Of a stretch of 45,515 bases of DNA, positions 1 to 45,515 are shown in pieces. The stretch is taken from NCBI GenBank assembly GCA_964494435.1, contig CAZBSN010000001.1:1-45515 (forward strand), in the 5' to 3' direction. The notes beneath the pieces were generated by a model, which was not told the origin of the DNA, made no database searches, and saw only the letters and a program-made list of their open reading frames with translations. Within the stretch, counting starts at the first letter, position 1; the number at the start of each line of letters is the position of its first letter. The translations under genes and the position numbers were made by a program. This DNA comes from an uncultured Candidatus Peribacteria bacterium. Its GTDB lineage: Bacteria; Patescibacteriota; Gracilibacteria; Peribacterales; Peribacteraceae.

Positions 1-26
1 GGCAATGTGCTGATAGGCTTGCCGGC

Positions 27-185
27 ATGGGAAAGCTCTCGATTTTCAAAGACTTATGGCTGTTCATGGGCGCACGCAAGCAGTGGTGGTTGATGCCACT
101 CATCGTGACGATTACCGTCTTCGCATTCCTGATGATTTTCGCTCAAACGTCGCCTCTCGCGCCGTTTATCTACACGTTGTTCTGA
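27..185 (+). CDS. small single-pass membrane protein, DUF5989-like (52 aa)
   Basis: ATG at 27, TGA at 183-185. It falls below the 60-aa cutoff of the ORF track, so I translated it by hand: MGKLSIFKDLWLFMGARKQWWLMPLIVTITVFAFLMIFAQTSPLAPFIYTLF. The basic 'RKQWWLMP', one hydrophobic helix and C-terminal 'APFIYTLF' match my recollection of the DUF5989 family. Confidence 0.55.
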   Translation: MGKLSIFKDLWLFMGARKQWWLMPLIVTITVFAFLMIFAQTSPLAPFIYTLF

Positions 186-229
186 GGTTACATTAGAGAG
201 TTGGATGTTCCGACGCTATATTCTTCGTT

Positions 230-793
230 GTGAAACCAATCATATTTATCGGACCCATTGGTGCAGGCAAATCCACAATAGGCAAGCTCATTGCCGAGGA
301 ATTGTTGCTTCCAACTTTCTCTCTCGACGAGGAGGAGCACCTCGCTGCGTCTGTGGGCTACGATGTAGAACACTATAAGAGGATGCAGGAAGAAACGGGA
401 TTACTCGATGCCTATGAGTACCGCCGCAGTTTTTATGACCGTCTGGTTCCTTTGTTTCTTGCATCGCACGATCACGGAGTATTGGATCTAGGAGGAGGCC
501 ATCCAATTGTGCCAGACAATAAAAAACAGGAGGTAATTAAGGATGCTCTTGCGCCGTATGGGCACATCTTCCTGCTCATGCCTACTCCGGATCCTGAAGA
601 ATCCATCAAGATCCTGCGAAAGCGCAATCAACTTGCCAAAGATGAACCCGATCTCAATGAATTATACTTTAAGAATGGAAACCGAACGTTTTGGGAAATC
701 GCAAAATTTCCTATCTATACAGAGGGAAAAATGCCAGAGCAAACATGCGCAGAAATTCTTAAGCTCATAAATGAGAACGATGGTGCGGGATAA
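230..793 (+). CDS. P-loop NTPase / small-molecule kinase (shikimate/gluconate-kinase-like)
   Basis: GTG start. Walker A 'GPIGAGKST' lies near the N-terminus. At 187 aa the size and layout fit SKI/AAA_18-type kinases. The substrate cannot be inferred. Confidence 0.65.
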   Translation: MKPIIFIGPIGAGKSTIGKLIAEELLLPTFSLDEEEHLAASVGYDVEHYKRMQEETGLLDAYEYRRSFYDRLVPLFLASHDHGVLDLGGGHPIVPDNKKQEVIKDALAPYGHIFLLMPTPDPEESIKILRKRNQLAKDEPDLNELYFKNGNRTFWEIAKFPIYTEGKMPEQTCAEILKLINENDGAG

Positions 794-811
794 ATCAGGT
801 ATTCTAATGAC

Positions 812-2629
812 ATGTGTGGCATTGCCGGATTCAGCGGCGAAAATCGCGAGCAGATCGAACGGATGACTCGGTGTCTCGTGCACCGCGGCCCGGACGGTAA
901 TGCGGTGTGGACAGGACAAGGCGCTTCGCTCGGTCATGCACGTCTCGCGATCTTGGATCCACGACCAGAGGGAGATCAGCCGATGTGGAATGAAAACAAA
1001 ACAATCGCGATCGTCTACAACGGTGAAATTTTCAACTACCGCACGCTGCGAGAGGAGGAAAAGTTTTCATGCAGAACGACGACAGACACCGAAGTGCTGC
1101 TGAAACTCTATGAGAGACACGGCATGAAGTTCCTGCCGAGACTCCGAGGGATGTTTGCCATGGGCATTTACGACACGCGCGACCACTCATGGCATCTCGC
1201 ACGTGATACATCAGGAATTAAGCCGCTCTACGTTGCGTATCCAGAGAAACAACTCGCGTTTGCATCGGAAGTGAGATCACTCGCATCTGCATTACCACAG
1301 AAACCGGCAATCAACATGCGATCGCTCTCGCACTACATGAGATTGCAGTACGTCCCGGGACCAGAAACGCTCTGCGAGGGCATTGAATCACTCATGCCGG
1401 GGACACTCCTCGAATGGCGGGAAGGTACAGAGAAGCGCACGACGTTCCGGTCCATAGAATCGCATGCGCCTTTTGCCTCAAAGGGGTACTTCAGCGAGGC
1501 CTTCCCTGTCCTCATGCAGGAAGTAGTGAAGGACCACCTCATTTCCGATAAACCCGTCGGCATTTTCCTGAGCGGCGGGATGGATTCGTCGATCGTGTTG
1601 CATCACATGTGCAAGAATTCGACAAAACCCGTGAAGACATTCACAGTTCGCTTCGAAGCGACGGAGGAAGAAGGGAGTAAGCGCTTCAACGCCGATGCAG
1701 ACTTGGCAAAACTGACAGCCGCGCACTACGGCACAGAGCACAAAGAGATTTTCCTCACCGCTGAGCTCTTCAAGACGCTCTACCGCGAGACGGCTCGCTC
1801 GCTCGATCAGCCGAATGCCGATCACGTCTCGGTCGCGCAGTTTCTCCTCGCACGTGAAGCGAAGAAGGACGTCGACGTTGTGCTGAACGGTGCGGGAGGC
1901 GATGAACTCTTTGGCGGATACCCGCGTTATCGCATCGCGAAGATCTTGCGGGCGCTCCGCTTCATACCACCTTCTGTCCGATCATTAGCCGGGGGCATGT
2001 TTGGCCATCCGAAGGACGTCTTGGCGCTCCAACCTGGAGCGGAACTGGCAGAGCGCCTTTTGGCACGGCCAAGCCAAGAACTCCACGACCTCGCGCGCGG
2101 AGACTGGGCAGACGCGTCGCTCACCTCGCGCCTCTTCCGTGAACGGTTCTCAACGCTCAACCAGCTCGACCCTCTCCGTGCGTTCATGGAATTTGATCGC
2201 AGCCTCTGGCTCGTCGATGAATCCCTGCGACTCACCGACGGCACGACAATGGGCAGCGGCCTTGAAGCTCGTGTCCCTTTCCTCGACCCGCGCGTCATCG
2301 CTGCATCACACGCGACGAAGAGCGACTGGCACGTGACGATGAGAAGAACGAAGGCGCTTCTGAAAGATACGTACCGCGGCATTCTTCCGGATCACCTGTA
2401 TGGGCTTCCCAAGGCCAGCTTCTATCCCCCGCTCGCGAAGTGGCTCCGGAGAGAGTCCGCTCCCCTCGTAGAAGAGATGCTCGAACACAAACGCATACAA
2501 GAACTCTTCAAGGTTGAGAAGGTTCGCGATCTCTTTGAGCGTCATAAACGGAAGGAAACCTACGCTCTGCATACGCTTTCATCGCTCATCCAGCTCTCGC
2601 ACTGGTTTGATGCAGTGTACGATGCGTAA
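812..2629 (+). CDS. asnB: asparagine synthase (glutamine-hydrolysing) family amidotransferase
   Basis: N-terminal 'MCGIAGF' provides the Cys2 nucleophile of Ntn-type glutamine amidotransferases. PP-loop 'FLSGGMDSS' is present. 605 aa. Confidence 0.9.
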   Translation: MCGIAGFSGENREQIERMTRCLVHRGPDGNAVWTGQGASLGHARLAILDPRPEGDQPMWNENKTIAIVYNGEIFNYRTLREEEKFSCRTTTDTEVLLKLYERHGMKFLPRLRGMFAMGIYDTRDHSWHLARDTSGIKPLYVAYPEKQLAFASEVRSLASALPQKPAINMRSLSHYMRLQYVPGPETLCEGIESLMPGTLLEWREGTEKRTTFRSIESHAPFASKGYFSEAFPVLMQEVVKDHLISDKPVGIFLSGGMDSSIVLHHMCKNSTKPVKTFTVRFEATEEEGSKRFNADADLAKLTAAHYGTEHKEIFLTAELFKTLYRETARSLDQPNADHVSVAQFLLAREAKKDVDVVLNGAGGDELFGGYPRYRIAKILRALRFIPPSVRSLAGGMFGHPKDVLALQPGAELAERLLARPSQELHDLARGDWADASLTSRLFRERFSTLNQLDPLRAFMEFDRSLWLVDESLRLTDGTTMGSGLEARVPFLDPRVIAASHATKSDWHVTMRRTKALLKDTYRGILPDHLYGLPKASFYPPLAKWLRRESAPLVEEMLEHKRIQELFKVEKVRDLFERHKRKETYALHTLSSLIQLSHWFDAVYDA

Positions 2630-2635
2630 TGCCCG

Positions 2636-4096
2636 ATGCTGTTCCACTCCCCTGACTTCCTTTTTGTCTTCCTGCCCGTGGCACTCGCGGGATATTTCGT
2701 CTGTGCACGCTTCGGAAAGGCGTGGATGGCATTGGCATGGCTCACCGCAATGTCACTCCTCTTCTACGCGGAATGGAGCGAACGGTTCGCGCTGCTGCTC
2801 TTTTGTTCCATCGTCATCAACTATGTATTGGGCGACGCGCTGAGGAGAAACAACACCTGGAAGCGGCCGTTACTTACTCTCGGCATCGTGCTCAACCTCT
2901 CCGCACTTGCGTACTGCAAATATGCGAACTTCTTCCTCGACACGATTGGGTCCGATTGGACTCTGAAGGTCATCTTGCCGCTCGGCATTTCGTTCTTTAC
3001 CTTTGAGCAAATCGCATGGCTCGTGGAAAGCAGCCGGAACGAAGTGAAGACTGATTTCCTGCGCTACGCGGCATTCGTCACGTTCTTCCCAAAGCTCATT
3101 GCCGGGCCGATCGTTCGCCCGCATGAACTGCTGCCGCAGTTGGACGATGTGCAGACGAGACATCCACGCATGGAGAATTTCTCGGTCGGCATCACGATGT
3201 TCTCGATTGGACTCTTCAAGAAAGCGGTGATTGCTGATGCGTTGGCCCCCATAGCCGACACGATGTTCCGTGCAGCATCGGACGGCGATGTGACGTCAGT
3301 CGGTGCATGGACAGGAGTTGTCGCCTTCGCGCTTCAAATCTACTTCGACTTCTCCGGCTACACAGACATGGCCCTCGGCGTCGCGCGAATGTTCGGATTG
3401 AAATTGCCGCTCAACTTCGACGCACCGTACCAGTCGCTCTCCATAATCGACTTCTGGCGTCGGTGGCACATGTCCCTCTCGCGCCTCATCCGCGACTACG
3501 TCTATATCCCCCTCGGCGGAAGCAAGCGAGGAACCACGAGGCGTTACCTCAATCTCTTTATCACGATGGCTCTCTGCGGGCTCTGGCATGGAGCGGGTTG
3601 GACCTTTGTTGTGTGGGGAGCAATGCACGGTGTGTTCCTCATTGTGAATCACCTCTGGAGAAGCGTGAGAAAGGCCTTCGGTCTGGGGACGACAAGCACG
3701 TGGTGGAGCAGGAGCATTGCATGGGCTGTCACAATGATCTCGGTGTTGATCGCGTGGGCCTTCTTCCGCGCGGAGGACATGGCGTCCGCGTGGACGATCC
3801 TGCAGTCGATGGTTGGTCTTGGAAGTGGAACAAGCATCCCCCTGACGATATTTGCCACGCCTGCAGAATTCTGGCTCGTGATTCTCGGAGCGGGCGTCTT
3901 GCTCCTCCCAACCACGCAGCAATTCTTGCGATCCTACGCTCCGGCATATGAAGAAGAGATCGCGGAACGGGGCGTCGTCCGCATGCGATGGAAACCGAGC
4001 ATCACAACAGCATTCGCCACATCGGTGCTCTTCGTGACTGCGGTCTTTGTCTCCGTTGTTTCGACACGAACCGAATTCATCTACTTCCAATTCTGA
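2636..4096 (+). CDS. MBOAT family membrane-bound O-acyltransferase (AlgI/DltB/PatA-like)
   Basis: 486-aa polytopic protein. 'IIDFWRRWHMSLSRLIRDYVYIPLGGSKRG' and 'LWHGAGW' match the MBOAT catalytic-His region. Confidence 0.9.
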   Translation: MLFHSPDFLFVFLPVALAGYFVCARFGKAWMALAWLTAMSLLFYAEWSERFALLLFCSIVINYVLGDALRRNNTWKRPLLTLGIVLNLSALAYCKYANFFLDTIGSDWTLKVILPLGISFFTFEQIAWLVESSRNEVKTDFLRYAAFVTFFPKLIAGPIVRPHELLPQLDDVQTRHPRMENFSVGITMFSIGLFKKAVIADALAPIADTMFRAASDGDVTSVGAWTGVVAFALQIYFDFSGYTDMALGVARMFGLKLPLNFDAPYQSLSIIDFWRRWHMSLSRLIRDYVYIPLGGSKRGTTRRYLNLFITMALCGLWHGAGWTFVVWGAMHGVFLIVNHLWRSVRKAFGLGTTSTWWSRSIAWAVTMISVLIAWAFFRAEDMASAWTILQSMVGLGSGTSIPLTIFATPAEFWLVILGAGVLLLPTTQQFLRSYAPAYEEEIAERGVVRMRWKPSITTAFATSVLFVTAVFVSVVSTRTEFIYFQF

Positions 4097-5253
4097 TGCG
4101 CCACGGAACCTACATCGCCATCGTCGCACTCTGCGGGCTCGTACTGCCGCTCGCGGTCGCAGTAAACGCGGCATACCTGTGGCGTGCTGGCGAGCTCATG
4201 ACGATTCGAGAGATTGTCCGTATGCAAACGGAGGATGACACATGTCTCTATGGCACGGCTCTGCATGATGACACGCCGGCGTACAAGTACGAGGCATACA
4301 AAGCATTGAAGCCGGACATTGTTGTCCTGGGATCATCACGAGTCCTCACGGCGCGACAAAGCTTCTTCAGCGGCTCGTTCTACAACATGGGCAGCACGAT
4401 GCGATCAGCCGGGCTCGGAAGAGAGGCGGTGTCGTTCATGCTCGAACATCACACGCCGAAGTCCGTCTTCATCGCGATTGATCCATGGTGGTTCGCAGAT
4501 AATTTCCCGTACAAGGACGTGAAGCAAGGAAACGCACCAACGCGCTTCACGTTCGAAAAACTCCTGCAACCACTCTCGTGGATTGTGAGCGGCAAAGTAA
4601 CGCCAGATGAATTTTGGGACACACTCACCCAAGCACCGACGTCATGCCGCATCGGCGTGCAAGCGATGCAGAACGATGACGGCTTCGCCATCGACGGTTC
4701 CCACTACTACACCGGCGTCATCACCGGGCAGCGACCCGACGAAGCAGACATCAGCTTCGGTTCGGAGATTGAAGCAATCCAAGAAGGCCGAGGACACTCA
4801 CTGCCGAGCGATGCATTGGATGAGCAGTCGGTAGCGGCGTTCATTGAGATGGTGCACGAACTGGAAGCAGAAGGAATTAACGTCTTCGTGTTCCTTCCCC
4901 CGCTCTCCCCAACGGTCGTCGAGGCGATGCGCACAAGCGGCCACGCATACAGATACGCCAAGAAGTTGTCAGACACATTGGTCACATCGGGAATTCCCTT
5001 CCTCGATCTCACCGACCCGTCGCTCACGGGCTCAACCGATTGCGAGTTCGTCGACGGAATTCATGGCGGCGACGTTGTGGCGGCGAGAACGTTGCGCGCG
5101 ATCGACAACAAGCTCTCGTCCAACAATGGGATGCGCATGTGGTTAAACAGAGATGCGATAGACGAAATGATTAAAACGAGTGCAGGAAGGGCGACGGCGA
5201 AAGAGGCGCATGTGCCTGAAGTGGATTTCTTGGCTTTGGGATGCGAGAAATAG
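4096..5253 (+). CDS. SGNH/DltD/AlgJ-like acyltransferase partner of the MBOAT (membrane-anchored)
   Basis: ATG 4096 overlaps the MBOAT stop (TGATG at 4094-4098). There is an N-terminal TM helix 'YIAIVALCGLVLPLAVAV'. 'VVLGSSRV' (Ser block) and the C-terminal 'FVDGIHGG' (D-x-x-H block) resemble DltD/AlgJ/AlgX-type proteins. I rejected the ORF-track start at 3988 because it lies inside the MBOAT gene. Confidence 0.55.
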   Translation: MRHGTYIAIVALCGLVLPLAVAVNAAYLWRAGELMTIREIVRMQTEDDTCLYGTALHDDTPAYKYEAYKALKPDIVVLGSSRVLTARQSFFSGSFYNMGSTMRSAGLGREAVSFMLEHHTPKSVFIAIDPWWFADNFPYKDVKQGNAPTRFTFEKLLQPLSWIVSGKVTPDEFWDTLTQAPTSCRIGVQAMQNDDGFAIDGSHYYTGVITGQRPDEADISFGSEIEAIQEGRGHSLPSDALDEQSVAAFIEMVHELEAEGINVFVFLPPLSPTVVEAMRTSGHAYRYAKKLSDTLVTSGIPFLDLTDPSLTGSTDCEFVDGIHGGDVVAARTLRAIDNKLSSNNGMRMWLNRDAIDEMIKTSAGRATAKEAHVPEVDFLALGCEK

Positions 5254-5371
5254 TGAATACAGTGTAATTGACTTATTCGTTATTTATTATAATGTATATT
5301 AGCATACGCAAGTGTGCCCATCTTTAAAATCACAGCAGGTCCCCTATCCGATAATCGAAAAGGAACTCGCG
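5254..5371 (+). promoter_or_regulatory. AT-rich spacer, probable promoter region for the DMT gene
   Basis: This is the most AT-rich stretch in the window ('ttgacttattcgttatttattataatgtatatt'). TTGACT at 5268-5273 and TATAAT at 5288-5293 are separated by only 14 nt, so it is not a canonical sigma70 promoter. AAGGA lies 7 nt before ATG 5372. Confidence 0.3.
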
Positions 5372-6265
5372 ATGTTCTACTGGGCTATGGCTTCGTACAT
5401 CTTGTTTAGCGCGATCGCGCTATGCCTGATGAAAAAACTGACTACATCTCTGCCGAAAAGTTCGGCCGTCATGTGGCAGTTCGGAGGATCGAGCATACTC
5501 GCAATCACCTTCTGGTGTGTTTCAGGCATGCCGGATCCCGAATGGAACTGCATGTGGATCGCAGCCGTTGGCTTTGTGAATGCCTTTGGGGCATACGCCC
5601 AATGGCAAGCTCTGGAAACGAGCTTGAGTAAGACAAGCTTCCTCCTGACGCTCAGCCCCATTTGGGCAACGATCCTCGCGATTGGCATCCTCCAGGAGGA
5701 TATCTGGGGGAATTGGAAAATCCTGGGAGGTATCGTTGTGCTGCACCTGGCAGCAATGGCGATCGCACTATTGAAGGAGGATCCGAAACCTAAGAACGAC
5801 GACGGCATGCCAGCCGAGAAGCCGCAAAAGTTGTGGCTTCCATGGGTCATTGGTGCACTTCTTATTTTCGGAAGTGCGGCGTTTCTAATGAAGGTCAGCA
5901 CGATCGCCAACGTGCCACACGCGCTCTTCCTGCCGTCATGGTACGGAGGCGCGTTCCTCGGAGGACTATTAATCTATGCGATAAGGCGAGAAGAACCGTT
6001 GACTATGTCGCAAGCGTCGTCTGCGCTCCTCGTCGGAGCGTCGATCATCTGCCAATTAGCATCCCTCTACTGGGGTTTCCAGTTGGCCGATGCGAGTGTC
6101 GTCCTGGGCATCGCAAGTTTTGTAAATCCCATCCTCGCGATCGTCTTGGGCATCTACGTCTTCCACGAAGAAATCGTATTGTCTCTATGGCACTACGTCG
6201 CCTTCGCTCTGGGTATCGCAGGATGCGTTCTCATTGCCGTCGGCGGTCTCTACAGCCTGCTGTGA
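5372..6265 (+). CDS. EamA/DMT-superfamily permease
   Basis: 297 aa from ATG 5372 (the GTG 5312 alternative is possible). About ten hydrophobic helices fall into two similar halves, as is typical of EamA-type transporters. Confidence 0.6.
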   Translation: MFYWAMASYILFSAIALCLMKKLTTSLPKSSAVMWQFGGSSILAITFWCVSGMPDPEWNCMWIAAVGFVNAFGAYAQWQALETSLSKTSFLLTLSPIWATILAIGILQEDIWGNWKILGGIVVLHLAAMAIALLKEDPKPKNDDGMPAEKPQKLWLPWVIGALLIFGSAAFLMKVSTIANVPHALFLPSWYGGAFLGGLLIYAIRREEPLTMSQASSALLVGASIICQLASLYWGFQLADASVVLGIASFVNPILAIVLGIYVFHEEIVLSLWHYVAFALGIAGCVLIAVGGLYSLL

Positions 6266-6310
6266 AAACTCCCCCTCAATCGCATGATGTGATTGAGGGA
6301 GTTTTATTGT
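6266..6310 (+). terminator. rho-independent terminator
   Basis: It follows the TGA at 6263-6265 directly. The left arm 6266-6281 'aaaactccccctcaatc' pairs with 6291-6304 'gattgagggagttt' (9-bp GC-rich stem, 2-nt bulge, then 5 more bp) around a 9-nt loop. The T-rich 'gttttattgtt' follows. Confidence 0.6.
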
Positions 6311-6354
6311 TCACGCCTTCTTGCCGAACCTTCGCCTCCTGCTACCCTCTCTTC

Positions 6355-7284
6355 ATGCTCTCGCTCATCCAAAAGCCCCTCGACCGCCTCGCTGAACGCG
6401 CCCGCTACTGGCCGATCTTCTATCGAAAGTACAACAACGTCCTTGGTTACACGCTCAATGAGCGGTTCGGCAGCTACGCACGAAAGTGCCAGGCGGCGTA
6501 TCGGCAGAAAACAGGTGAGCAATTGGATCCTCATGCATCGGAGTTACGGAAGGAAGGCACGATGCTCGTGCGAAACGCGTTCTCTCGCGAGGACGCACTC
6601 GCCATTTCGGATGAATTCTCACGGAGAGCGCAACAGGACGACGGCGTCATCCACGGCAAGAACGACGCTCTTCAGGTCGGACTCGCAAAGCCTGTGTCGA
6701 CCCTCAATCTGAAACCCCTCGATGTCTTCAAGAACCCTGATGTGGACCGCGAACTGAGACAATACTTCGGCGGGTACTACCGCATTATGTTCACGAACAG
6801 CTATCGCTCGTTCCCGACGGATAAGATCGAGGAATCGTGGCTCTGGCACACCGACAGTTACCCGATCTATACCTGCAAGTTGTTTCTCTTCTGCACGGAC
6901 GCCGGTAAGGACCAAGGTGCGACGCAGTTCATGAGCCGCGAAGATACGATGCAATACCGAGCCGCCGGATACTTTGGAAATATTACAAAGGATCGCCTGA
7001 GCGACTTGGAACCGTTCGCGAAGGAACACGGACTTCCCTACCGCCCCTTCCAGCATGAGGCGGCTGCGGGAGACGTCATGCTTTTCGAAAACAACGGACT
7101 CCACCGCGCGGTCCCACCCAAGGCTGGATTTAGAGACGTCATAGCGTTCGGTCTTCTGCCGAGCATGCGCCCATGGGACGAGCAATTGAAGCTCGACGGC
7201 ATCGAGAAGATCGAGAAGGCTACGCACTTCCCAAAGGACCCGAACAAGGAGGACAGTCCCACTGCTGCAGGCGGAATGATGTGA
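6355..7284 (+). CDS. PhyH-like Fe(II)/2-oxoglutarate-dependent oxygenase
   Basis: 309 aa from ATG 6355. The ORF-track start at 5833 overlaps the DMT gene in another frame and is Arg-rich junk. 'SWLWHTDSYP' (H-x-D) plus the distal 'GDVMLFENNGLHRAVPP' give the facial-triad pattern of phytanoyl-CoA-dioxygenase-type enzymes. Confidence 0.6.
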   Translation: MLSLIQKPLDRLAERARYWPIFYRKYNNVLGYTLNERFGSYARKCQAAYRQKTGEQLDPHASELRKEGTMLVRNAFSREDALAISDEFSRRAQQDDGVIHGKNDALQVGLAKPVSTLNLKPLDVFKNPDVDRELRQYFGGYYRIMFTNSYRSFPTDKIEESWLWHTDSYPIYTCKLFLFCTDAGKDQGATQFMSREDTMQYRAAGYFGNITKDRLSDLEPFAKEHGLPYRPFQHEAAAGDVMLFENNGLHRAVPPKAGFRDVIAFGLLPSMRPWDEQLKLDGIEKIEKATHFPKDPNKEDSPTAAGGMM

Positions 7285-7309
7285 ATAGCAGCTTGGATCG
7301 CAATCTGAT

Positions 7310-7363
7310 GATTCCAAGAATCCACGATTCCGGGATTCCAGGAATCTGGGTATCTCGGAATCC
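7310..7363. repeat. cluster of GATTCC / GGAATC hexamers (direct and inverted), possible operator or RNA structure
   Basis: GATTCC occurs at 7310, 7326 and 7334. GGAATC occurs at 7341 and 7357, and GAATCC at 7318. 7334-7346 is a perfect palindrome, GATTCC-A-GGAATC. GATTCCG (7326-7332) can pair with CGGAATC (7356-7362). The cluster sits in the largest spacer of the window (7285-7451). Confidence 0.35.
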
Positions 7364-7451
7364 TGTGTAGCTCCTGTGACATGCTAGTTATTGTTTTTCT
7401 TGCAGATATTGGACTTTTGGGCGATTCGCAAACAGGTCTCGCTCCTCTATC

Positions 7452-9287
7452 ATGCCCGGCATGACGCAAAATCCCCGCGGGGGCATCTGGGTACTCGGCA
7501 AGATTTTCTATCTGCTGCGGGGAATTAACCTTCATCCCGTGTACTTGGCCGTACCGGTGACGCTCTCTTTAGGAGCTGCCGCATTCGAAGGTGTGAGTTT
7601 GGGACTCCTCATCCCTATGCTCAATGGATTTTTAACGAAGGACTATAGCTTCATCACGCAGATTCCGGGACTGAGCGAGGCGCTCGCGATGTTGCCAGCG
7701 GAGATTCTTGCGAGCGACAGACTGCTCTTCATCACGCTCATGGCATTCTTCGCGGGAGCGGTAATCGTGAAGAACATCTTCCGTTACCTCTCCGCCGTGA
7801 GCATGGGGTTCTTCACCTCACGCGCGCTCCATCACCTCCGTAAGACGATCTTCAACCGTTTCCTCAGCTTCGGAAAACTCTACTTTGATCGGACGAGCGT
7901 CGGACACAACTCGACGGTGCTCACGCAATTTGCGGAACTCGTGCTGTGGCCCGTGCAGACAATCAACATGTTCATGAGCTCGTTCTGTTCGCTCGTCGTG
8001 TACCTCGTGATCATGTCCATGATCTCGTGGCAGCTTACGGCGTTCGCGCTTCCGCTCTTCGTCATCCTCCACTTCTCCGTCCGTCTTGCGATTAAGAAGA
8101 TCAGCGAAATTTCGAAGGGAATTGCATCGCGCGGCGGCGCGCTCGGCAAGTTGACCATCGAAATCCTCTCCACGATGCCGCTCGTAAAGGCCTATAGCTC
8201 CGAGCGAAACGAGCAAATGCGCTATTCCCACATCAGCGATGCGCAGGCGAAATTAAACTTCCAAGCCACACGCTTGAAGGAACTCGTCTCGCCGCTTCAA
8301 GAAACGATCACGCTCTTCTGTGTCATCATCCTCTTCTCGTCGATGATGTATCTCCTCGTACGCGAGCAATCGGCTGCGGCCACGTCGTTCATCATCTACT
8401 TCTACTTGGTGCTCAACGCAGCGACCAAGTTCGGCGCCCTCACGAACTTCCGCGGCACGCTCGCGAACGCGGCGGGGCCCGTGGAAGAACTTCTGAAGGT
8501 CTTTGACGATACGGATAAAGCGCAGGTTCCAGAGGGTGTGCGCGAGTTTACGGGCCTGACGAATGAGATTGCATTCGAGAATCTTTCGTTCGACTATCCG
8601 GGACGCGAGGACGTGCTGAAGGGCATCTCGTTCACGATTCCTAAGGGCAAGATGGTGGCAGTCGTGGGACCGACAGGTTCGGGCAAGACGACGCTCATTC
8701 ACCTCATCATGCGTCTCTACGACTGCCCGCCAGGACAGCTCTTTTTGGATGGAACGGACATTCACGAATTCACACTCGAATCGCTCCATAATCACATTGC
8801 GCTTGTGAGCCAGGAAACGCTGCTTCTGCACGACACGCTGAAAGCGAACATCTCCTACGGCCTCGAACATATGCCGCATCAACGCGTTGAACAGGTTGTG
8901 AAGCAAGCGCGCCTCGAAGAGTTCGTGCAGCGACTCCCCCACGGCCTCGACACACTCGTGGGTGACCGCGGCGTAAAGCTCTCCGGCGGCGAGAAGCAGC
9001 GCGTGTCGATCGCTCGTGCGCTCCTCAAGGGTGCGGAGATTCTGATCCTCGACGAAGCGACGTCGGCCCTCGACAGTCAGACCGAGACGCTCATTCAGGA
9101 GGCGATCGATGAGGCCGTTCGCGGACGCACTTCAATCGTCATCGCCCATCGCCTCTCGACCATTCAGCACGCCGATAAGATCGTCGTTCTCGACGAAGGA
9201 AAACTTATGGAAGAGGGCAATCTCCAGACGCTCATTGAAAAGAAAGGAAAGTTCGCGGGTCTCTGGGACGCGCAGAAGTTCGGATAA
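7452..9287 (+). CDS. ABC exporter, fused permease and ATPase (MsbA/PglK-like half transporter)
   Basis: N-terminal multi-TM domain. Walker A 'GPTGSGKTT', signature 'LSGGEKQRVSIARAL', Walker B 'ILILDEATSALD' and H-loop 'IAHRLST' are all present. Confidence 0.9.
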   Translation: MPGMTQNPRGGIWVLGKIFYLLRGINLHPVYLAVPVTLSLGAAAFEGVSLGLLIPMLNGFLTKDYSFITQIPGLSEALAMLPAEILASDRLLFITLMAFFAGAVIVKNIFRYLSAVSMGFFTSRALHHLRKTIFNRFLSFGKLYFDRTSVGHNSTVLTQFAELVLWPVQTINMFMSSFCSLVVYLVIMSMISWQLTAFALPLFVILHFSVRLAIKKISEISKGIASRGGALGKLTIEILSTMPLVKAYSSERNEQMRYSHISDAQAKLNFQATRLKELVSPLQETITLFCVIILFSSMMYLLVREQSAAATSFIIYFYLVLNAATKFGALTNFRGTLANAAGPVEELLKVFDDTDKAQVPEGVREFTGLTNEIAFENLSFDYPGREDVLKGISFTIPKGKMVAVVGPTGSGKTTLIHLIMRLYDCPPGQLFLDGTDIHEFTLESLHNHIALVSQETLLLHDTLKANISYGLEHMPHQRVEQVVKQARLEEFVQRLPHGLDTLVGDRGVKLSGGEKQRVSIARALLKGAEILILDEATSALDSQTETLIQEAIDEAVRGRTSIVIAHRLSTIQHADKIVVLDEGKLMEEGNLQTLIEKKGKFAGLWDAQKFG

Positions 9288-9304
9288 ACCCTCCTCACAC
9301 CTGT

Positions 9305-10291
9305 ATGTACGTCATTGCAGAAATGGCCTGCTCCCACGAGGGAAACCCTGATCTCGCAAAAGTCATCATTGATGGCGCGGGGAAGGCAGGCGCAAGTGCG
9401 ATTCAATTCCAGATCTGGAAGTTGGACGAGTATGCGTCACCATCTCTACCTAATTATGCAGTGCTGCAGAAATTGGAGATGACGCCTGACGCATGGCGCG
9501 GCTTATATGTCTACGCAAAGAAACAGTATCCGAATATGGACATTATCGCGTGCGTGAGCGAGGCGTCGAGTTTGAAACTTACAGAAGAGATGGGAGTTGC
9601 GGCGTACAAGATTCACGCCGGCGATCTCACAAACCCTGATTTCATCAAGATGGTGGCAAAGACCGGCAAGCGCATTGATCTCGCAGTCGGAGCATCGACT
9701 GCTGAAGAGGTGCGTGCAGCGATCGGCTGGATTCGTGAAGCAGGGAAGAGCGACATCTGGCTCATGTACGGCTACCAGAACTTCCCCACGCGTCTCGACG
9801 ACGTGCATTTGAATCACATGCTGCAGTTGCAGGAAGAGTTCAAGGTGCCCGTCGGTTATCAAGATCACAGCGATGCGAACGATCGTTCCGCGTTCACAAT
9901 CCCCGCAGCAGCAGTCGGAATCGGAATCGATATCCAGGAGAAGCACATCACGCACGACCGTGGAAAGAAAGGTATCGACCACGAAGCAGCTCTCAACCCC
10001 GATGAATTCGCAGCGTTCGTCCGTATGTGCAACGACGTCGTGGCAGCACGCGGGCAGAAAGAATGGCGAGCATTCTCGGCAGACCAGGAGAAGTACCGCG
10101 CATACGCACGAAAGAGCATCGTTGCTGCAGCAGATATTCCTGCAGGAACGGCGCTCGCGGAGAGCCATCTCATGTCGCTTCGCCACTCCCCTCCCGCCCT
10201 CCCGCCCAAGGACATGTCATTGCTGCTCGGAAAGAAAACAACCCACGCTATTGCCACATACGAGCCTGTAACGGAGGAAGACGTCGCCTAA
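9305..10291 (+). CDS. NeuB-family nonulosonic/ulosonic acid synthase, divergent paralog 1 (328 aa)
   Basis: 'YVIAEMACSHEGN', 'AIQFQIW', the metal-ligand blocks 'GYQDHS' and 'IQEKHIT', and a C-terminal SAF-like 'ARKSIVAAADIPAGTAL'. Confidence 0.8.
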   Translation: MYVIAEMACSHEGNPDLAKVIIDGAGKAGASAIQFQIWKLDEYASPSLPNYAVLQKLEMTPDAWRGLYVYAKKQYPNMDIIACVSEASSLKLTEEMGVAAYKIHAGDLTNPDFIKMVAKTGKRIDLAVGASTAEEVRAAIGWIREAGKSDIWLMYGYQNFPTRLDDVHLNHMLQLQEEFKVPVGYQDHSDANDRSAFTIPAAAVGIGIDIQEKHITHDRGKKGIDHEAALNPDEFAAFVRMCNDVVAARGQKEWRAFSADQEKYRAYARKSIVAAADIPAGTALAESHLMSLRHSPPALPPKDMSLLLGKKTTHAIATYEPVTEEDVA

Positions 10292-10305
10292 GCTATACTC
10301 GCACT

Positions 10306-11121
10306 ATGTCAGACATGTTCGACCTCACAGGCAAGACCGCGCTCATCGTCGGAGGACGCGGCTACTTGGGACGAAGAGCTGGCGCGTTGCTGCGAGACAG
10401 AGGCGCGACGGTGATCAGTGCGGACTTGGCGGCAAGCTCCAATGTCGCGACGAAAGCGAAGGCTGAGACTGATTCGAAGAACATCGAACAGAAGGACGTG
10501 GATGTGACGGATCAAAAGTCGGTACAAGCTCTCATGAAGAACATCTCAAAGGTCGATATCCTCATCTACAGCGTCACGGCAAAGCCGAAGGATTTCTATG
10601 CGCCCTACACCGAATGTTCACTCGAAGGATGGAAGCAGATCATCACGGCGGAGTTGGACGGCGCATTCCTGGTGACGCAGGCCGTTGGAAAGCTCATGGA
10701 AAAGCAGAAGAGCGGAGCGATCGTTCTCCTCTCCTCGATCTACGGCGTCGTCGGCAACGATCAACGGATTTACGAAGGATCGAACTTGGCAGATCTCTAC
10801 GCCAATGATCCTGAACATGCAGGAAAGACGTATTCGCACGGCGCCTACAACACAGCGAAGGGCGGCATCATCTCGCTCACGCGCTACCTTGCTGCATACT
10901 GGGGACGCTTCGGCATCCGCGTGAACTGCGTCAGCAGCGGCGGCATCTCACATCCCGGCGAGAATGAAGAATTCGTGAAGAAATACAGCGAGCGCACACC
11001 GCTCGGCCGCAAAGCAAAGCCAGATGAACTCGATGGTGCGATCCTCTATCTCGCATCAGAGGCATCGTCGTACGTCACCGGCCACAACTTAGTTGTTGAT
11101 GGCGGATGGACGGCGTGGTAA
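10306..11121 (+). CDS. short-chain dehydrogenase/reductase (classical SDR)
   Basis: 271 aa from ATG 10306. 'GKTALIVGGRGYLG' (Rossmann), 'SSIYG' and 'YNTAKGG' (YxxxK) are present. I rejected the track start at 10027 because it lies inside the preceding gene. Confidence 0.9.
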   Translation: MSDMFDLTGKTALIVGGRGYLGRRAGALLRDRGATVISADLAASSNVATKAKAETDSKNIEQKDVDVTDQKSVQALMKNISKVDILIYSVTAKPKDFYAPYTECSLEGWKQIITAELDGAFLVTQAVGKLMEKQKSGAIVLLSSIYGVVGNDQRIYEGSNLADLYANDPEHAGKTYSHGAYNTAKGGIISLTRYLAAYWGRFGIRVNCVSSGGISHPGENEEFVKKYSERTPLGRKAKPDELDGAILYLASEASSYVTGHNLVVDGGWTAW

Positions 11122-11133
11122 TCCATCCTCACC

Positions 11134-11856
11134 ATGAACCTCCTCATCACCATCTGCGCCCGCGGGGGCTCCAAAGGCATTCCGGGCAAGAACGTTCGGC
11201 TCATCAACGGAACGCCGCTCATCGCCTATAGCGTGAAGCACGCTCTCGAATACGCGAAGAAGACCGGAGCGGATGTGGCTCTCACGACAGACAGTGACGA
11301 CATTAAGAAGGTTGCTGCAGATGCAGGACTTGTGACGGACTACACGCGTCCGCCAGAACTTTCGACGGACAGCGCGAGCAAGCTTGAAACAATTCGCCAC
11401 CTCGTCTTCGCGACGGAGGAGAAGAATGGAAAGAAGTACGACATGGCGCTCGATCTCGACGTCACCTCCCCTCTTCGTACAGTGGAAGATTTGGATGCAG
11501 CTCGGAAGATGATGGAAGCCCAGCCCGACGCACATAACCTCTTCTCGGTGAGCTTCCCGAAACATAACCCGTACTTCGACATGATCGAGAAGGTGGAAGG
11601 CTCCCCCTTCGTGTCCCTTGTGAAAGTGCCAGAAAAGCAGATGTCGTCGCGCCAGCAGGGACCACGTGTGTTCGAGTTGAACGCATCCTTCTACTACTAC
11701 CGCCGCATCTTCTTCGAACAAGATCCAATGATCCTCGTCCGCAACTCACTCGCATACGAAATGCCGCATATGTGCTTCGAGTTGGATGAGATGATCGACT
11801 TCAACTTCCTCGACTACGTGCTCAAGGAGAAGAAGCTCGACTTCCACTTTGCATAA
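11134..11856 (+). CDS. neuA: acylneuraminate (CMP-nonulosonate) cytidylyltransferase
   Basis: 'LITICARGGSKGIPGKNVRLINGTPLI' is the signature N-terminus of the CMP-NeuAc/CMP-Leg/CMP-Pse synthetase family. 240 aa. Confidence 0.85.
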   Translation: MNLLITICARGGSKGIPGKNVRLINGTPLIAYSVKHALEYAKKTGADVALTTDSDDIKKVAADAGLVTDYTRPPELSTDSASKLETIRHLVFATEEKNGKKYDMALDLDVTSPLRTVEDLDAARKMMEAQPDAHNLFSVSFPKHNPYFDMIEKVEGSPFVSLVKVPEKQMSSRQQGPRVFELNASFYYYRRIFFEQDPMILVRNSLAYEMPHMCFELDEMIDFNFLDYVLKEKKLDFHFA

Positions 11857-12396
11857 ATGAGCTACAAGAATGCTCGGCTGGAGTTTGAGAGTCCGCGGCT
11901 GCGACTGCACGTCATGGAGGAGCACGACGCGACCGAGCAGTACGCAAGCTGGATCAATGATCCGGAGGTGCATCGTTTTCTCGGCACGAAGAGTACGACG
12001 ATTGATGAACTGAAGGATTACATTCAGCAGCGAGATCTCAAAGAAGACGCGCTCTTCTTTGGCGTCTTCCTCAAAGAGGACGGCACACACATTGGAACGG
12101 TGAAGCTGGAACCCATTCGTGAAGTTGAAGGGCATGCGACGATCGCAGTGATGATCGGCGACAAAGCGACCTGGGGAAAAGGCTACGCGGGCGAGGCGAT
12201 GCAGATCCTCATTGATTGGTGTTTTACAGAGTTGAACCTCGATGAAGTCCGTCTAGGAGTCATCGCAAAGAACACTGCCGCGATCCGCGTCTACGAGAAA
12301 TTAGGCTTCACGGAGACGAAGCGGGAGATGGGTGCGGTCAAATATGGAGACGAAGTGCACGATCAGGTCTGGATGACGCTGAAACGACCGTCCTGA
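11857..12396 (+). CDS. GNAT N-acetyltransferase (RimJ/RimL/PseH-like)
   Basis: 179 aa. The acetyl-CoA motif region is 'WGKGYAGEAMQILIDWCF...AIRVYEKLGF'. The start directly abuts the neuA stop (TAAATG). Confidence 0.85.
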   Translation: MSYKNARLEFESPRLRLHVMEEHDATEQYASWINDPEVHRFLGTKSTTIDELKDYIQQRDLKEDALFFGVFLKEDGTHIGTVKLEPIREVEGHATIAVMIGDKATWGKGYAGEAMQILIDWCFTELNLDEVRLGVIAKNTAAIRVYEKLGFTETKREMGAVKYGDEVHDQVWMTLKRPS

Positions 12397-12435
12397 ATCT
12401 TGCTTTTCGACAGTAATCCGGCAGAGTGACGCCCT

Positions 12436-13584
12436 ATGCGACGCTGTACACGATGCGTAATGCTCGAAACGCAGGACATGATCAGCTTCGACGCGGATGG
12501 CGTCTGCGCGACCTGCCAACAGATCCAGTACAAGCAAACGAAGATCGACTGGGATGAACGGAAGCGTGAATTTGAGGAGATCGTTTCACAGACGAAAGGA
12601 AAAGGACCGTACGACTGCATCGTCCCCTTCAGCGGCGGCAAAGACAGCACGTTCACGGCTCTCGCACTCAAGCGGGATTTCGGCCTCAAGCCGCTCATCG
12701 TGAGCTTCGACCACGGCTTCTACCGACCAAACGTCTTGCGGAACAATGAACGCTCCATCAAGAAGCTTGGCGTCGATTACCTGAAGTTCAAATCGGACTG
12801 GCAAATCGTGAAGAAGCTCATGCGCGAGTCGCTCATTCGCAAAGGCGACATCATGTGGCATTCCCACTGCGGCATTTATGCCTATCCCATGCACGTCGCC
12901 GTGCAATTGAAAGTTCCGCTCCTCATTTGGGGCGAGCCGACGTCGGAGTATGTGAGTTACTACAGCTACGAAGAGAACGAACAGGTTGACGAGAAACGCT
13001 TCAACCGCGTCGTGAACCTTGGCATCAACGCCGAAGACATGGTGGGCATGCTCGACGGCAAAGTAACCGCACGCGATTTGATCCCTTATACGTATCCGAA
13101 TATCGGCGATCTGCGCGCGATTGGATACCGCTCCATTTGTCTTGGAACGTACATCCCCTGGGACACACGCACACAATCTGAACGTATTCGCACCGAACTC
13201 GGATGGCAGGGAGACAAGGTCGAAGGCATTCCCTACGAACGCTACTGGTACGAAAAGGTGGAAGACGCCTTCCAGGGCATCCAGGATTACCTCAAGTGGC
13301 TCAAGCGCGGCATGTCTCGCATGACACACTTAGCCTCGATCGACATCCGCAACGGCCGCATGACGCGCGAGGAAGGATTGAAGTTAATCGAGCAGTACGA
13401 AGGATTTAGACCGGCCAGCTTGGACGTGTTCTTGAAGGCCATCGATATGACCGACGAAGAATTCCACGAGATCGCCCTCAAGCACGTCGTGAGCCCGCAC
13501 GTCCCACCGGATTGGAGGAAGCTCCCGCGCGGCCCAGAGCTGGCGGATCAGAAGGATTGGACCATCAACATCGATCAAGAGTGA
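12436..13584 (+). CDS. N-acetyl sugar amidotransferase (PP-loop; WbuX/WbpG/PseA/PtmG family)
   Basis: An N-terminal Cys-rich ribbon 'CTRCVM...DGVCATC' is followed by the PP-loop 'VPFSGGKDST'. 382 aa. HisH/HisF paralogs follow immediately. Confidence 0.85.
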   Translation: MRRCTRCVMLETQDMISFDADGVCATCQQIQYKQTKIDWDERKREFEEIVSQTKGKGPYDCIVPFSGGKDSTFTALALKRDFGLKPLIVSFDHGFYRPNVLRNNERSIKKLGVDYLKFKSDWQIVKKLMRESLIRKGDIMWHSHCGIYAYPMHVAVQLKVPLLIWGEPTSEYVSYYSYEENEQVDEKRFNRVVNLGINAEDMVGMLDGKVTARDLIPYTYPNIGDLRAIGYRSICLGTYIPWDTRTQSERIRTELGWQGDKVEGIPYERYWYEKVEDAFQGIQDYLKWLKRGMSRMTHLASIDIRNGRMTREEGLKLIEQYEGFRPASLDVFLKAIDMTDEEFHEIALKHVVSPHVPPDWRKLPRGPELADQKDWTINIDQE

Positions 13585-13611
13585 GGTTTGGTCTCATGGT
13601 AGAGTGACCCC

Positions 13612-14232
13612 GTGATAGTGATTGTCGATTACGGCTTGGGGAACCTCTTCTCGGTGCAAAAAGCATTCGAGATGCTCGGTGCGCCGGTGAAAGTGTCCGG
13701 CGATCCTGCAGATGTCCACACAGCAGACCGCATTGTCCTGCCGGGAGTGGGAGCATTTGGGGATGGCATGGACTACTTACGCGCAAAGGGGCTCGATCGT
13801 GCGTTGACTGCGGAAGTGATGGGAAAGAAGAAACCGTTCCTCGGCATTTGCCTCGGTTTGCAACTCCTCGCTGAGATCGGGGAGGAATACGGAGAGCACC
13901 AAGGCTTCGGATGGATGAAAGGACGCGTCCGAAAGCTCGACGTCGAAAAGTTAGGACTCAAGATTCCGCACATTGGCTGGAACGAGCTGACGATGACGCG
14001 TGAATGCCCGCTCTTTGCAGGAATTCCGAAGGATGCAGATTTCTATTTCGTGCATAGCTACCAACTGGACTGTGGCGACACATCGGATCTGGTCGCAACT
14101 GCGACGTACGGAGAAACGGTGACTGCAGCCGTTCAGCGCGAGAACATCGCCGCGACGCAGTTCCACCCGGAGAAGAGCCAGGACAATGGCCTCAAGCTTC
14201 TTGAAAACTGGATCGCCTGGAACCCCGCATAA
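13612..14232 (+). CDS. hisH: HisH-like class-I glutamine amidotransferase (glycan amidation paralog)
   Basis: 'IVIVDYGLGNL', the nucleophile elbow 'GICLGLQLL', 'VHSY' and 'ATQFHPEKS'. Confidence 0.9.
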   Translation: MIVIVDYGLGNLFSVQKAFEMLGAPVKVSGDPADVHTADRIVLPGVGAFGDGMDYLRAKGLDRALTAEVMGKKKPFLGICLGLQLLAEIGEEYGEHQGFGWMKGRVRKLDVEKLGLKIPHIGWNELTMTRECPLFAGIPKDADFYFVHSYQLDCGDTSDLVATATYGETVTAAVQRENIAATQFHPEKSQDNGLKLLENWIAWNPA

Positions 14233-14234
14233 CC

Positions 14235-14993
14235 ATGCTGAAAGTCCGTCTCATTCCAACGTTGCTCCTCAAAGATGGTCGCATGATCAAGACCAAGCAA
14301 TTTGATGCATACCGCGACGTCGGCAATCCACGGACGACAGCGAAAGTGTATGACGCACAGCGTGCAGATGAATTGATCTTCCTCGATATCACCGCCACGG
14401 TGGAAAATCGTCATCTCCTTCTCGACGTCATCACCGCAGTCGCAGAAGAGTGCTTCATGCCGCTCACGGTCGGCGGAGGCATTCGGACGATCGAGCAAGC
14501 ACGCGAGCTGTTGCTGCACGGCGCGGACAAAGTAGCGATCAACACTGCTGCAGTTGAGAGACCGGAATTCATCACAGAACTCGCGAAGAAGTTCGGACGC
14601 TCAACAGTGGTGGTATCAATCGACTTCAAGAAGAACGCAGACGGCAAGAATGAAGTGTTCACACTTCGAGGAACAAAACCGACGGGTAAGGATCCGGTGA
14701 CATGGGCGAAGGAAGCAGAGACACTTGGAGCCGGAGAAATTCTCCTCACATGCATCGACCGCGAAGGGATGATGAACGGATACGACCTCGATACTCTCAA
14801 AGCGGTGACGTCGGCAGTCACTATTCCAGTCATATCTTCAGGGGGAGTGGGAACGATCCAAGATCTCGTGGATGGCATCGTCATTGGTGGAGCTTCCGCC
14901 GTATCGGCTGCGAGCATCTTCCACTTCACGGATCAGAGCATCTTCAAGGCACACTCACACATGAAGCAGAAAGGCTTATCGGTGCGGAAATAA
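14235..14993 (+). CDS. hisF: HisF-like cyclase subunit (WbuZ/AglZ/HisF2-type acetamidino-modification protein)
   Basis: 'RLIPTLLLKDGRMIKTKQF', 'DELIFLDITA', 'LTVGGGIR' and 'SSGGVG'. Confidence 0.9.
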   Translation: MLKVRLIPTLLLKDGRMIKTKQFDAYRDVGNPRTTAKVYDAQRADELIFLDITATVENRHLLLDVITAVAEECFMPLTVGGGIRTIEQARELLLHGADKVAINTAAVERPEFITELAKKFGRSTVVVSIDFKKNADGKNEVFTLRGTKPTGKDPVTWAKEAETLGAGEILLTCIDREGMMNGYDLDTLKAVTSAVTIPVISSGGVGTIQDLVDGIVIGGASAVSAASIFHFTDQSIFKAHSHMKQKGLSVRK

Positions 14994-15036
14994 TCGACCG
15001 TTTTCAGTCCTGAGAGAGGATCTGTAGACTGCGCGC

Positions 15037-16350
15037 ATGGAGAACACGGGCCAAGCGCTCTATCGGCAAGCAAAGAAGCTGATCCCCGGCGGAACACAGC
15101 TTCTCTCGAAACGTCCGGAATTTATCCTGCCGGACCTGTGGCCCGCGTACTACACGAAGGTGAAAGGCGTGGAGGTGTGGGACCTCGATGGAAAGAAGTA
15201 TGTCGATATGTTTCAGAATGGAGTGGGCACATGCGTTCTTGGTGCAGCTGACCCGGATGTGAACGCAGCGGTGATGCACGCAGTCGATAACGGTTCGATG
15301 TCGACCCTGAACAGCCCAGAGGAAGTGGAGCTAGCCGAGATTCTTTGTGAACTTCATCCATGGGCGTCTATGGTGCGCTATGCCAGATGCGGAGGAGAAG
15401 TGTTGGCGATCGCCGTCCGCATTGCTCGTGCGCACACGAAGAAGGACAAGATCGCTTTCTGCGGGTACCACGGCTGGCATGACTGGTACTTGGCAGCGAA
15501 CCTCGCAGACGATCACACGCTCGACGGTCACTTATTGCCAGGATTGGACCCAACAGGCGTTCCGCGACAGCTTGCCGGCACGGCGCTCCCCTTCCGCTTC
15601 AATCATTTGGAGGAATTGGAAGCGATCATTGAGAAACACGGCAAAGAGATTGGCACGATCGTCATGGAGCCGCTCCGCACGGCGGATCCCGCTCCCGGTT
15701 TCTTGGAAGGCGTACGCGCAATCGCTACGAAGATTGGAGCGATCCTCATCTTCGACGAAGTGACGTCCGGCTTCCGCCTCAATGCGGGCGGCGCGCATTT
15801 GCTCCTCGGCGTTGAGCCGGACATGGCCGTGTTCGCGAAGGGCATGAGCAACGGCTACCCCATGGCTGCCGTCATCGGACGAGGAGACGTGATGAACACC
15901 GCTCAAGACAGCTTCATCAGCAGCACGTACTGGACAGAGCGCATCGGCTTCGCGGCGGCGGTCGCAACAATCAAGAAATTCCGCGAGAAGAACGTGCATG
16001 AGCACCTCATTCGCATCGGCACGCTCGTGCAAGAAGGCTGGAAAAAAACCGCGGAAGAAACGGGATGCCCCGTCCACGTTAGCGGCATCGCACCACTCAG
16101 CCACTTCGGGGTTGAATGCGACGACCCGCTTGCGGCCAAGACGCTGTTTACCCAAATCCTGCTCGAAGAAGGCTTCCTTGCCGGCTCGCTTTTCTACGCC
16201 ACGTACGCTCACACGGAGGATCACGTGGAGTCCTACATGAAGGCTGTGAAGAAAGCGTTCGCAGTGATTGCGAAAGCGCTAAAGGAGGGCAACCTAAAGG
16301 CGCAACTACAAGGAGGCGTCGCGCATGCGGGCTTCTACCGCCTGGCCTGA
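15037..16350 (+). CDS. class-III PLP aminotransferase (glutamate-1-semialdehyde aminomutase-like)
   Basis: 'LIPGGTQLLSKRP', 'IFDEVTSGFR' and 'FAKGMSNGYP' (PLP lysine). 437 aa. Confidence 0.85.
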   Translation: MENTGQALYRQAKKLIPGGTQLLSKRPEFILPDLWPAYYTKVKGVEVWDLDGKKYVDMFQNGVGTCVLGAADPDVNAAVMHAVDNGSMSTLNSPEEVELAEILCELHPWASMVRYARCGGEVLAIAVRIARAHTKKDKIAFCGYHGWHDWYLAANLADDHTLDGHLLPGLDPTGVPRQLAGTALPFRFNHLEELEAIIEKHGKEIGTIVMEPLRTADPAPGFLEGVRAIATKIGAILIFDEVTSGFRLNAGGAHLLLGVEPDMAVFAKGMSNGYPMAAVIGRGDVMNTAQDSFISSTYWTERIGFAAAVATIKKFREKNVHEHLIRIGTLVQEGWKKTAEETGCPVHVSGIAPLSHFGVECDDPLAAKTLFTQILLEEGFLAGSLFYATYAHTEDHVESYMKAVKKAFAVIAKALKEGNLKAQLQGGVAHAGFYRLA

Positions 16351-16384
16351 TCATGCTATAGAATCGCTTTCTTCCTTCTTTCCC

Positions 16385-17533
16385 ATGCCTTTCAGCATCG
16401 AAAATGGCCACACGTATATCATCGCGGAAGCAGGTGTGAACCATGACGGCAACATTGAGAGGGCATACGAACTGATCGATAGTGCGGCCGATGCCGGCGC
16501 TGACGCCGTGAAGTTCCAGCTCTTCAATCCAACGGAAGTCACATCACCTGCGGCGCGGAAAGCGGAATACCAAATCGCGAACGAAGGCAAAGGTGACGAT
16601 ATCGAAAGTCAGCAGGAAATGCTCCAGCGCTTAACGCTGAAGCTTGATGATTACCGGGAGCTGAAGAAATACACAGAGAGTAAGGGCATCGACTTCATTA
16701 CAACGCCGTTCGATGCTGAGTCCGCGCGCTTCCTCGCGAGCCTCGGCGTGAAGAAGATGAAGATTCCGTCGGGTGAAGTCACCAATCTGCCATTCTTGGA
16801 ACAAGTGGCGAAGCTTGGCATTGATACGGTGATTTCAACGGGAATGTGTAATTTGGAGGACATTGATGATGCTATAGCCGTCTTCAAAAAGCACGGTACA
16901 TCGTATTCACTACTGCACTGTGTGAGCTCCTACCCCGCTCCTGCAGAGCAGATCAACCTGCGCGCGATGAACACGATGCGCGCGAAGTTCAACGTCTCGA
17001 TTGGATACTCCGATCACACAGTCGGCATCGACGCCTCGCTCGCTGCGGTCGCAATGGGAGCACAGATTATCGAAAAACACTTCACCTACGACAAGGAAGC
17101 CTCCGGTCCAGATCATGCGGCGTCACTCGAACCACAGGAATTGAAAGAGATGGTGCGGGGCATTCGCTTAGTGGAAAAAGCACGCGATCAGGAAGGTGTG
17201 AATGCACTGCAGGATGAAGCACGAATGGATCGCATTTTCCAATCATCCGAACTGAGCGGCATGGTCGATCTGGCATTGGTCAAGAAGATGCTCGGCGATG
17301 GCGTGAAGCAATGCCAGCCGTGCGAAGCGGATGTGTTGAAGATGGGGCGCAGGTCCTGCCAAGTGACGGTCGATGTAAAGAAGGGCGATGTCCTGACACG
17401 AGAGATGATCGCGATCCGCCGTCCTGCAGACGATGGGCTGCCGCCAAAAAAGATAGACGAGATTGTGGGGAAGAAAGCGGCACGGGATCTGGCTGCCAAT
17501 AGCCTCCTCAGGCAGGATGACATCGCATGGTGA
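16385..17533 (+). CDS. neuB: NeuB-family nonulosonic acid synthase, canonical paralog 2 (LegI/NeuB-like, 382 aa)
   Basis: Start ATG 16385. 'YIIAEAGVNHDGN', 'AVKFQLF', 'GYSDHTVG', 'IIEKHFT' and 'SGPDHAASL', plus a C-terminal SAF-like domain. Confidence 0.9.
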   Translation: MPFSIENGHTYIIAEAGVNHDGNIERAYELIDSAADAGADAVKFQLFNPTEVTSPAARKAEYQIANEGKGDDIESQQEMLQRLTLKLDDYRELKKYTESKGIDFITTPFDAESARFLASLGVKKMKIPSGEVTNLPFLEQVAKLGIDTVISTGMCNLEDIDDAIAVFKKHGTSYSLLHCVSSYPAPAEQINLRAMNTMRAKFNVSIGYSDHTVGIDASLAAVAMGAQIIEKHFTYDKEASGPDHAASLEPQELKEMVRGIRLVEKARDQEGVNALQDEARMDRIFQSSELSGMVDLALVKKMLGDGVKQCQPCEADVLKMGRRSCQVTVDVKKGDVLTREMIAIRRPADDGLPPKKIDEIVGKKAARDLAANSLLRQDDIAW

Positions 17534-18657
17534 AGAAAATCCTCGCTCTCACAGGCACACGGGCTGATTACGGCATTTATAAGCCTGTTTTTGACGCTAT
17601 CAAGGCATCCAAGAATTTGTCATTGGAACTGATCGTTACGGGCATGCACCTGCGACCGGAGTTCGGAAAGACTGTCGACGTCATTCACCAAGACGGCTTC
17701 AAGGTCATTGCAGAACTCAACACACTCACGACCGAAGACACTCCACGTGCAATGACGGAGTACGTCGCCCGAACACTGATGGAGATCGTGAAAGTGCTCT
17801 CGGAACATCGACCAGACATCTTCTTCATCCTCGGCGATCGCGGCGAGATGCTCGCAGGCGCGATCGCGGCGGCGGAACTGCACATCCCGATCGCTCATCT
17901 CCATGGTGGAGAGCTGACGGGCCACATCGATGATCTGGTGCGTCCCGCAATCACGCAGTTGTCACAGATCCACCTCACGACAGCCGAGCCTCACTCACAG
18001 AACGTTCAGACGATGCTCCTGCGCTCCACACCGCACATTCACACCGTCGGAGCTCCCGCGCTCGACACCGTGCGACATTTGAAGCCTGTCCCAAAAGCTG
18101 AGCTCTGTGCGGAAATGAACCTGGATCCGTCTCTCCCCGTCATTCTCTTTGTGCAGCACCCGGACACGCTTGATGCACATACGCCCGAAGCACAACTAAA
18201 GCCGTCGCTGGAAGCATTGGAACATTTTGAGGGCAACGTGATGATCGTCGGAGCGAATGCCGACGCGGGGGGTGTGCACATGAATGCGGTGCTGGAAGCT
18301 TTCGCGAAGAAGCAAAAGAATCGTGCGTTCGTTCTCTCGCTGCCACATGAACGCTTCCTCTCATGGGAAGCGGCTGCAGATGTACTCATGGGAAACTCAT
18401 CAAGCGGCATCATCGAAGCCGCATCATTCCGTTTGCCCGTCGTGAACATTGGCGAACGACAAAGAGGCAGGCTGCGCTCTGGAAACGTGCTCAATGTTCC
18501 GTATGATCGTGCAGCCATCGAGAAAGCTCTGGAAAAGGCTCTGCATGATGAAACATTCCGCGCTGAAGTCCAGGTGTGCCACAACGCCTACGGAGATGGA
18601 CGGTCTGCCGAGAAAATCGCCCAAATTTTCGAGCATTTCGAACAATACGCAGCATAA
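17527..18657 (+). CDS. neuC: UDP-N-acetylglucosamine 2-epimerase (hydrolysing), NeuC/LegG type
   Basis: 'LALTGTRADYGIYKPV', 'GDRGEMLAGAIAAAELHIPIAHLHGGE' and 'GNSSSGIIEAASFRLPVVNIGERQRGR'. The start overlaps the neuB stop (ATGGTGA). Confidence 0.9.
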   Translation: MVKKILALTGTRADYGIYKPVFDAIKASKNLSLELIVTGMHLRPEFGKTVDVIHQDGFKVIAELNTLTTEDTPRAMTEYVARTLMEIVKVLSEHRPDIFFILGDRGEMLAGAIAAAELHIPIAHLHGGELTGHIDDLVRPAITQLSQIHLTTAEPHSQNVQTMLLRSTPHIHTVGAPALDTVRHLKPVPKAELCAEMNLDPSLPVILFVQHPDTLDAHTPEAQLKPSLEALEHFEGNVMIVGANADAGGVHMNAVLEAFAKKQKNRAFVLSLPHERFLSWEAAADVLMGNSSSGIIEAASFRLPVVNIGERQRGRLRSGNVLNVPYDRAAIEKALEKALHDETFRAEVQVCHNAYGDGRSAEKIAQIFEHFEQYAA

Positions 18658-18698
18658 AGGATGTTCCATCGGATGAGCAAAACGCGTATCCTGCGCGG

Positions 18699-19331
18699 GT
18701 GGATTCCCTCCCTTCCATTGTGCTCTATGGCGCAGGCGGCCAAGGAAAAGTAGTGGCCGACTGCATCGAGCGCGCCGGAACATTTTCGATCGTCGGATTC
18801 GTCGATGACGCAACGTCGGGAGAGTTTTTTGAATATCCCATCCTGGGTGATGCATCGGCACTCCCGTCCATTTATACAAACGGCATCCGTCACGCGTTCG
18901 CATGCATTGGAGATCCGACGGCACGCCAATCCGCCGTGGAGCGACTGCACAGCGCTGGGTTCATGATCGCCACGATCCTTCATCCTTCGGCACAGTGTGG
19001 ACGAGGATCCTCGTTCGGTGAGGGAGCCGTCGTACTCCCGGCTGCCGTCATTGGACCAGATGCGATTGCAGGGATTGGATGCATCATCAACACAAGCGCG
19101 ACCGTCGACCATGATTGCGTTCTCGGTTCGTATGTGCACATCGCTCCAGGGGCGCATCTTGCCGGAGGCGTGCATGTCGGTGACCATTCATTCATTGGCA
19201 TCGGGAGCGTCGTGCGCGAAGGCATATCGATCGGTCGCAACGTCATCGTGGGCGCCGGTTCAGTCGTCGTTGAGAACCTTCCTGATGACTGCGTCGCTTT
19301 CGGAGTCCCTGCAAAACCACAATCCACGTAA
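18699..19331 (+). CDS. NeuD/PglD/LegH-family sugar N-acetyltransferase (left-handed beta-helix)
   Basis: There is no in-frame ATG, so I chose GTG 18699 (GTG 18720 is an alternative). This gives the family-typical N-terminus 'IVLYGAGGQGKVVADCIE', followed by hexapeptide repeats 'IGCIINTSATVDHDCVLGSYVHIAPGAHLAGGVHVGDHSFIGIGSVV'. Confidence 0.8.
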   Translation: MDSLPSIVLYGAGGQGKVVADCIERAGTFSIVGFVDDATSGEFFEYPILGDASALPSIYTNGIRHAFACIGDPTARQSAVERLHSAGFMIATILHPSAQCGRGSSFGEGAVVLPAAVIGPDAIAGIGCIINTSATVDHDCVLGSYVHIAPGAHLAGGVHVGDHSFIGIGSVVREGISIGRNVIVGAGSVVVENLPDDCVAFGVPAKPQST

Positions 19332-20474
19332 ATGGCACGCTTCTCCATCCCCCTCTCCCGGCCAGACATCGCCCCCGAAGACATTGAGGAGGTCGTGTCG
19401 GTTCTCCGAAGTCCGCACCTCTCGCTCGGCCCACGTCTTCCCGCATTCGAAAAGGACGTAGCGGCATTCGTCGGAACGAAGCACGCAGTCGCTGTGAGCA
19501 ACGGCACGTGCGGACTTCATCTGTGCATCCGAGCGCTTGGAATCAAAGACGGAGATGAAGTGATTACGACGCCATTCAGCTTCGTTGCATCGGCAAACTG
19601 CATCCTCTACGAACGAGCCGTGCCGGTCTTCGTCGATATTGTGAAGGACACGTACTGCATCGATCCCGTTGCAGTCGAACGCGCCATCACGCCGAAGACG
19701 AAAGCAATCGTCGCGGTGGATGTATTCGGTTACCTCTGCGATTGGGACGCGCTTCGAGCAATCGCGAAGAAGCACAACCTCGCACTGATTGAAGACAGTT
19801 GTGAGGCGCTCGGCTCAACGAAAGATGGAAAGCAAGCTGGCACATTCGCGGACTGTGCGGTGTTCGCGTTCTACCCGAATAAGCAGATGACCACAGGTGA
19901 AGGCGGCGTCATTGTGACGGATCGAGACGACATCGCACGCAGCTGCACAGTAATGCGCAACCAAGGACGCTCCCCTGACGCGGCGTGGCTCGAACACGAG
20001 GTGCTTGGATTCAACTATCGCATCAGCGACATCAACTGCGCGCTCGGCCAGAGCCAGCTCAGGAGACTTCCCAGCTTCATTGAGAAGCGGCGCCAGGTCG
20101 CAGCGTGGTACGGAGAAGAATTACAGGCATTCGGAGGAGACATTATCGCCGCCGGAGACCAAGAAGGAGTATCTATCAGTTGGTTCGTGTATGTGGCACG
20201 TCTGGCGGATAGGTTTGCGGCCACGGATCGCAACGCGCTCATCACCTTCCTGCGATCCCAGGGGATCGGCTGCAACACCTATTTCCCGGCAATCCACTTG
20301 CAGCCCTTCTACCGAGCCATGGGGCACAAAAATGGAGAATTTCCGCTCACAGAAGCCCTATCTGACCGTACACTCGCTCTCCCATTCCACACCAATCTCT
20401 CGAAAGAAGAGGTTGCAACGGTCTGCAGAACGCTGAAAGATGGGCTGTCCAGGCTTTCACAGGGCTCTCTATGA
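19332..20474 (+). CDS. DegT/DnrJ/EryC1/StrS-family sugar aminotransferase (LegC/PglE-like)
   Basis: 'IPLSRPDI', 'AVSNGTCGLHL' and 'FAFYPNKQMTTGEGG' (PLP lysine). Confidence 0.9.
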   Translation: MARFSIPLSRPDIAPEDIEEVVSVLRSPHLSLGPRLPAFEKDVAAFVGTKHAVAVSNGTCGLHLCIRALGIKDGDEVITTPFSFVASANCILYERAVPVFVDIVKDTYCIDPVAVERAITPKTKAIVAVDVFGYLCDWDALRAIAKKHNLALIEDSCEALGSTKDGKQAGTFADCAVFAFYPNKQMTTGEGGVIVTDRDDIARSCTVMRNQGRSPDAAWLEHEVLGFNYRISDINCALGQSQLRRLPSFIEKRRQVAAWYGEELQAFGGDIIAAGDQEGVSISWFVYVARLADRFAATDRNALITFLRSQGIGCNTYFPAIHLQPFYRAMGHKNGEFPLTEALSDRTLALPFHTNLSKEEVATVCRTLKDGLSRLSQGSL

Positions 20475-21523
20475 CCCCCGCATTCTTCAAAGGCAAAACA
20501 ATCTTGGTCACCGGAGCCACGGGATCAATTGGATCTGAAATTGTCCGCCAGCTCCTAAAAATGGAGCCTGCTGTCGTGCGGATCTTCTCCCGCGACGAAC
20601 ATAAGCAATTTCTCATGAGCCAGGTGCACGGCACGGGAGACGATGTCCGCTACTTCCTCGGCGACGTGCGCGATCTGCCGCGCTTAGTGCGAGCGATGGA
20701 GGGCGTTGATTATGTCTTCCACTGCGCCGCGTATAAGCACGTGCCGATGTGTGAATACAATTCCTTCGAAGCTGTGAAGACGAACGTCATTGGAACGCAG
20801 AACGTCATTGACGCGGCCAGACAGCAGAACGTGAAGCGTGTGCTCTTCATCAGCACAGACAAGGCGGCAGCTCCAAGCAATGTGATGGGTGCGACAAAGC
20901 TTCTCGCAGAGCGGCTCATCTCATCCGCGATGGAATCCGTCGGACCCCATCAAATCCTCTTCTCAACTGTTCGCTTTGGAAACGTCATTGGCTCAAGAGG
21001 ATCCGTTATTCCGACTTTCTTAGAGCAGATACGAAAGGGCGGTCCCGTGACGATCACCCATACGGAAATGACCCGTTTCTTCATGTCGATTCCAGATGCC
21101 GTGCACCTCACGTTCAACGCAATGGAACAGATGAAGGGCGGTGAAGTGTTCGTTCTGAAAATGCCCGTGTTGCGGTTGGGAGATCTGGCAGAGGAACTCA
21201 TTGAAGAACTCGCACCCCGCTTCGGACGCGAACCGGGAAAGATCGAACGGCTTGTTGTGGGCATCAGGCCCGGTGAACGCATGCACGAGACGCTCATGAC
21301 CGATGATGAAGCACAGTATGCCGAAGAAACAGACACGATGTTCATCGTGCACCCGCCCATGCTGTCGTCCTTTGGAGAGCGCGGCAAAATGACGCCCAAG
21401 AAGACCCGCAGTTACTCATCGGGAGATGCTCCTCTACTCGATCGGTCAGGCATCCGTGACCTGGTGCGAACCTTCCTTGCGTCGCTCGACGCATCAGCAG
21501 ACATCGTACGCAACACCCCATGA
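20471..21523 (+). CDS. UDP-N-acetylglucosamine 4,6-dehydratase (LegB/PseB/FlaA1/CapD-short type)
   Basis: 'KTILVTGATGSIGSEI', 'FHCAAYKHVPMCEYNSFEAVKTNVIGTQNV' and 'FISTDKAAAPSNVMGATKLLAE'. ATGA overlap with the preceding gene. Confidence 0.9.
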   Translation: MTPAFFKGKTILVTGATGSIGSEIVRQLLKMEPAVVRIFSRDEHKQFLMSQVHGTGDDVRYFLGDVRDLPRLVRAMEGVDYVFHCAAYKHVPMCEYNSFEAVKTNVIGTQNVIDAARQQNVKRVLFISTDKAAAPSNVMGATKLLAERLISSAMESVGPHQILFSTVRFGNVIGSRGSVIPTFLEQIRKGGPVTITHTEMTRFFMSIPDAVHLTFNAMEQMKGGEVFVLKMPVLRLGDLAEELIEELAPRFGREPGKIERLVVGIRPGERMHETLMTDDEAQYAEETDTMFIVHPPMLSSFGERGKMTPKKTRSYSSGDAPLLDRSGIRDLVRTFLASLDASADIVRNTP

Positions 21524-23199
21524 TGAGCATGTTCCGGCGAGTCATCCGCCTGCTTCTGCATCCGGACCAACTTCGCCGACAATCCGGGCTTTTGCTGCAG
21601 TATCTCGTGTTTCGCATGCGATACGCTTTTGTACGGGTTCACTCGGACGCGCCACCGACGGGAAAAGACGTCCTCATCGTCAATTTCACCGATTGGATGC
21701 CGCGAGCCCAAACCGAAGGCCTCCTCATGCGACATCTTCAGCAACGCGGGTACCGACCGGTCGTACTCACGAAGAGCGATTGCCATTGGTCCATGCGCAC
21801 CTATCGTCTCTTCGGCGTCGATTCATTCGTCATGATCGATGACCCTGCGTTATTCGATCCACAGGACGATGAACGCATTACATCGATCATCCGAGAGATG
21901 AAAACGCCCGACGACATTCTGCGATTCACCCTCGATGATCTGCCCATTGGCCAGAGCATTCTCTCCACTTTGATTCGAAACCTGTGCCGCCCGACTCTGG
22001 ATCTGACGGATCCTGAAGCAATCGCATTGCTCAGGAGAATTCTCCATAACGCGCTCCAATCTGCGCGCGCCATTCGCGCGTATTATGATTCAACGAACAT
22101 TGAGGCCGTCTTCTTCAATGAAATTGGATTCGTTCCTTACTCGGTGTTCTTTTTTGCAGCGTTGCATCGCCGCATCCCCGTCATTCAGTACGTGCATGCT
22201 CAACGACTGGATGCGTTCGTCTTTCATCGTCACACCGTGGAGAGAGGCATGATCGATCCCGTTCATGTGACGGAAGAAAGTTGGGAAAAGATCCTTGCTC
22301 TTCCGTGGACTGCAGCGGTGGAAGAAACATTCATGAAGGATCTAAAAAGGCACTATGAACAACGTACGTGGTTCAACCTCATGTTGTCAGAAGAGAAAAT
22401 TCATAAATCACCCGAAGAGGTGCGCAGGCAGATCGGTCTGGATCCGAACAAGAAAACCGCCGTCATCTTCACGGGAGTCGTCTGGGATGACACGTTCTTC
22501 CTCGGCAAGAACCTCTTTGAGAACTATGACCACTGGCTTGTGGAAACGCTCAAGATTGCCTGCGCAAACACGCATGTTCAGTGGGTGATCAAGCTCCATC
22601 CGGATTATCTGTGGTACACGGAAAATAAAGGCATTGCGGACAGAGATGCGCCTTTTCGCGACCTCGTTGCAGTCATGGCAAACATCGAAAAGCTGCCCGA
22701 TCATATTAAAATCGTGCCACCCGACACGGACATCAGCACGTATTCATTCTTTGCCGTTACGGATTACTGCATCACTGTGCGCGGCACCGTCGGAATTGAA
22801 TTCCCCACCTTCGGCGTGACGACGTTTGTCGCAGGGAACGGCAAATATTCGAATTTTGGCTTCACGGAGAATTCTGAAACACGCGAAGAATATCTGGAGA
22901 AGATGCGTTACATCCAAGACTGGGCTGCGTTGAGTCCTGAACGTCGAACGCTTGCTCGCAGACACGCGCATGCATTGTTCGTGCTCAGGGTCGCGCCGAC
23001 TCCCAGTATGGAACTTGTCCCTATCCGGAAGAACAAACGCGTCGTGAGCCACAAGATGGCCATGCATGCCCGGTCGGCTCGCGATCTGGATGAAGACCAG
23101 GGTTTGCGCGGCTTCGCCGAGTGGCTCCTACATTCAAAAGATGAGGATTACCTCCGTCTGCCCCAAAAGACGGCGGAAGGGTACACTTGGCCTCAATGA
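21520..23199 (+). CDS. uncharacterised 559-aa protein, KpsS/KpsC (Capsule_synth)-like. Candidate CMP-ulosonate glycosyltransferase
   Basis: ATGA overlaps at both ends. Three blocks are spaced like the conserved blocks of E. coli KpsS as I remember them: 'KKTAVIFTGVVWDDTFF' (cf. LAVLQVYNDSQI), 'VQWVIKLHPDY' (cf. LVIKHHPMDRG) and 'DYCITVRGTVGIEFPTFGV' (cf. VVTINSTAGISAL). I am confident it is a real CDS. The function is only an inference. Confidence 0.5.
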   Translation: MMSMFRRVIRLLLHPDQLRRQSGLLLQYLVFRMRYAFVRVHSDAPPTGKDVLIVNFTDWMPRAQTEGLLMRHLQQRGYRPVVLTKSDCHWSMRTYRLFGVDSFVMIDDPALFDPQDDERITSIIREMKTPDDILRFTLDDLPIGQSILSTLIRNLCRPTLDLTDPEAIALLRRILHNALQSARAIRAYYDSTNIEAVFFNEIGFVPYSVFFFAALHRRIPVIQYVHAQRLDAFVFHRHTVERGMIDPVHVTEESWEKILALPWTAAVEETFMKDLKRHYEQRTWFNLMLSEEKIHKSPEEVRRQIGLDPNKKTAVIFTGVVWDDTFFLGKNLFENYDHWLVETLKIACANTHVQWVIKLHPDYLWYTENKGIADRDAPFRDLVAVMANIEKLPDHIKIVPPDTDISTYSFFAVTDYCITVRGTVGIEFPTFGVTTFVAGNGKYSNFGFTENSETREEYLEKMRYIQDWAALSPERRTLARRHAHALFVLRVAPTPSMELVPIRKNKRVVSHKMAMHARSARDLDEDQGLRGFAEWLLHSKDEDYLRLPQKTAEGYTWPQ

Positions 23200-23828
23200 A
23201 GTCCGTTCAAGAAATCTCCCGGCTCCACGGCACGCGAGAAGTCATGATCGCGATCCTCGATTGCATCCATGGCGACGTGCTCGATTTCGGCGCGGGAAAG
23301 GGAAAACAGAAGTCTCTCGTCCTCACGGTTGCCAAGACGTACACCGCATTGGATATCGACCCGCAGCCGAATATCGACATTGTTGGAGATGCGCTCGATC
23401 CTCCGATCGCGGATGCAAGCTACGACACGGTGATCAGCAACCAAGTGCTCGAACACGTGAAACGCCCATGGATCATGGTGCAGCAGATCGCACGAATCCT
23501 GCGACCAGGCGGCACGGCCGTCATCACGGCTCCGTTCATCACTCCCTACCACGCTCACCCAAACGATTTCTTCCGCTATACCGAAGCCGGCATGCGTTCG
23601 CTCGTGGAGGACGCCGGGCTCGAGGTCGTGCTCTGCACGAAACATGGAGGATGGTGGTCGTGCGTCGGAGAAACCGTGAAGCAGAAGTACTTCAGCCCCT
23701 ACGTGAAGAAGCTCTGGATCGGCCGACGACTCGCGAACCTGTTCGAAGCGTTCTTCCTCCTGCTCGACAAGACAACTCCTCCAGGCATCGCCTACTGCAA
23801 CGTCCTCTGCATCGCTCGGAAGCCATGA
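23196..23828 (+). CDS. class-I SAM-dependent methyltransferase
   Basis: 'VLDFGAGKGK' (motif I), 'VISNQVLEHVKRP' and 'ILRPGGTAVITAPF'. ATGA overlaps at 23196-23199 and 23825-23828. Confidence 0.85.
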   Translation: MKSVQEISRLHGTREVMIAILDCIHGDVLDFGAGKGKQKSLVLTVAKTYTALDIDPQPNIDIVGDALDPPIADASYDTVISNQVLEHVKRPWIMVQQIARILRPGGTAVITAPFITPYHAHPNDFFRYTEAGMRSLVEDAGLEVVLCTKHGGWWSCVGETVKQKYFSPYVKKLWIGRRLANLFEAFFLLLDKTTPPGIAYCNVLCIARKP

Positions 23829-24985
23829 AGATCCTCGTTCTCACCGACGACCTGCCGCCTGCCGTCCTCGGCGGGTCCGGTCGCATTGCATGGGAAACGA
23901 GTCTGGGACTCGTACAACGTGGGCATGACGTGACGATCCTGACGGCCGCTCAAAGTGGTGTCTTCTCGGAGAAAAAAGATGGCGTGCACATTCGAACAAT
24001 AACGCAACTTGATCAGCGATGGGCGCACTACCGCAGCGTTTTTTCGCGAAAGCGGCAAATGGAGGTGCTGCGTGTCGTCGATGAAGTGCAACCGGACCTC
24101 ATTCATGCGCATGGACTCGCGTGGCAGCTTGGCTATCGGTGGATCAAGCCTGCAACCCAGCGCGGCATCGCGATCGTCCATACGTTCCACGGCGTCATGA
24201 ACGTCGCGTATGGAAAACGCTTCGGCGATGAAAAGTTTCCCCTCCTCCGCGATCTGAAACTTGCACGCTGGACGTATAACCCGCTGCGCAACATGAACGT
24301 CCGATGGGCGCTGCGACGGACGACGTTGCTCTCTGTGAGCAATGCACTCAAGCATTATCTCAAAAAGTATGGATATCACGGCGTGCAGACGCTCCATAAC
24401 GGCATCAACACCGATTTTTGGACCACAGGACCAGACAGAGAGACTGCACGAAAAGAGCTTGGTATAGCGGAAAATCAGCCATGTTTCTTGCTTGCTGGCC
24501 GCATTGGTCACGACAAGGGCATGACAATAGTGAAGGAGTCACTTCCCCCGAACGCACTCCTCCTCCTTGCAGGTGAAGGAAATGAAGCTTCATGGAAAGA
24601 TCTCGGTGACCGCGTGCGATTCTTCCCAAAACAGACTCCCGAACAGATGCGCACACTCTACGCAGTTGCAGACGCATCGCTTGTCCCCTCTCTCTATCTC
24701 GATCCATTCCCAACTGTGTGCTTAGAGTCGATGATGTGTGCCACACCCGTCATCGCGAGCATTCATGGTGGCGCAAAAGAAGCAGTGAAGGATGGAGAAT
24801 CCGGATGGATTGTGGAGCCGCGAAAGATGGAATCGTTCGCGGAGCACCTGCGCTGGTGTGCCACACATCGTGAGGAGACGGCACTCGTCGGGAAGAAGGC
24901 AAGAGTGCATGCCAAAGCACAATTCTCGCTGGAGAAACATCTGGATGCTCTGGAGAAGATTTACGCAGCGAGCAGTCGTTCGTAG
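23825..24985 (+). CDS. GT4-family (GT-B) glycosyltransferase
   Basis: 'MKILVLTDDLPPAVLGGSGRIAWETSLGLVQRGHDVTILT' and the E-x7-E region 'DPFPTVCLESMMCATPVIASIHGGAKEAVKDGESGWIV'. The track ORF from 23066 is an out-of-frame N-terminal artefact. Confidence 0.9.
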   Translation: MKILVLTDDLPPAVLGGSGRIAWETSLGLVQRGHDVTILTAAQSGVFSEKKDGVHIRTITQLDQRWAHYRSVFSRKRQMEVLRVVDEVQPDLIHAHGLAWQLGYRWIKPATQRGIAIVHTFHGVMNVAYGKRFGDEKFPLLRDLKLARWTYNPLRNMNVRWALRRTTLLSVSNALKHYLKKYGYHGVQTLHNGINTDFWTTGPDRETARKELGIAENQPCFLLAGRIGHDKGMTIVKESLPPNALLLLAGEGNEASWKDLGDRVRFFPKQTPEQMRTLYAVADASLVPSLYLDPFPTVCLESMMCATPVIASIHGGAKEAVKDGESGWIVEPRKMESFAEHLRWCATHREETALVGKKARVHAKAQFSLEKHLDALEKIYAASSRS

Positions 24986-26133
24986 AACTTCTCGTATTCA
25001 CTCGTAATAGCCTCCCAGCTGCACGAACTGGAGACGTATTCTCGCGCTCTCTTAGCCTTTTCACGAAGTGCGGAGGGATCGTTGAGGAATGCGAGGATGG
25101 CGTCAGCCAATGGTTGGAGTTGTGAGTTCGACATGCGATCCGGCGGGTCGTAGCTGCACGCTTCGTCGTGGTAGATGTCGATGAGTTGTCCATGGCGATT
25201 GTCGCGGCCCATGAGATCGATGAGACCTCCAACCTGCGATGCGATGATCGGCTTCTCCATCCCCATCGCCTCGATGCATGTGATGCTTCGCGCTTCAGCG
25301 GAGGACGGCATGAGGACAAGATCCGCATGCTGGTAGTACGGCTTCACCGTGTCGTTGTTCCGTGAGCCGAGGAGTGTGACGTGCTGCTCAAGATGTAACT
25401 CGCGAATGAGCTCTTCAATGAACGCGCGCTTGCGACCATCACCAATCGCGAAGTAATGGAAGTTCGGATTCTGTTCACGAACGAGCGCGAGGGCTTGGAC
25501 GAGAATGTGGATGCCGTTTTTTGGGACAAGGCGACGGATTGTGAGAAGGACCTTCGTTTCTGGCTTCAATGAGCCAAATTCTGGGGGCTTAGGAATTGAT
25601 GAATCAGGCTGAAAGAGGCGTGCATCGTACCCATTCGAGACAATGCTGATCTTGGAACGCGGAACAAACGCTGCCGTGAGTTCGAGGATCTCGTCGCTTG
25701 TTGAGGTGATGTGCGATGCCAGCTTCATTGAGACGTGCTGACAGAGTTTTACGAGTAATCCATGATGAAACTTGGGATGCACCTCTGGCACGATCCCCTT
25801 TCCCTGCTGCGTGAGGAGCATTGGTTTCCCGCGCAGACGACAAATGACCGCGCACATTGCCGCGATGCGGAAGGAATATGTGCAATGTGCAATGTCGTGC
25901 TCGCCGATGAGTTTCCAGAGCGTGCGAATGTTCTTCCACACAGTCGCTGGACTGAATTTCCACGGGAGACGGACAATCCCCGCTTCATCGGCAGTCGTTG
26001 AAAGCGTGTTCGTGAAGATTGTGACTTTGTGGCCTTTGAGTTTCAGTTCGTGAGCGACGTTCGCAACACAAATTTCCGCTCCGCCGACACTCGGCAGATA
26101 GTCTTCGCACGTCAGAAGGACAGACAGCGTCAT
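24961..26133 (-). CDS. GT4-family glycosyltransferase
   Basis: Start ATG 26133 forms an ATGA overlap with the upstream stop. 'LLTCEDYLPSVGGAEICVANVAHELKLKGHKVTIFT' and 'SSAEARSITCIEAMGMEKPIIASQVGGLIDLM'. Confidence 0.9.
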   Translation of the reverse strand: MTLSVLLTCEDYLPSVGGAEICVANVAHELKLKGHKVTIFTNTLSTTADEAGIVRLPWKFSPATVWKNIRTLWKLIGEHDIAHCTYSFRIAAMCAVICRLRGKPMLLTQQGKGIVPEVHPKFHHGLLVKLCQHVSMKLASHITSTSDEILELTAAFVPRSKISIVSNGYDARLFQPDSSIPKPPEFGSLKPETKVLLTIRRLVPKNGIHILVQALALVREQNPNFHYFAIGDGRKRAFIEELIRELHLEQHVTLLGSRNNDTVKPYYQHADLVLMPSSAEARSITCIEAMGMEKPIIASQVGGLIDLMGRDNRHGQLIDIYHDEACSYDPPDRMSNSQLQPLADAILAFLNDPSALREKAKRAREYVSSSCSWEAITSEYEKFYERLLAA

Positions 26134-27095
26134 GCGGGGAAGATATCGCGATGCTTCTGCAGCCACTCGTACGTCGCACGAAGCTGCGTCGGCAGATCAA
26201 TGACAGGAGCGTACCCAAGATCGCGTTCCGTGTGGGAAATGTCTGACTTTCGTCGGAAGACCGTGTCCCATGCACGCTGCTGCTTCAACTCCGTTCCGGC
26301 GCTGCTCCCTGCGATCTCATTGATCATGTCGGCAATCTCTCCGATGCTTGTTTCTTTGCCCGATCCGATGTTGTACGTCTTGCCGTTACTCTCGGGTTTT
26401 TCCGCAGCCAGAAGCGTTCCTTGGACGACGTTCTCGACGAAGTTGAAGTCGCGGGAGGCCTTCGGATCGCCCGTGATTGGGAGCGGCTTACGGGACATCG
26501 CGAGCATGAAAAAGTTCGGGATCACGTTGCGGTAACGACCGGGCATTTCACCAGGACCGAACGAGTTGAAGTACCTGAGCACCGTCGTATTCATCTTATG
26601 ATAGTCGTGGTAGAACCGGACGAGGAACTCGCCGTGCAGTTTGTTGATGGCGTACGGCGTATCGAGGTGGAACGTGACTGTGTCGACGGAGAAATCTGGG
26701 CCATTGCCGTACACACACGAAGAAGAAGAGAAGACAAATTTCGATACCTTCGCGAGGCGTGCTTGTTCCAAGACTTTCAACGTTCCGATGCTATTCACGT
26801 TGCAGTCGTCGATTGGATGCTCAACTGAATTCTGATTTGCGAAGTGTGCAGCCAAGTGGAAGACAACGTCTTGAGGGCGGCTGAATGCTTCCTTCAACGC
26901 ACTGTCGTCGACAATCGACTTCTGGATGAACGTCGTTCGTTGATCGTCCAGAATATCTTTGCTGAGAAGTGGAGAAGCAGAGCTGCAATCGTCGATGATG
27001 GTGAGAGACGCGACTCCACGCGCGAGCATCGCCCGGCACAACGCCGAACCGATCGCTCCGAGACCGCCAGTGACGAGAACGTTCTTTCCCTGCAT
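26130..27095 (-). CDS. NAD-dependent sugar-nucleotide epimerase/dehydratase (extended SDR)
   Basis: Start ATG 27095 ('MQGKNVLVTGGLGAIGSAL'). 'FSSSSCVYG' and 'YAINKLHGE' (YxxxK). Confidence 0.85.
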   Translation of the reverse strand: MQGKNVLVTGGLGAIGSALCRAMLARGVASLTIIDDCSSASPLLSKDILDDQRTTFIQKSIVDDSALKEAFSRPQDVVFHLAAHFANQNSVEHPIDDCNVNSIGTLKVLEQARLAKVSKFVFSSSSCVYGNGPDFSVDTVTFHLDTPYAINKLHGEFLVRFYHDYHKMNTTVLRYFNSFGPGEMPGRYRNVIPNFFMLAMSRKPLPITGDPKASRDFNFVENVVQGTLLAAEKPESNGKTYNIGSGKETSIGEIADMINEIAGSSAGTELKQQRAWDTVFRRKSDISHTERDLGYAPVIDLPTQLRATYEWLQKHRDIFPA

Positions 27096-27157
27096 AGAAA
27101 ACCTAAAGGCGACCCAGTGTAACACAGGCTGCTCTGGATTAAACCAGCTCTAGGGCC

Positions 27158-28246
27158 TTACAGAGGCATTTGACGCAGGATATCGACGATCCGTTCCCCC
27201 GCATGCCCGTCCCAGTATGGCGGCACGGTGATCGCGGGTTTGACCGGATGGGCTGCAAATTCGAGAACTGTTTCTCTGTCGGCCGGCACAGAGGGGTCAA
27301 TGAGCACGTTGCTGCCGCATTCGATCGTGATCGGACGCTCTGTATTGCGACGGAGGGTGAAACAGCGCTTACCGAGCAACACCGCCTCTTCCTGAATGCC
27401 CCCGGAGTCCGTGAGAAGGAACGCTGATGCCTGCATGAGACGCAGGAATGAGAGATAGGGCTGTGGCGGCAGAAGGAGAACATTCTTCGGAAGGATTTCG
27501 GAGAGATTGAATCTATCGAGTGACGCCTGGAGTCGATGATGCACTGGTAACACGACAGGGCATCGCTTGGAGACATCGGTGAGGAAGTCGAGAACTGACT
27601 TGAGCGCATGCGCATCATCCACATTGCTCGGCCGGTGCAAGGTTGCAACGGTGAATTGTGCAGGCAGTCCTTCAGGCAACCCAACATTTTCAATCTGTGG
27701 CAGCATCCGAAGCATCGTGTCGATCATCGTGTTTCCCACGAGATGCACTTCCCCCTTTGTGACGCCTTCTTCTCGGAGATTGTTCAGACCGGATTCCTCA
27801 GTACAGAACAAAAACGTGGCTGTTTTATCGACTGCAATGCGGTTCAGCTCCTCAGGCATCGTGCTGTCGAAGGAGCGAAGGCCTGCTTCGACGTGCGCCA
27901 ATGGAACCTTTGCCGTTTTACACGCCATCGCTGCTCCACTCGCACCATTCACATCGCCGTAGACGAGCACGACGTCCGGCTTCTCTGTGTTGAGAACTGG
28001 GATCATTGCCTCAGCTGTCTTCGCGATGACGTCTTCACGATCACCTCCGTGCACACCGAGGTTATGTCGCGGGAGTTGGATGTTGAGTTGCTCAAAGAAC
28101 ACATCGGAGAAGAGCGGATCGTAGTGCTGACCCGTGTGAACGATCACGTGTTCGACCGATGGATCATTGAGATTGCGAATCGCATGATCGACCGCCGCCA
28201 ATTTAACGAAGTTCGGACGAGCCGATGCGACGCTCAATATTTTCAT
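27158..28246 (-). CDS. wecB: UDP-N-acetylglucosamine 2-epimerase (non-hydrolysing)
   Basis: 'ARPNFVKLA', 'HTGQHYD', 'VLVYGDVNG', 'HVEAGLRSFDSTMPEELNR' and 'TDSGGIQEE'. Confidence 0.9.
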   Translation of the reverse strand: MKILSVASARPNFVKLAAVDHAIRNLNDPSVEHVIVHTGQHYDPLFSDVFFEQLNIQLPRHNLGVHGGDREDVIAKTAEAMIPVLNTEKPDVVLVYGDVNGASGAAMACKTAKVPLAHVEAGLRSFDSTMPEELNRIAVDKTATFLFCTEESGLNNLREEGVTKGEVHLVGNTMIDTMLRMLPQIENVGLPEGLPAQFTVATLHRPSNVDDAHALKSVLDFLTDVSKRCPVVLPVHHRLQASLDRFNLSEILPKNVLLLPPQPYLSFLRLMQASAFLLTDSGGIQEEAVLLGKRCFTLRRNTERPITIECGSNVLIDPSVPADRETVLEFAAHPVKPAITVPPYWDGHAGERIVDILRQMPL

Positions 28247-29499
28247 AGGCTTTTATTATTGTCGCGAAGCTGGGCTTTGCCCAGCTGGAGCGACTCCTTG
28301 CCGGGAAGAGAGTTCGCGAGAGAAACCCCGGAGGGGTGTCTTTCGCGATTTGAGTGTAACCCATCGAGGACGCGCTTCATCCGTTCTTGCCACGTATGAT
28401 GCTGAACGAGCGAAAGCGCTGCTTTAGACCTCTTCTCAGCCTTTGCGGGATTAGTGTGAATCCACTCAAGTGCATCAGCCAAGCTCCGCACATCTCCCGG
28501 CTTGCAGAAAATGGCGGTCTCTTCCGAAAGGACATCACGCACCGTTGGAAGATCGCTTGTGATCATCGGACGATCGGCCGCCATGTACTCAAACATTTTG
28601 AGCGGCGACATGTGTGTGCGGTAGTGCGGCAAATCCGGGAACGGCATTGCGAGGATGTCACATGCGGAGAGCGACGCAGGCACATCGGCTGCAGGAATTT
28701 CTCCGGTGAAGAGCACATCGTCTTCGGTGAGACCGAGCTTCTTCGCTTGTTGCTCATACCGCGCACGATCCCCCTCAGGTCCTCCGACAATGAACCCGAA
28801 GAATTGCTTCTGAGGTTTGAGCACAGCAAGTGCTTGGAGCATATGCGAGACGCCCTTCTCTTGTCCCAATGTCGTCAGTCGCCCGACGTAACCAACGACG
28901 AGACGATCCGTCTTGAGGTTCCACTTGGTCCTGGCTTTCGGCTGTGATGGCAGATTTTCGAAACGAGAGAGATCGACTGCATCCCCTTCTACGAAGAGCT
29001 TCTTGGGCTTCACTCCCCACTTCAGGAGCGCATCGCGCATCGGCGAAGTGAGACACGCGACTCGTGCGCAGCGATTACACTCTTGCACAAAGAGATGCCG
29101 AGCAAAGCGCGGGAGCTGATGGAGCTCCAGCACAACCGGGATATCGAGCTTGAGGAGAGACGGCAACAATGCAGGAGAGCGTGTGTAGATGAGGTCTGGC
29201 GTGTCGGCTTTGAGTAAATCTGGAAGTTTTCTTCGCAGCATTCTATTCATGCTCCAGAGTTTGAAGAATCCAAGCCATCGCGTAGCGATGTAGTCCTTGT
29301 CGCCGACGTATGTCAGCTTAATCTCGCGAGAGAGGTGTTCGTACGTCCAGAAATCCTGCTCCACGACGTTCTTACGAAACGGCGCGTAGACATGAACTTT
29401 GTGTCCAAGCTGCCACAATGCACGACAGACATGCGCGATCTGATGACCATGTGCGCGTTCGCTTGGGAGCCGTACGTTGGTGCAGTACGCGATGTGCAT
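28243..29499 (-). CDS. GT4-family glycosyltransferase
   Basis: Start ATG 29499 ('MHIAYCTNVRLPSERAHGHQIAHVCRALWQLGHKVHVYAP'). 'SPLKMFEYMAADRPMITSDLPTVRDVL'. The 3' end overlaps the wecB start (ATGA). Confidence 0.85.
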   Translation of the reverse strand: MHIAYCTNVRLPSERAHGHQIAHVCRALWQLGHKVHVYAPFRKNVVEQDFWTYEHLSREIKLTYVGDKDYIATRWLGFFKLWSMNRMLRRKLPDLLKADTPDLIYTRSPALLPSLLKLDIPVVLELHQLPRFARHLFVQECNRCARVACLTSPMRDALLKWGVKPKKLFVEGDAVDLSRFENLPSQPKARTKWNLKTDRLVVGYVGRLTTLGQEKGVSHMLQALAVLKPQKQFFGFIVGGPEGDRARYEQQAKKLGLTEDDVLFTGEIPAADVPASLSACDILAMPFPDLPHYRTHMSPLKMFEYMAADRPMITSDLPTVRDVLSEETAIFCKPGDVRSLADALEWIHTNPAKAEKRSKAALSLVQHHTWQERMKRVLDGLHSNRERHPSGVSLANSLPGKESLQLGKAQLRDNNKSL

Positions 29500-29525
29500 A
29501 CGAGACGTACAGGGTAGCAGAAAAA

Positions 29526-31136
29526 TCACCACCGCGGTCTCCAAAGACTCCATCCATCGCCCTGTTCAACACGTTCCGCGATAGCAGGGTCCATCACCCA
29601 TTCCGGCCGCTCCCGTTCATTCCAGAGAATGAGGTCGACCTGGTAATGGAGCATCGACAGCAGCGGATTCTGTAAAACATTATCGCACACACGGCGGAAT
29701 TCGGCCGTGCGCTCCGGCAGCATGTGCTGTCCGCGGAACTGGAGCGTGTGCCACGCGAGCAATTCGACATCCGCTCCGCCCGGTTGGAAGAGTTCCGCCA
29801 TACATCCTCGCGCAGCGAATTCGGCGTTCGACACGACGATGTGTTGGACATACGGCGTGAAGACGACGTCTGCCGGTGTGCGTGACTTCAACTCGATCGC
29901 GGTCACGGGATCGGTGAGGATAGTTACGCGACCAAGGTCCGTAATCGGCTCAATCGCGGAGCGGGAAAGGATCGGCGGAGGCGGGTTAATCACGAGGAAT
30001 CGCCATCCAAGTCCGTAATCCCATGCAGCGGCAGCCAACAGTATTCCCGATGCCACAAGTGCAATGATGCTCGGCCAACTGAACATCTGTGCGATCCCCT
30101 TTCGCAGCCACGCATCGATCAGTGAAGCGATACATGTCGCAGCAGCGATCGTCACCATGGGCTCGTAGTGCGACGATGAGAGAAAATCTTTTCCATGAAT
30201 GACATGCTGGTGTGTGACGACGAATCCCCCTGCCACGAACGCGAGTGGGAGCAACAGCGATCGTCGTTCGCGGGGGATCTTCCAGAAGAGCACTGCTACC
30301 GGAACGAGCGCGAGCAATTGGAGCGTAGACCGTATCGGCGATGCGATTGCGTGCGAGGGATAGAGTCCGCTTCGATAGAGAGCCATCTCTTGAAACGTCG
30401 GATCGGCCATTTGGAGGACCCATGTCGAAAGCAGCCCCGGAATGCTTAAGAGTAATCCCAAACCGCCTGCGATCGCGAGGAACCGAAGCGCTCGTGTACG
30501 TGTCTCATCTCGCACGTGCCAACGGAGGAGGAAGATAAAGCCACATGCCGCCCATGTGAATGTCCACACCCAGAAATAGAGTGATGGGAGGAGCGCGAGC
30601 AGCACCGCTGCGACGGGAATGAGTATCCATGTCGGGCGGACCGCGATGCGGTGCACGCAAGTGAGCGTGAGAACCATGAGCGGGAGCAACACACCAAGAT
30701 GCGGCCGGGACAGCACGCCAATGAGAGCGGCACTGAGGAGCGTCGAAAGGAGTAACGCAATCGGTGGACGCACTGAACTATCGCGTAGCAGGAGATAGAA
30801 CAATGGGAGAAAGAGCGGCGCGAGGAGGAGCATCACCAACGTTCCGATTTCCACGCCCGACAGAGGCGTCCACGAGAAGAGAGTCCCCTCCGTGAATTCA
30901 AGGAGCCCTGGTCCTGCCGCACGGATCTCAAATGGCGGTCCCGTGATGCCGTTTTCATACGGTCCACTTCGTCCGAGCAGCGCAGTTTGGATGCGACTGA
31001 AGTATGCGCCGTCATCTTGGAGTCGGATGGGCACATGGCCGAGCTCCACGGACCAACGAACGATAGGCGTCGCAAGCACAGCAAGGAGGAGCGCTGTGAG
31101 GAGCGGCAACGCGATCAGGACTGTGCGGCGTTTCAC
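29526..31136 (-). CDS. polytopic membrane protein of unknown family, paralog A (536 aa)
   Basis: GTG start. About a dozen hydrophobic segments are followed by a ~170-aa hydrophilic C-terminal domain. It shares blocks with the upstream gene: 'DDGAYFSR', 'ENGIT', 'LLPSLYFWVW', 'HQHVIHGKDFLSSSHYEP', 'TILTD' and 'GDGWSLW'. Confidence 0.6.
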   Translation of the reverse strand: MKRRTVLIALPLLTALLLAVLATPIVRWSVELGHVPIRLQDDGAYFSRIQTALLGRSGPYENGITGPPFEIRAAGPGLLEFTEGTLFSWTPLSGVEIGTLVMLLLAPLFLPLFYLLLRDSSVRPPIALLLSTLLSAALIGVLSRPHLGVLLPLMVLTLTCVHRIAVRPTWILIPVAAVLLALLPSLYFWVWTFTWAACGFIFLLRWHVRDETRTRALRFLAIAGGLGLLLSIPGLLSTWVLQMADPTFQEMALYRSGLYPSHAIASPIRSTLQLLALVPVAVLFWKIPRERRSLLLPLAFVAGGFVVTHQHVIHGKDFLSSSHYEPMVTIAAATCIASLIDAWLRKGIAQMFSWPSIIALVASGILLAAAAWDYGLGWRFLVINPPPPILSRSAIEPITDLGRVTILTDPVTAIELKSRTPADVVFTPYVQHIVVSNAEFAARGCMAELFQPGGADVELLAWHTLQFRGQHMLPERTAEFRRVCDNVLQNPLLSMLHYQVDLILWNERERPEWVMDPAIAERVEQGDGWSLWRPRW

Positions 31137-31145
31137 GACCCTATG

Positions 31146-32753
31146 CTACCGACTCACCTCCCACAGGGTCCATCCGCTCCCCGTTCCGATCTGCGATAGT
31201 GATGGCAGATCAGTATCTGCACGCCAATCTGGTCGATCTTTGGTATTTTCCAGAATATAGCGCACGTCATACTCACGCAGATGCTTCACGGGCTCGGCCC
31301 TCACTAGCATGCATGCTTCCGTCACCAATGACCGTTCGCGTTCGCGCATCTCTGGAGAATCGAGCACATCATTATATTCGATGTAGAGACTCCGATACGG
31401 ATCTGGGAATTCCGAGAACAGTTCCGACATACAGAATCGATCGGCCATGTCGGCATCAGAGATAAAGAGGAATCGGCTGTGCGTGGTGTAGACGATGCCG
31501 TGGTGCGTCCACGCGGTCAGCAGTCGGCCGGTCTCTTTATCTGTGAGCACAGTCGCAGGAGGAAGCTCACGAAGAATCGCGATTGGTTCAGCGAGATGTT
31601 GATCGCGGAACGTGTGACCTGGAACGACGAAGAAGAATGAGTTTAATGGGAAGTAGTCGTACGCTCCACCTGCGAGGAATGCGAGCGCAATGAGCGTAAT
31701 GATGCCCCTGCGAATGAAATCCACTCGCCGGGTCAGAACCCACGCTCCGGCAATGACGGAGGAAATGATGAGATGCGGCTCAAAGTGTGATGCAAACATG
31801 AGTACTTTCGCGTGAAGGACGTTCTGATGCATCACGAAGAGGACACCAAGCAATAGCGAAAACACGATGAGGTATGACCGATCCTGCCGGCGATCACGCC
31901 ACAGCGTTGCAAAGGTGATGCACTGGATGAGCAGCAAGATTGTGCGCGGCCATGACTCTGGTGTGCGCTCATAGAGGAAGCTGGCACGCACTGCGATCTC
32001 CGGATAGAGCGGACTCTGCATCAGTTCTGCTGTGTGCAGCAGGAAGGGCAATGCGATGAGAAGAATGAGTCCCCCACCAAGTGCGCTGAATGCAGGATGG
32101 CGAAGGAGGTAACGATCTTCCTCTTTTGCAAAGAGCGTCAGAAGGAGAAGCGTCGCGACACTCGCCCACACCCACATCCAATGCCAAAAGTAGAGTGACG
32201 GCAGGAGGCCGAGGAGTATTCCAGCCACGACAAGGAGAGGAATGCTTGGGCGTTTCCAGAGCATGAACGTTGCAAGTAGCGCTCCAATAGCTGGAATGAA
32301 CGTCCAACCAGGATGCGGCATACGTGTGATGGTCGGGAACATCACAAGAAAGAGGACGACCGCGATCCCAATGCTCCACGCACGCGCAAAACCGATCTCA
32401 CCGAGGAAGACGAGCAGTAAGAGGAACAGAATGGATGTGAATATCGCTGTGAGGATTACGGAGAGTGTCGGTGCGGAGAGACCAGTCCATTTGAAAATGG
32501 AACCAACGATAACCTCGGCTGTCGCAGATTGCATTCCTTCGATCGCAGACCCAATCGCCGTGATCCCATTGTCCGCTTCCTCTGGATGACCATCGAGAAC
32601 GCGCTCCAAGCGACTGTAGTAATTGCCGTAGTCCTTGTCTCGAATCACGGTCAGTCCCTGAAACTCAGGCTGCGTCATGTGTACGGCGTACGGGAAGAGC
32701 GTGAGCAGCCCAAATAGGACCGCAATGCCGAAGGCCAGTGTGGAAAACCTCAT
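31146..32753 (-). CDS. polytopic membrane protein of unknown family, paralog B (535 aa)
   Basis: Start ATG 32753 ('MRFSTLAFGIAVLFG'). The longer track ORF to 32894 would run into the divergent gene. Shared blocks are 'DYGNYYSR', 'DNGIT', 'LLPSLYFWHW', 'HQNVLHAKVLMFASHFEP', 'TVLTD' and 'GSGWTLW'. Confidence 0.6.
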   Translation of the reverse strand: MRFSTLAFGIAVLFGLLTLFPYAVHMTQPEFQGLTVIRDKDYGNYYSRLERVLDGHPEEADNGITAIGSAIEGMQSATAEVIVGSIFKWTGLSAPTLSVILTAIFTSILFLLLLVFLGEIGFARAWSIGIAVVLFLVMFPTITRMPHPGWTFIPAIGALLATFMLWKRPSIPLLVVAGILLGLLPSLYFWHWMWVWASVATLLLLTLFAKEEDRYLLRHPAFSALGGGLILLIALPFLLHTAELMQSPLYPEIAVRASFLYERTPESWPRTILLLIQCITFATLWRDRRQDRSYLIVFSLLLGVLFVMHQNVLHAKVLMFASHFEPHLIISSVIAGAWVLTRRVDFIRRGIITLIALAFLAGGAYDYFPLNSFFFVVPGHTFRDQHLAEPIAILRELPPATVLTDKETGRLLTAWTHHGIVYTTHSRFLFISDADMADRFCMSELFSEFPDPYRSLYIEYNDVLDSPEMRERERSLVTEACMLVRAEPVKHLREYDVRYILENTKDRPDWRADTDLPSLSQIGTGSGWTLWEVSR

Positions 32754-32820
32754 ACGCACAATACCAGTGTACCGACCACATCCCATGACAACGAGGTTTT
32801 GCATCGCTAGACTCCCGGCC
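32754..32820. promoter_or_regulatory. 67-bp divergent intergenic region (presumed bidirectional promoters)
   Basis: The strand switch between the minus block (start 32753) and the plus block (start 32821) falls here. I could not identify convincing -35/-10 hexamers. Confidence 0.3.
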
Positions 32821-33675
32821 ATGCGCAAAGAATTCCGAAACGACTCAGCTCTCAATGCCAAGGTCCAGGACTGGTGGCACAAGAACCCATTCAACTACTT
32901 CGTGGATGCGGAGGAATCCAGCTGGGAGTTCTACCGGAACATCGACCGTAAGTTCCTAAAGTGGATCCCGTTCATGCAGAACGGAGGCTATCCATTCCTC
33001 ACGCGCTACATCGACATGCACGGCCTCAAGGGAAAGAAGCTCCTGGATATCGCCTGCGGTACGGGAGTGCTCACCGAGCAGTTTGTGCGAATGGGAGCAG
33101 ACGTAACGGCGATCGACCTCACTGCGAAGGCTGTGGAGCTCACGAAGAAGCGCCTCGATCTCTATCACCTCTCCGCAAACGTCATTCAGGCCGACGCACA
33201 GAAGATGCCCTTCCCAGACAACTCCTTCGACTACGTCTGCGCATGGGGCTGCCTGATGCACATGCCGGAGACGGAACAAGCGATTGCTGAGATTAAGCGT
33301 GTGCTGAAGCCGGGCGGAAAGTTCCTCGCGATGATGTACCACCTAAACTCGGTTCACATGCGCTACGCGATCCAATTCGGACGCGGCGTCTTGCGTGGGC
33401 AGTATCTGAAGTACGACAACCAATCTCTCATGAACCGCTACACCGACGGCGCTGCAGTCGGCGGCAACATGCTCGCGAAGTTCTACACGCGAAAGGAATT
33501 TAAGAACCTCTTTGCAGGGTTCAGCGATGTGAAAGTCATGATCCACGACAACCATGGTGTTCCGAATCAGCTCCCCCACCCGTGGCTGCCACTCGGCAAA
33601 CTGCTTCCTAAGCCCATAAAAGAGTGGGTTTGCCGCACCTGGGGCATGACGGCGATCATCACGGGCGAGAAATAA
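32821..33675 (+). CDS. class-I SAM-dependent methyltransferase
   Basis: Start ATG 32821. 'LLDIACGTGVLTEQFVRMGADVTAIDLT' (motif I plus acidic loop) and 'VLKPGGKFLAMMY'. Confidence 0.85.
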   Translation: MRKEFRNDSALNAKVQDWWHKNPFNYFVDAEESSWEFYRNIDRKFLKWIPFMQNGGYPFLTRYIDMHGLKGKKLLDIACGTGVLTEQFVRMGADVTAIDLTAKAVELTKKRLDLYHLSANVIQADAQKMPFPDNSFDYVCAWGCLMHMPETEQAIAEIKRVLKPGGKFLAMMYHLNSVHMRYAIQFGRGVLRGQYLKYDNQSLMNRYTDGAAVGGNMLAKFYTRKEFKNLFAGFSDVKVMIHDNHGVPNQLPHPWLPLGKLLPKPIKEWVCRTWGMTAIITGEK

Positions 33676-33697
33676 GCAGGTGGGCTACCATACGGCC

Positions 33698-34714
33698 ATG
33701 GATAGGCGTTCTGTCGCCATCGTCGGCTTAGGGTACTGGGGTCCGAACTTGCTCCGTAACTTCGGAGCGATCGACGGATGGGAAATGCGCTGGGCATGCG
33801 ACTTGAAGGAAGCGAATTTGGCGAAGGTGCGAGCAAACTATCCAAGCGTGAAGACGACTTCGTCCTATGACGACCTCTTGAACGATGCAACGTTGGATCT
33901 CATCGTCGTTGCAACTCCCACGAAGTCACACTTTGATCTCGCAAAGAAAGCACTCGAAGCAGGCAAGCATGTCTTCGTCGAGAAACCGTTGGCGTCGTCC
34001 TCGAAGGAAGGAGAAGAATTGATCGCACTCGCAAAAACGAAAGGCAAGCTCCTCTTCGTCGACCACACGTTCGCCTTTGCCGGAGCAGTCCGAAAGTTAA
34101 AAGACTTGATGAGCGCGGGCGAGCTCGGCGAGCTGTATTACTTCGACTCCACCCGCATCAACCTCGGACTTATTCAGCCCGATGTGAACGTCCTCTGGGA
34201 TCTTGCGATCCACGATCTCGCAATGCTCGCCCAACTGAAAGATCTCAAAGGCATTAAGTCTGTCTTCGCCCACGGCAGCAGCTACCACGGCGAGCACCGG
34301 GAGATCGGGCACCTGCATCTTTCCTGGAACGACGGCTTTGACGCGCACATTCACGTGAGTTGGCTTTCACCAGTAAAGGTTCGCCAAACGATCATCGGCG
34401 GTACGAAGAAGATGGTGCTCTTCGATGACATTCACCCATCGGAGAAACTCAAGATCTACGACACGGGCATTCAGAAAGGACAATTGGGAGAGATGAAACC
34501 CGCCGACCCGCTCTTCCCGGTCTACCGTTCGGGCGATGTGCTCATTCCAAAGTTGGATACGACAGAAACATTGAGAGTGGAACTTCTCCATGTGCTCGCA
34601 TGTCTCAACGGAACGGAGAAACCAATCGTTGGAGGTGAGGACGGTCTTATTGTCCTTCATATCCTTGAAGCTGCTGACAAATCTCTCGCATCCCATTCCC
34701 CCGTCGATCTATGA
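33698..34714 (+). CDS. Gfo/Idh/MocA-family sugar-nucleotide 3-dehydrogenase (WbpB/GnnA-like)
   Basis: 'RSVAIVGLGYWGPNLLRNF' (Rossmann) and 'HVFVEKPLASS' (EKP motif). The GTG 33680 alternative is possible. Confidence 0.85.
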   Translation: MDRRSVAIVGLGYWGPNLLRNFGAIDGWEMRWACDLKEANLAKVRANYPSVKTTSSYDDLLNDATLDLIVVATPTKSHFDLAKKALEAGKHVFVEKPLASSSKEGEELIALAKTKGKLLFVDHTFAFAGAVRKLKDLMSAGELGELYYFDSTRINLGLIQPDVNVLWDLAIHDLAMLAQLKDLKGIKSVFAHGSSYHGEHREIGHLHLSWNDGFDAHIHVSWLSPVKVRQTIIGGTKKMVLFDDIHPSEKLKIYDTGIQKGQLGEMKPADPLFPVYRSGDVLIPKLDTTETLRVELLHVLACLNGTEKPIVGGEDGLIVLHILEAADKSLASHSPVDL

Positions 34715-35175
34715 CGAAGAAAATCGCACCCGACGTTGTCTTGGGAAAGGATGTGATCCTTCGTGATTTCGTGAACATCTACGGGTGTGAGATTGGTGAT
34801 GATTCGCAGATTGGACCTTTTACGGAAATCCAACGCGGCGTGAAGATCGGAAAGCGCTGCAAAATATCGAGCCACAGTTTCCTCTGCAGCGGCGTGACGA
34901 TTGAGGACGGCGTCTTTATTGGTCATGGAGTGATGTTCACGAACGATAAGCTTCCACGGGCACTTCGGAAGGACGGGACGCTCCAAACAGCGGATGATTG
35001 GGAATGTGTACCAACACTTGTAAAAGCAGGTGCATCAATTGGAACAAACGCGACCATCCTTCCCGGTATCACGATTGGGAAGAACGCGCTGGTTGGAGCA
35101 GGCGCTGTTGTCACAAAGGATGTTCCAGACGGAGCAACGGTCGTCGGCAATCCGGCAAAACCACTGGGCGCATGA
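34711..35175 (+). CDS. hexapeptide-repeat (LbH) N-acetyltransferase (WbpD-like)
   Basis: 154 aa of [LIV]-G-x4 repeats ('IGDDSQIGPFTEIQRGVKIGKRCKISSHSFLCSGVTIEDGVFIGHGVMF', 'AGASIGTNATILPGITIGKNALVGAGAVV'). ATGA overlaps on both sides. Confidence 0.85.
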   Translation: MTKKIAPDVVLGKDVILRDFVNIYGCEIGDDSQIGPFTEIQRGVKIGKRCKISSHSFLCSGVTIEDGVFIGHGVMFTNDKLPRALRKDGTLQTADDWECVPTLVKAGASIGTNATILPGITIGKNALVGAGAVVTKDVPDGATVVGNPAKPLGA

Positions 35176-36260
35176 TTCGTTTCCTCGATTTGCAGGCGCA
35201 GTACAAAAGCATCCAACCGGACGTGGATATCGCAATGAAGAAGGTGCTAGACAGTTCTGCCTACGTCCTCGGTCCAAGCGTCGAAGCGTTCGAGAAAGAC
35301 TTCGCGACATTCTGCGGAGCCAAGCACTGCATCGGCCTCAACTCCGGCACGGCTGCGCTCGCATTACTCATGCAGGCCAACGGCATTGGACCAGGAGATG
35401 AAGTGATCACGGTGGCGAACTCCTTCTTCGCCTCAGCGGAGGCGATTTCACAGATCGGCGCGACACCGGTCTTGGTTGATTGCATCGAAGAAACGGCATT
35501 GATGAATCCAGATCTCCTGGAAGCCGCAATCACCTCCAAAACGAAGGCAATCATCCCTGTGCATCTCTATGGACAACCGGCAGATATGGATGAAATCCTC
35601 GCCATCGCACGGAAGCACAACGTATTGGTCTTCGAAGATGCATGTCAGGCACACGGAGCGGAGTACAAAGGAAAGCGAACGGGTGGACTCGCGAACGGTG
35701 CGGCATTCAGCTTCTATCCCGGCAAGAATCTCGGAGCTTATGGTGACGCTGGAGCCATTACGACAAACGATGATGGAGTTGCTGCACGTGTCCGCATGCT
35801 GCGCGATCATGGATCGGCCGTGAAATACACGCACGAAGCGATCGGTTGGAACGAGCGGATGGATGGATTGCAGGGAGCGGTGCTCGGCGTAAAGCTTTCG
35901 CATCTCCTGAAGTGGAATGAGCAAAGACGCGCGGTTGCAGATCAGTATCGATCTCTTCTCCCCGCCTCTGTGCGAACGATCGGCATGGGCATGAATCGCG
36001 TTTCGGCGATGCATCTCTTCGTCATACGCATAGCAGACCGTGATCGAGTTCAAGCAGAACTCACTGCTCAAGGTATCCAGACGAGTATTCATTACCCCGT
36101 GCCAATCCACCTGCAGCCGGCCTATAAAGGTCGCTGGAAGCTTGGCGATTTCCCCGTTTCTGAGCGCCTCGCGAAGGACATTCTCTCGCTCCCCATGTAC
36201 GCCGAACTTTCCTCGGCGGACGTTGAGACTGTCGCCAAGGCTCTGCATGCGCTAGCGTAA
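35172..36260 (+). CDS. DegT-family sugar aminotransferase (WbpE/GnnB-like)
   Basis: Start ATG 35172. 'IRFLDLQAQY', 'GLNSGTAALAL' and 'AFSFYPGKNLGAYGDAGAITTND' (PLP lysine). Confidence 0.9.
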   Translation: MIRFLDLQAQYKSIQPDVDIAMKKVLDSSAYVLGPSVEAFEKDFATFCGAKHCIGLNSGTAALALLMQANGIGPGDEVITVANSFFASAEAISQIGATPVLVDCIEETALMNPDLLEAAITSKTKAIIPVHLYGQPADMDEILAIARKHNVLVFEDACQAHGAEYKGKRTGGLANGAAFSFYPGKNLGAYGDAGAITTNDDGVAARVRMLRDHGSAVKYTHEAIGWNERMDGLQGAVLGVKLSHLLKWNEQRRAVADQYRSLLPASVRTIGMGMNRVSAMHLFVIRIADRDRVQAELTAQGIQTSIHYPVPIHLQPAYKGRWKLGDFPVSERLAKDILSLPMYAELSSADVETVAKALHALA

Positions 36261-36264
36261 ACCG

Positions 36265-36966
36265 GTGCCATCCCTCTCGATTGTCATCCCAGCCTACAAC
36301 GAAGCCGCCACGATCGCGGATATCGTGCAGCGGTGTGATGCCGTGGCGTCGAGATGTACGAACGACTACGAGGTGATTGTGATGGACGACTGCTCGAAGG
36401 ATGAGACGTCGACCATTCTCCAGAGCTTGAAACCGAAATTCCCAAAACTCCGCGCTGAGCGTCATGTTGTAAATGGCGGAATTGCGAAAACATTTGAAGA
36501 TTTATATGCACTCGCAAGCAAAGAGTACGTGTTCCTTGTGTCGGGCGACGGACAATATCCTCCAGAGCTCGTTGAGAGGTGTATGCCGCTCTTAAACGAG
36601 GCAGACATCATCATCTGCAATCGCACGACGAAGCACTACACGCTCTTGCGTCTCGTCATCTCGTGGGGCTACCGCTGGATGCCGCGAATCTTGTTCGGCG
36701 TCGATCTCTACGACTCTGGCAGCGTGAAGCTCGTTCCGCGCGAGGTGTACCAGAAGATCTCCGTGACCTCGACGAGCGTCTTTGTCGAGGCTGAGCGCAT
36801 TATTCGAGCTGCGAAACGCGGCTACAGGATAGGAAAAATCGACTTCGAGCAGGTGGAACGCAAAGGCGGCAAAGCGCACGGCGGAAAGCCATCCGTTATC
36901 TTGAAATCGATTGGCGATATGCTGCGTTGTTGGTGGGAATTGGAGGTGCTCAGACGACCGGCGTGA
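36265..36966 (+). CDS. GT2 glycosyltransferase, polyprenyl-phosphate sugar synthase-like (Dpm1/GtrB/ArnC type)
   Basis: GTG start. 'LSIVIPAYNEAATI', 'VIVMDDCSKDET' and 'VSGDGQYPP'. 233 aa with no C-terminal TM helices. Confidence 0.8.
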   Translation: MPSLSIVIPAYNEAATIADIVQRCDAVASRCTNDYEVIVMDDCSKDETSTILQSLKPKFPKLRAERHVVNGGIAKTFEDLYALASKEYVFLVSGDGQYPPELVERCMPLLNEADIIICNRTTKHYTLLRLVISWGYRWMPRILFGVDLYDSGSVKLVPREVYQKISVTSTSVFVEAERIIRAAKRGYRIGKIDFEQVERKGGKAHGGKPSVILKSIGDMLRCWWELEVLRRPA

Positions 36967-36969
36967 CAA

Positions 36970-38136
36970 CTAGACGTAAATAACGAACTTATAGAGGATA
37001 AAATTCCACGCAACCATGCATGCGATCACGAGTAATTTCGCAATGAGTTCATCCACACCCAACCCGTCCACAAATCCCCAGAGAAGAACCGTCGAAGCGA
37101 ACAGATTCCAGAGTCCCAGCATGCAGTACTTGAAAAAATGGGATGCAAATTTGGAGTGCTGACGGAATGCGACGTACTTATGAAGGAGGAACGCGCTGAT
37201 GAACCCAATGACCTCGCTCATGACGGACGCGCCGACGTACCAGACGTCCAACCACAGGAGCAGCGTGTATAACCCCACGTTGATTGCGGTCGCAGTTCCA
37301 CCTGTGAAGAGGTACGTGACGAATTGTCCAAGCGGTAGACGATGTAGCGGTGAACTTTCGACGATCAAGAGCAGTGGATACGCAAGGAATTGGAGTTCAT
37401 ATTGAAGCGGCAACCGCTTCCCTCTTCCTGGTGTGACGGACAGAGCAATAAGCCGCAGGGCAAAGCCAAAAAATGAGCGGACATTCCAGAGCAAAACCCA
37501 GTACAACCACTGGCCAAACGGGAGTCTCGCCGCACGTTCCACTTCGAGCGCGAGGTAGCGACGATACTTGGGCCAGAGTTCCGACGGCGGTGAAAGTGGA
37601 ATGAGGAGATCCCCTGCCAGATGACCGACGGTCGCACCGGGAACGAGATCCAATCGTTCATGAATCGGTTTTACGAAGTTGATAATCCTCTCTCGGCGCG
37701 CGAGACGGACGTGAAGTGCGGGGTACGCGGCAGCTCGTTCAATCTTTTCGCCATTGATGACGAAGCGGCGGAACGCCGTGTACGCGTCGTGTTTCCCAGA
37801 TGCGAGGACATCCCGAATAGATGCGAGGAATTCAGGCGTGAGCGTTTCGTCGGAGTCGACGTAGAGAAACCATGGCTGATTCGCGAGCATGAGACCGGCG
37901 TTTCTGACGGAAGCGAAGTCACGTATGCGGCCGGAGGGCTCCAAAAATTCGCGCGGCTGATCGTGAATGGCAACATTCGAAAAAGTGGACGCGATGCTGC
38001 GCGAGTCGTCTGTGGAATAACCATCGAGCACGATCACCTGGGCAAACTCTCGAAGGCCTTCAAGGCACGCAGAAATGGTCTTTCCCGCGTTATGGGTAAG
38101 AACGAGCACGCTGCAGGGAATAGGAATGGTCGTCAT
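36970..38136 (-). CDS. GT2 glycosyltransferase fused to a C-terminal GtrA-like 4-TM domain
   Basis: N-terminal 'CSVLVLTHNAGKTI', 'VIVLDGYSTDDS' and 'YVDSDETL'. The C-terminal 'FVTYLFTGGTATAINVGLYTLLL ... WNFILYKFVIYV' is the GtrA signature layout. Confidence 0.8.
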   Translation of the reverse strand: MTTIPIPCSVLVLTHNAGKTISACLEGLREFAQVIVLDGYSTDDSRSIASTFSNVAIHDQPREFLEPSGRIRDFASVRNAGLMLANQPWFLYVDSDETLTPEFLASIRDVLASGKHDAYTAFRRFVINGEKIERAAAYPALHVRLARRERIINFVKPIHERLDLVPGATVGHLAGDLLIPLSPPSELWPKYRRYLALEVERAARLPFGQWLYWVLLWNVRSFFGFALRLIALSVTPGRGKRLPLQYELQFLAYPLLLIVESSPLHRLPLGQFVTYLFTGGTATAINVGLYTLLLWLDVWYVGASVMSEVIGFISAFLLHKYVAFRQHSKFASHFFKYCMLGLWNLFASTVLLWGFVDGLGVDELIAKLLVIACMVAWNFILYKFVIYV

Positions 38137-39161
38137 GCGCCTGCGTGAACGAATCGATCCATTTTTTCTATAATTCCGTCGAGACTGTGCCGCTCTCGAA
38201 CGATCTCGTAGAGCTCCTCATCGGAAATGGGCAGTTGGTTTGTGAAGAATTGGACGACGGCAGCAATTTCGCGCGGCTCATCGGTCGCGGGAGCTGCCGG
38301 AAGCCCGATTGCTTCGGCGTTGCGCGCAGTCGTGACGGGATAACAACCGCACGTCATTGCTTCAATCATCGTCTTATCGATCGTCTCACTCGCCATGTTC
38401 AGAATGAGACGATGATTTGTGTAGATGTCTGGGAGCAGGCGCGATGCGATCGTGCCATGGAACGTGACGCGGCTCTGCAGACTGAGTACACGAACGAGTT
38501 GCTGCATTTCGATGACGTACTCAGGCTCGGCTTCAATACCGTAGATGTCGACTGTGTAGGATTCAGGAAGCAAACTCAGCGCTTCGAGGACAAGCTCCAA
38601 TCGCTTGCTTCGCGCGAGGCGTAAGACGACGAGAAGCTTATGAGGATCAGGACAATGGTTGGCTCTCTGAGGCCAATAGGAGAGATCGACGCCATGCCCC
38701 ACGATAATCTTTTTAGGACTGTGTTCGTACTGTGGAAGGCTCTGTCTCGTCGCGGCAAAGAGACGCTTTCCATAGAAACCGAGGAGCCAGAGACCAATCT
38801 GCATCTTGTAGTGCGTGTACCAGAGATAGACGGGTACACGACGGACGAGCCACACCGGCGCACCAATCGCTCCCCACACCGGCGTCATGTGAATGAAGAC
38901 TCTGTCATAGCGCATGGTGCTGATGAGCCACAGGAATCGAAGAATCTGCATAAACTTGGATGAGCCATGTTCTTTGCCGAGCGAGTGCACGTCGAATGTC
39001 GGTGGCCTTGGTCGCCCAAGAGCGGACATTGCTTCATCTGGTTGCCATTCAAGACACACGACAGAAACGTTATAGCCGCGCTTCTGCCATGCCTCGACCC
39101 ACAGGACTGTGAATGCGTCCTGTCCGTGAAGTTTCTGGGTGATGAAGAGAAGATCCATCAT
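38133..39161 (-). CDS. GT-B fold glycosyltransferase (divergent GT4/GT1-like)
   Basis: 342 aa. The C-terminal half carries the 'ASETIDKTMIEAMTCGCYPVTT' E-x7-E-like block. ATGA overlaps at both ends. Confidence 0.6.
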   Translation of the reverse strand: MMDLLFITQKLHGQDAFTVLWVEAWQKRGYNVSVVCLEWQPDEAMSALGRPRPPTFDVHSLGKEHGSSKFMQILRFLWLISTMRYDRVFIHMTPVWGAIGAPVWLVRRVPVYLWYTHYKMQIGLWLLGFYGKRLFAATRQSLPQYEHSPKKIIVGHGVDLSYWPQRANHCPDPHKLLVVLRLARSKRLELVLEALSLLPESYTVDIYGIEAEPEYVIEMQQLVRVLSLQSRVTFHGTIASRLLPDIYTNHRLILNMASETIDKTMIEAMTCGCYPVTTARNAEAIGLPAAPATDEPREIAAVVQFFTNQLPISDEELYEIVRERHSLDGIIEKMDRFVHAGA

Positions 39162-40264
39162 GCGATCGATTGAAGAAATCTCGCGTAGCGTGCAATGGAG
39201 GTGTCTCGTTCGTGTTGTTCGGTGATGTGCATCGCATTATTCCCGATCGTTGCACGAAGTTCTGGGTTCGCGAGGAGCGGACGGATCACCTCTGCAAATG
39301 CTTCGGGTGTGCTCTCGGCGAGGAATCCATTTTGTCCGTGGACAATGACATCGGGCATGACGCCGACCTTCGTCGAGACAACGGGCAACCCCAACATCAT
39401 CGCTTCGAGGGCGACTCTAGGACCGCCTTCGCTGAGTGATGGCTGGACGAAGATTCGAGCAGATTTCATCATGCGCAGAACATCCTCCGGCCTCGGCAGC
39501 CACCCGCGGAATGTGACTCTGGGAGACACTCCAAGACTCCTTGCGAGAGCCTCCCATTCCGCGCGTTTGGGACCATCGCCAATGACAACGAGCGTCGCAT
39601 GTGGCAGGAGCTGTAACGTGCGGAGGATCAGCGGCAGATTTTTGTTGGCCACGAGCCTGGAACAGAACGCGAGATCGACTGACTGTGGAACGTCGCCAAC
39701 TGTATCGCGCATTCTGGTATCGAGATAGAACGATGGCACGACGTGAATGAGCGACTGTTGCACACCCCACTGCTTCAGATGATCCACCATTCCCTTATTG
39801 ACGACACGAACCGCTTGGAAACGTTTCGTGAGCCACGGAAGTTTGATACGTGAGAGGATACGAGCGACATGCTCCTGTGTTGTTGCGGCAACGGGAGAGC
39901 CAACGATGTGATGCACTTCGATCGAAACAGGGATCCCCGTCTTCTTTCTCAGCCGCAACGCACCCCACGCATGATGGAACGGCGGCGACGCCTGTACGGT
40001 TGCGACCTTGTGCCCGTAGCGCTTCACCAAGTCCGTGCCAAACCGTGACACCCAACCAGAATGACGCAGCATTCCCACGGGAGCCGGGTGCATGTGGACG
40101 TTTTCTGGAACAAGTTGCCTCCATGCTTCGCAATTGCCGGCGATAAACGGACAAAGAACGTCGATACGCTCGAAGTGCTGACTCAAACCTTGAAGCGTCA
40201 CCAGAAAGGGCCCTCGTTTTCCTGCAACGACAGCTCTATCGCCTGTGATCATTAGTAGGTTCAT
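39158..40264 (-). CDS. GT4-family glycosyltransferase
   Basis: 'PSLSEGGPRVALEAMMLGLPVVSTKVGVMPDVIVHGQNGFL'. Confidence 0.85.
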   Translation of the reverse strand: MNLLMITGDRAVVAGKRGPFLVTLQGLSQHFERIDVLCPFIAGNCEAWRQLVPENVHMHPAPVGMLRHSGWVSRFGTDLVKRYGHKVATVQASPPFHHAWGALRLRKKTGIPVSIEVHHIVGSPVAATTQEHVARILSRIKLPWLTKRFQAVRVVNKGMVDHLKQWGVQQSLIHVVPSFYLDTRMRDTVGDVPQSVDLAFCSRLVANKNLPLILRTLQLLPHATLVVIGDGPKRAEWEALARSLGVSPRVTFRGWLPRPEDVLRMMKSARIFVQPSLSEGGPRVALEAMMLGLPVVSTKVGVMPDVIVHGQNGFLAESTPEAFAEVIRPLLANPELRATIGNNAMHITEQHERDTSIARYARFLQSIA

Positions 40265-41340
40265 AACAGGCTGGAGAAGAGCGACAGATGTTCGTGAGCG
40301 AGTGTATCCCAGGTTCGTTCTGGAATGGCTTCCGCTGCGCGTAGAGCGAGTGTGTCGTAGCGCCCTCGAACATCCTCCACCGCTCGCGCGATGTCCGCAG
40401 GCGTGCGAAGTGTGGCTGTCACCATTCCATCAAGTAATGCTCGACTCAGGCCAGTTTCTTGCGTGAGAAGTACGGGCAAGCCCGCTGCACGAGCCTCCAG
40501 AGCAGCATTCGGGCTGATATCCGTGAAGGATGGCAGAACGAACAGATCGTGCTCTCGCAGAGCTTTTTCCTTCGACTCGCCGTGGAGTGGTGGAAGAAAC
40601 GTGACGCGCGAGGAGAGATCCAATTCTGCAACATCTGAACGAAGATTGTTTTCGACCGGCCCCTGTCCCACGAGTGTCAGAGTTGCGTTGGGAATGAGTT
40701 CGAGAGCTTCGATGAGCGATGAAATATTTTTAAACGCCACAAAGCGACCGAGGAAGAGGAGTCGAAACGGTTCATGTGGAGTGTGACGAACTGGCTGCAT
40801 CGGTGGAATGACGTTCTCAACAACCTGTGCAGATGGAAGATCACGATAAATCTTGCGATAGAGCTCTTCTTGGAACGTCGTGGAGAAAATAATCGCATCG
40901 AACGTCTGGAAGAGACCGTTGATGGCGCCCATGAACATCGGCGTGTTCTCATACCATTCGCTCAACCCCTTTGCCTCTCCGCGATCCGTCGCACGCTCCC
41001 ACAAGAAATCCCCTCCCAGTCGCAACACGGTCTTCGGTCTGCGTAGATGTGCCATCCAGAGTGGAACACCGACGCTCACCGGTGAGAAGCATTCCACGAT
41101 ATCCGCATCCTTTGCGATCATACGAAGAGTACGGGCATAACGGATGTACCGGACGATGGGCCCGCCGCTGCGGGAGACTCTCACTATGCCGTTCTTGTGG
41201 TCATCATGGTGTGGCAACCCGTAGGTGATGACCTGAACAACATGCCCCTGCAATCGCAGGACGTGCGAAAGCTCGCGCACGTAGGTCGCCGGCCCCCCAA
41301 TTTCAGGAGGATAGATACCCGTGGCGAGCACGATCTTCAT
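40261..41340 (-). CDS. GT4-family glycosyltransferase
   Basis: 'MKIVLATGIYPPEIGGPATYVRELSHVLRLQGHVVQVITYG' and 'PSFTDISPNAALEARAAGLPVLLTQETG'. Confidence 0.9.
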   Translation of the reverse strand: MKIVLATGIYPPEIGGPATYVRELSHVLRLQGHVVQVITYGLPHHDDHKNGIVRVSRSGGPIVRYIRYARTLRMIAKDADIVECFSPVSVGVPLWMAHLRRPKTVLRLGGDFLWERATDRGEAKGLSEWYENTPMFMGAINGLFQTFDAIIFSTTFQEELYRKIYRDLPSAQVVENVIPPMQPVRHTPHEPFRLLFLGRFVAFKNISSLIEALELIPNATLTLVGQGPVENNLRSDVAELDLSSRVTFLPPLHGESKEKALREHDLFVLPSFTDISPNAALEARAAGLPVLLTQETGLSRALLDGMVTATLRTPADIARAVEDVRGRYDTLALRAAEAIPERTWDTLAHEHLSLFSSLL

Positions 41341-41374
41341 ACGACCTAGTATGGCTCAAAACGCGGCTGTTTGC

Positions 41375-42502
41375 TCAGGCGATCGTGCGTTCAACCTGCA
41401 CCGACTTTACTGCTTTGCGTACGCCCTTTTGAAGAATCGCCTGTGACTCATCGAACGCCTGCTTCTCCTTTGCGAAGATCATCTTTGAAAATTCCGCGAG
41501 GAGCCATTCTTGATGTTGGAGGTACCACTGCACCGTCTTTGTGATGCTCTCTTCGAACGTCTTCGGGTAGTGGAATCCCATCGCCGCAAGTTTGGATCCG
41601 TCGAGTGCGTAACGAAGATCGTGTCCCGGACGGCTGGAATGGAAGTCGACGAGTTCGTAGTTGAGGTCCTTACCAACAGCCTGCGCAATCATTTTGGCAA
41701 GCGTGAGGTTATCAACTTCGCGCTCACCAACGATGTTGAACTTGTCACCAAGCTCGACGTTGCCTTGCTCGAACTGATCAATGAGGAAGAGCATCGCCGC
41801 GCAGACGTTGCGGGCGTGAACGTAGAAACGGCTTCCTGCAGCGGTTCTCTCAGGGTTACTGTGAATGAAGAGTCTTTCGCCATGGAGAGCGGCGTTGATG
41901 GTCTTGGGGATGAACTTCTCCGGATGCTGACGCTCACCGAACACGTTCATCGTGTGCGTGATCATTGCGGGGAAGTTGTAGGTGTTGTGATACGCGACCA
42001 CGAGTTCTTCACCACCGGCCTTTGATGCGGCGTACGGATTGCTGGAACGATAACGATCCCATTCCTTGAACGCGACGCCTGCGGGAGCTGGGCCAAAGAC
42101 TTCGTCCGTGCTGAAGTAGAGGAACAAATCGAGACCATCGAGCATGCGTGCGTATTCGAGCAAGTTGCATGTGCCAACGACGTTGTCTTGGACAAACTCC
42201 ATGGGGAACTCAATCGAGCGATCCACGTGCGTCGAAGCCGCGAGGTGGAAGATGTAGTTCACCGGTCCAATGCGGTTTGCGACGTACGGATTAATGGGTG
42301 AGCGAAGATCGTGATAGATGAACTCCACACGTCCTGCGAACTCCGTCTTCCAGCGATCGATGTCTTCGAGGCGGTGAAGCGTCGATGCCATGTCGATTTT
42401 GCTGAGTCCAATGACCGTCCAGTCAGTGGATTTAAGGATTCCTTCGGCAATGTGGTGGCCGATGAAACCGTCTATACCTGTGAGGAGGACGCGCTTCTTC
42501 AT
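41375..42502 (-). CDS. NDP-hexose 4,6-dehydratase (RmlB/dTDP-glucose 4,6-dehydratase-like extended SDR)
   Basis: 'RVLLTGIDGFIGHHI', 'FSTDEVFG' and 'PYAASKAGGE'. There is a ~35-aa C-terminal extension. Confidence 0.8.
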   Translation of the reverse strand: MKKRVLLTGIDGFIGHHIAEGILKSTDWTVIGLSKIDMASTLHRLEDIDRWKTEFAGRVEFIYHDLRSPINPYVANRIGPVNYIFHLAASTHVDRSIEFPMEFVQDNVVGTCNLLEYARMLDGLDLFLYFSTDEVFGPAPAGVAFKEWDRYRSSNPYAASKAGGEELVVAYHNTYNFPAMITHTMNVFGERQHPEKFIPKTINAALHGERLFIHSNPERTAAGSRFYVHARNVCAAMLFLIDQFEQGNVELGDKFNIVGEREVDNLTLAKMIAQAVGKDLNYELVDFHSSRPGHDLRYALDGSKLAAMGFHYPKTFEESITKTVQWYLQHQEWLLAEFSKMIFAKEKQAFDESQAILQKGVRKAVKSVQVERTIA

Positions 42503-42569
42503 AATGTGAAAAGGAGTGTAGCAGTGTTGCAGAGGAATGGGGCCGCTTCAACCCCAAAAAGGCCTGTTT

Positions 42570-43082
42570 TTAGCGATCTCTTGAGAAAATATTCTCGCCA
42601 GTCCTGGTGAGGGCTTCGAAGTACCACCGGAGATACGGGTGATCATTCGGCAACTGTTTTGACCACTTCCACTCCCCCGACTGGTCATCGAGCGTGACGG
42701 AAGCGTCTTTCTCGACGTCGATCAGTGCAGCCGTCGCGATGTAGTGAATGCACGTTGCTTCCTGGCCATAACGTTCACGATCGGAGGGCGAGAAGGTGGT
42801 CGCATCGAAGAGCTCTTCATTCCATTCAGGCGTAATGCAGATGAGTGTTCCCTTCATCCCCATTTCATCGGCGAGAAGATTGTGCACAGCGTCCTGCACG
42901 CGTTCACCATTCATGAGCCGACCGCCCGGCACCCACCACTCTCCTTTGAGCGGTTCATTGAGACGCTTCACGAAGAGAAATTCTCCAACGGGATTGCGAA
43001 TGATGAGATTTACCGATGGCAGCGGAAAATGCTGAACAGCACTCTTGAAGACTCCCGGTGGCGAGTGGCGACGTGAGGACAT
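42570..43082 (-). CDS. NUDIX hydrolase (GDP-mannose mannosyl hydrolase-like size)
   Basis: Start ATG 43082, 1 nt after the upstream stop. Nudix box 'GEWWVPGGRLMNGERVQDAVHNLLADEMGM'. Confidence 0.8.
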   Translation of the reverse strand: MSSRRHSPPGVFKSAVQHFPLPSVNLIIRNPVGEFLFVKRLNEPLKGEWWVPGGRLMNGERVQDAVHNLLADEMGMKGTLICITPEWNEELFDATTFSPSDRERYGQEATCIHYIATAALIDVEKDASVTLDDQSGEWKWSKQLPNDHPYLRWYFEALTRTGENIFSRDR

Positions 43083-43083
43083 G

Positions 43084-44133
43084 TCAGGCAAGCGAACGAT
43101 AAACATCACTGTATTTCTGGGCGATCAAATCCCAATCGTACGCCGCAGCATGTTCTCTCCCCGCATTCGAGAGTCGCTCACGAAGCGCGACATTGTTCAG
43201 AAGTTGGTTGATCGCCTGTGCTGCGTCATGAGGTTTATTGGGAGACACGAGGAGTCCTGTCACATTGTTTTTCACGATGTCCGGAATGCCGCCGACATTC
43301 GTTGCGACAACCGCGCATCCAGCAGCCTGTGCTTCGAGGAAGACGTTTCCAAATGCCTCACTGCTGGAAAGTCCGCAGAAAATTTCTGCTGCGGCATACT
43401 CCTGCGCGACCTGATCGTGTGGGACGGCACCGACGAACGTCACTCGATCACCCAGTCTGCAGCCACCTATGGCAAACAGCTCCAAAAACTCTCGCTCCGA
43501 TCCATCTCCAACAATGCGCAGCGTCGCTTCTGGAACCTCCTCCATCGCCATAGCGAGCGTGTCGACACCCTTCATTTTCTCCAACCGCCCGACGAAGAGG
43601 ACTCGCTTCGGAACTCTTTGAGCGGACACAGACGAAAGCTCTGCGTATCGAATGCCATTGGGTATGAGCGTCGCATTTTTCCCATATCGACGAGCGCGTT
43701 CAATAAGCACTGAGCTGATAGCCGTCACTCGATCAGCTGACCTATGAAGCAAACCGAGAAAGAGTGACGTGTTTGTGCTCTGGCATGTAAGAAGTCTCTT
43801 GGCGGATGGAACAATGAACTTTGAGAATGCGAGCGCGAGCCCTGCGAATGATTCGAGCACGGCATGAATGAGTTGAGGCTGCAGTTTCTTTGCCGCGAAC
43901 GGTGCAAGGAACGGGTAGAGCCATTTATCGAACGGTGTACCGAAGCCGACCCGAATCACTTTCACGCCTGACGAGAGGCGATCTTCACGAGGAAGGCTGG
44001 CCCGCATCTTCGCGGCGATGATTGTAATATCAAAATCGTTCTGAAGTCGCGCGCTCACCTCTTCTGCACATGCCTCCGCTCCACTACGCATGGGTGAGAC
44101 GAATGCCGAGAAAATGACGACACGTGGCTTCAT
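43084..44133 (-). CDS. GT4-family glycosyltransferase
   Basis: 'SSSEAFGNVFLEAQAAGCAVVATNVGGIPDIVKNNVTGLLV'. Confidence 0.9.
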   Translation of the reverse strand: MKPRVVIFSAFVSPMRSGAEACAEEVSARLQNDFDITIIAAKMRASLPREDRLSSGVKVIRVGFGTPFDKWLYPFLAPFAAKKLQPQLIHAVLESFAGLALAFSKFIVPSAKRLLTCQSTNTSLFLGLLHRSADRVTAISSVLIERARRYGKNATLIPNGIRYAELSSVSAQRVPKRVLFVGRLEKMKGVDTLAMAMEEVPEATLRIVGDGSEREFLELFAIGGCRLGDRVTFVGAVPHDQVAQEYAAAEIFCGLSSSEAFGNVFLEAQAAGCAVVATNVGGIPDIVKNNVTGLLVSPNKPHDAAQAINQLLNNVALRERLSNAGREHAAAYDWDLIAQKYSDVYRSLA

Positions 44134-45227
44134 GCGATGGAATGGAAAAGTGCATCATACTGCTTCCCCACCTTCTCCCAACTGAAGACATCGTCGATTC
44201 TCTTTCGCGCTGCAACGCCGAGAGCCTTTCGCTTCGCTTCGTCTTGAAGCAGACGCCGAAGATGACTGCGAAGAGCCTCCCGATCCCCTGCTGGATAGAG
44301 GAAGCCTGAGACGCCGTTCTCCAGAAGGTAGCGATTGCCACCAACATCGGATGCAACACACGCACAGCCCGACGCCATCGCTTCTATAAGGGCATTCGAG
44401 AGTCCTTCACTGTGGCTGGGGAGTACGAAGATATCGGATGCGCCGAGAATTGCTGGAATGTCCTCTCGCAGTCCCGTGAATGTCACTTCCTTTTCATACT
44501 CAGAGACGAGCGGGTGTCTGTCTTTATACCAACCAACGACCTGGATCTTCATCTGCGGGAATTCTGTTCGGAGCGGAACGGCAGCGGCGAGGAAATCATC
44601 AACACCCTTCACTGATTCCAAGCGACCGACGTATGTCATGGTGATGCCGTCATGAGCGATTGGTCCATATCCTGCAGTATCGATGCCCGTCGGGATGACT
44701 TGTGACTTCTTTGCGATGCCCAACGTTCGGAGGGTGGAGTCTGGCTGTGGATGGAAGAAGACAACGCGTGATGATGCGAGAAGAACGAGCCATCCAAGCG
44801 TCCACGCGTAGATGCGCGCTGCAATTTGCGCGAAGAGACTCCGAGGGAACCATGTGATGCCCACCAGTGCGTCTGTGAGGAGCAAAACTTTCCGCCCACG
44901 AAGCCAGAGTGAAAGAGCAGCGAGTGACGTCCAGAAGAGAACTTTGTTCACGACGATCATATCGGGCTGTTCATCTCGAACGATGCGACGGACGAACCCT
45001 GAGAATCCGAAACTGATCCCGTAGTTCCACGGATCCGGCAGAAAGAAATCTTTACGACGGTAGATTGTGAGCGTGGGCGACACATTCTCCGTTCTCGTCT
45101 CGCTCCCCATACACGCAACGACCACACGATATCCCAGCCGCCGCCAGAGCTCTGCCAATTTCACCGTACTCACCATCCAACGGTGCTGCTCTTTCCAGTA
45201 CGGGCTGATGAGCAAGATTGTGCGCAT
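44130..45227 (-). CDS. GT4-family glycosyltransferase
   Basis: Start ATG 45227 ('MRTILLISPYW'). 'PSHSEGLSNALIEAMASGCACVASDVGGNRYLLENGVSGFL'. Confidence 0.85.
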   Translation of the reverse strand: MRTILLISPYWKEQHRWMVSTVKLAELWRRLGYRVVVACMGSETRTENVSPTLTIYRRKDFFLPDPWNYGISFGFSGFVRRIVRDEQPDMIVVNKVLFWTSLAALSLWLRGRKVLLLTDALVGITWFPRSLFAQIAARIYAWTLGWLVLLASSRVVFFHPQPDSTLRTLGIAKKSQVIPTGIDTAGYGPIAHDGITMTYVGRLESVKGVDDFLAAAVPLRTEFPQMKIQVVGWYKDRHPLVSEYEKEVTFTGLREDIPAILGASDIFVLPSHSEGLSNALIEAMASGCACVASDVGGNRYLLENGVSGFLYPAGDREALRSHLRRLLQDEAKRKALGVAARKRIDDVFSWEKVGKQYDALFHSIA

Positions 45228-45243
45228 AGAGACGATGATTCTA

Positions 45244-45515
45244 TCACTCTTTCTTGTCTTCTTTCCCCTGCAATCCAGCCTCACGAAGGGCGAGTTGGCG
45301 CATAAGACGTGTGTACCGTCGATTCATCTCCTCCACGCGGACGACGATCGAAAAGACGAGGAAGGTGAGAATACCAATGGCTGTAATGAGAATGGCGTTT
45401 ACCTGGCTGCGAATACCCGTGATGGCCGTGAGGTACGTGAGAAGACCGGGGAAAAGCGCAATGATCGCAATGACTCCCCAGAACACCGTCCAGAGGAACG
45501 CCTCCCAGAGAGTTT
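45244..45515 (-). CDS. small membrane protein, DUF2304-like (5' end outside the window)
   Basis: The reading frame stays open to the window edge (...TLWEAFLWTVFWGVIAIIALFPGLL...). Hydrophobic helices are followed by 'RVEEMNRRYTRLMRQLALREAGL', like the helical C-terminus of DUF2304 proteins found next to glycosyltransferases. Confidence 0.45.
   Translation of the reverse strand, partial: TLWEAFLWTVFWGVIAIIALFPGLLTYLTAITGIRSQVNAILITAIGILTFLVFSIVVRVEEMNRRYTRLMRQLALREAGLQGKEDKKE

Follow-up and report, generated by a model that had tools for sequence, protein, structure and literature searches.

A divergent NeuB-family protein linked to the cytidylyltransferase step of a Peribacteria legionaminic-acid locus and its possible role as a second synthase

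The legionaminic-acid (Leg) locus of an uncultured Candidatus Peribacteria bacterium was found to encode two NeuB-family proteins, one canonical and one which, judged from its sequence, belongs to a deep, widespread and conserved sister clade of the nonulosonic-acid synthases. We refer to the second protein and to its clade as NeuBL, a name coined here. Our favoured reading, to which we give a probability of roughly 0.4, is that NeuBL may act as a second condensing synthase that feeds the CMP-transferase in addition to LegI. The surfaces of bacteria and archaea are shaped by nonulosonic acids, that is sialic, legionaminic and pseudaminic acids with their epimers, which also affect how phages and the immune system recognise cells and how flagella are assembled. 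The sugar is currently predicted from a genome by classing the NeuB homolog as Neu-, Leg- or Pse-type. NeuBL forms a fourth, deep branch beside these three, which is frequent among environmental phyla and bacteria of the candidate phyla radiation.

The window, that is the whole stretch of DNA analysed, is 45,515 nucleotides long and comes from an assembly of 1.03 Mb in 163 contigs (84.9% complete). The genes that bear on NeuBL are the following.

9305-10291, + strand: NeuBL (P0001), a divergent NeuB-family paralog of 328 aa with a TIM barrel and a SAF domain
10309-11121, + strand: short-chain dehydrogenase (SDR); Pfam adh_short_C2, generic NCBIfam SDR matches
11134-11856, + strand: NeuA/LegF-type CMP-nonulosonate synthetase; the only CTP_transf_3 (Pfam) gene of the assembly
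11857-12396, + strand: GNAT N-acetyltransferase, weakly PseH-like; Pfam Acetyltransf_3, PseH 46.5 bits (below cut-off)
12436-14993, + strand: trio of WbuX amidotransferase, HisH and WbuZ/HisF, an acetamidino-forming set; NCBIfam TIGR03573 352.7, TIGR01855 244.7 and TIGR03572 301.7 bits, all above cut-off
15037-16350, + strand: class-III (glutamate-1-semialdehyde-aminomutase-like) aminotransferase, a tailoring candidate; Pfam Aminotran_3
16385-17533, + strand: canonical NeuB/LegI-type synthase (paralog 2) of 382 aa; TIGR03569 415.1 bits, above the cut-off of 399.65
17527-18657, + strand: hydrolysing 2-epimerase NeuC/LegG; TIGR03568 385.8 bits, above cut-off
18576-19331, + strand: PglD/LegH-type N-acetyltransferase, true start probably near 18699; Pfam PglD_N plus Hexapep
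19332-20474, + strand: DegT/LegC-type aminotransferase; Pfam DegT_DnrJ_EryC1 404.6 bits
20471-21523, + strand: LegB-type NDP-GlcNAc 4,6-dehydratase; Pfam Polysacc_synt_2 358.4 bits

By these matches paralog 2 lies within a complete Leg gene set, and no Pse-type genes such as PseG were found in the window. Both NeuB-family genes are intact and on the same strand, as the earlier note on this DNA had stated, and both are free of internal stops. The motif blocks it listed were likewise recovered: 'IAEMACSHEGN', 'GYQDHS' and 'QEKHIT' in NeuBL and 'IIAEAGVNHDGN', 'GYSDHTVG' and 'IEKHFT' in paralog 2. The N-terminal block of NeuBL had been called unusual; it is present, but AEMACSH[ED] turned out to be the hallmark motif of a large family rather than an oddity of this locus. 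NeuBL is followed after 17 nt by the SDR and then by the CTP_transf_3 gene, in the order previously described. The SDR had gluconate 5-dehydrogenase (PRK08213) and an oxidoreductase (PRK09186, 155 bits, below cut-off) as its best named NCBIfam matches, and its place in the gene order is that taken by the ElaC-type SDR in 8-epi-Leg systems. The best solved relatives of the cytidylyltransferase were the CMP-Neu5Ac synthetases 6ifd, 9ftb, 1qwj and 1eyr. Searching the whole assembly returned two NeuB-family genes in all and a single CTP_transf_3 gene, each of them inside the window, so that the claim of only one cytidylyltransferase holds for the assembled portion (about 15% of the genome is unseen).

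Pfam profiles placed both domains of NeuBL above their gathering scores (NeuB, PF03102, 158.7 bits against 22.1; SAF, PF08666, 36.7 bits against 21). It fell below the curated NCBIfam cut-offs of both TIGR03569 NeuB_NnaB (208.7 against 399.65 bits) and TIGR03586 PseI (163.3 against 340.25 bits), the equivalog models for N-acetylneuraminate/legionaminate synthase and pseudaminic acid synthase, respectively. The structure predicted with AF2 (pLDDT 94.2) matched 1xuu in Foldseek with E = 1.3e-29 and TM 0.87, giving a two-domain fold of a TIM barrel plus an antifreeze-like domain. NmNeuB, PseI and SpsE were the best structural matches, and the remaining near neighbours were solely DAHP and KDO8P synthases, all of which condense PEP.

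Paralog 2 scored 308.5 bits for Pfam NeuB (cut-off 22.1), likewise matched SAF, carries the full set of canonical pocket residues and groups with NmNeuB, SpsE and PseI. We rejected the possibility that NeuBL is the true LegI and paralog 2 something else, since the curated NeuB/LegI cut-off is passed by paralog 2, whereas NeuBL stays below both curated cut-offs; the position of paralog 2 directly upstream of LegG/H/C/B is a second piece of evidence against it. The two proteins aligned over their full length with 27% identity (E = 9e-37), and the deepest split in the tree runs between them. This rules out the recent duplication and the assembly artefact that the earlier note had already dismissed, and its view of two paralogs that are old and functionally distinct is borne out. 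Simple redundancy, with NeuBL as a second legionaminic-acid synthase isozyme using the same substrates for the same product, is most improbable: family, operon and fold are common to both proteins, but it is opposed by their low identity, their separation in the tree, the fixed differences at eight pocket positions and the distance of NeuBL from both curated cut-offs. The pair is moreover conserved across phyla, and the retention of NeuBL in a genome of about 1 Mb also argues against redundancy.

The split between 65 NeuBL-type rows and 46 canonical rows had 100% support, with all four solved references, including NmNeuB, SpsE and PseI, and every partner synthase on the canonical side and NeuBL outside. 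P0001 was nested in a 20-row NeuBL clade of many phyla (97% support). An alignment of 23 NeuBL proteins had its own invariant motifs and a mean column identity of 64%, and hundreds of homologs had identities of 52% or more; we count this purifying selection in favour of the second-synthase reading. We defined the clade by the residues Q53, C110, H131, D134, G182, Q184, F186 and Q213 (NmNeuB numbering here and below), the motif AEMACSH[ED] and a place on the NeuBL side of the split, and P0001 has all eight residues. When 301 genomes were searched with a NeuBL profile, canonical NeuB reached about 230 bits too, so the clades are not separable by profile score. No paper on the clade was found in a literature search for it or for two-NeuB clusters. 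A plasmid search for named cultured carriers found none; every match was below 34% identity, the best being an ordinary annotated neuB of Azospirillum lipoferum 4B. Marinospirillum sp. ABH-597 is a culturable carrier. An association of NeuBL with pseudaminic pathways as well was weakened, since the partner synthase of the apparently Pse-like loci (L089, L090) groups with B. subtilis SpsE, of the Leg-type sps pathway; PseI-like partners were seen only at a few distant NeuBL members (L088, L066, L058).

Active-site residues were compared between 61 close NeuBL members and 56 partner synthases. The metal ligands H215 and H236 were His in P0001 and in all 61 relatives, E25, Q55, K129, E234 and D247 were retained in essentially all of them, and an aromatic residue was kept at position 288. 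The SAF-domain arginine R314, the ligand of the 2-N-acetyl group, was Arg in P0001 and in 55 of the 61. Position E134 was Asp in every member, with E25 and E234 unchanged. The metal ligands, the catalytic acidic residues (E134 as Asp) and the SAF arginine looked for in a nonulosonic-acid synthase are thus all present, and E134D is frequent in active synthases of archaea and eukaryotes and common in environmental ones as well (PMC8208679). The near-complete invariance of the metal and catalytic residues led us to reject a pseudo-enzyme, an outcome that the earlier note had named alongside a shared clade with identical pockets as fatal to its claim; the second is likewise contradicted, by the position of the paralogs across the 100% split.

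The canonical PEP/intermediate pocket (K53, T/S110, K129, S132, S154, C182, Y186, S213) is not preserved as a set in NeuBL. Eight substitutions (K53Q, T110C, G131H, E134D, C182G, N184Q, Y186F, S213Q) were found in 56 to 61 of the 61 members, and five of these (K53Q, T110C, C182G, Y186F, S213Q) were fixed in 60 to 61, with the canonical residues in 55 to 56 of the 56 partner synthases. We could not uphold a loss of all PEP ligands, since K129 is invariant and most members retain S132 and S154, although P0001 itself has Ala at both. In the 1XUZ structure K53 belongs to the PEP pocket, and S132 and S154 are phosphate ligands. Published work places positions 110, 182, 186 and 213 around the PEP or intermediate site and regards this region as conserved among Neu, Leg and Pse synthases (PMC7371886, PMC6795526). 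Most of the eight changed residues thus line the PEP/intermediate pocket, where the fixed differences cluster. The usual place of variation among the three kinds of synthase is, according to the literature, the sugar pocket, and it is there that a mere shift in sugar specificity should show; the fixed differences in the PEP/intermediate pocket thus give more weight to non-canonical chemistry, the third reading of the earlier note, relative to such a shift, and PEP may not be the donor.

Gene order in other genomes tied NeuBL closely to nucleotide activation. A cytidylyltransferase (CTP_transf_3) was directly downstream of or fused to NeuBL in 65 of 80 other loci from many phyla, fusions in both domain orders were present among the 150 nearest cluster representatives (28 of them), and 4-nt gene overlaps were frequent. 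Adjacency and fusion thus bind the family genetically to the cytidylyltransferase step. NeuBL-CTP-NeuB was the usual gene order, one representative (P0129) was a NeuB-NeuBL-CTP triple fusion, and NeuBL was embedded inside Leg gene sets and not at their edges. The neighbouring cytidylyltransferase was SpsF/KdsB-like rather than NeuA-like in most loci, and a second, NeuA-type enzyme was present in 18 of the 80. The window is atypical here, as its partner cytidylyltransferase is NeuA-type; it lies downstream, separated from NeuBL by the SDR gene alone. The class-III aminotransferase was again found downstream of NeuBL-CTP in five loci (L077, L082, L084, L087, L088). Canonical NeuB was present in 63 of the 80 loci and in all 8 genomes checked genome-wide, none of which had NeuBL as its sole NeuB-family protein, a small sample for co-occurrence. 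Three genomes (G000, G003, G008) had one NulO-type cytidylyltransferase for two NeuB-family proteins, and most loci had one set of hexose-forming enzymes and hence no obvious second acceptor.

Several of these observations bear on our main rival explanation, post-synthase remodelling, in which NeuBL would act without PEP on the open-chain product of LegI by a metal-assisted retro-aldol/aldol reaction or enolisation; it might, for example, equilibrate Leg with its C4 epimer while the coupled cytidylyltransferase pulls the product out of the equilibrium. The constant company of canonical NeuB, the sufficiency of one cytidylyltransferase in three genomes, the single hexose set and the domain order of P0129, which is that of a sequential pathway, would all fit such a role, as would invariant changes at donor-site positions in a protein that kept its metal/aldehyde-oxygen site. 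We nevertheless consider remodelling possible but doubtful, as we know of no NeuB, KDO8PS or DAHPS relative that is an aldolase or epimerase, the presumed phosphate ligands S132 and S154 persist in most of the family, the usual gene order differs from the pathway order, and the co-occurrence rests on 8 genomes and 80 loci.

The SpsF/KdsB-like character of most neighbouring cytidylyltransferases and the strongly rebuilt pocket would also be consistent with an unrelated ulosonic acid, such as a shorter Kdo- or Kdn-like one, made by NeuBL from a general metabolite for another glycan position, with the CMP-transferase shared for convenience. This is quite unlikely given the R314 equivalent in 55 of 61 members, the aromatic residue at 288, the location inside Leg gene sets and the NeuA-type partner in the window. 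The tight adjacency, overlaps and fusions, together with the canonical NeuB in all 8 genomes, could instead reflect a non-catalytic role, in which NeuBL would serve the cytidylyltransferase or LegI as a scaffold or regulatory subunit; a heterodimer is conceivable because NeuB enzymes form domain-swapped dimers. We consider such a partner very unlikely, as the metal histidines, E25, E234, D134, D247 and K129 are essentially invariant in 61 sequences from many phyla, which is unexpected for a pseudo-enzyme, and no residue of the active site, nor the SAF arginine, is missing from the partner LegI proteins.

Under the second-synthase reading, NeuBL would be an active, metal-dependent NeuB-fold enzyme of aldol type that forms a unit with the Leg-pathway cytidylyltransferase and works beside LegI rather than replacing it. 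Its substrate would be a 2-acetamido hexose that comes from the same LegB/C/H/G enzymes, with the aldehyde activated by the Mn/His site and by the Glu/Asp acid-base residues, all of them retained, and with the N-acetyl group held by the R314 equivalent in the SAF domain. The donor would be a three-carbon compound, most simply PEP, bound in a different pose within the rebuilt pocket (Q53, C110, H131, G182, Q184, F186, Q213). The product would be a nonulosonic acid unlike Leg5Ac7Ac, for instance in C4 configuration or N-substituent, and would pass straight to the neighbouring CMP-transferase, which in this genome must also activate the product of LegI. Each of the three readings offered by the earlier note (two ulosonic acids activated by one promiscuous CMP-transferase, a different hexosamine, or a non-canonical aldol reaction) is possible.

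In favour of the second-synthase reading we count the predicted fold with its PEP-condensing neighbours, the retained catalytic and metal residues, the distinct clade, the link with CMP activation and the persistence of the gene in a genome of about 1 Mb. The second cytidylyltransferase in 18 of the 80 loci fits two pairs of synthase and synthetase, for which Leptospira provides a precedent (PMC3438082). We counted against the second-synthase reading the replacement of five near-invariant positions, A132 and A154 of P0001, the single hexose set in most loci, the three genomes with one cytidylyltransferase and the finding that NeuBL was never the sole NeuB; an independent synthase would need no partner, so the constant canonical NeuB of the 8 genomes weighs against it.

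It is also conceivable, though we regard it as unlikely, that NeuBL is what determines the formation of C4-epimeric nonulosonic acids, 4-epi-legionaminic acid for example, and that this determinant has so far been missing. By one route, a synthase with a rebuilt donor pocket would present the three-carbon unit so that the aldehyde is met on its opposite face; by the other, a NeuB-derived, PEP-independent retro-aldol/aldol epimerase would act on free Leg, and in both the attached cytidylyltransferase would select the product. We know of no described route to 4-epi-legionaminic acid. Fusaminic acid is its counterpart in the pseudaminic series. For fusaminic acid, the gene cluster is described as not investigated (PMC7371886).

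NeuBL-clade proteins are labelled 'N-acetylneuraminate synthase family protein' or 'legionaminate synthase' by annotation pipelines, so that the NulO predictions for carriers are probably incomplete. The NeuBL reaction, once found, would either add a pathway to a new nonulosonic acid or epimer or bring to light chemistry that is new for a well-studied superfamily of enzymes, and a PEP-independent epimerase, if true, would for the first time extend the NeuB/KDO8PS/DAHPS superfamily to chemistry other than that of a synthase. Since Marinospirillum sp. ABH-597 is culturable, the question can be tested.

Among known systems, NmNeuB of Neisseria meningitidis (1XUU/1XUZ/2WQP) has the fold of NeuBL, a TIM barrel plus a SAF/antifreeze-like domain, and shares H215, H236, E25, E234, K129, Q55, D247 and R314 with it; NeuBL differs in its identity of only about 26%, in the eight fixed substitutions of its clade and in its place outside that of NmNeuB. 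LegI of C. jejuni and SpsE of B. subtilis (1VLI) belong to the same family and to the same type of cluster, with LegB/C/H/G and a cytidylyltransferase, and SpsE lies next to an SpsF-type cytidylyltransferase. Unlike NeuBL, however, SpsE groups with the partner synthases in the tree, and the LegI role in the window is taken by paralog 2. PseI of C. jejuni (8H2C) has the same fold and was the best sequence match of NeuBL among solved structures (E = 1.1e-25), but it keeps the canonical K53, S110, C182, Y186 and S213.

ElaABC is a CMP-Leg 8-epimerase system of Acinetobacter baumannii KL49, in whose description a NeuB-like component is absent (PMC13656337). The ElaB/ElaA/ElaC enzyme set was present in 12 of the 80 NeuBL loci, in which NeuBL was followed by a fusion of CTP_transf_3 with Gfo/Idh/MocA and then by a homologous SDR; NeuBL also occurs without Ela-type genes. 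The window shares the SDR and the cytidylyltransferase with ElaABC and has no Gfo/Idh/MocA gene adjoining the NeuBL region. The NulO cluster of Leptospira interrogans contains two synthases and two CMP-synthetases (PMC3438082). Like the window, this Leg cluster has an extra, distantly related NeuB-family synthase, together with extra aminotransferases and cytidylyltransferases. In Leptospira the second synthase carries a phosphatase domain fused at its C-terminus, and a phosphorylated sugar was proposed as its substrate (PMC3438082); NeuBL is without this domain and is instead fused to, or found beside, a cytidylyltransferase.

The window is a single large surface-glycan locus with a G+C content of about 55%. 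An earlier note on this sequence had singled out two NeuB-family genes in it, the first followed by an SDR and then by the sole CMP-transferase gene, and translation, Pfam matches and a search of the assembly (84.9% complete) bore this out in all particulars. The genes concerned are as follows.

9305-10291, + strand: divergent NeuB-family protein (NeuBL, a name used also for its clade), stop-free, 328 aa, motifs IAEMACSHEGN, GYQDHS and QEKHIT
10309-11121: SDR, downstream of NeuBL
11134-11856: CTP_transf_3 gene (NeuA-type cytidylyltransferase), separated from NeuBL by the SDR
16385-17533: canonical NeuB/LegI-type synthase (P0002), 382 aa, motifs IIAEAGVNHDGN, GYSDHTVG and IEKHFT
Downstream of P0002: NeuC/LegG (TIGR03568, 386 bits), then a PglD/LegH-type acetyltransferase; also a DegT/LegC aminotransferase and a LegB-type dehydratase

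Both NeuB-family proteins matched the Pfam NeuB and SAF domains, and pairwise alignment gave 27% identity over the full length. In the whole assembly (1.03 Mb, 163 contigs) the NeuB family is represented by exactly two genes and CTP_transf_3 by one. The nearest relatives were Candidatus Peribacteria MAGs (69-71% identity) with the same gene order, which points to a Peribacteria-like CPR bacterium as the source. The glycan locus occupies at least 45 kb of this small, 85%-complete assembly and carries more than ten glycosyltransferase genes along with both paralogs. Positions 230-793 and 812-5253, upstream of an ABC exporter and NeuBL, encode a P-loop kinase resembling shikimate kinase, an amidotransferase of the AsnB type, an MBOAT and a 421-aa protein without annotation. 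In the related locus L093, too, an MBOAT precedes NeuBL by two genes. At 33680-36260 a run of three genes encodes a Gfo/Idh/MocA oxidoreductase, an acetyltransferase of the hexapeptide type and a DegT aminotransferase, an arrangement more suggestive of a WbpB/WbpD/WbpE-type module for a 3-acetamido sugar than of an ElaA partner to the SDR.

P0002 scored above the curated NeuB/LegI equivalog cut-off (TIGR03569, 415 bits versus 399.65), while NeuBL fell below both curated synthase models (208.7 versus 399.65 for TIGR03569; 163.3 versus 340.25 for the second, PseI). The closest solved relatives of the NeuA-type cytidylyltransferase were CMP-Neu5Ac synthetases. From these assignments, P0002, LegG/H/C/B and the NeuA-type enzyme account for the whole legionaminic acid (Leg) route without NeuBL. 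Compared with Neisseria meningitidis NeuB (NmNeuB), SpsE and NeuBL, P0002 also has some 50-60 extra residues (~268-326) inserted between TIM barrel and SAF domain, and therefore matches the curated model in two stretches, as do many canonical partner synthases of related loci. Five tailoring candidates lie between the two NeuB genes: a GNAT, a WbuX/HisH/WbuZ acetamidino trio and a class-III aminotransferase. The last (15037-16350), similar to glutamate-1-semialdehyde aminomutase, recurs downstream of NeuBL and its cytidylyltransferase in L077, L082, L084, L087 and L088, sometimes with a Gfo/Idh/MocA gene in between. We speculate that such an aminotransferase, together with an oxidoreductase, could introduce a further amino group into the nonulosonate, in a manner analogous to the making of Kdo8N.

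NeuBL falls in a separate family that is both large and conserved. A search of 5.8 billion proteins returned hundreds of ~330-aa proteins with 52-71% identity, the informative names among the matches listed being 'sialic acid synthase SpsE', 'N,N'-diacetyllegionaminate synthase' and 'N-acetylneuraminate synthase family protein', and when representatives of clusters at 50% identity were searched exhaustively, 509 matched at E < 1e-30. An alignment of 23 members had a mean column identity of 64% and its own invariant motifs (IAEMACSHEG, AIQFQIW, CVYE, YKIHSxDLSNP, WLMYGYQNFPT, GYQDHSD, EKHITHDR, DHEAALNPDEF). In a FastTree phylogeny of 111 sequences a single deep split (100% SH-like support) placed the two paralog types on opposite sides. 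On one lie all 34 NeuBL sequences and their 31 nearest representatives; the other holds every one of the 39 partner synthases encoded at those loci, along with NmNeuB (Neu5Ac), Bacillus subtilis SpsE (Leg), Campylobacter jejuni PseI (Pse) and the 6NCS protein of Leptospira. The tree thus places NeuBL as a sister branch of the characterised nonulosonate synthases as a whole and not as a subtype of any one. Large phylogenies of nonulosonic acid (NulO) synthases did not single out this clade (PMC8208679), and a literature search aimed at it or at two-NeuB clusters found no paper on the clade.

The AF2 model of NeuBL was confident (pLDDT 94.2) and superposed on NmNeuB with a TM of 0.87; its structural neighbours beyond the NeuB family were all DAHP and KDO8P synthases. 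Residues were mapped onto NmNeuB numbering; the stretch 273-294 of NmNeuB used to place F288 is consistent with the positions published for F288, N309 and R314. We take K53, S132 and S154 to be PEP ligands from the NmNeuB structure 1XUZ.

Active-site residues (NmNeuB numbering) of close NeuBL sequences (n = 61) and of partner synthases (n = 56)
H215, H236, E234, D247, K129, Q55: NeuBL, kept 61/61; partners, kept 55-56/56
E25: NeuBL, E 52/52 aligned, 9 gaps; partners, kept (52 E, 2 D, 2 gaps)
R314: NeuBL, R 55/61; partners, R 53/56
S132: NeuBL, S 45/61 (Ala in the window); partners, S 55/56
S154: NeuBL, S 56/61 (Ala in the window); partners, S 53/56
K53: NeuBL, Q 61/61; partners, K 55/56
T/S110: NeuBL, C 61/61; partners, T or S 55/56
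131: NeuBL, H 56/61; partners, P, A, G or S
E134: NeuBL, D 61/61; partners, E 36, D 15 of 56
C182: NeuBL, G 61/61; partners, C 55/56
184: NeuBL, Q 61/61; partners, S or T 53/56
Y186: NeuBL, F 60/61; partners, Y 55/56
S213: NeuBL, Q 61/61; partners, S 56/56

The metal-binding histidines noticed earlier are retained throughout, and fixed or nearly fixed differences from the canonical residues occur at eight positions: K53, 110, 131, 134, 182, 184, 186 and 213. Among 170 representatives of the wider clade, G182 (156), Q184 (155), H131 (114) and D134 (122) were still typical, and K53Q was limited to a closer subclade. The tetrahedral-intermediate analogue in NmNeuB is contacted by residues 25, 55, 74, 110, 112, 129, 184, 186, 213, 215, 234, 288 and 314 (PMC6795526), and PEP is surrounded by positions 110, 129, 131, 132, 182 and 184, a region that Neu, Leg and Pse enzymes have in common, the sugar region being the variable one (PMC7371886). 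Asp at position 134 in place of Glu is frequent among active synthases (PMC8208679). Set against these contacts, the substitutions indicate a donor/intermediate pocket that is systematically rebuilt, with the metal and acid-base set and the N-acetyl clamp retained. The evidence shows that NeuBL is an intact NeuB-fold enzyme under selection, and it is probably catalytic; a role as a non-catalytic partner is very improbable, and plain redundancy with LegI still more so.

We examined 80 loci from named genomes, spanning Peribacteria, Chloroflexota, Acidobacteriota, Planctomycetota, Omnitrophota, Nitrospirota, several proteobacterial classes, Margulisiibacteriota, Saccharimonadota and several archaeal groups, with one isolate only (Marinospirillum sp. 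ABH-597). A cytidylyltransferase directly followed NeuBL or was fused to it in 65. The other 15 included six that stop at a contig edge, three with the Peribacteria arrangement (SDR first, cytidylyltransferase second) and three with the cytidylyltransferase immediately upstream. The usual order was NeuBL, cytidylyltransferase, LegI, LegG, LegH, PtmE, LegB, LegC. Fusions made up 28 of the 150 nearest cluster representatives, with an SpsF-like domain C-terminal in 27 and a NeuA-like domain N-terminal in one (P0252), so that NeuBL pairs with NeuA-type enzymes as well. The evidence shows that NeuBL acts in addition to LegI, not in its place, and has a functional tie to CMP activation.

The exact reaction we infer. 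Our leading reading, at a probability of roughly 40%, is that NeuBL would be a second condensing synthase whose product goes to the cytidylyltransferase. Chemistry is usually conserved within enzyme families, and this reading is favoured because every structural neighbour condenses PEP, because K129, S132 and S154 are retained, and because some loci appear to hold two synthase/synthetase pairs, for which Leptospira offers a precedent (PMC3438082). Somewhat less probably, NeuBL could act after LegI and before the cytidylyltransferase, remodelling free Leg, for example by retro-aldol/aldol C4 epimerisation. Its residue changes cluster in the donor pocket, and a single hexose pathway and a single cytidylyltransferase would suffice. 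Nor was NeuBL ever alone in our sample: a canonical NeuB was observed within 63 of the 80 loci (42 of the 49 of at least 15 kb) and in all eight genomes searched whole, including six without one at the locus. The triple fusion P0129 (963 aa; L090/L091) likewise has the domain order SpsE-like canonical NeuB, NeuBL, cytidylyltransferase. Its canonical domain carries H30F and E134G and may be degenerate; L041 has an apparently similar read-through reading frame (NeuBL~CTP~NeuB). Synthesis of an unrelated ulosonic acid is unlikely and, like the non-catalytic and redundant roles, ranks below both condensation and remodelling.

The new element is thus a NeuB-family enzyme whose pocket is rebuilt and whose clade is separate and uncharacterised. 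Its relevance to glycobiology is moderate to high, since NulO prediction is affected in many environmental lineages and the clade might bring to light an epimer pathway or a chemistry not described before.

The pattern of two synthase-like genes with one cytidylyltransferase, flagged in the earlier note, is real and recurrent rather than a local oddity, as in at least three genomes (the window's, 85% complete; G003; G008) a single cytidylyltransferase of the NulO type is found alongside two proteins of the NeuB family. The window is atypical in its NeuA-type partner and intervening SDR. The cytidylyltransferase beside NeuBL was mostly SpsF/KdsB-like without a curated family; in L017, L027, L032, L061 and L064 it had no NCBIfam equivalog and weak KdsB matches only, its best solved relative being 6OEW, deposited as 'Cytidylyltransferase'. 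This usual partner forms an uncharacterised family, distinct from the window's NeuA-type enzyme. An additional NeuA-type cytidylyltransferase was observed in 18 of the 80 loci, often adjoining a radical-SAM/SPASM gene, and in L032, L036, L046, L049, L054, L057 and L072 the enzyme so placed resembles that at 11134-11856; it and the radical-SAM/SPASM protein may be a separate tailoring pair that acts on a CMP-nonulosonate. In 12 of the 80 loci the cytidylyltransferase and a Gfo/Idh/MocA oxidoreductase formed a single fusion protein, with an SDR as the next gene, the same gene set as the ElaB/ElaA/ElaC enzymes of the CMP-Leg 8-epimerase (PMC13656337).

Follow-up and report, generated by a model that had tools for sequence, protein, structure and literature searches.

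Nonulosonic acids (NulOs) have been detected widely in environmental bacteria (survey, PMC8157484), and much less is known about the transferases that attach them than about the enzymes of their biosynthesis (PMC5420450). An Asp and an HP motif are the defining features of the retaining ulosonic-acid transferases (PMC12887879, PMC10148158). KpsC (GT107, PF05159) is a retaining beta-Kdo transferase for the linkers of group 2 capsules, with D160 as the nucleophile (PMC10148158), and WbbB (GT99) and KrkA (GT140) are retaining Kdo transferases of GT-B fold with the Asp nucleophile in a QXXXD motif and a C-terminal HP motif (PMC12887879). The HP motif, to which a role in CMP binding is ascribed, is common to KpsC, WbbB, KrkA and some sialyltransferases (PMC12887879, PMC10148158). 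For Capsule_synth proteins encoded beside NulO modules, a role as NulO transferases was predicted in 2014–15 (PMC4487303), and KpsS1 of Acinetobacter baumannii, ~30% identical to Escherichia coli KpsS, was shown to be a retaining Pse5Ac7Ac pseudaminyltransferase, GT118 (cited in PMC12887879).

Gene Organization of the Locus

The window, i.e., the whole stretch of 45,515 nucleotides analysed here, contains at 21520..23199 a gene for a 559-aa GT-B-fold protein, a predicted CMP-nonulosonate glycosyltransferase (hereafter, the target). All of the features described below lie on the forward strand. The target ORF has no internal stops, and an identical protein is encoded by an independent Logan assembly. 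The three ATGA overlaps listed in the first-pass annotation can be read directly in the sequence: the stop codon of a 350-aa ORF (20471..21523) coincides with the target start at 21520-21523, the target stop with the start of a 210-aa ORF (23196..23828) at 23196-23199, and the stop of the latter with the start of a 386-aa ORF (23825..24985) at 23825-23828.

Based on Pfam and NCBIfam matches, the core genes for a 5,7-diamino-NulO of the legionaminic type (16325..21523) are located directly upstream of the target. They code for a NeuB-type synthase (16325-17533), a NeuC-type hydrolysing 2-epimerase (17527-18657), a NeuD/PglD-type N-acetyltransferase (start uncertain, at 18576 or later, to 19331), a PseC/LegC-type aminotransferase (19332-20474) and, as the 350-aa ORF that overlaps the target (20471-21523), a PseB-like 4,6-dehydratase (Polysacc_synt_2). 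Further NulO genes occupy 9305..16350 and encode a second NeuB-family synthase (9305-10291), an SDR (10027-11121), a CTP_transf_3/PseF-like CMP-NulO synthetase that scores best against PseF (11134-11856), a PseH-like GNAT (11857-12396), WbuX (12436-13584), a WbuY-like GATase (13612-14232), WbuZ, associated with acetamidino formation (14235-14993), and a class-III aminotransferase (15037-16350). Together with the target, these genes indicate that the cell surface of what is likely a member of the Peribacteria (CPR) carries a legionaminic-type sugar. A fused TMD-NBD ABC exporter resembling MsbA/PglK (7452..9287) is a possible glycan flippase or exporter; an ABC exporter also adjoins the CMP synthetase in homolog locus L001, an arrangement that is not family-wide (4 of 42 loci). 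No other NulO-transferase candidates were found in the window, its remaining glycosyltransferases being of GT4 or GT2 type, and neither were sialyltransferase-, Maf- or TagB-like proteins.

Based on Pfam matches, the 210-aa ORF downstream of the target (23196..23828) encodes a class I SAM methyltransferase (Methyltransf_11/23) and the 386-aa ORF (23825..24985) a GT4 glycosyltransferase (Glyco_transf_4 plus Glycos_transf_1). The methyltransferase had been described as attached to the target; the 4-nt overlap between the two is real, but the evolutionary partner of the methyltransferase is the downstream GT4. The methyltransferase-GT4 pair is kept in loci L089 and L088, from which the target family is absent, and in L089 a methyltransferase 68% identical to that of the window is followed, with the same 4-bp overlap, by a GT4 of 53% identity. 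Because the pair recurs with this overlap in the absence of the KpsS-like gene, conservation ties the methyltransferase to the GT4 and not to the target gene.

The target itself gave no Pfam or NCBIfam matches even at E ≤ 10, GT2 and GT4 families included, in agreement with the earlier remark that it lacks features of these families, and its comparison with PDB sequences returned nothing above threshold. No hydrophobic segments were found in the protein, which is best read as soluble and cytoplasmic.

Homolog Family and Its Linkage to NulO Genes

The target belongs to a family of ~550-aa "hypothetical proteins" for which no Pfam or NCBIfam model exists. Clustered at 50% identity, the family comprises 993, 3357 and 5845 cluster representatives at E ≤ 1e-30, 1e-10 and 1e-3, respectively, i.e., about 1000 clusters at the strictest cutoff. 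The 213 word-indexed matches to the target share 32–49% identity over more than 90% of its length, the nearest relative being 48–49% identical. Members occur in Peribacteria/CPR, Nitrospira, Planctomycetes, Chloroflexota, Gaiellales and Acidobacteria; the 233 GTDB species found are all represented by MAGs, with no cultured organisms among them. Some family members consist of tandem dual modules, as in KpsC (e.g., P0304).

Conserved columns were taken from an alignment of 49 sequences (A1). It has 31 invariant columns, including D323, H360, P361, R421 and E427, all of which are kept in the target. The PF05159 Capsule_synth model was weakly matched by 34 of the 49 members at E ≤ 0.01, over Pfam positions ~138-286, and eight members checked one by one scored 24.5–29.5 bits against a gathering score of 20 bits. 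In these 49 relatives, no Pfam family other than Capsule_synth recurred; each of four unrelated families was matched by a single member. The proposed similarity to Capsule_synth/GT-B proteins is present at the level of profiles and structure only; the target by itself has no PF05159 match at E ≤ 10 and fails the threshold of 20 bits. Since its relatives match while it does not, the target falls below the threshold within a family that is itself a marginal sister of PF05159. On the best reading, this family is a deep-branching lineage in the superfamily of retaining ulosonic-acid transferases (KpsC GT107, WbbB GT99, KpsS1 GT118, KrkA GT140).

Homologs had been expected to lie near CMP-ulosonate pathways, and this was borne out. 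Among 42 GTDB loci with at least 8 kb on both sides, 40 contain NeuB, 37 a NeuC-like gene and 38 a CMP synthetase, with all three present in 35; loci L001-L005 each carry NeuB, a NeuC-like gene and CTP_transf_3. In 27 of 80 loci, the CMP-synthetase gene is located immediately upstream on the same strand. The family is therefore linked to genes for CMP-NulO synthesis, as would be expected of NulO transferases; should the transferase prediction fail, this tight linkage would need another explanation. As most of the homolog loci are limited to the NeuC/NeuB/CMP-synthetase trio, the usual donor of the family may be Neu5Ac-like rather than Leg-like.

Conserved Motifs and Predicted Structure

Three blocks with the spacing of the Capsule_synth core had been pointed out in the target: AVIFTGVVWDD (residues 314-324), VIKLHPDY (356-363) and ITVRGTVGIEFPTFG (418-432). 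Hhalign comparison of the family profile with an 82-sequence KpsC-N alignment (probability, 93.4%; E-value, 2.5e-7; 127 columns) placed them in register with KpsC 151-161 (the QXXXD region), the HP motif and the next strand/helix block, respectively; against a single KpsC sequence, the E-value was 1.1e-4. Because all three fall into the KpsC register in this profile–profile comparison, the blocks are not chance look-alikes. The family profile showed no significant similarity to E. coli KpsS (E-value, 0.11; probability, 0.5%).

The first block includes T318-G319-V-V-W322-D323-D324 (22471..22491), which corresponds to the QXXXD motif that retaining Kdo transferases carry. Asp323 (22486-22488), the predicted catalytic nucleophile, is invariant in A1 and aligned with KpsC D160, so that the nucleophile Asp of the GT99/GT107/GT118/GT140 superfamily is present in the target. 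The Gln of QXXXD, another feature of this superfamily, is absent, the position aligned with KpsC Q156 being occupied by Gly319 (22474-22476). Residue 319 is His in ~180 of 182 family sequences; one has Gln, and the target has Gly. The target is the only TGxxWDD protein among ~182 sequences and likewise the only one with Asp324. In Kdo transferases, the Gln of QXXXD binds the donor carboxylate. Since the family has His at this position and the target Gly, donor binding by the target could differ, or the protein could be impaired.

The HP motif of the superfamily is also present: H360-P361 (22597..22602), a predicted CMP-phosphate-binding element, is invariant in the 49 sequences of A1 and aligned with 'KVHPD' of KpsC. 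Of the motif occurrences counted in the family, 192 have HP and 17 have HA. The third block, ITVRGTVGIEFPTFG (22771..22815), forms a strand-loop-helix of the C-terminal Rossmann domain, aligns with KpsC 'VVTSQYGFEALLAGK' and contains the invariant residues T419, R421, G422, T423, G425 and E427.

The AlphaFold (AF2) model of the target (pLDDT, 90.6; pTM, 0.89) consists of two Rossmann-like domains in a GT-B fold resembling KpsC/WbbB, as is characteristic of the superfamily. The highest Foldseek TM-scores in the PDB were obtained with KpsC (8fuw, 6mgc, 8fux and 6mgb; TMt, 0.48–0.54; 313–370 columns), and generic GT1/epimerase matches reached only ~0.3; ranked by E-value, UDP-GlcNAc 2-epimerases and GT1 enzymes came out on top, not KpsC. 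The N-terminal region, for which the first-pass annotation reported no recognisable features, turned out to be structured: its ~300 aa form a Rossmann-like GT-B domain (approximately residues 45-300; 21652..22419) with strands at 50-54, 79-84, 102-105, 194-199, 221-226 and 232-238 and a helical insertion at about 116-191. E201, Q223 and R237, conserved in the family, lie in this domain, which could not be aligned with KpsC by hhalign and is presumed to be the acceptor-binding half.

Proposed Function and Alternative Explanations

The PF05159 matches of the relatives, the hhalign register, the fold and the gene linkage support the core of the original proposal, a candidate CMP-nonulosonate transferase. 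We estimate at roughly 75% the probability that the target is a soluble CMP-nonulosonate glycosyltransferase of the GT-B, KpsC-related superfamily that acts with retention via an Asp323 intermediate. The enzyme would transfer a CMP-activated nonulosonic acid, made by the products of the adjacent genes, to a glycan acceptor, adding either one residue or a polymer. In the window, the donor would be a 5,7-diamino sugar of the legionaminic type that is probably acetamidino-modified, and transfer would presumably be to a lipid-linked oligosaccharide assembled by the cluster's many GT4 enzymes. By analogy with GT107, GT99, GT118 and GT140, the C-terminal Rossmann domain would bind CMP via H360-P361, and Asp323 would attack C2 of the donor, probably giving a covalent sugar–enzyme intermediate; an acceptor hydroxyl held by the N-terminal domain would resolve it, and the anomeric configuration would therefore be retained.

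The same class of donors could also be used in an inverting single displacement like that of GT52/GT80, with Asp323 not acting as a covalent nucleophile. The non-conserved Gln of QXXXD (replaced by His in the family and by Gly in the target), the occurrence of the HP motif in inverting CMP-sialic-acid GT-B enzymes (PMC10148158) and the restriction of the KpsC alignment to the C-terminal half are all consistent with such chemistry. It is nevertheless considered unlikely, given that the invariant Asp323 lies exactly at the position of the KpsC nucleophile in the C-terminal domain, that neither the target nor any of the 49 relatives matches the sialyltransferase Pfam models, and that the characterised GT99, GT107, GT118 and GT140 relatives are all retaining (PMC12887879). 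A degenerate or neo-functionalised target copy, in which the change of His319 to Gly and the gain of Asp324 altered or abolished donor binding, would account for its being the single TGxxWDD sequence among ~182 family sequences, with a nearest relative only 48–49% identical; the retention of all 31 invariant columns and an intact ORF, assembled identically twice and joined by 4-nt overlaps to both operon neighbours, make this a rather improbable explanation.

A true KpsC/KpsS-type beta-Kdo transferase making a Kdo linker or a Kdo-containing glycan is suggested by the nearest detectable relatives in sequence and structure, which are Kdo transferases, and the cytidylyltransferase class PF02348 comprises both the Kdo enzyme KdsB and the NulO enzymes. 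Yet the neighbouring genes are NeuB-type synthases (present in 40 of the 42 loci) and NeuC-type epimerases rather than KdsA/KdsD, the cytidylyltransferase of the window scores best against PseF, and among the carriers are many CPR bacteria, in which Kdo-lipid A synthesis is not expected; this assignment is very improbable. Hardly any probability was given to a non-transferase GT-B enzyme acting on nucleotide sugars, such as a UDP-GlcNAc 2-epimerase/hydrolase-like or CMP-NulO-modifying protein. UDP-GlcNAc 2-epimerases (1f6d, 5xvs NeuC and 3dzc) do lead the Foldseek list by E-value (~1e-8), but with TMt of ~0.3 and rmsd of 12–18 Å, compared with 0.48–0.54 for KpsC; moreover, the window already has genes for dedicated epimerases of the NeuC and WecB types, none of the 49 relatives matches the Epimerase_2 Pfam model, and the conserved D/HP register fits transferases.

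With the CMP-nonulosonate transferase as the preferred reading, a hitherto unannotated family is now tied to CMP-NulO pathways, and its fold, catalytic Asp and CMP-binding motif are assigned by prediction. It is conceivable, although we hold this tentatively, that the ~550-aa proteins constitute a new CAZy-level family of retaining NulO transferases with an HxxxD...HP active site, which would use CMP-beta-Neu5Ac or CMP-beta-Leg-type donors and a covalent Asp intermediate to form beta-linked sialic or legionaminic glycosides. To our knowledge, every characterised sialyltransferase is inverting, and retaining chemistry is therefore essentially undescribed for sialic and legionaminic acids. If true, the family would supply the transferase so far lacking for a large part of the NulO glycome of the environment, across uncultured phyla. 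The family is a concrete candidate for annotation pipelines and CAZy, gives glyco-engineers further NulO transferases to draw on, and allows retention by a sialyl- or legionaminyl-transferase to be put to the test.

Comparison with Known Systems

The target resembles KpsC in the GT-B fold (best TM-scores), in the nucleophile Asp and HP motif found in register (hhalign probability, 93%) and, as predicted, in the use of a CMP-activated 2-keto-3-deoxy ulosonic acid donor. Identity is, however, only ~17% and over just 127 columns; KpsC has QxxxD, whereas the family has HxxxD and the target GxxxD; the family proteins are ~550 aa long with a 70-aa C-terminal extension, compared with ~325 aa per KpsC module; and KpsC is found with Kdo and kps export genes, whereas the family is found with NeuB/NeuC genes. 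Membership in GT107 was rejected, as only 127 C-terminal columns align and the neighbours are of NeuB/NeuC type.

WbbB and KrkA share with the family the GT-B fold, the position of the Asp nucleophile and the C-terminal HP motif, and the family, like KrkA, is too divergent for BLAST. Neither enzyme was recovered among the best 50 Foldseek matches, and both differ from the family in donor context and in the Gln position, which is not conserved in the latter. GT52/GT80 sialyltransferases have CMP-nonulosonate donors, the GT-B fold and the HP motif in common with the family, and TagB-like and Maf NulO transferases the CMP-nonulosonate donors; all of these are distinguished by the conserved Asp of the family in the C-terminal domain, at the position of the KpsC nucleophile. 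Assignment to GT38, GT42, GT52, GT80, Maf or TagB-like families was rejected, with no corresponding Pfam match for the target (E ≤ 10) or the 49 relatives.

Membership in GT118 (KpsS1) or KpsS was likewise not adopted: the family profile was insignificant against E. coli KpsS (E-value, 0.11), to which KpsS1 is ~30% identical (PMC12887879). KpsS1 and Gtr59 are clear PF05159 members, and the family is a marginal one. The first-pass annotation regarded the idea as uncharacterised, which applies to the family, itself unstudied, but not to the concept of a Capsule_synth-like NulO transferase. The latter is not new, being preceded by the Gtr59 prediction (PMC4487303) and by KpsS1/GT118 (PMC12887879). 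The target agrees with KpsS1 and with the predicted NulO transferases Gtr59 and KpsS2 in being a Capsule_synth-superfamily enzyme encoded beside a NulO module, with a CMP-NulO as the predicted donor (PMC4487303; PMC12887879).

The Target ORF and the Surrounding Nonulosonic Acid Cluster

The ORF of the target protein (21520–23199, + strand) comprises 559 codons and, upon translation, proved to be open throughout. Direct reading of the DNA located all three of the 4-nt ATGA overlaps described in the first-pass annotation: the start of the target is shared with a 350-aa ORF (20471–21523) at 21520–21523, its end with a 210-aa ORF (23196–23828) at 23196–23199, and the latter is joined to a 386-aa ORF (23825–24985) at 23825–23828. 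Based on Pfam and NCBIfam matches, these + strand neighbors encode a Polysacc_synt_2/PseB-like 4,6-dehydratase, a Methyltransf_11/23 SAM methyltransferase (MT), and a GT4 glycosyltransferase, respectively. The three peptide blocks that had been read as a KpsS/KpsC-like core are also present, at residues 314–324, 356–363 and 418–432. No hydrophobic segments are predicted in the target, and an identical protein is encoded by an independent Logan assembly (run SRR6868922).

Every gene between positions 812 and 24985 of the window lies on the + strand. According to Pfam and NCBIfam matches, the genes directly upstream of the target make up a predicted complete pathway for a legionaminic-type 5,7-diamino-nonulosonate, including a NeuB-type synthase (16325–17533) and a NeuC-type hydrolysing 2-epimerase (17527–18657), both above the NCBIfam cutoff, a NeuD/PglD-type N-acetyltransferase (listed as 18576–19331), a PseC/LegC-type aminotransferase, and the PseB-like dehydratase named above. 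From its listed GTG start, the acetyltransferase ORF shares 82 nt with the NeuC-type gene, and its Pfam match starts only at residue 48; an in-frame GTG at 18699 or 18720 is more likely to be the true start. Further upstream are a second NeuB-family gene (9305–10291) with an SDR and a PseH-like GNAT beside it, a CMP-nonulosonate (CMP-NulO) synthetase (11134–11856; PseF is the best match), an acetamidino-forming WbuX/WbuY-like/WbuZ trio (12436–14993; WbuX and WbuZ above cutoff), a class-III aminotransferase, an MsbA/PglK-like ABC exporter, an MBOAT protein, and an AsnB-like amidotransferase (812–2629).

Two NeuB-family synthases are thus found in a single cluster; that at 16325–17533 exceeds the NeuB_NnaB cutoff, whereas that at 9305–10291 scores well below every cutoff. 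Because the latter is accompanied by the PseH-like GNAT and the SDR, the cluster might specify two distinct nonulosonic acids, or one that is modified. The presence of two separate amidotransferase systems, AsnB-like and WbuX/WbuY-like/WbuZ, suggests that the sugar is modified with an acetamidino or amide group.

The rest of the window contains genes for eight transferases of GT4 type and two of GT2 type, as well as for two unannotated polytopic membrane proteins, and no sialyltransferase-, Maf- or TagB-like enzyme was found in the window. Since the remaining transferases are of GT4 or GT2 type, the target is the sole candidate for a CMP-ulosonate-dependent transferase within 45 kb. Two adjacent minus-strand ORFs of a similar size (~550 aa), 29526–31136 and 31146–32894, were considered as paralogs of the target and ruled out by comparison. 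Their products, of 536 aa with eight hydrophobic segments and of 582 aa with six, are the polytopic membrane proteins; neither has a Pfam or NCBIfam match, and they could serve the glycan cluster as polymerase, ligase or oligosaccharyltransferase.

A Widespread Family Distantly Related to Capsule_synth

Even with the cutoff relaxed to E ≤ 10, neither Pfam nor NCBIfam gives a match to the target itself, and none of the PDB sequences was matched at better than E 0.9; the profile of its family retrieved nothing from the PDB but a chance LacI match (E 0.57). A word-indexed search yielded 213 homologs, mostly of 540–580 aa and with 32–49% identity over >90% of the length, nearly all of which are labeled "hypothetical protein". 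An exhaustive profile search of cluster representatives (50% identity) returned 993 at E ≤ 1e-30, 3357 at 1e-10, and 5845 at 1e-3. Relatives were found in 233 species when one genome per GTDB species was scanned. The 80 GTDB loci that were kept come almost throughout from MAGs, with no cultured strain among them, and their hosts include Peribacteria/Peregrinibacteria, Nitrospira, Planctomycetes, Chloroflexota, Gaiellales/Thermoleophilia, Vicinamibacterales, Omnitrophota and others; the nearest relatives of the target are those from Peribacteria/Peregrinibacteria (CPR), with 40–48% identity. One relative (42% identity) resides on a 3.3-kb contig (CAYXJU010000197.1) binned as a Bathyarchaeia archaeon, which could be either a mis-binned contig or a transfer from bacteria to archaea.

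When 49 members were each scanned alone, 34 matched Capsule_synth (PF05159) at E ≤ 0.01, and no other Pfam family recurred among the 49. Eight members scanned singly scored 24.5–29.5 bits (the gathering score is 20), always over Pfam positions ~138–286, that is, the C-terminal half. For comparison with characterized proteins, the sequences of E. coli CFT073 KpsC and KpsS were used. The family profile matched KpsC at E 1.1e-4, and a locally built KpsC-N alignment of 82 sequences with 93.4% probability and an E-value of 2.5e-7 over 127 columns (family residues 307–453 against KpsC 144–270), while KpsS was matched only at E 0.11.

The AlphaFold2 model, computed from the family alignment and of high confidence (pLDDT 90.6, pTM 0.89), consists of two Rossmann-like domains, the first of which, together with a helical insertion, is formed by the N-terminal ~300 residues, in part left uninterpreted in the first-pass annotation. 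In a Foldseek search of the PDB, E-values of ~1e-8 were obtained for many GT-B enzymes, whose TM-scores, however, were near 0.3; the clearly highest TM-scores belonged to the KpsC entries 8fuw, 6mgc, 8fux and 6mgb (E ~4e-7; target-normalised TM 0.48–0.54, rmsd 7–8 Å, 313–370 columns). The KpsS/KpsC affinity proposed in the first-pass annotation is therefore borne out by both the profile and the structure searches, although the target itself does not match PF05159. By these profile comparisons, the family is a distant relative of Capsule_synth.

Active-Site Register

Retaining Kdo transferases (WbbB of GT99, KpsC of GT107, and KrkA of GT140) are defined by two motifs of the C-terminal domain: QXXXD, whose Asp serves as the covalent nucleophile (KpsC Asp160) and whose Gln holds the carboxylate of the donor, and HP, which binds CMP (PMC10148158, PMC12887879). 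In both hhalign alignments, Asp323 of the target falls on KpsC Asp160, H360-P361 on the KpsC HP motif, and residue 319 on Gln156, this register being that of the sequence alignments. Asp323, His360 and Pro361 are invariant in an alignment of 49 sequences. The Gln position is occupied by His in ~180 of 182 family sequences ([SPAT]-H-x-x-W-D-A), by Gln in one, and by Gly in the target alone; the family signature is thus HxxxD...HP. Residues 318–324 of the target (window 22471–22491) read TGVVWDD, with Gly319 in place of the near-invariant His and Asp324 in place of Ala, a pairing unique to the target among the ~182 sequences examined. The target is an exception at a site where contact with the donor would be expected. 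All other invariant residues of the family are retained in it.

Linkage to Nonulosonic Acid Synthesis Genes

Four homologs were inspected singly, from a Peribacteria-like contig, a second CPR contig, a Vicinamibacterales MAG, and a Xenococcaceae cyanobacterium. Each of their clusters holds genes for NeuB, a NeuC-type epimerase, and a CTP_transf_3 cytidylyltransferase, and in three of the four the family gene is directly downstream of the latter. For a survey of the 80 GTDB loci, the NeuB, NeuC and CMP-synthetase sequences of five loci served as tblastn queries (E ≤ 1e-5, coverage ≥50%). Full flanks of 8 kb or more on either side are available for 42 loci; among these, NeuB was found in 40, a NeuC-type gene in 37, a CMP synthetase in 38, and all three in 35, which is the linkage that the first-pass annotation proposed to check. 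NeuB-family genes are present once or a few times per genome, and on the basis of this general copy number, the number of the 42 loci expected to have one within 20 kb by chance is well below one. The family gene directly follows the CMP-synthetase gene, in the same orientation, in 27 of the 80 loci. Where all three genes are missing, the contig is in most cases short or truncated; L054 and L077 are the only such loci that are fully flanked.

Most of the loci look like a minimal NeuC/NeuB/CMP-synthetase set, joined at times by a deacetylase, Methyltransf_24 or AsnB-like gene (the last in 15/42). A dehydratase and aminotransferase pair was found in none of the 42 locus windows under strict thresholds (E 1e-10, 60% coverage). 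Because most loci are without this set of the window, the usual donor of the family may be a Neu5Ac-like or otherwise modified NulO, the window being a Leg-type case. A search for a conserved export partner showed ABC exporters in 4/42 and Wzx in 5/42 of the fully flanked loci. In many loci (L002, L005, L024 and others), NeuC, NeuB and CMP synthetase are accompanied by a deacetylase (Polysacc_deac_1) and a Methyltransf_24 protein of ~380 aa, and sometimes by a formyltransferase, a combination that hints at N-deacetylated and re-acylated or methylated sialic acid derivatives in Peribacteria, cyanobacteria and others.

The Adjacent Methyltransferase

The first-pass annotation regarded the MT (23196–23828) as attached to the target. 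The 4-nt overlap is real, but functional coupling points downstream, since the partner of the closest MT homologs (68% and 60% identical) is a GT4, and no KpsS-like or NeuB gene lies within 8 kb of them. Both are preceded by a Wzx-like gene and followed soon after by a GT4 of ~385 aa: in locus L089 (8001–9787), the MT is 68% identical and overlaps the GT4 (53% identical to that of the window) by the same 4 nt, while in locus L088 (8001–10464) a second methyltransferase is inserted between them. The MT and GT4 of the window (to 24985) are therefore a conserved gene pair, independent of NulO genes in these two loci. Window-like MTs accompany the family in just 7/80 loci and are 4–8 kb away in four of the seven, which rules out the MT as a conserved partner. 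The 210-aa MT of locus L001 is not a counterpart either (34% identity, with a non-orthologous adjoining GT4). Fusions of family modules to methyltransferases also exist, with a C-terminal Methyltransf_11/23 domain in P0070 (32% identical to the window MT) and an N-terminal Methyltransf_24 domain in P0065 and P0091; given this low identity or the different MT families, they were not accepted as support for the partnership. Methylation is nevertheless a recurring theme in the family.

Proposed Function and Comparison with Known Systems

Starting from the fold, motif register and gene linkage found here, we infer the donor, the acceptor, the stereochemistry, and whether a single residue or a polymer is transferred. 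The target would be a cytoplasmic, probably membrane-peripheral GT-B enzyme, the C-terminal domain of which would bind, through the HP motif and Asp323, the CMP-NulO made upstream, while the divergent N-terminal domain would hold the acceptor to which the sugar is transferred. Double-displacement, retaining chemistry is most likely by analogy, because the position of the invariant Asp coincides exactly with that of the nucleophile in four families shown by experiment to be retaining. Covalent sugar adducts have been seen with the KpsC D160C and KrkA D193C variants.

The 1161-aa member P0304 contains two complete tandem modules (SHVLWDA...KVHPDY and PHILWDG...KVHPAN), which recall the dual-module architecture of KpsC, and three loci (L023, L078 and L084) carry two separate family copies. 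These arrangements hint that some members may build repeating linkages, as KpsC does.

None of the papers listed in a literature search on nonulosonic acids in CPR bacteria used the term "nonulosonic". Capsule_synth proteins encoded beside NulO modules have been proposed in print as NulO transferases for Acinetobacter Gtr59, KpsS1, KpsS2 and relatives (PMC4487303), and KpsS1, as cited in PMC12887879, has since been shown to be a retaining pseudaminyltransferase, the founder of GT118 (Walklett 2024). This kind of enzyme is thus known already. What is new is a family of ~550-aa modules that escapes Pfam and NCBIfam detection and, within the genome scan, is seen in uncultured lineages only. HxxxD replaces QxxxD in it, and it has no detectable likeness to KpsS, with likeness to GT118 judged through E. 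coli KpsS. If the family proves to be retaining for Neu5Ac- or Leg-type donors, it would be of greater interest, because its beta-linked products would be unusual.

Follow-up and report, generated by a model that had tools for sequence, protein, structure and literature searches.

What two adjacent genes of no recognisable family contribute to a bacterial glycan locus was assessed in a 45.5-kb stretch of DNA, hereafter the window, from an uncultured Peregrinibacteria host (candidate phyla radiation, CPR), where both genes lie in a sugar-coat gene cluster. The initial annotation had presented them as a tandem pair of paralogous membrane proteins and a candidate new extracytoplasmic glycosyltransferase or polymerase pair. 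The ORFs and the sequence bear out the layout it described: gene A (29526-31136, minus strand) encodes 536 aa from a GTG start at 31136, and gene B (31146-32753, minus strand) encodes 535 aa from an ATG at 32753, with a TAG stop at 31146-31148. A 9-nt spacer read directly from the sequence (CATAGGGTC; 31137-31145, minus strand) separates the B stop from the A start, and the two genes are probably co-transcribed. Upstream starts are available for B at a TTG at 32894 (582 aa) and at 32804, the latter being the public call P0012 (552 aa); however, the lengths of B orthologs (531-537 aa) and the presence of a divergent gene for a SAM-dependent methyltransferase (32677-33675, plus strand) favor the ATG at 32753. 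The methyltransferase itself probably starts at 32785 or 32821, since the ORF as listed extends over the start of B. Homologs numbered 43 for B and 11 for A, and both genes are real, orthologs with 57-61% identity being syntenic in other genomes.

The proposed paralogy of A and B is far beyond chance (BLASTP, 30% identity and 47% positives over 515 aa, E = 1e-51). All of the sequence blocks that had been quoted for the pair are present in both proteins and conserved across homologs, namely DDGAYFSR in A and DYGNYYSR in B, ENGIT and DNGIT, respectively, and the shared LLPSLYFWxW, HQxV[IL]HxK....[SA]SH[YF]EP, T[IV]LTD, and G[DS]GW[ST]LW. Every family-invariant residue is kept in A except E266, which is replaced by Ala.

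Searches with sequences and profiles placed neither protein in an established family, in keeping with the view that none could be assigned: Pfam, NCBIfam, and PDB searches returned no match to Wzy_C/O-antigen ligase, PMT_2, STT3, or transporter families. Pfam gave no match at E ≤ 10 for A or B and noise alone across 50 family members, NCBIfam gave nothing above noise, and sequence and profile searches of PDB chains matched neither protein. Wzy_C had no Pfam match in A or B, the sole NCBIfam trace being Wzy_O6_O28 at E = 0.91, and the STT3 model (PF02516) did not match either protein at E ≤ 10. The PMT_2 profile (PF13231) matched neither A nor B nor any of the 50 close members, and weakly matched six of 68 distant family members (best E = 9.6e-4). 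Alignments by hhalign to E. coli ArnT (probability <1%) and to the PglB family (probability 6%) were not significant. The sequence family is therefore new with respect to Pfam, NCBIfam, and PDB chain sequences; the kind of enzyme, as the predicted structure indicates, is known.

An AlphaFold2 (AF2) model of B (pLDDT 93.9, pTM 0.92) comprises 11 transmembrane (TM) helices, within the 8-13 of the GT-C superfamily, followed by an α/β C-terminal domain of ∼170 aa. The soluble C-terminal domain expected by the initial annotation thus stands, and its "about a dozen" hydrophobic segments become 11. The 25 best Foldseek matches of this model in the PDB are all GT-C enzymes (STT3/PglB, DPY19, AftA, ArnT, AftB, ALG3, and Emb), with probabilities of 0.90-1.00 and TMq of 0.33-0.53. 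The lowest E-value for the full model belongs to STT3 (2.4e-7; ArnT, 5.9e-4) and the highest TM-score to AftA (TMq 0.53), TM-scores to solved GT-C structures being modest throughout (0.44-0.53). No WaaL or Wzy structure occurs among the 50 Foldseek matches listed (to E = 0.51). Since the GT-C core has been defined as a set of 11 TM helices with a C-terminal α/β sandwich (PMC10265970), each protein is predicted to be essentially a minimal GT-C core.

In both A and B the N-terminus is assigned to the cytoplasm, with TM1 leading into an outside loop. Predicted inside loops carry 0.213 K+R per residue, compared with 0.077 for the loops predicted outside. No invariant polar residue is predicted to face the cytoplasm, and the C-terminal domain contains two invariant cysteines (C441 and C481). 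By the positive-inside rule and these cysteines, the first loop, the invariant polar residues, and the C-terminal domain are assigned to the outside, the side on which the conserved acidic loop had been expected. In B this loop spans residues 27-93 (∼67 residues), has helices at 40-53 and 78-90, and carries RDKDYGNYYSR (R38-R48; 32610-32642, minus strand), the counterpart in A being RLQDDGAYFSR (30993-31025, minus strand). Among 118 family members with pairwise identities down to ∼15-30%, D41, Y45, and R48 are kept in 92-98% (D41 in 98%); R144, R256 (100%), H323, and R439 are also kept, and all seven residues are present in both A and B. AftA has its catalytic Asp on the first long loop, and its donor phosphate is bound by an Arg (PMC10265970). 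By analogy, D41, which begins the first loop helix in the motif D-x-x-x-Y-x-x-R, is the candidate catalytic Asp and, as in AftA, ArnT, and PglB, may activate or position the acceptor nucleophile, while R144, R256, and H323 on other outside loops would hold the phosphate of a polyprenyl-phosphate donor.

Polytopic membrane proteins outside any recognised catalytic family might also be non-enzymes, that is, transporters, flippases, or scaffolds of a glycan export machinery. This is very improbable: the first non-GT-C Foldseek matches, transporters included, have probabilities of at most 0.16 and amount to noise, and conservation falls on Asp, Arg, and His of the outside loops and on the soluble domain, not on a TM pore. 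Fold, topology, conservation, and the glycan loci in which homologs are found support instead the proposed extracytoplasmic glycosyltransferase with a GT-C-like acidic first loop. We consider it probable that A and B are both catalytically competent glycosyltransferases of the GT-C fold that act outside the cytoplasm on polyprenyl-phosphate-sugar donors as part of a three- or multi-component system.

The C-terminal domain bears on a different reading, in which A and/or B resemble oligosaccharyltransferases (OSTs) and transfer a lipid-linked oligosaccharide en bloc to an S-layer protein, a pilin, or another final acceptor. In B this domain extends from D366 to R535 (31149-31658, minus strand) with invariant D366, Y367, D405, T423, C441, and C481; in A it covers about residues 370-536 (29529-30029, minus strand) by alignment with B. 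Modeled alone (AF2, pLDDT 91.9), the B domain is mixed α/β and matches solely C-terminal domains of GT-C enzymes, all from OSTs, with AglB-S2 first (probability 0.98) and STT3 next (probability 0.77-0.93). STT3 and PglB are also the top full-length fold matches, and the weak hhalign match to PglB (probability 6%) places D41 on PglB D56 and R144 on PglB R147. However, AftA, AftD, ArnT, PglB, and AglB all share an α/β C-terminal core (PMC10265970), so the domain match is not OST-specific, and the best TM-score of the full model is to AftA, a single-sugar transferase. The OST motif WWDYG, which in OSTs marks the beginning of the C-terminal domain, is absent: "AWDYG" occurs solely in A of the window, W and G are found in a minority of members, and D366-Y367 is invariant in the close family, the DY being lost in distant members. 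Additionally, loop 2 carries R144 but has no acidic residue equivalent to the OST DxD, the model has 11 TM helices versus 13, and the Pfam STT3 model finds no match at E ≤ 10. On this evidence, together with that of the neighborhood below, en bloc transfer is unlikely.

The neighborhood contains candidate enzymes for donor supply. The GT2 and GtrA domains previously noted at 36265-38136 are as described by Pfam and fall into two genes. The first encodes a fusion of GT2 with a GtrA/DPMS-type four-TM module (36970-38136, minus strand; PF00535 and PF04138, E = 9e-20), a candidate polyprenyl-phosphate-sugar synthase that may also act as a flippase and whose GT2 domain is generic by sequence, with GmaR and SunS as best PDB matches. 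The second encodes a 233-aa soluble GT2 of the DPMS/ArnC/GtrB/AglJ type (36265-36966, plus strand), which matches DPMS (5mlz, 1.5e-9), ArnC, and GtrB in the PDB and, over most of the profile length but below cut-offs, the NCBIfam dolichyl-phosphate hexose transferase and AglJ models; it is a candidate second polyprenyl-phosphate-sugar synthase. Directly upstream of it lies an amino-sugar module (33680-36260, plus strand) consisting of a GFO/IDH/MocA oxidoreductase resembling UDP-GlcNAc 3-dehydrogenase (33680-34714), a hexapeptide N-acetyltransferase (34711-35175), and a DegT aminotransferase (about 35100-36260), all on the plus strand. The remainder of the B-A transcription unit (24961-29553, minus strand) encodes a GT4 (28243-29553), a UDP-GlcNAc 2-epimerase (27158-28246), an NAD-dependent epimerase/dehydratase (26130-27125), and a further GT4 (24961-26166), each on the minus strand, and downstream of the GT2-GtrA gene three GT4s (38133-41340, minus strand) are the members of the conserved block that assemble the glycan in the cytoplasm.

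The initial annotation had also held that the locus otherwise lacks any polymerase, ligase, or extracytoplasmic transferase. No Wzy-type polymerase or ligase was indeed found, but other outside-acting functions are not missing, as a DltB-like MBOAT and its single-TM partner (2636-5253) and a fused ABC exporter of the MsbA/HepA/PglK type (7452-9287, plus strand) are present. The exporter is possibly a flippase or exporter of lipid-linked glycan and is loosely associated with the pair, a 49%-identical homolog lying near a family member in locus L025. Within the 45.5-kb window, no ligase (WaaL), Wzy, LCP protein, or priming phosphoglycosyltransferase was found, which leaves room for an en bloc transfer role, more so given the PglK/MsbA-like exporter. 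The OST-like route would have the GT4s build the oligosaccharide, the AglJ-like GT2 possibly prime it on a monophosphate carrier as in Euryarchaeota, and the ABC exporter flip it; the short GT2 does match the AglJ model, at positions 3-196 of 293 and below cut-off. An extension of this idea, which we judge unlikely, would make the family a CPR-specific minimal OST relative (11 TM helices plus core domain) that serves protein or cell-wall glycosylation by an archaeal-style route. A DPMS/AglJ-like GT2 would prime the glycan on polyprenyl monophosphate, the locus having no phosphoglycosyltransferase; the GT4s would elongate it and the ABC exporter would flip it. En bloc transfer would then fall to A or B, by way of a binding site in which [IV]LTD...T, the strand-end motif of the A/B family being [IV]LTD, replaces WWDYG. 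If true, the family would be a bacterial OST of a new type, from a lineage that ranks among the least understood in bacteria.

For the favored reading, in which A and B are single-sugar GT-C glycosyltransferases, the use of polyprenyl-phosphate donors is suggested by gene context, namely the adjoining GT2-GtrA fusion and the DPMS/ArnC-like GT2. From this context, the GT2-GtrA/DPMS-type enzyme and the 233-aa GT2 would charge undecaprenyl phosphate with sugars at the cytoplasmic face, one of which is probably a 3-acetamido GlcNAc derivative made by the oxidoreductase, aminotransferase, and acetyltransferase of the amino-sugar module. The lipid-linked sugars would then be flipped, and A and B would each transfer one such sugar onto the GT4-assembled glycan at the outer face of the membrane.

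The neighborhoods of homologs bear out the expectation that the family resides in glycan loci. The A/B pair is kept in conserved synteny in at least 11 Peribacteria species, and the A and B clades are each made up of one identical set of 11 genomes. Loci L001, L002, L004, and L007 have the conserved block, [GT4][GT2-GtrA][GT2][DegT][AcT][GFO]<>[B][A][GT4][2-epimerase], in full, and the other pair-bearing loci have it in part. A GT2-GtrA fusion lies beside the pair in L001 and L002 (by Pfam) and, as near-full-length tblastn matches, in L004, L005, L007, and L008, with the result that the set of GT2, GtrA module, and GT-C enzyme is conserved in all six. The amino-sugar module is syntenic in L001, L002, L004, and L007 and partial in L005, L006, and L009; the methyltransferase occupies the same place in L004-L006; and the GT4 and 2-epimerase genes come after the pair in L001, L002, L004, L007, and L008 and, in L009, after A. 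A and B are both kept in L008, where the amino-sugar module and the short GT2 are absent within 10 kb, an arrangement that makes a strict 2:2 correspondence between synthases and transferases less likely. In distant single-copy clades the neighboring GT2s are ∼265 aa, generic, and without GtrA, so that the tie to lipid-phosphate-sugar synthases is firm solely for loci with the A/B pair; one distant family member adjoins a 236-aa GT2, PMT_2 enzymes, Wzx, Wzy_C, and a phosphoglycosyltransferase.

The duplication is an ancient one that has been retained stably, an indication that A and B differ in donor or acceptor specificity. The long-kept tandem layout with its 9-nt spacer, the two adjoining candidate lipid-sugar synthases, and the lack of a Wzy-type polymerase in the window could also suggest an obligate heterodimer, comparable to Pmt1-Pmt2 or EmbA-EmbB, that polymerizes processively with alternating linkages from two lipid-phosphate sugars. 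However, A and B lie ∼2.7 kb apart in L009 and ∼0.65 kb apart in L010, are on opposite strands in L011 and L012, and are reversed in order in L008, and many related genomes have a single family member (within the fetched ±10 kb). Five to seven GT4s further point to conventional cytoplasmic repeat-unit assembly, and the heterodimer is accordingly quite unlikely. The polymerase role that the initial annotation gave as an option is neither favored nor contradicted by the evidence. L011 and L012 have up to four family paralogs per locus, a number more typical of glycan-elaborating GT-C enzymes than of OSTs.

Among known systems, the structure with the best TM-score to the B model is AftA (Rv3792, CAZy GT85; PDB 8IF8), the priming arabinofuranosyltransferase of mycobacterial arabinogalactan. 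Both have an 11-TM GT-C core with an α/β C-terminal domain, which lies over the active site in AftA (PMC10265970), and a first-loop Asp with a nearby Arg, catalytic in AftA (PMC10265970) and proposed to act likewise in A and B; moreover, AftA transfers a single sugar from a polyprenyl-monophosphate donor to a glycan acceptor, the mode proposed here. However, AftA has no detectable sequence similarity to A or B and, with a further two TM helices at its N-terminus, reaches 13. It is an actinobacterial enzyme, and its donor, DPA, is made from PRPP by a route unrelated to the GT2s of this locus. STT3/AglB/PglB (GT66, PF02516) gave the lowest full-model Foldseek E-value and the sole confident C-domain matches, and the C-terminal domain of the short archaeal AglB-S2 is similarly minimal (crystallised globular chains of 153-162 residues), whereas A and B lack WWDYG, DK/MI, and DxD, the TM count, and the STT3 profile match of that group. 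With ArnT/PMT_2 (GT83/GT39), the pair has in common that loop 1 begins with an acidic motif, after which come an aromatic and then a basic residue. In the hhalign alignment (probability <1%), the consensus of the family, "dDe.yYlAR..EV", falls on ArnT "PDETRYAEISREM"; however, the C-terminal domain is much more conserved in the A/B family than in PMT_2 enzymes.

The pair is also comparable to three- and multi-component transmembrane glycosylation systems (PMC11127046, PMC8035078), namely GtrA-GtrB-Gtr*, CsbB-GtcA-YfhO, GtlA-GtcA-GtlB, and ArnC-ArnE/F-ArnT. A and B belong to none of the PMT_2, YfhO, or GtrC types by Pfam and NCBIfam, their locus has GtrA fused to GT2 and contains two GT-C paralogs and two GT2s, and their host is a CPR bacterium. 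Several proven Gram-positive GT-C enzymes have no Pfam domain (YkoS, CsdB, GltB, and GtlB of serotype 4b; PMC8035078). As in the named systems, a candidate GT2 polyprenyl-phosphate-sugar synthase, a GtrA-family module, and a predicted GT-C enzyme are co-located here, and the order of aminotransferase, (formyl/acetyl)transferase, and GT2 is arn-like, with a formyltransferase in L001.

The two adjacent genes, A (29526-31136, minus strand, 536 aa, GTG start) and B, the latter carried by an ORF at 31146-32894 (minus strand) in which an ATG at 32753 gives a protein of 535 aa, are separated by a 9-base spacer (CATAGGGTC) between the stop codon of B (TAG, 31146-31148) and the start of A. The paralogy asserted for them in the initial annotation is real, as BLASTP aligned A and B with 30% identity across 515 residues (E=1e-51), and the motif blocks quoted at the time were all found in both proteins and are kept in homologues. 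The start of B is the only uncertainty in the two-gene observation: the public gene call (protein P0012) is 552 aa, B orthologues are 531-537 aa, and the longer form leads to overlap with the divergent methyltransferase gene. The mechanical ORFs of B (minus strand) and the methyltransferase (plus strand) overlap head to head at 32677-32894; the likely starts, at 32753 for B and at 32785 or 32821 for the methyltransferase, leave a divergent intergenic region of ∼30-70 nt.

The earlier impression that the pair belongs to no recognisable family was borne out by profile and sequence searches, which gave no usable match for A or B: Pfam returned 0 matches at E<=10, NCBIfam returned noise alone, and PDB sequences gave no match with phmmer (A and B each as query) or with a profile of the 50-sequence alignment of close members. 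These 50 members gave chance matches alone in Pfam, and weak PMT_2 matches were obtained for 6 of the 68 distant members (best E=9.6e-4). In a word-indexed search, A yielded 11 relatives and B 43, for which the sole name in any source was ‘hypothetical protein’, and an exhaustive HMMER profile search covering 1.84 billion cluster representatives recovered 974 proteins (50%-identity clusters) at E<=1e-3, with 115 at E<=1e-30. Homology to the distant group (alignment A2) extends from end to end, with the C-terminal domain included (hhalign probability 100%, E=2.8e-63). Scanning species-representative genomes with one conserved peptide pattern yielded 39 loci, all from MAGs assigned to Peribacteria, Peregrinibacteria, Patescibacteria, and, in one case, Uhrbacteria. 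On this evidence, the window almost certainly derives from a Peregrinibacteria (candidate phyla radiation) genome. A literature search on GT-C enzymes or oligosaccharyltransferases (OSTs) in the candidate phyla radiation, Patescibacteria, or Peregrinibacteria found nothing relevant. The sequence family, unrecognised by Pfam, NCBIfam, and PDB chain-sequence searches, is new and, as far as was seen, confined to Peregrinibacteria; several proven Gram-positive GT-C enzymes also have no Pfam domain (PMC8035078).

The fold was recognised by structure comparison. The AlphaFold2 model of B, built from the 50-sequence alignment (mean pLDDT 93.9, pTM 0.92), had 11 long helices and, after them, a mixed α/β domain, and the best 25 Foldseek matches in the PDB were all GT-C glycosyltransferases: STT3 of the yeast and human OSTs had the lowest E-value (2.4e-7), AftA had the highest TM-score (0.53), and the others were PglB, the C-mannosyltransferase DPY19, ArnT, AftB, ALG3, and EmbA/B/C. 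Unrelated folds, with amino-acid transporters and GPCRs coming first, did not exceed a Foldseek probability of 0.16, so the transporter alternative was rejected. Modelled alone, the C-terminal 164 residues of B (pLDDT 91.9) best matched the C-terminal globular domain of AglB-S2, a short archaeal OST (probability 0.98, TM 0.44-0.47), followed by several STT3 subunits, with everything else at <=0.2 probability. The fold-match ranking thus speaks for the main rival reading, OST-like en bloc transfer by A and B; however, the C-domain likeness to AglB and STT3 was downgraded as proof of OST function, because an α/β-sandwich C-terminal core over the active site is common to AftA, AftD, ArnT, PglB, AglB, and eukaryotic enzymes and is therefore generic to GT-C enzymes (PMC10265970). 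Judged by the 11-TM and α/β core defined in the same AftA paper (PMC10265970), A and B look like a minimal GT-C core without additions. Profile-profile comparison with E. coli ArnT (from NC_000913) gave a probability <1%, the non-significant alignment setting the family motif on ArnT PDETRYAE. The comparison with PglB, whose profile was shallow (all listed homologues from Campylobacter), was likewise not significant (6% over the N-terminal half, 0.7% over the C-terminal part), and the 6% match paired D41 with catalytic D56 and R144 with R147 (family residues numbered as in B). These residue pairings are consistent with the GT-C fold assignment without proving it.

Lys plus Arg amounted to 0.213 per residue in predicted cytoplasmic loops vs 0.077 in predicted outside loops (model helix boundaries), and the short N-terminal tail of B is basic, which together argue for an N-in, C-out topology. 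On this bias, the acidic first loop, which had been likened to the catalytic Asp loop of GT-C enzymes, is predicted to lie outside with its D41. The invariant polar residues of the 50-sequence alignment, D41, Y45, N62, E80, R144, R256, S267, H309, Q310, H323, D366, Y367, D405, T423, C441, and C481, all fall in outside loops, at outer helix ends, or in the C-domain, and the two invariant C-domain cysteines agree with an oxidising environment outside the cytoplasm. Across all 118 members, residues kept at >=85% included D41 (98%), Y45, R48, R144, R256 (100%), H323 (98%), T416, and R439. AftA and other GT-C enzymes have the same constellation, with an Asp at the start of the first-loop helix and Arg or His on later outside loops (D128, R132, and R415 in AftA; PMC10265970). 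The ‘AWDYG’ of A was rejected as a relic of the OST motif WWDYG, since its W and G vary among orthologues and DY is absent from the wider family.

The window forms a single large glycan locus of 45 kb with roughly 40 genes and ∼10 glycosyltransferases. Around the pair, the minus strand reads B-A-GT4-UDP-GlcNAc 2-epimerase-epimerase-GT4, and the divergent genes encode a methyltransferase, a UDP-GlcNAc 3-dehydrogenase-like oxidoreductase, a hexapeptide acetyltransferase, a DegT aminotransferase, and a 233-aa GT2 resembling DPMS (5mlz), ArnC, GtrB, AglJ, and a dolichyl-phosphate hexose transferase model. Beyond these lie a GT2 fused to a GtrA/DPMS-type membrane domain and three GT4 genes, and two more GT4s lie downstream of these, past a dehydratase gene and a NUDIX gene. 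Among the candidate coding ORFs of at least 150 aa scanned in the window, no Wzx, Wzy, WaaL, LCP, or priming phosphoglycosyltransferase (Bac_transf or MraY/WecA type) was found; two DPMS-like GT2s are present. Three ORFs were rejected as hidden polymerases or ligases: 21520-23199 has one weak hydrophobic segment and no convincing TM helices, 5833-7284 has no hydrophobic segment or TM helix, and 3988-5253 has an N-terminal anchor alone. That no other final-step or priming enzyme was found, and that an ABC exporter is present, would suit en bloc transfer, but a check for the WWDYG and DxD motifs, for 13 TM helices, and for a match to the STT3 profile found none of these, making OST-like activity of A and B unlikely.

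The left half of the locus encodes the MsbA/HepA/PglK-like ABC exporter, a DltB-like MBOAT with a single-TM partner, and the synthesis of nonulosonic acid. The MBOAT (2636-4096, plus strand) is followed by a 421-aa protein (3988-5253, plus strand) that has no family match and combines a single N-terminal TM helix with a large outside domain. This protein looks like a DltD/AlgX-type partner, and together the two would imply that a surface polymer is O-acylated or D-alanylated outside the membrane. The MBOAT and the exporter correct the initial picture of the locus, as both are further functions that act outside. An EamA/DMT-family membrane protein (5312-6265, plus strand) is a further flippase candidate besides the GtrA domain, because this superfamily includes the undecaprenyl-phosphate-sugar flippase ArnE/ArnF. 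The nonulosonic-acid (legionaminic/pseudaminic-type) pathway at 9305-21523 (plus strand) is complete, with two NeuB paralogues (9305-10291, 16325-17533), NeuC, a PseB/LegB-like dehydratase, a PseC/LegC-like aminotransferase, a PglD-like acetyltransferase, and a cytidylyltransferase. For a small candidate phyla radiation genome, such an investment in metabolism is unusual. A WbuX/HisH/WbuZ trio for acetamidino modification (12436-14993) scored above the NCBIfam cut-offs for all three. Between the nonulosonic-acid genes and a GT4, a soluble 559-aa protein without a Pfam or NCBIfam match (21520-23199, plus strand) may be the missing nonulosonic-acid transferase. The GT4 ORF itself (23066-24985, plus strand, 639 aa) has an Arg-rich N-terminal extension of ∼250 residues without a domain; its GT4 domains start only near residue 255-270 (M254, ‘MKILVLTDD’), so the real gene start is probably near 23825.

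Homologues occur in glycan loci elsewhere, as the glycosyltransferase reading had anticipated. The block that runs from the GT4s and GT2-GtrA through GT2, the amino-sugar module, B, and A to GT4 and the 2-epimerase is intact in four other loci (L001, L002, L004, and L007), one of them in a complete 1.24-Mb Peribacteria genome (L001, CP082927.1), and present in part in L005, L006, and L008-L010, and the distant member P0137 adjoins a 236-aa GT2, two PMT_2 proteins, Wzx, a Wzy_C protein, and a phosphoglycosyltransferase. A GT2 of the lipid-sugar-synthase type was rejected as a constant companion of the family: distant single-copy clades have generic ∼265-aa GT2s without GtrA, limiting the association to pair-bearing loci. 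L001 also encodes a formyltransferase (Formyl_trans_N/C; 5929-6771, minus strand) between the aminotransferase and acetyltransferase of the amino-sugar module beside the pair, and, ∼7-10 kb from the pair in this candidate phyla radiation genome, a heptosyltransferase (Glyco_transf_9) with ADP/GDP-heptose synthesis genes (PfkB kinase, nucleotidyltransferase, and phosphatase; 18795-21632).

A neighbour-joining tree of the family members found in the fetched loci resolved separate clades for A and B, with the same eleven genomes in both, so the duplication is older than their divergence; two further clades comprised single-copy relatives. Local expansion of the family occurs in some genomes, as in two Peribacteria MAGs (L011 and L012) that carry four members within 21 kb (about 1600-16700): a B-type, an A-type encoded on the opposite strand, and two of the distant A2-like type. 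Both A and B are probably active, since both retain the conserved core residues, except that E266 is Ala in A and its closest orthologues. Only nine positions separated the clades cleanly, too few for a firm conclusion on strict A-versus-B specificity sites within the catalytic loops; the C-domain holds six of the nine, with five at 420-427 around invariant T423, which hints that this domain contributes to specificity. It is possible that A and B form a heterodimeric polymerase; a polymerase function had been offered as an option in the initial annotation, and no specific support for it was found.

Candidate phyla radiation bacteria probably spend their lives attached to other cells, which would make surface chemistry central to their biology, and we know of no experimental work on their surface glycans. 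In this locus, A and B are the sole candidates for the step outside the membrane. Proof of activity would make this sequence family the basis of a new CAZy GT family, on the precedent of GT136, supply mechanistic studies with a compact GT-C enzyme of minimal core, and allow many Peregrinibacteria ‘hypothetical proteins’ to be annotated.

Overall, the proposal that A and B are extracytoplasmic glycosyltransferases is supported by GT-C fold, outside topology, and glycan-locus context, and the best-supported reading is that they belong to a three- or multi-component glycosylation system of the kind already described (PMC11127046; PMC8035078). Polyprenyl-phosphate sugars would be made by the GT2 enzymes, cross the membrane via the GtrA-type module or another flippase, and be handed on by A and B to a GT4-built glycan. 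The minimal architecture, the GT2-GtrA fusion partner, and the long-lived tandem pair are new; the enzyme kind and system logic are well established, and the finding thus extends existing knowledge and overturns none. A parallel is the arn operon, where, as in the window, the order aminotransferase, acyltransferase, GT2 stands beside a GT-C enzyme; in one orthologous locus a formyltransferase occupies the acyltransferase position, which strengthens the likeness to arnA/arnB/arnC.
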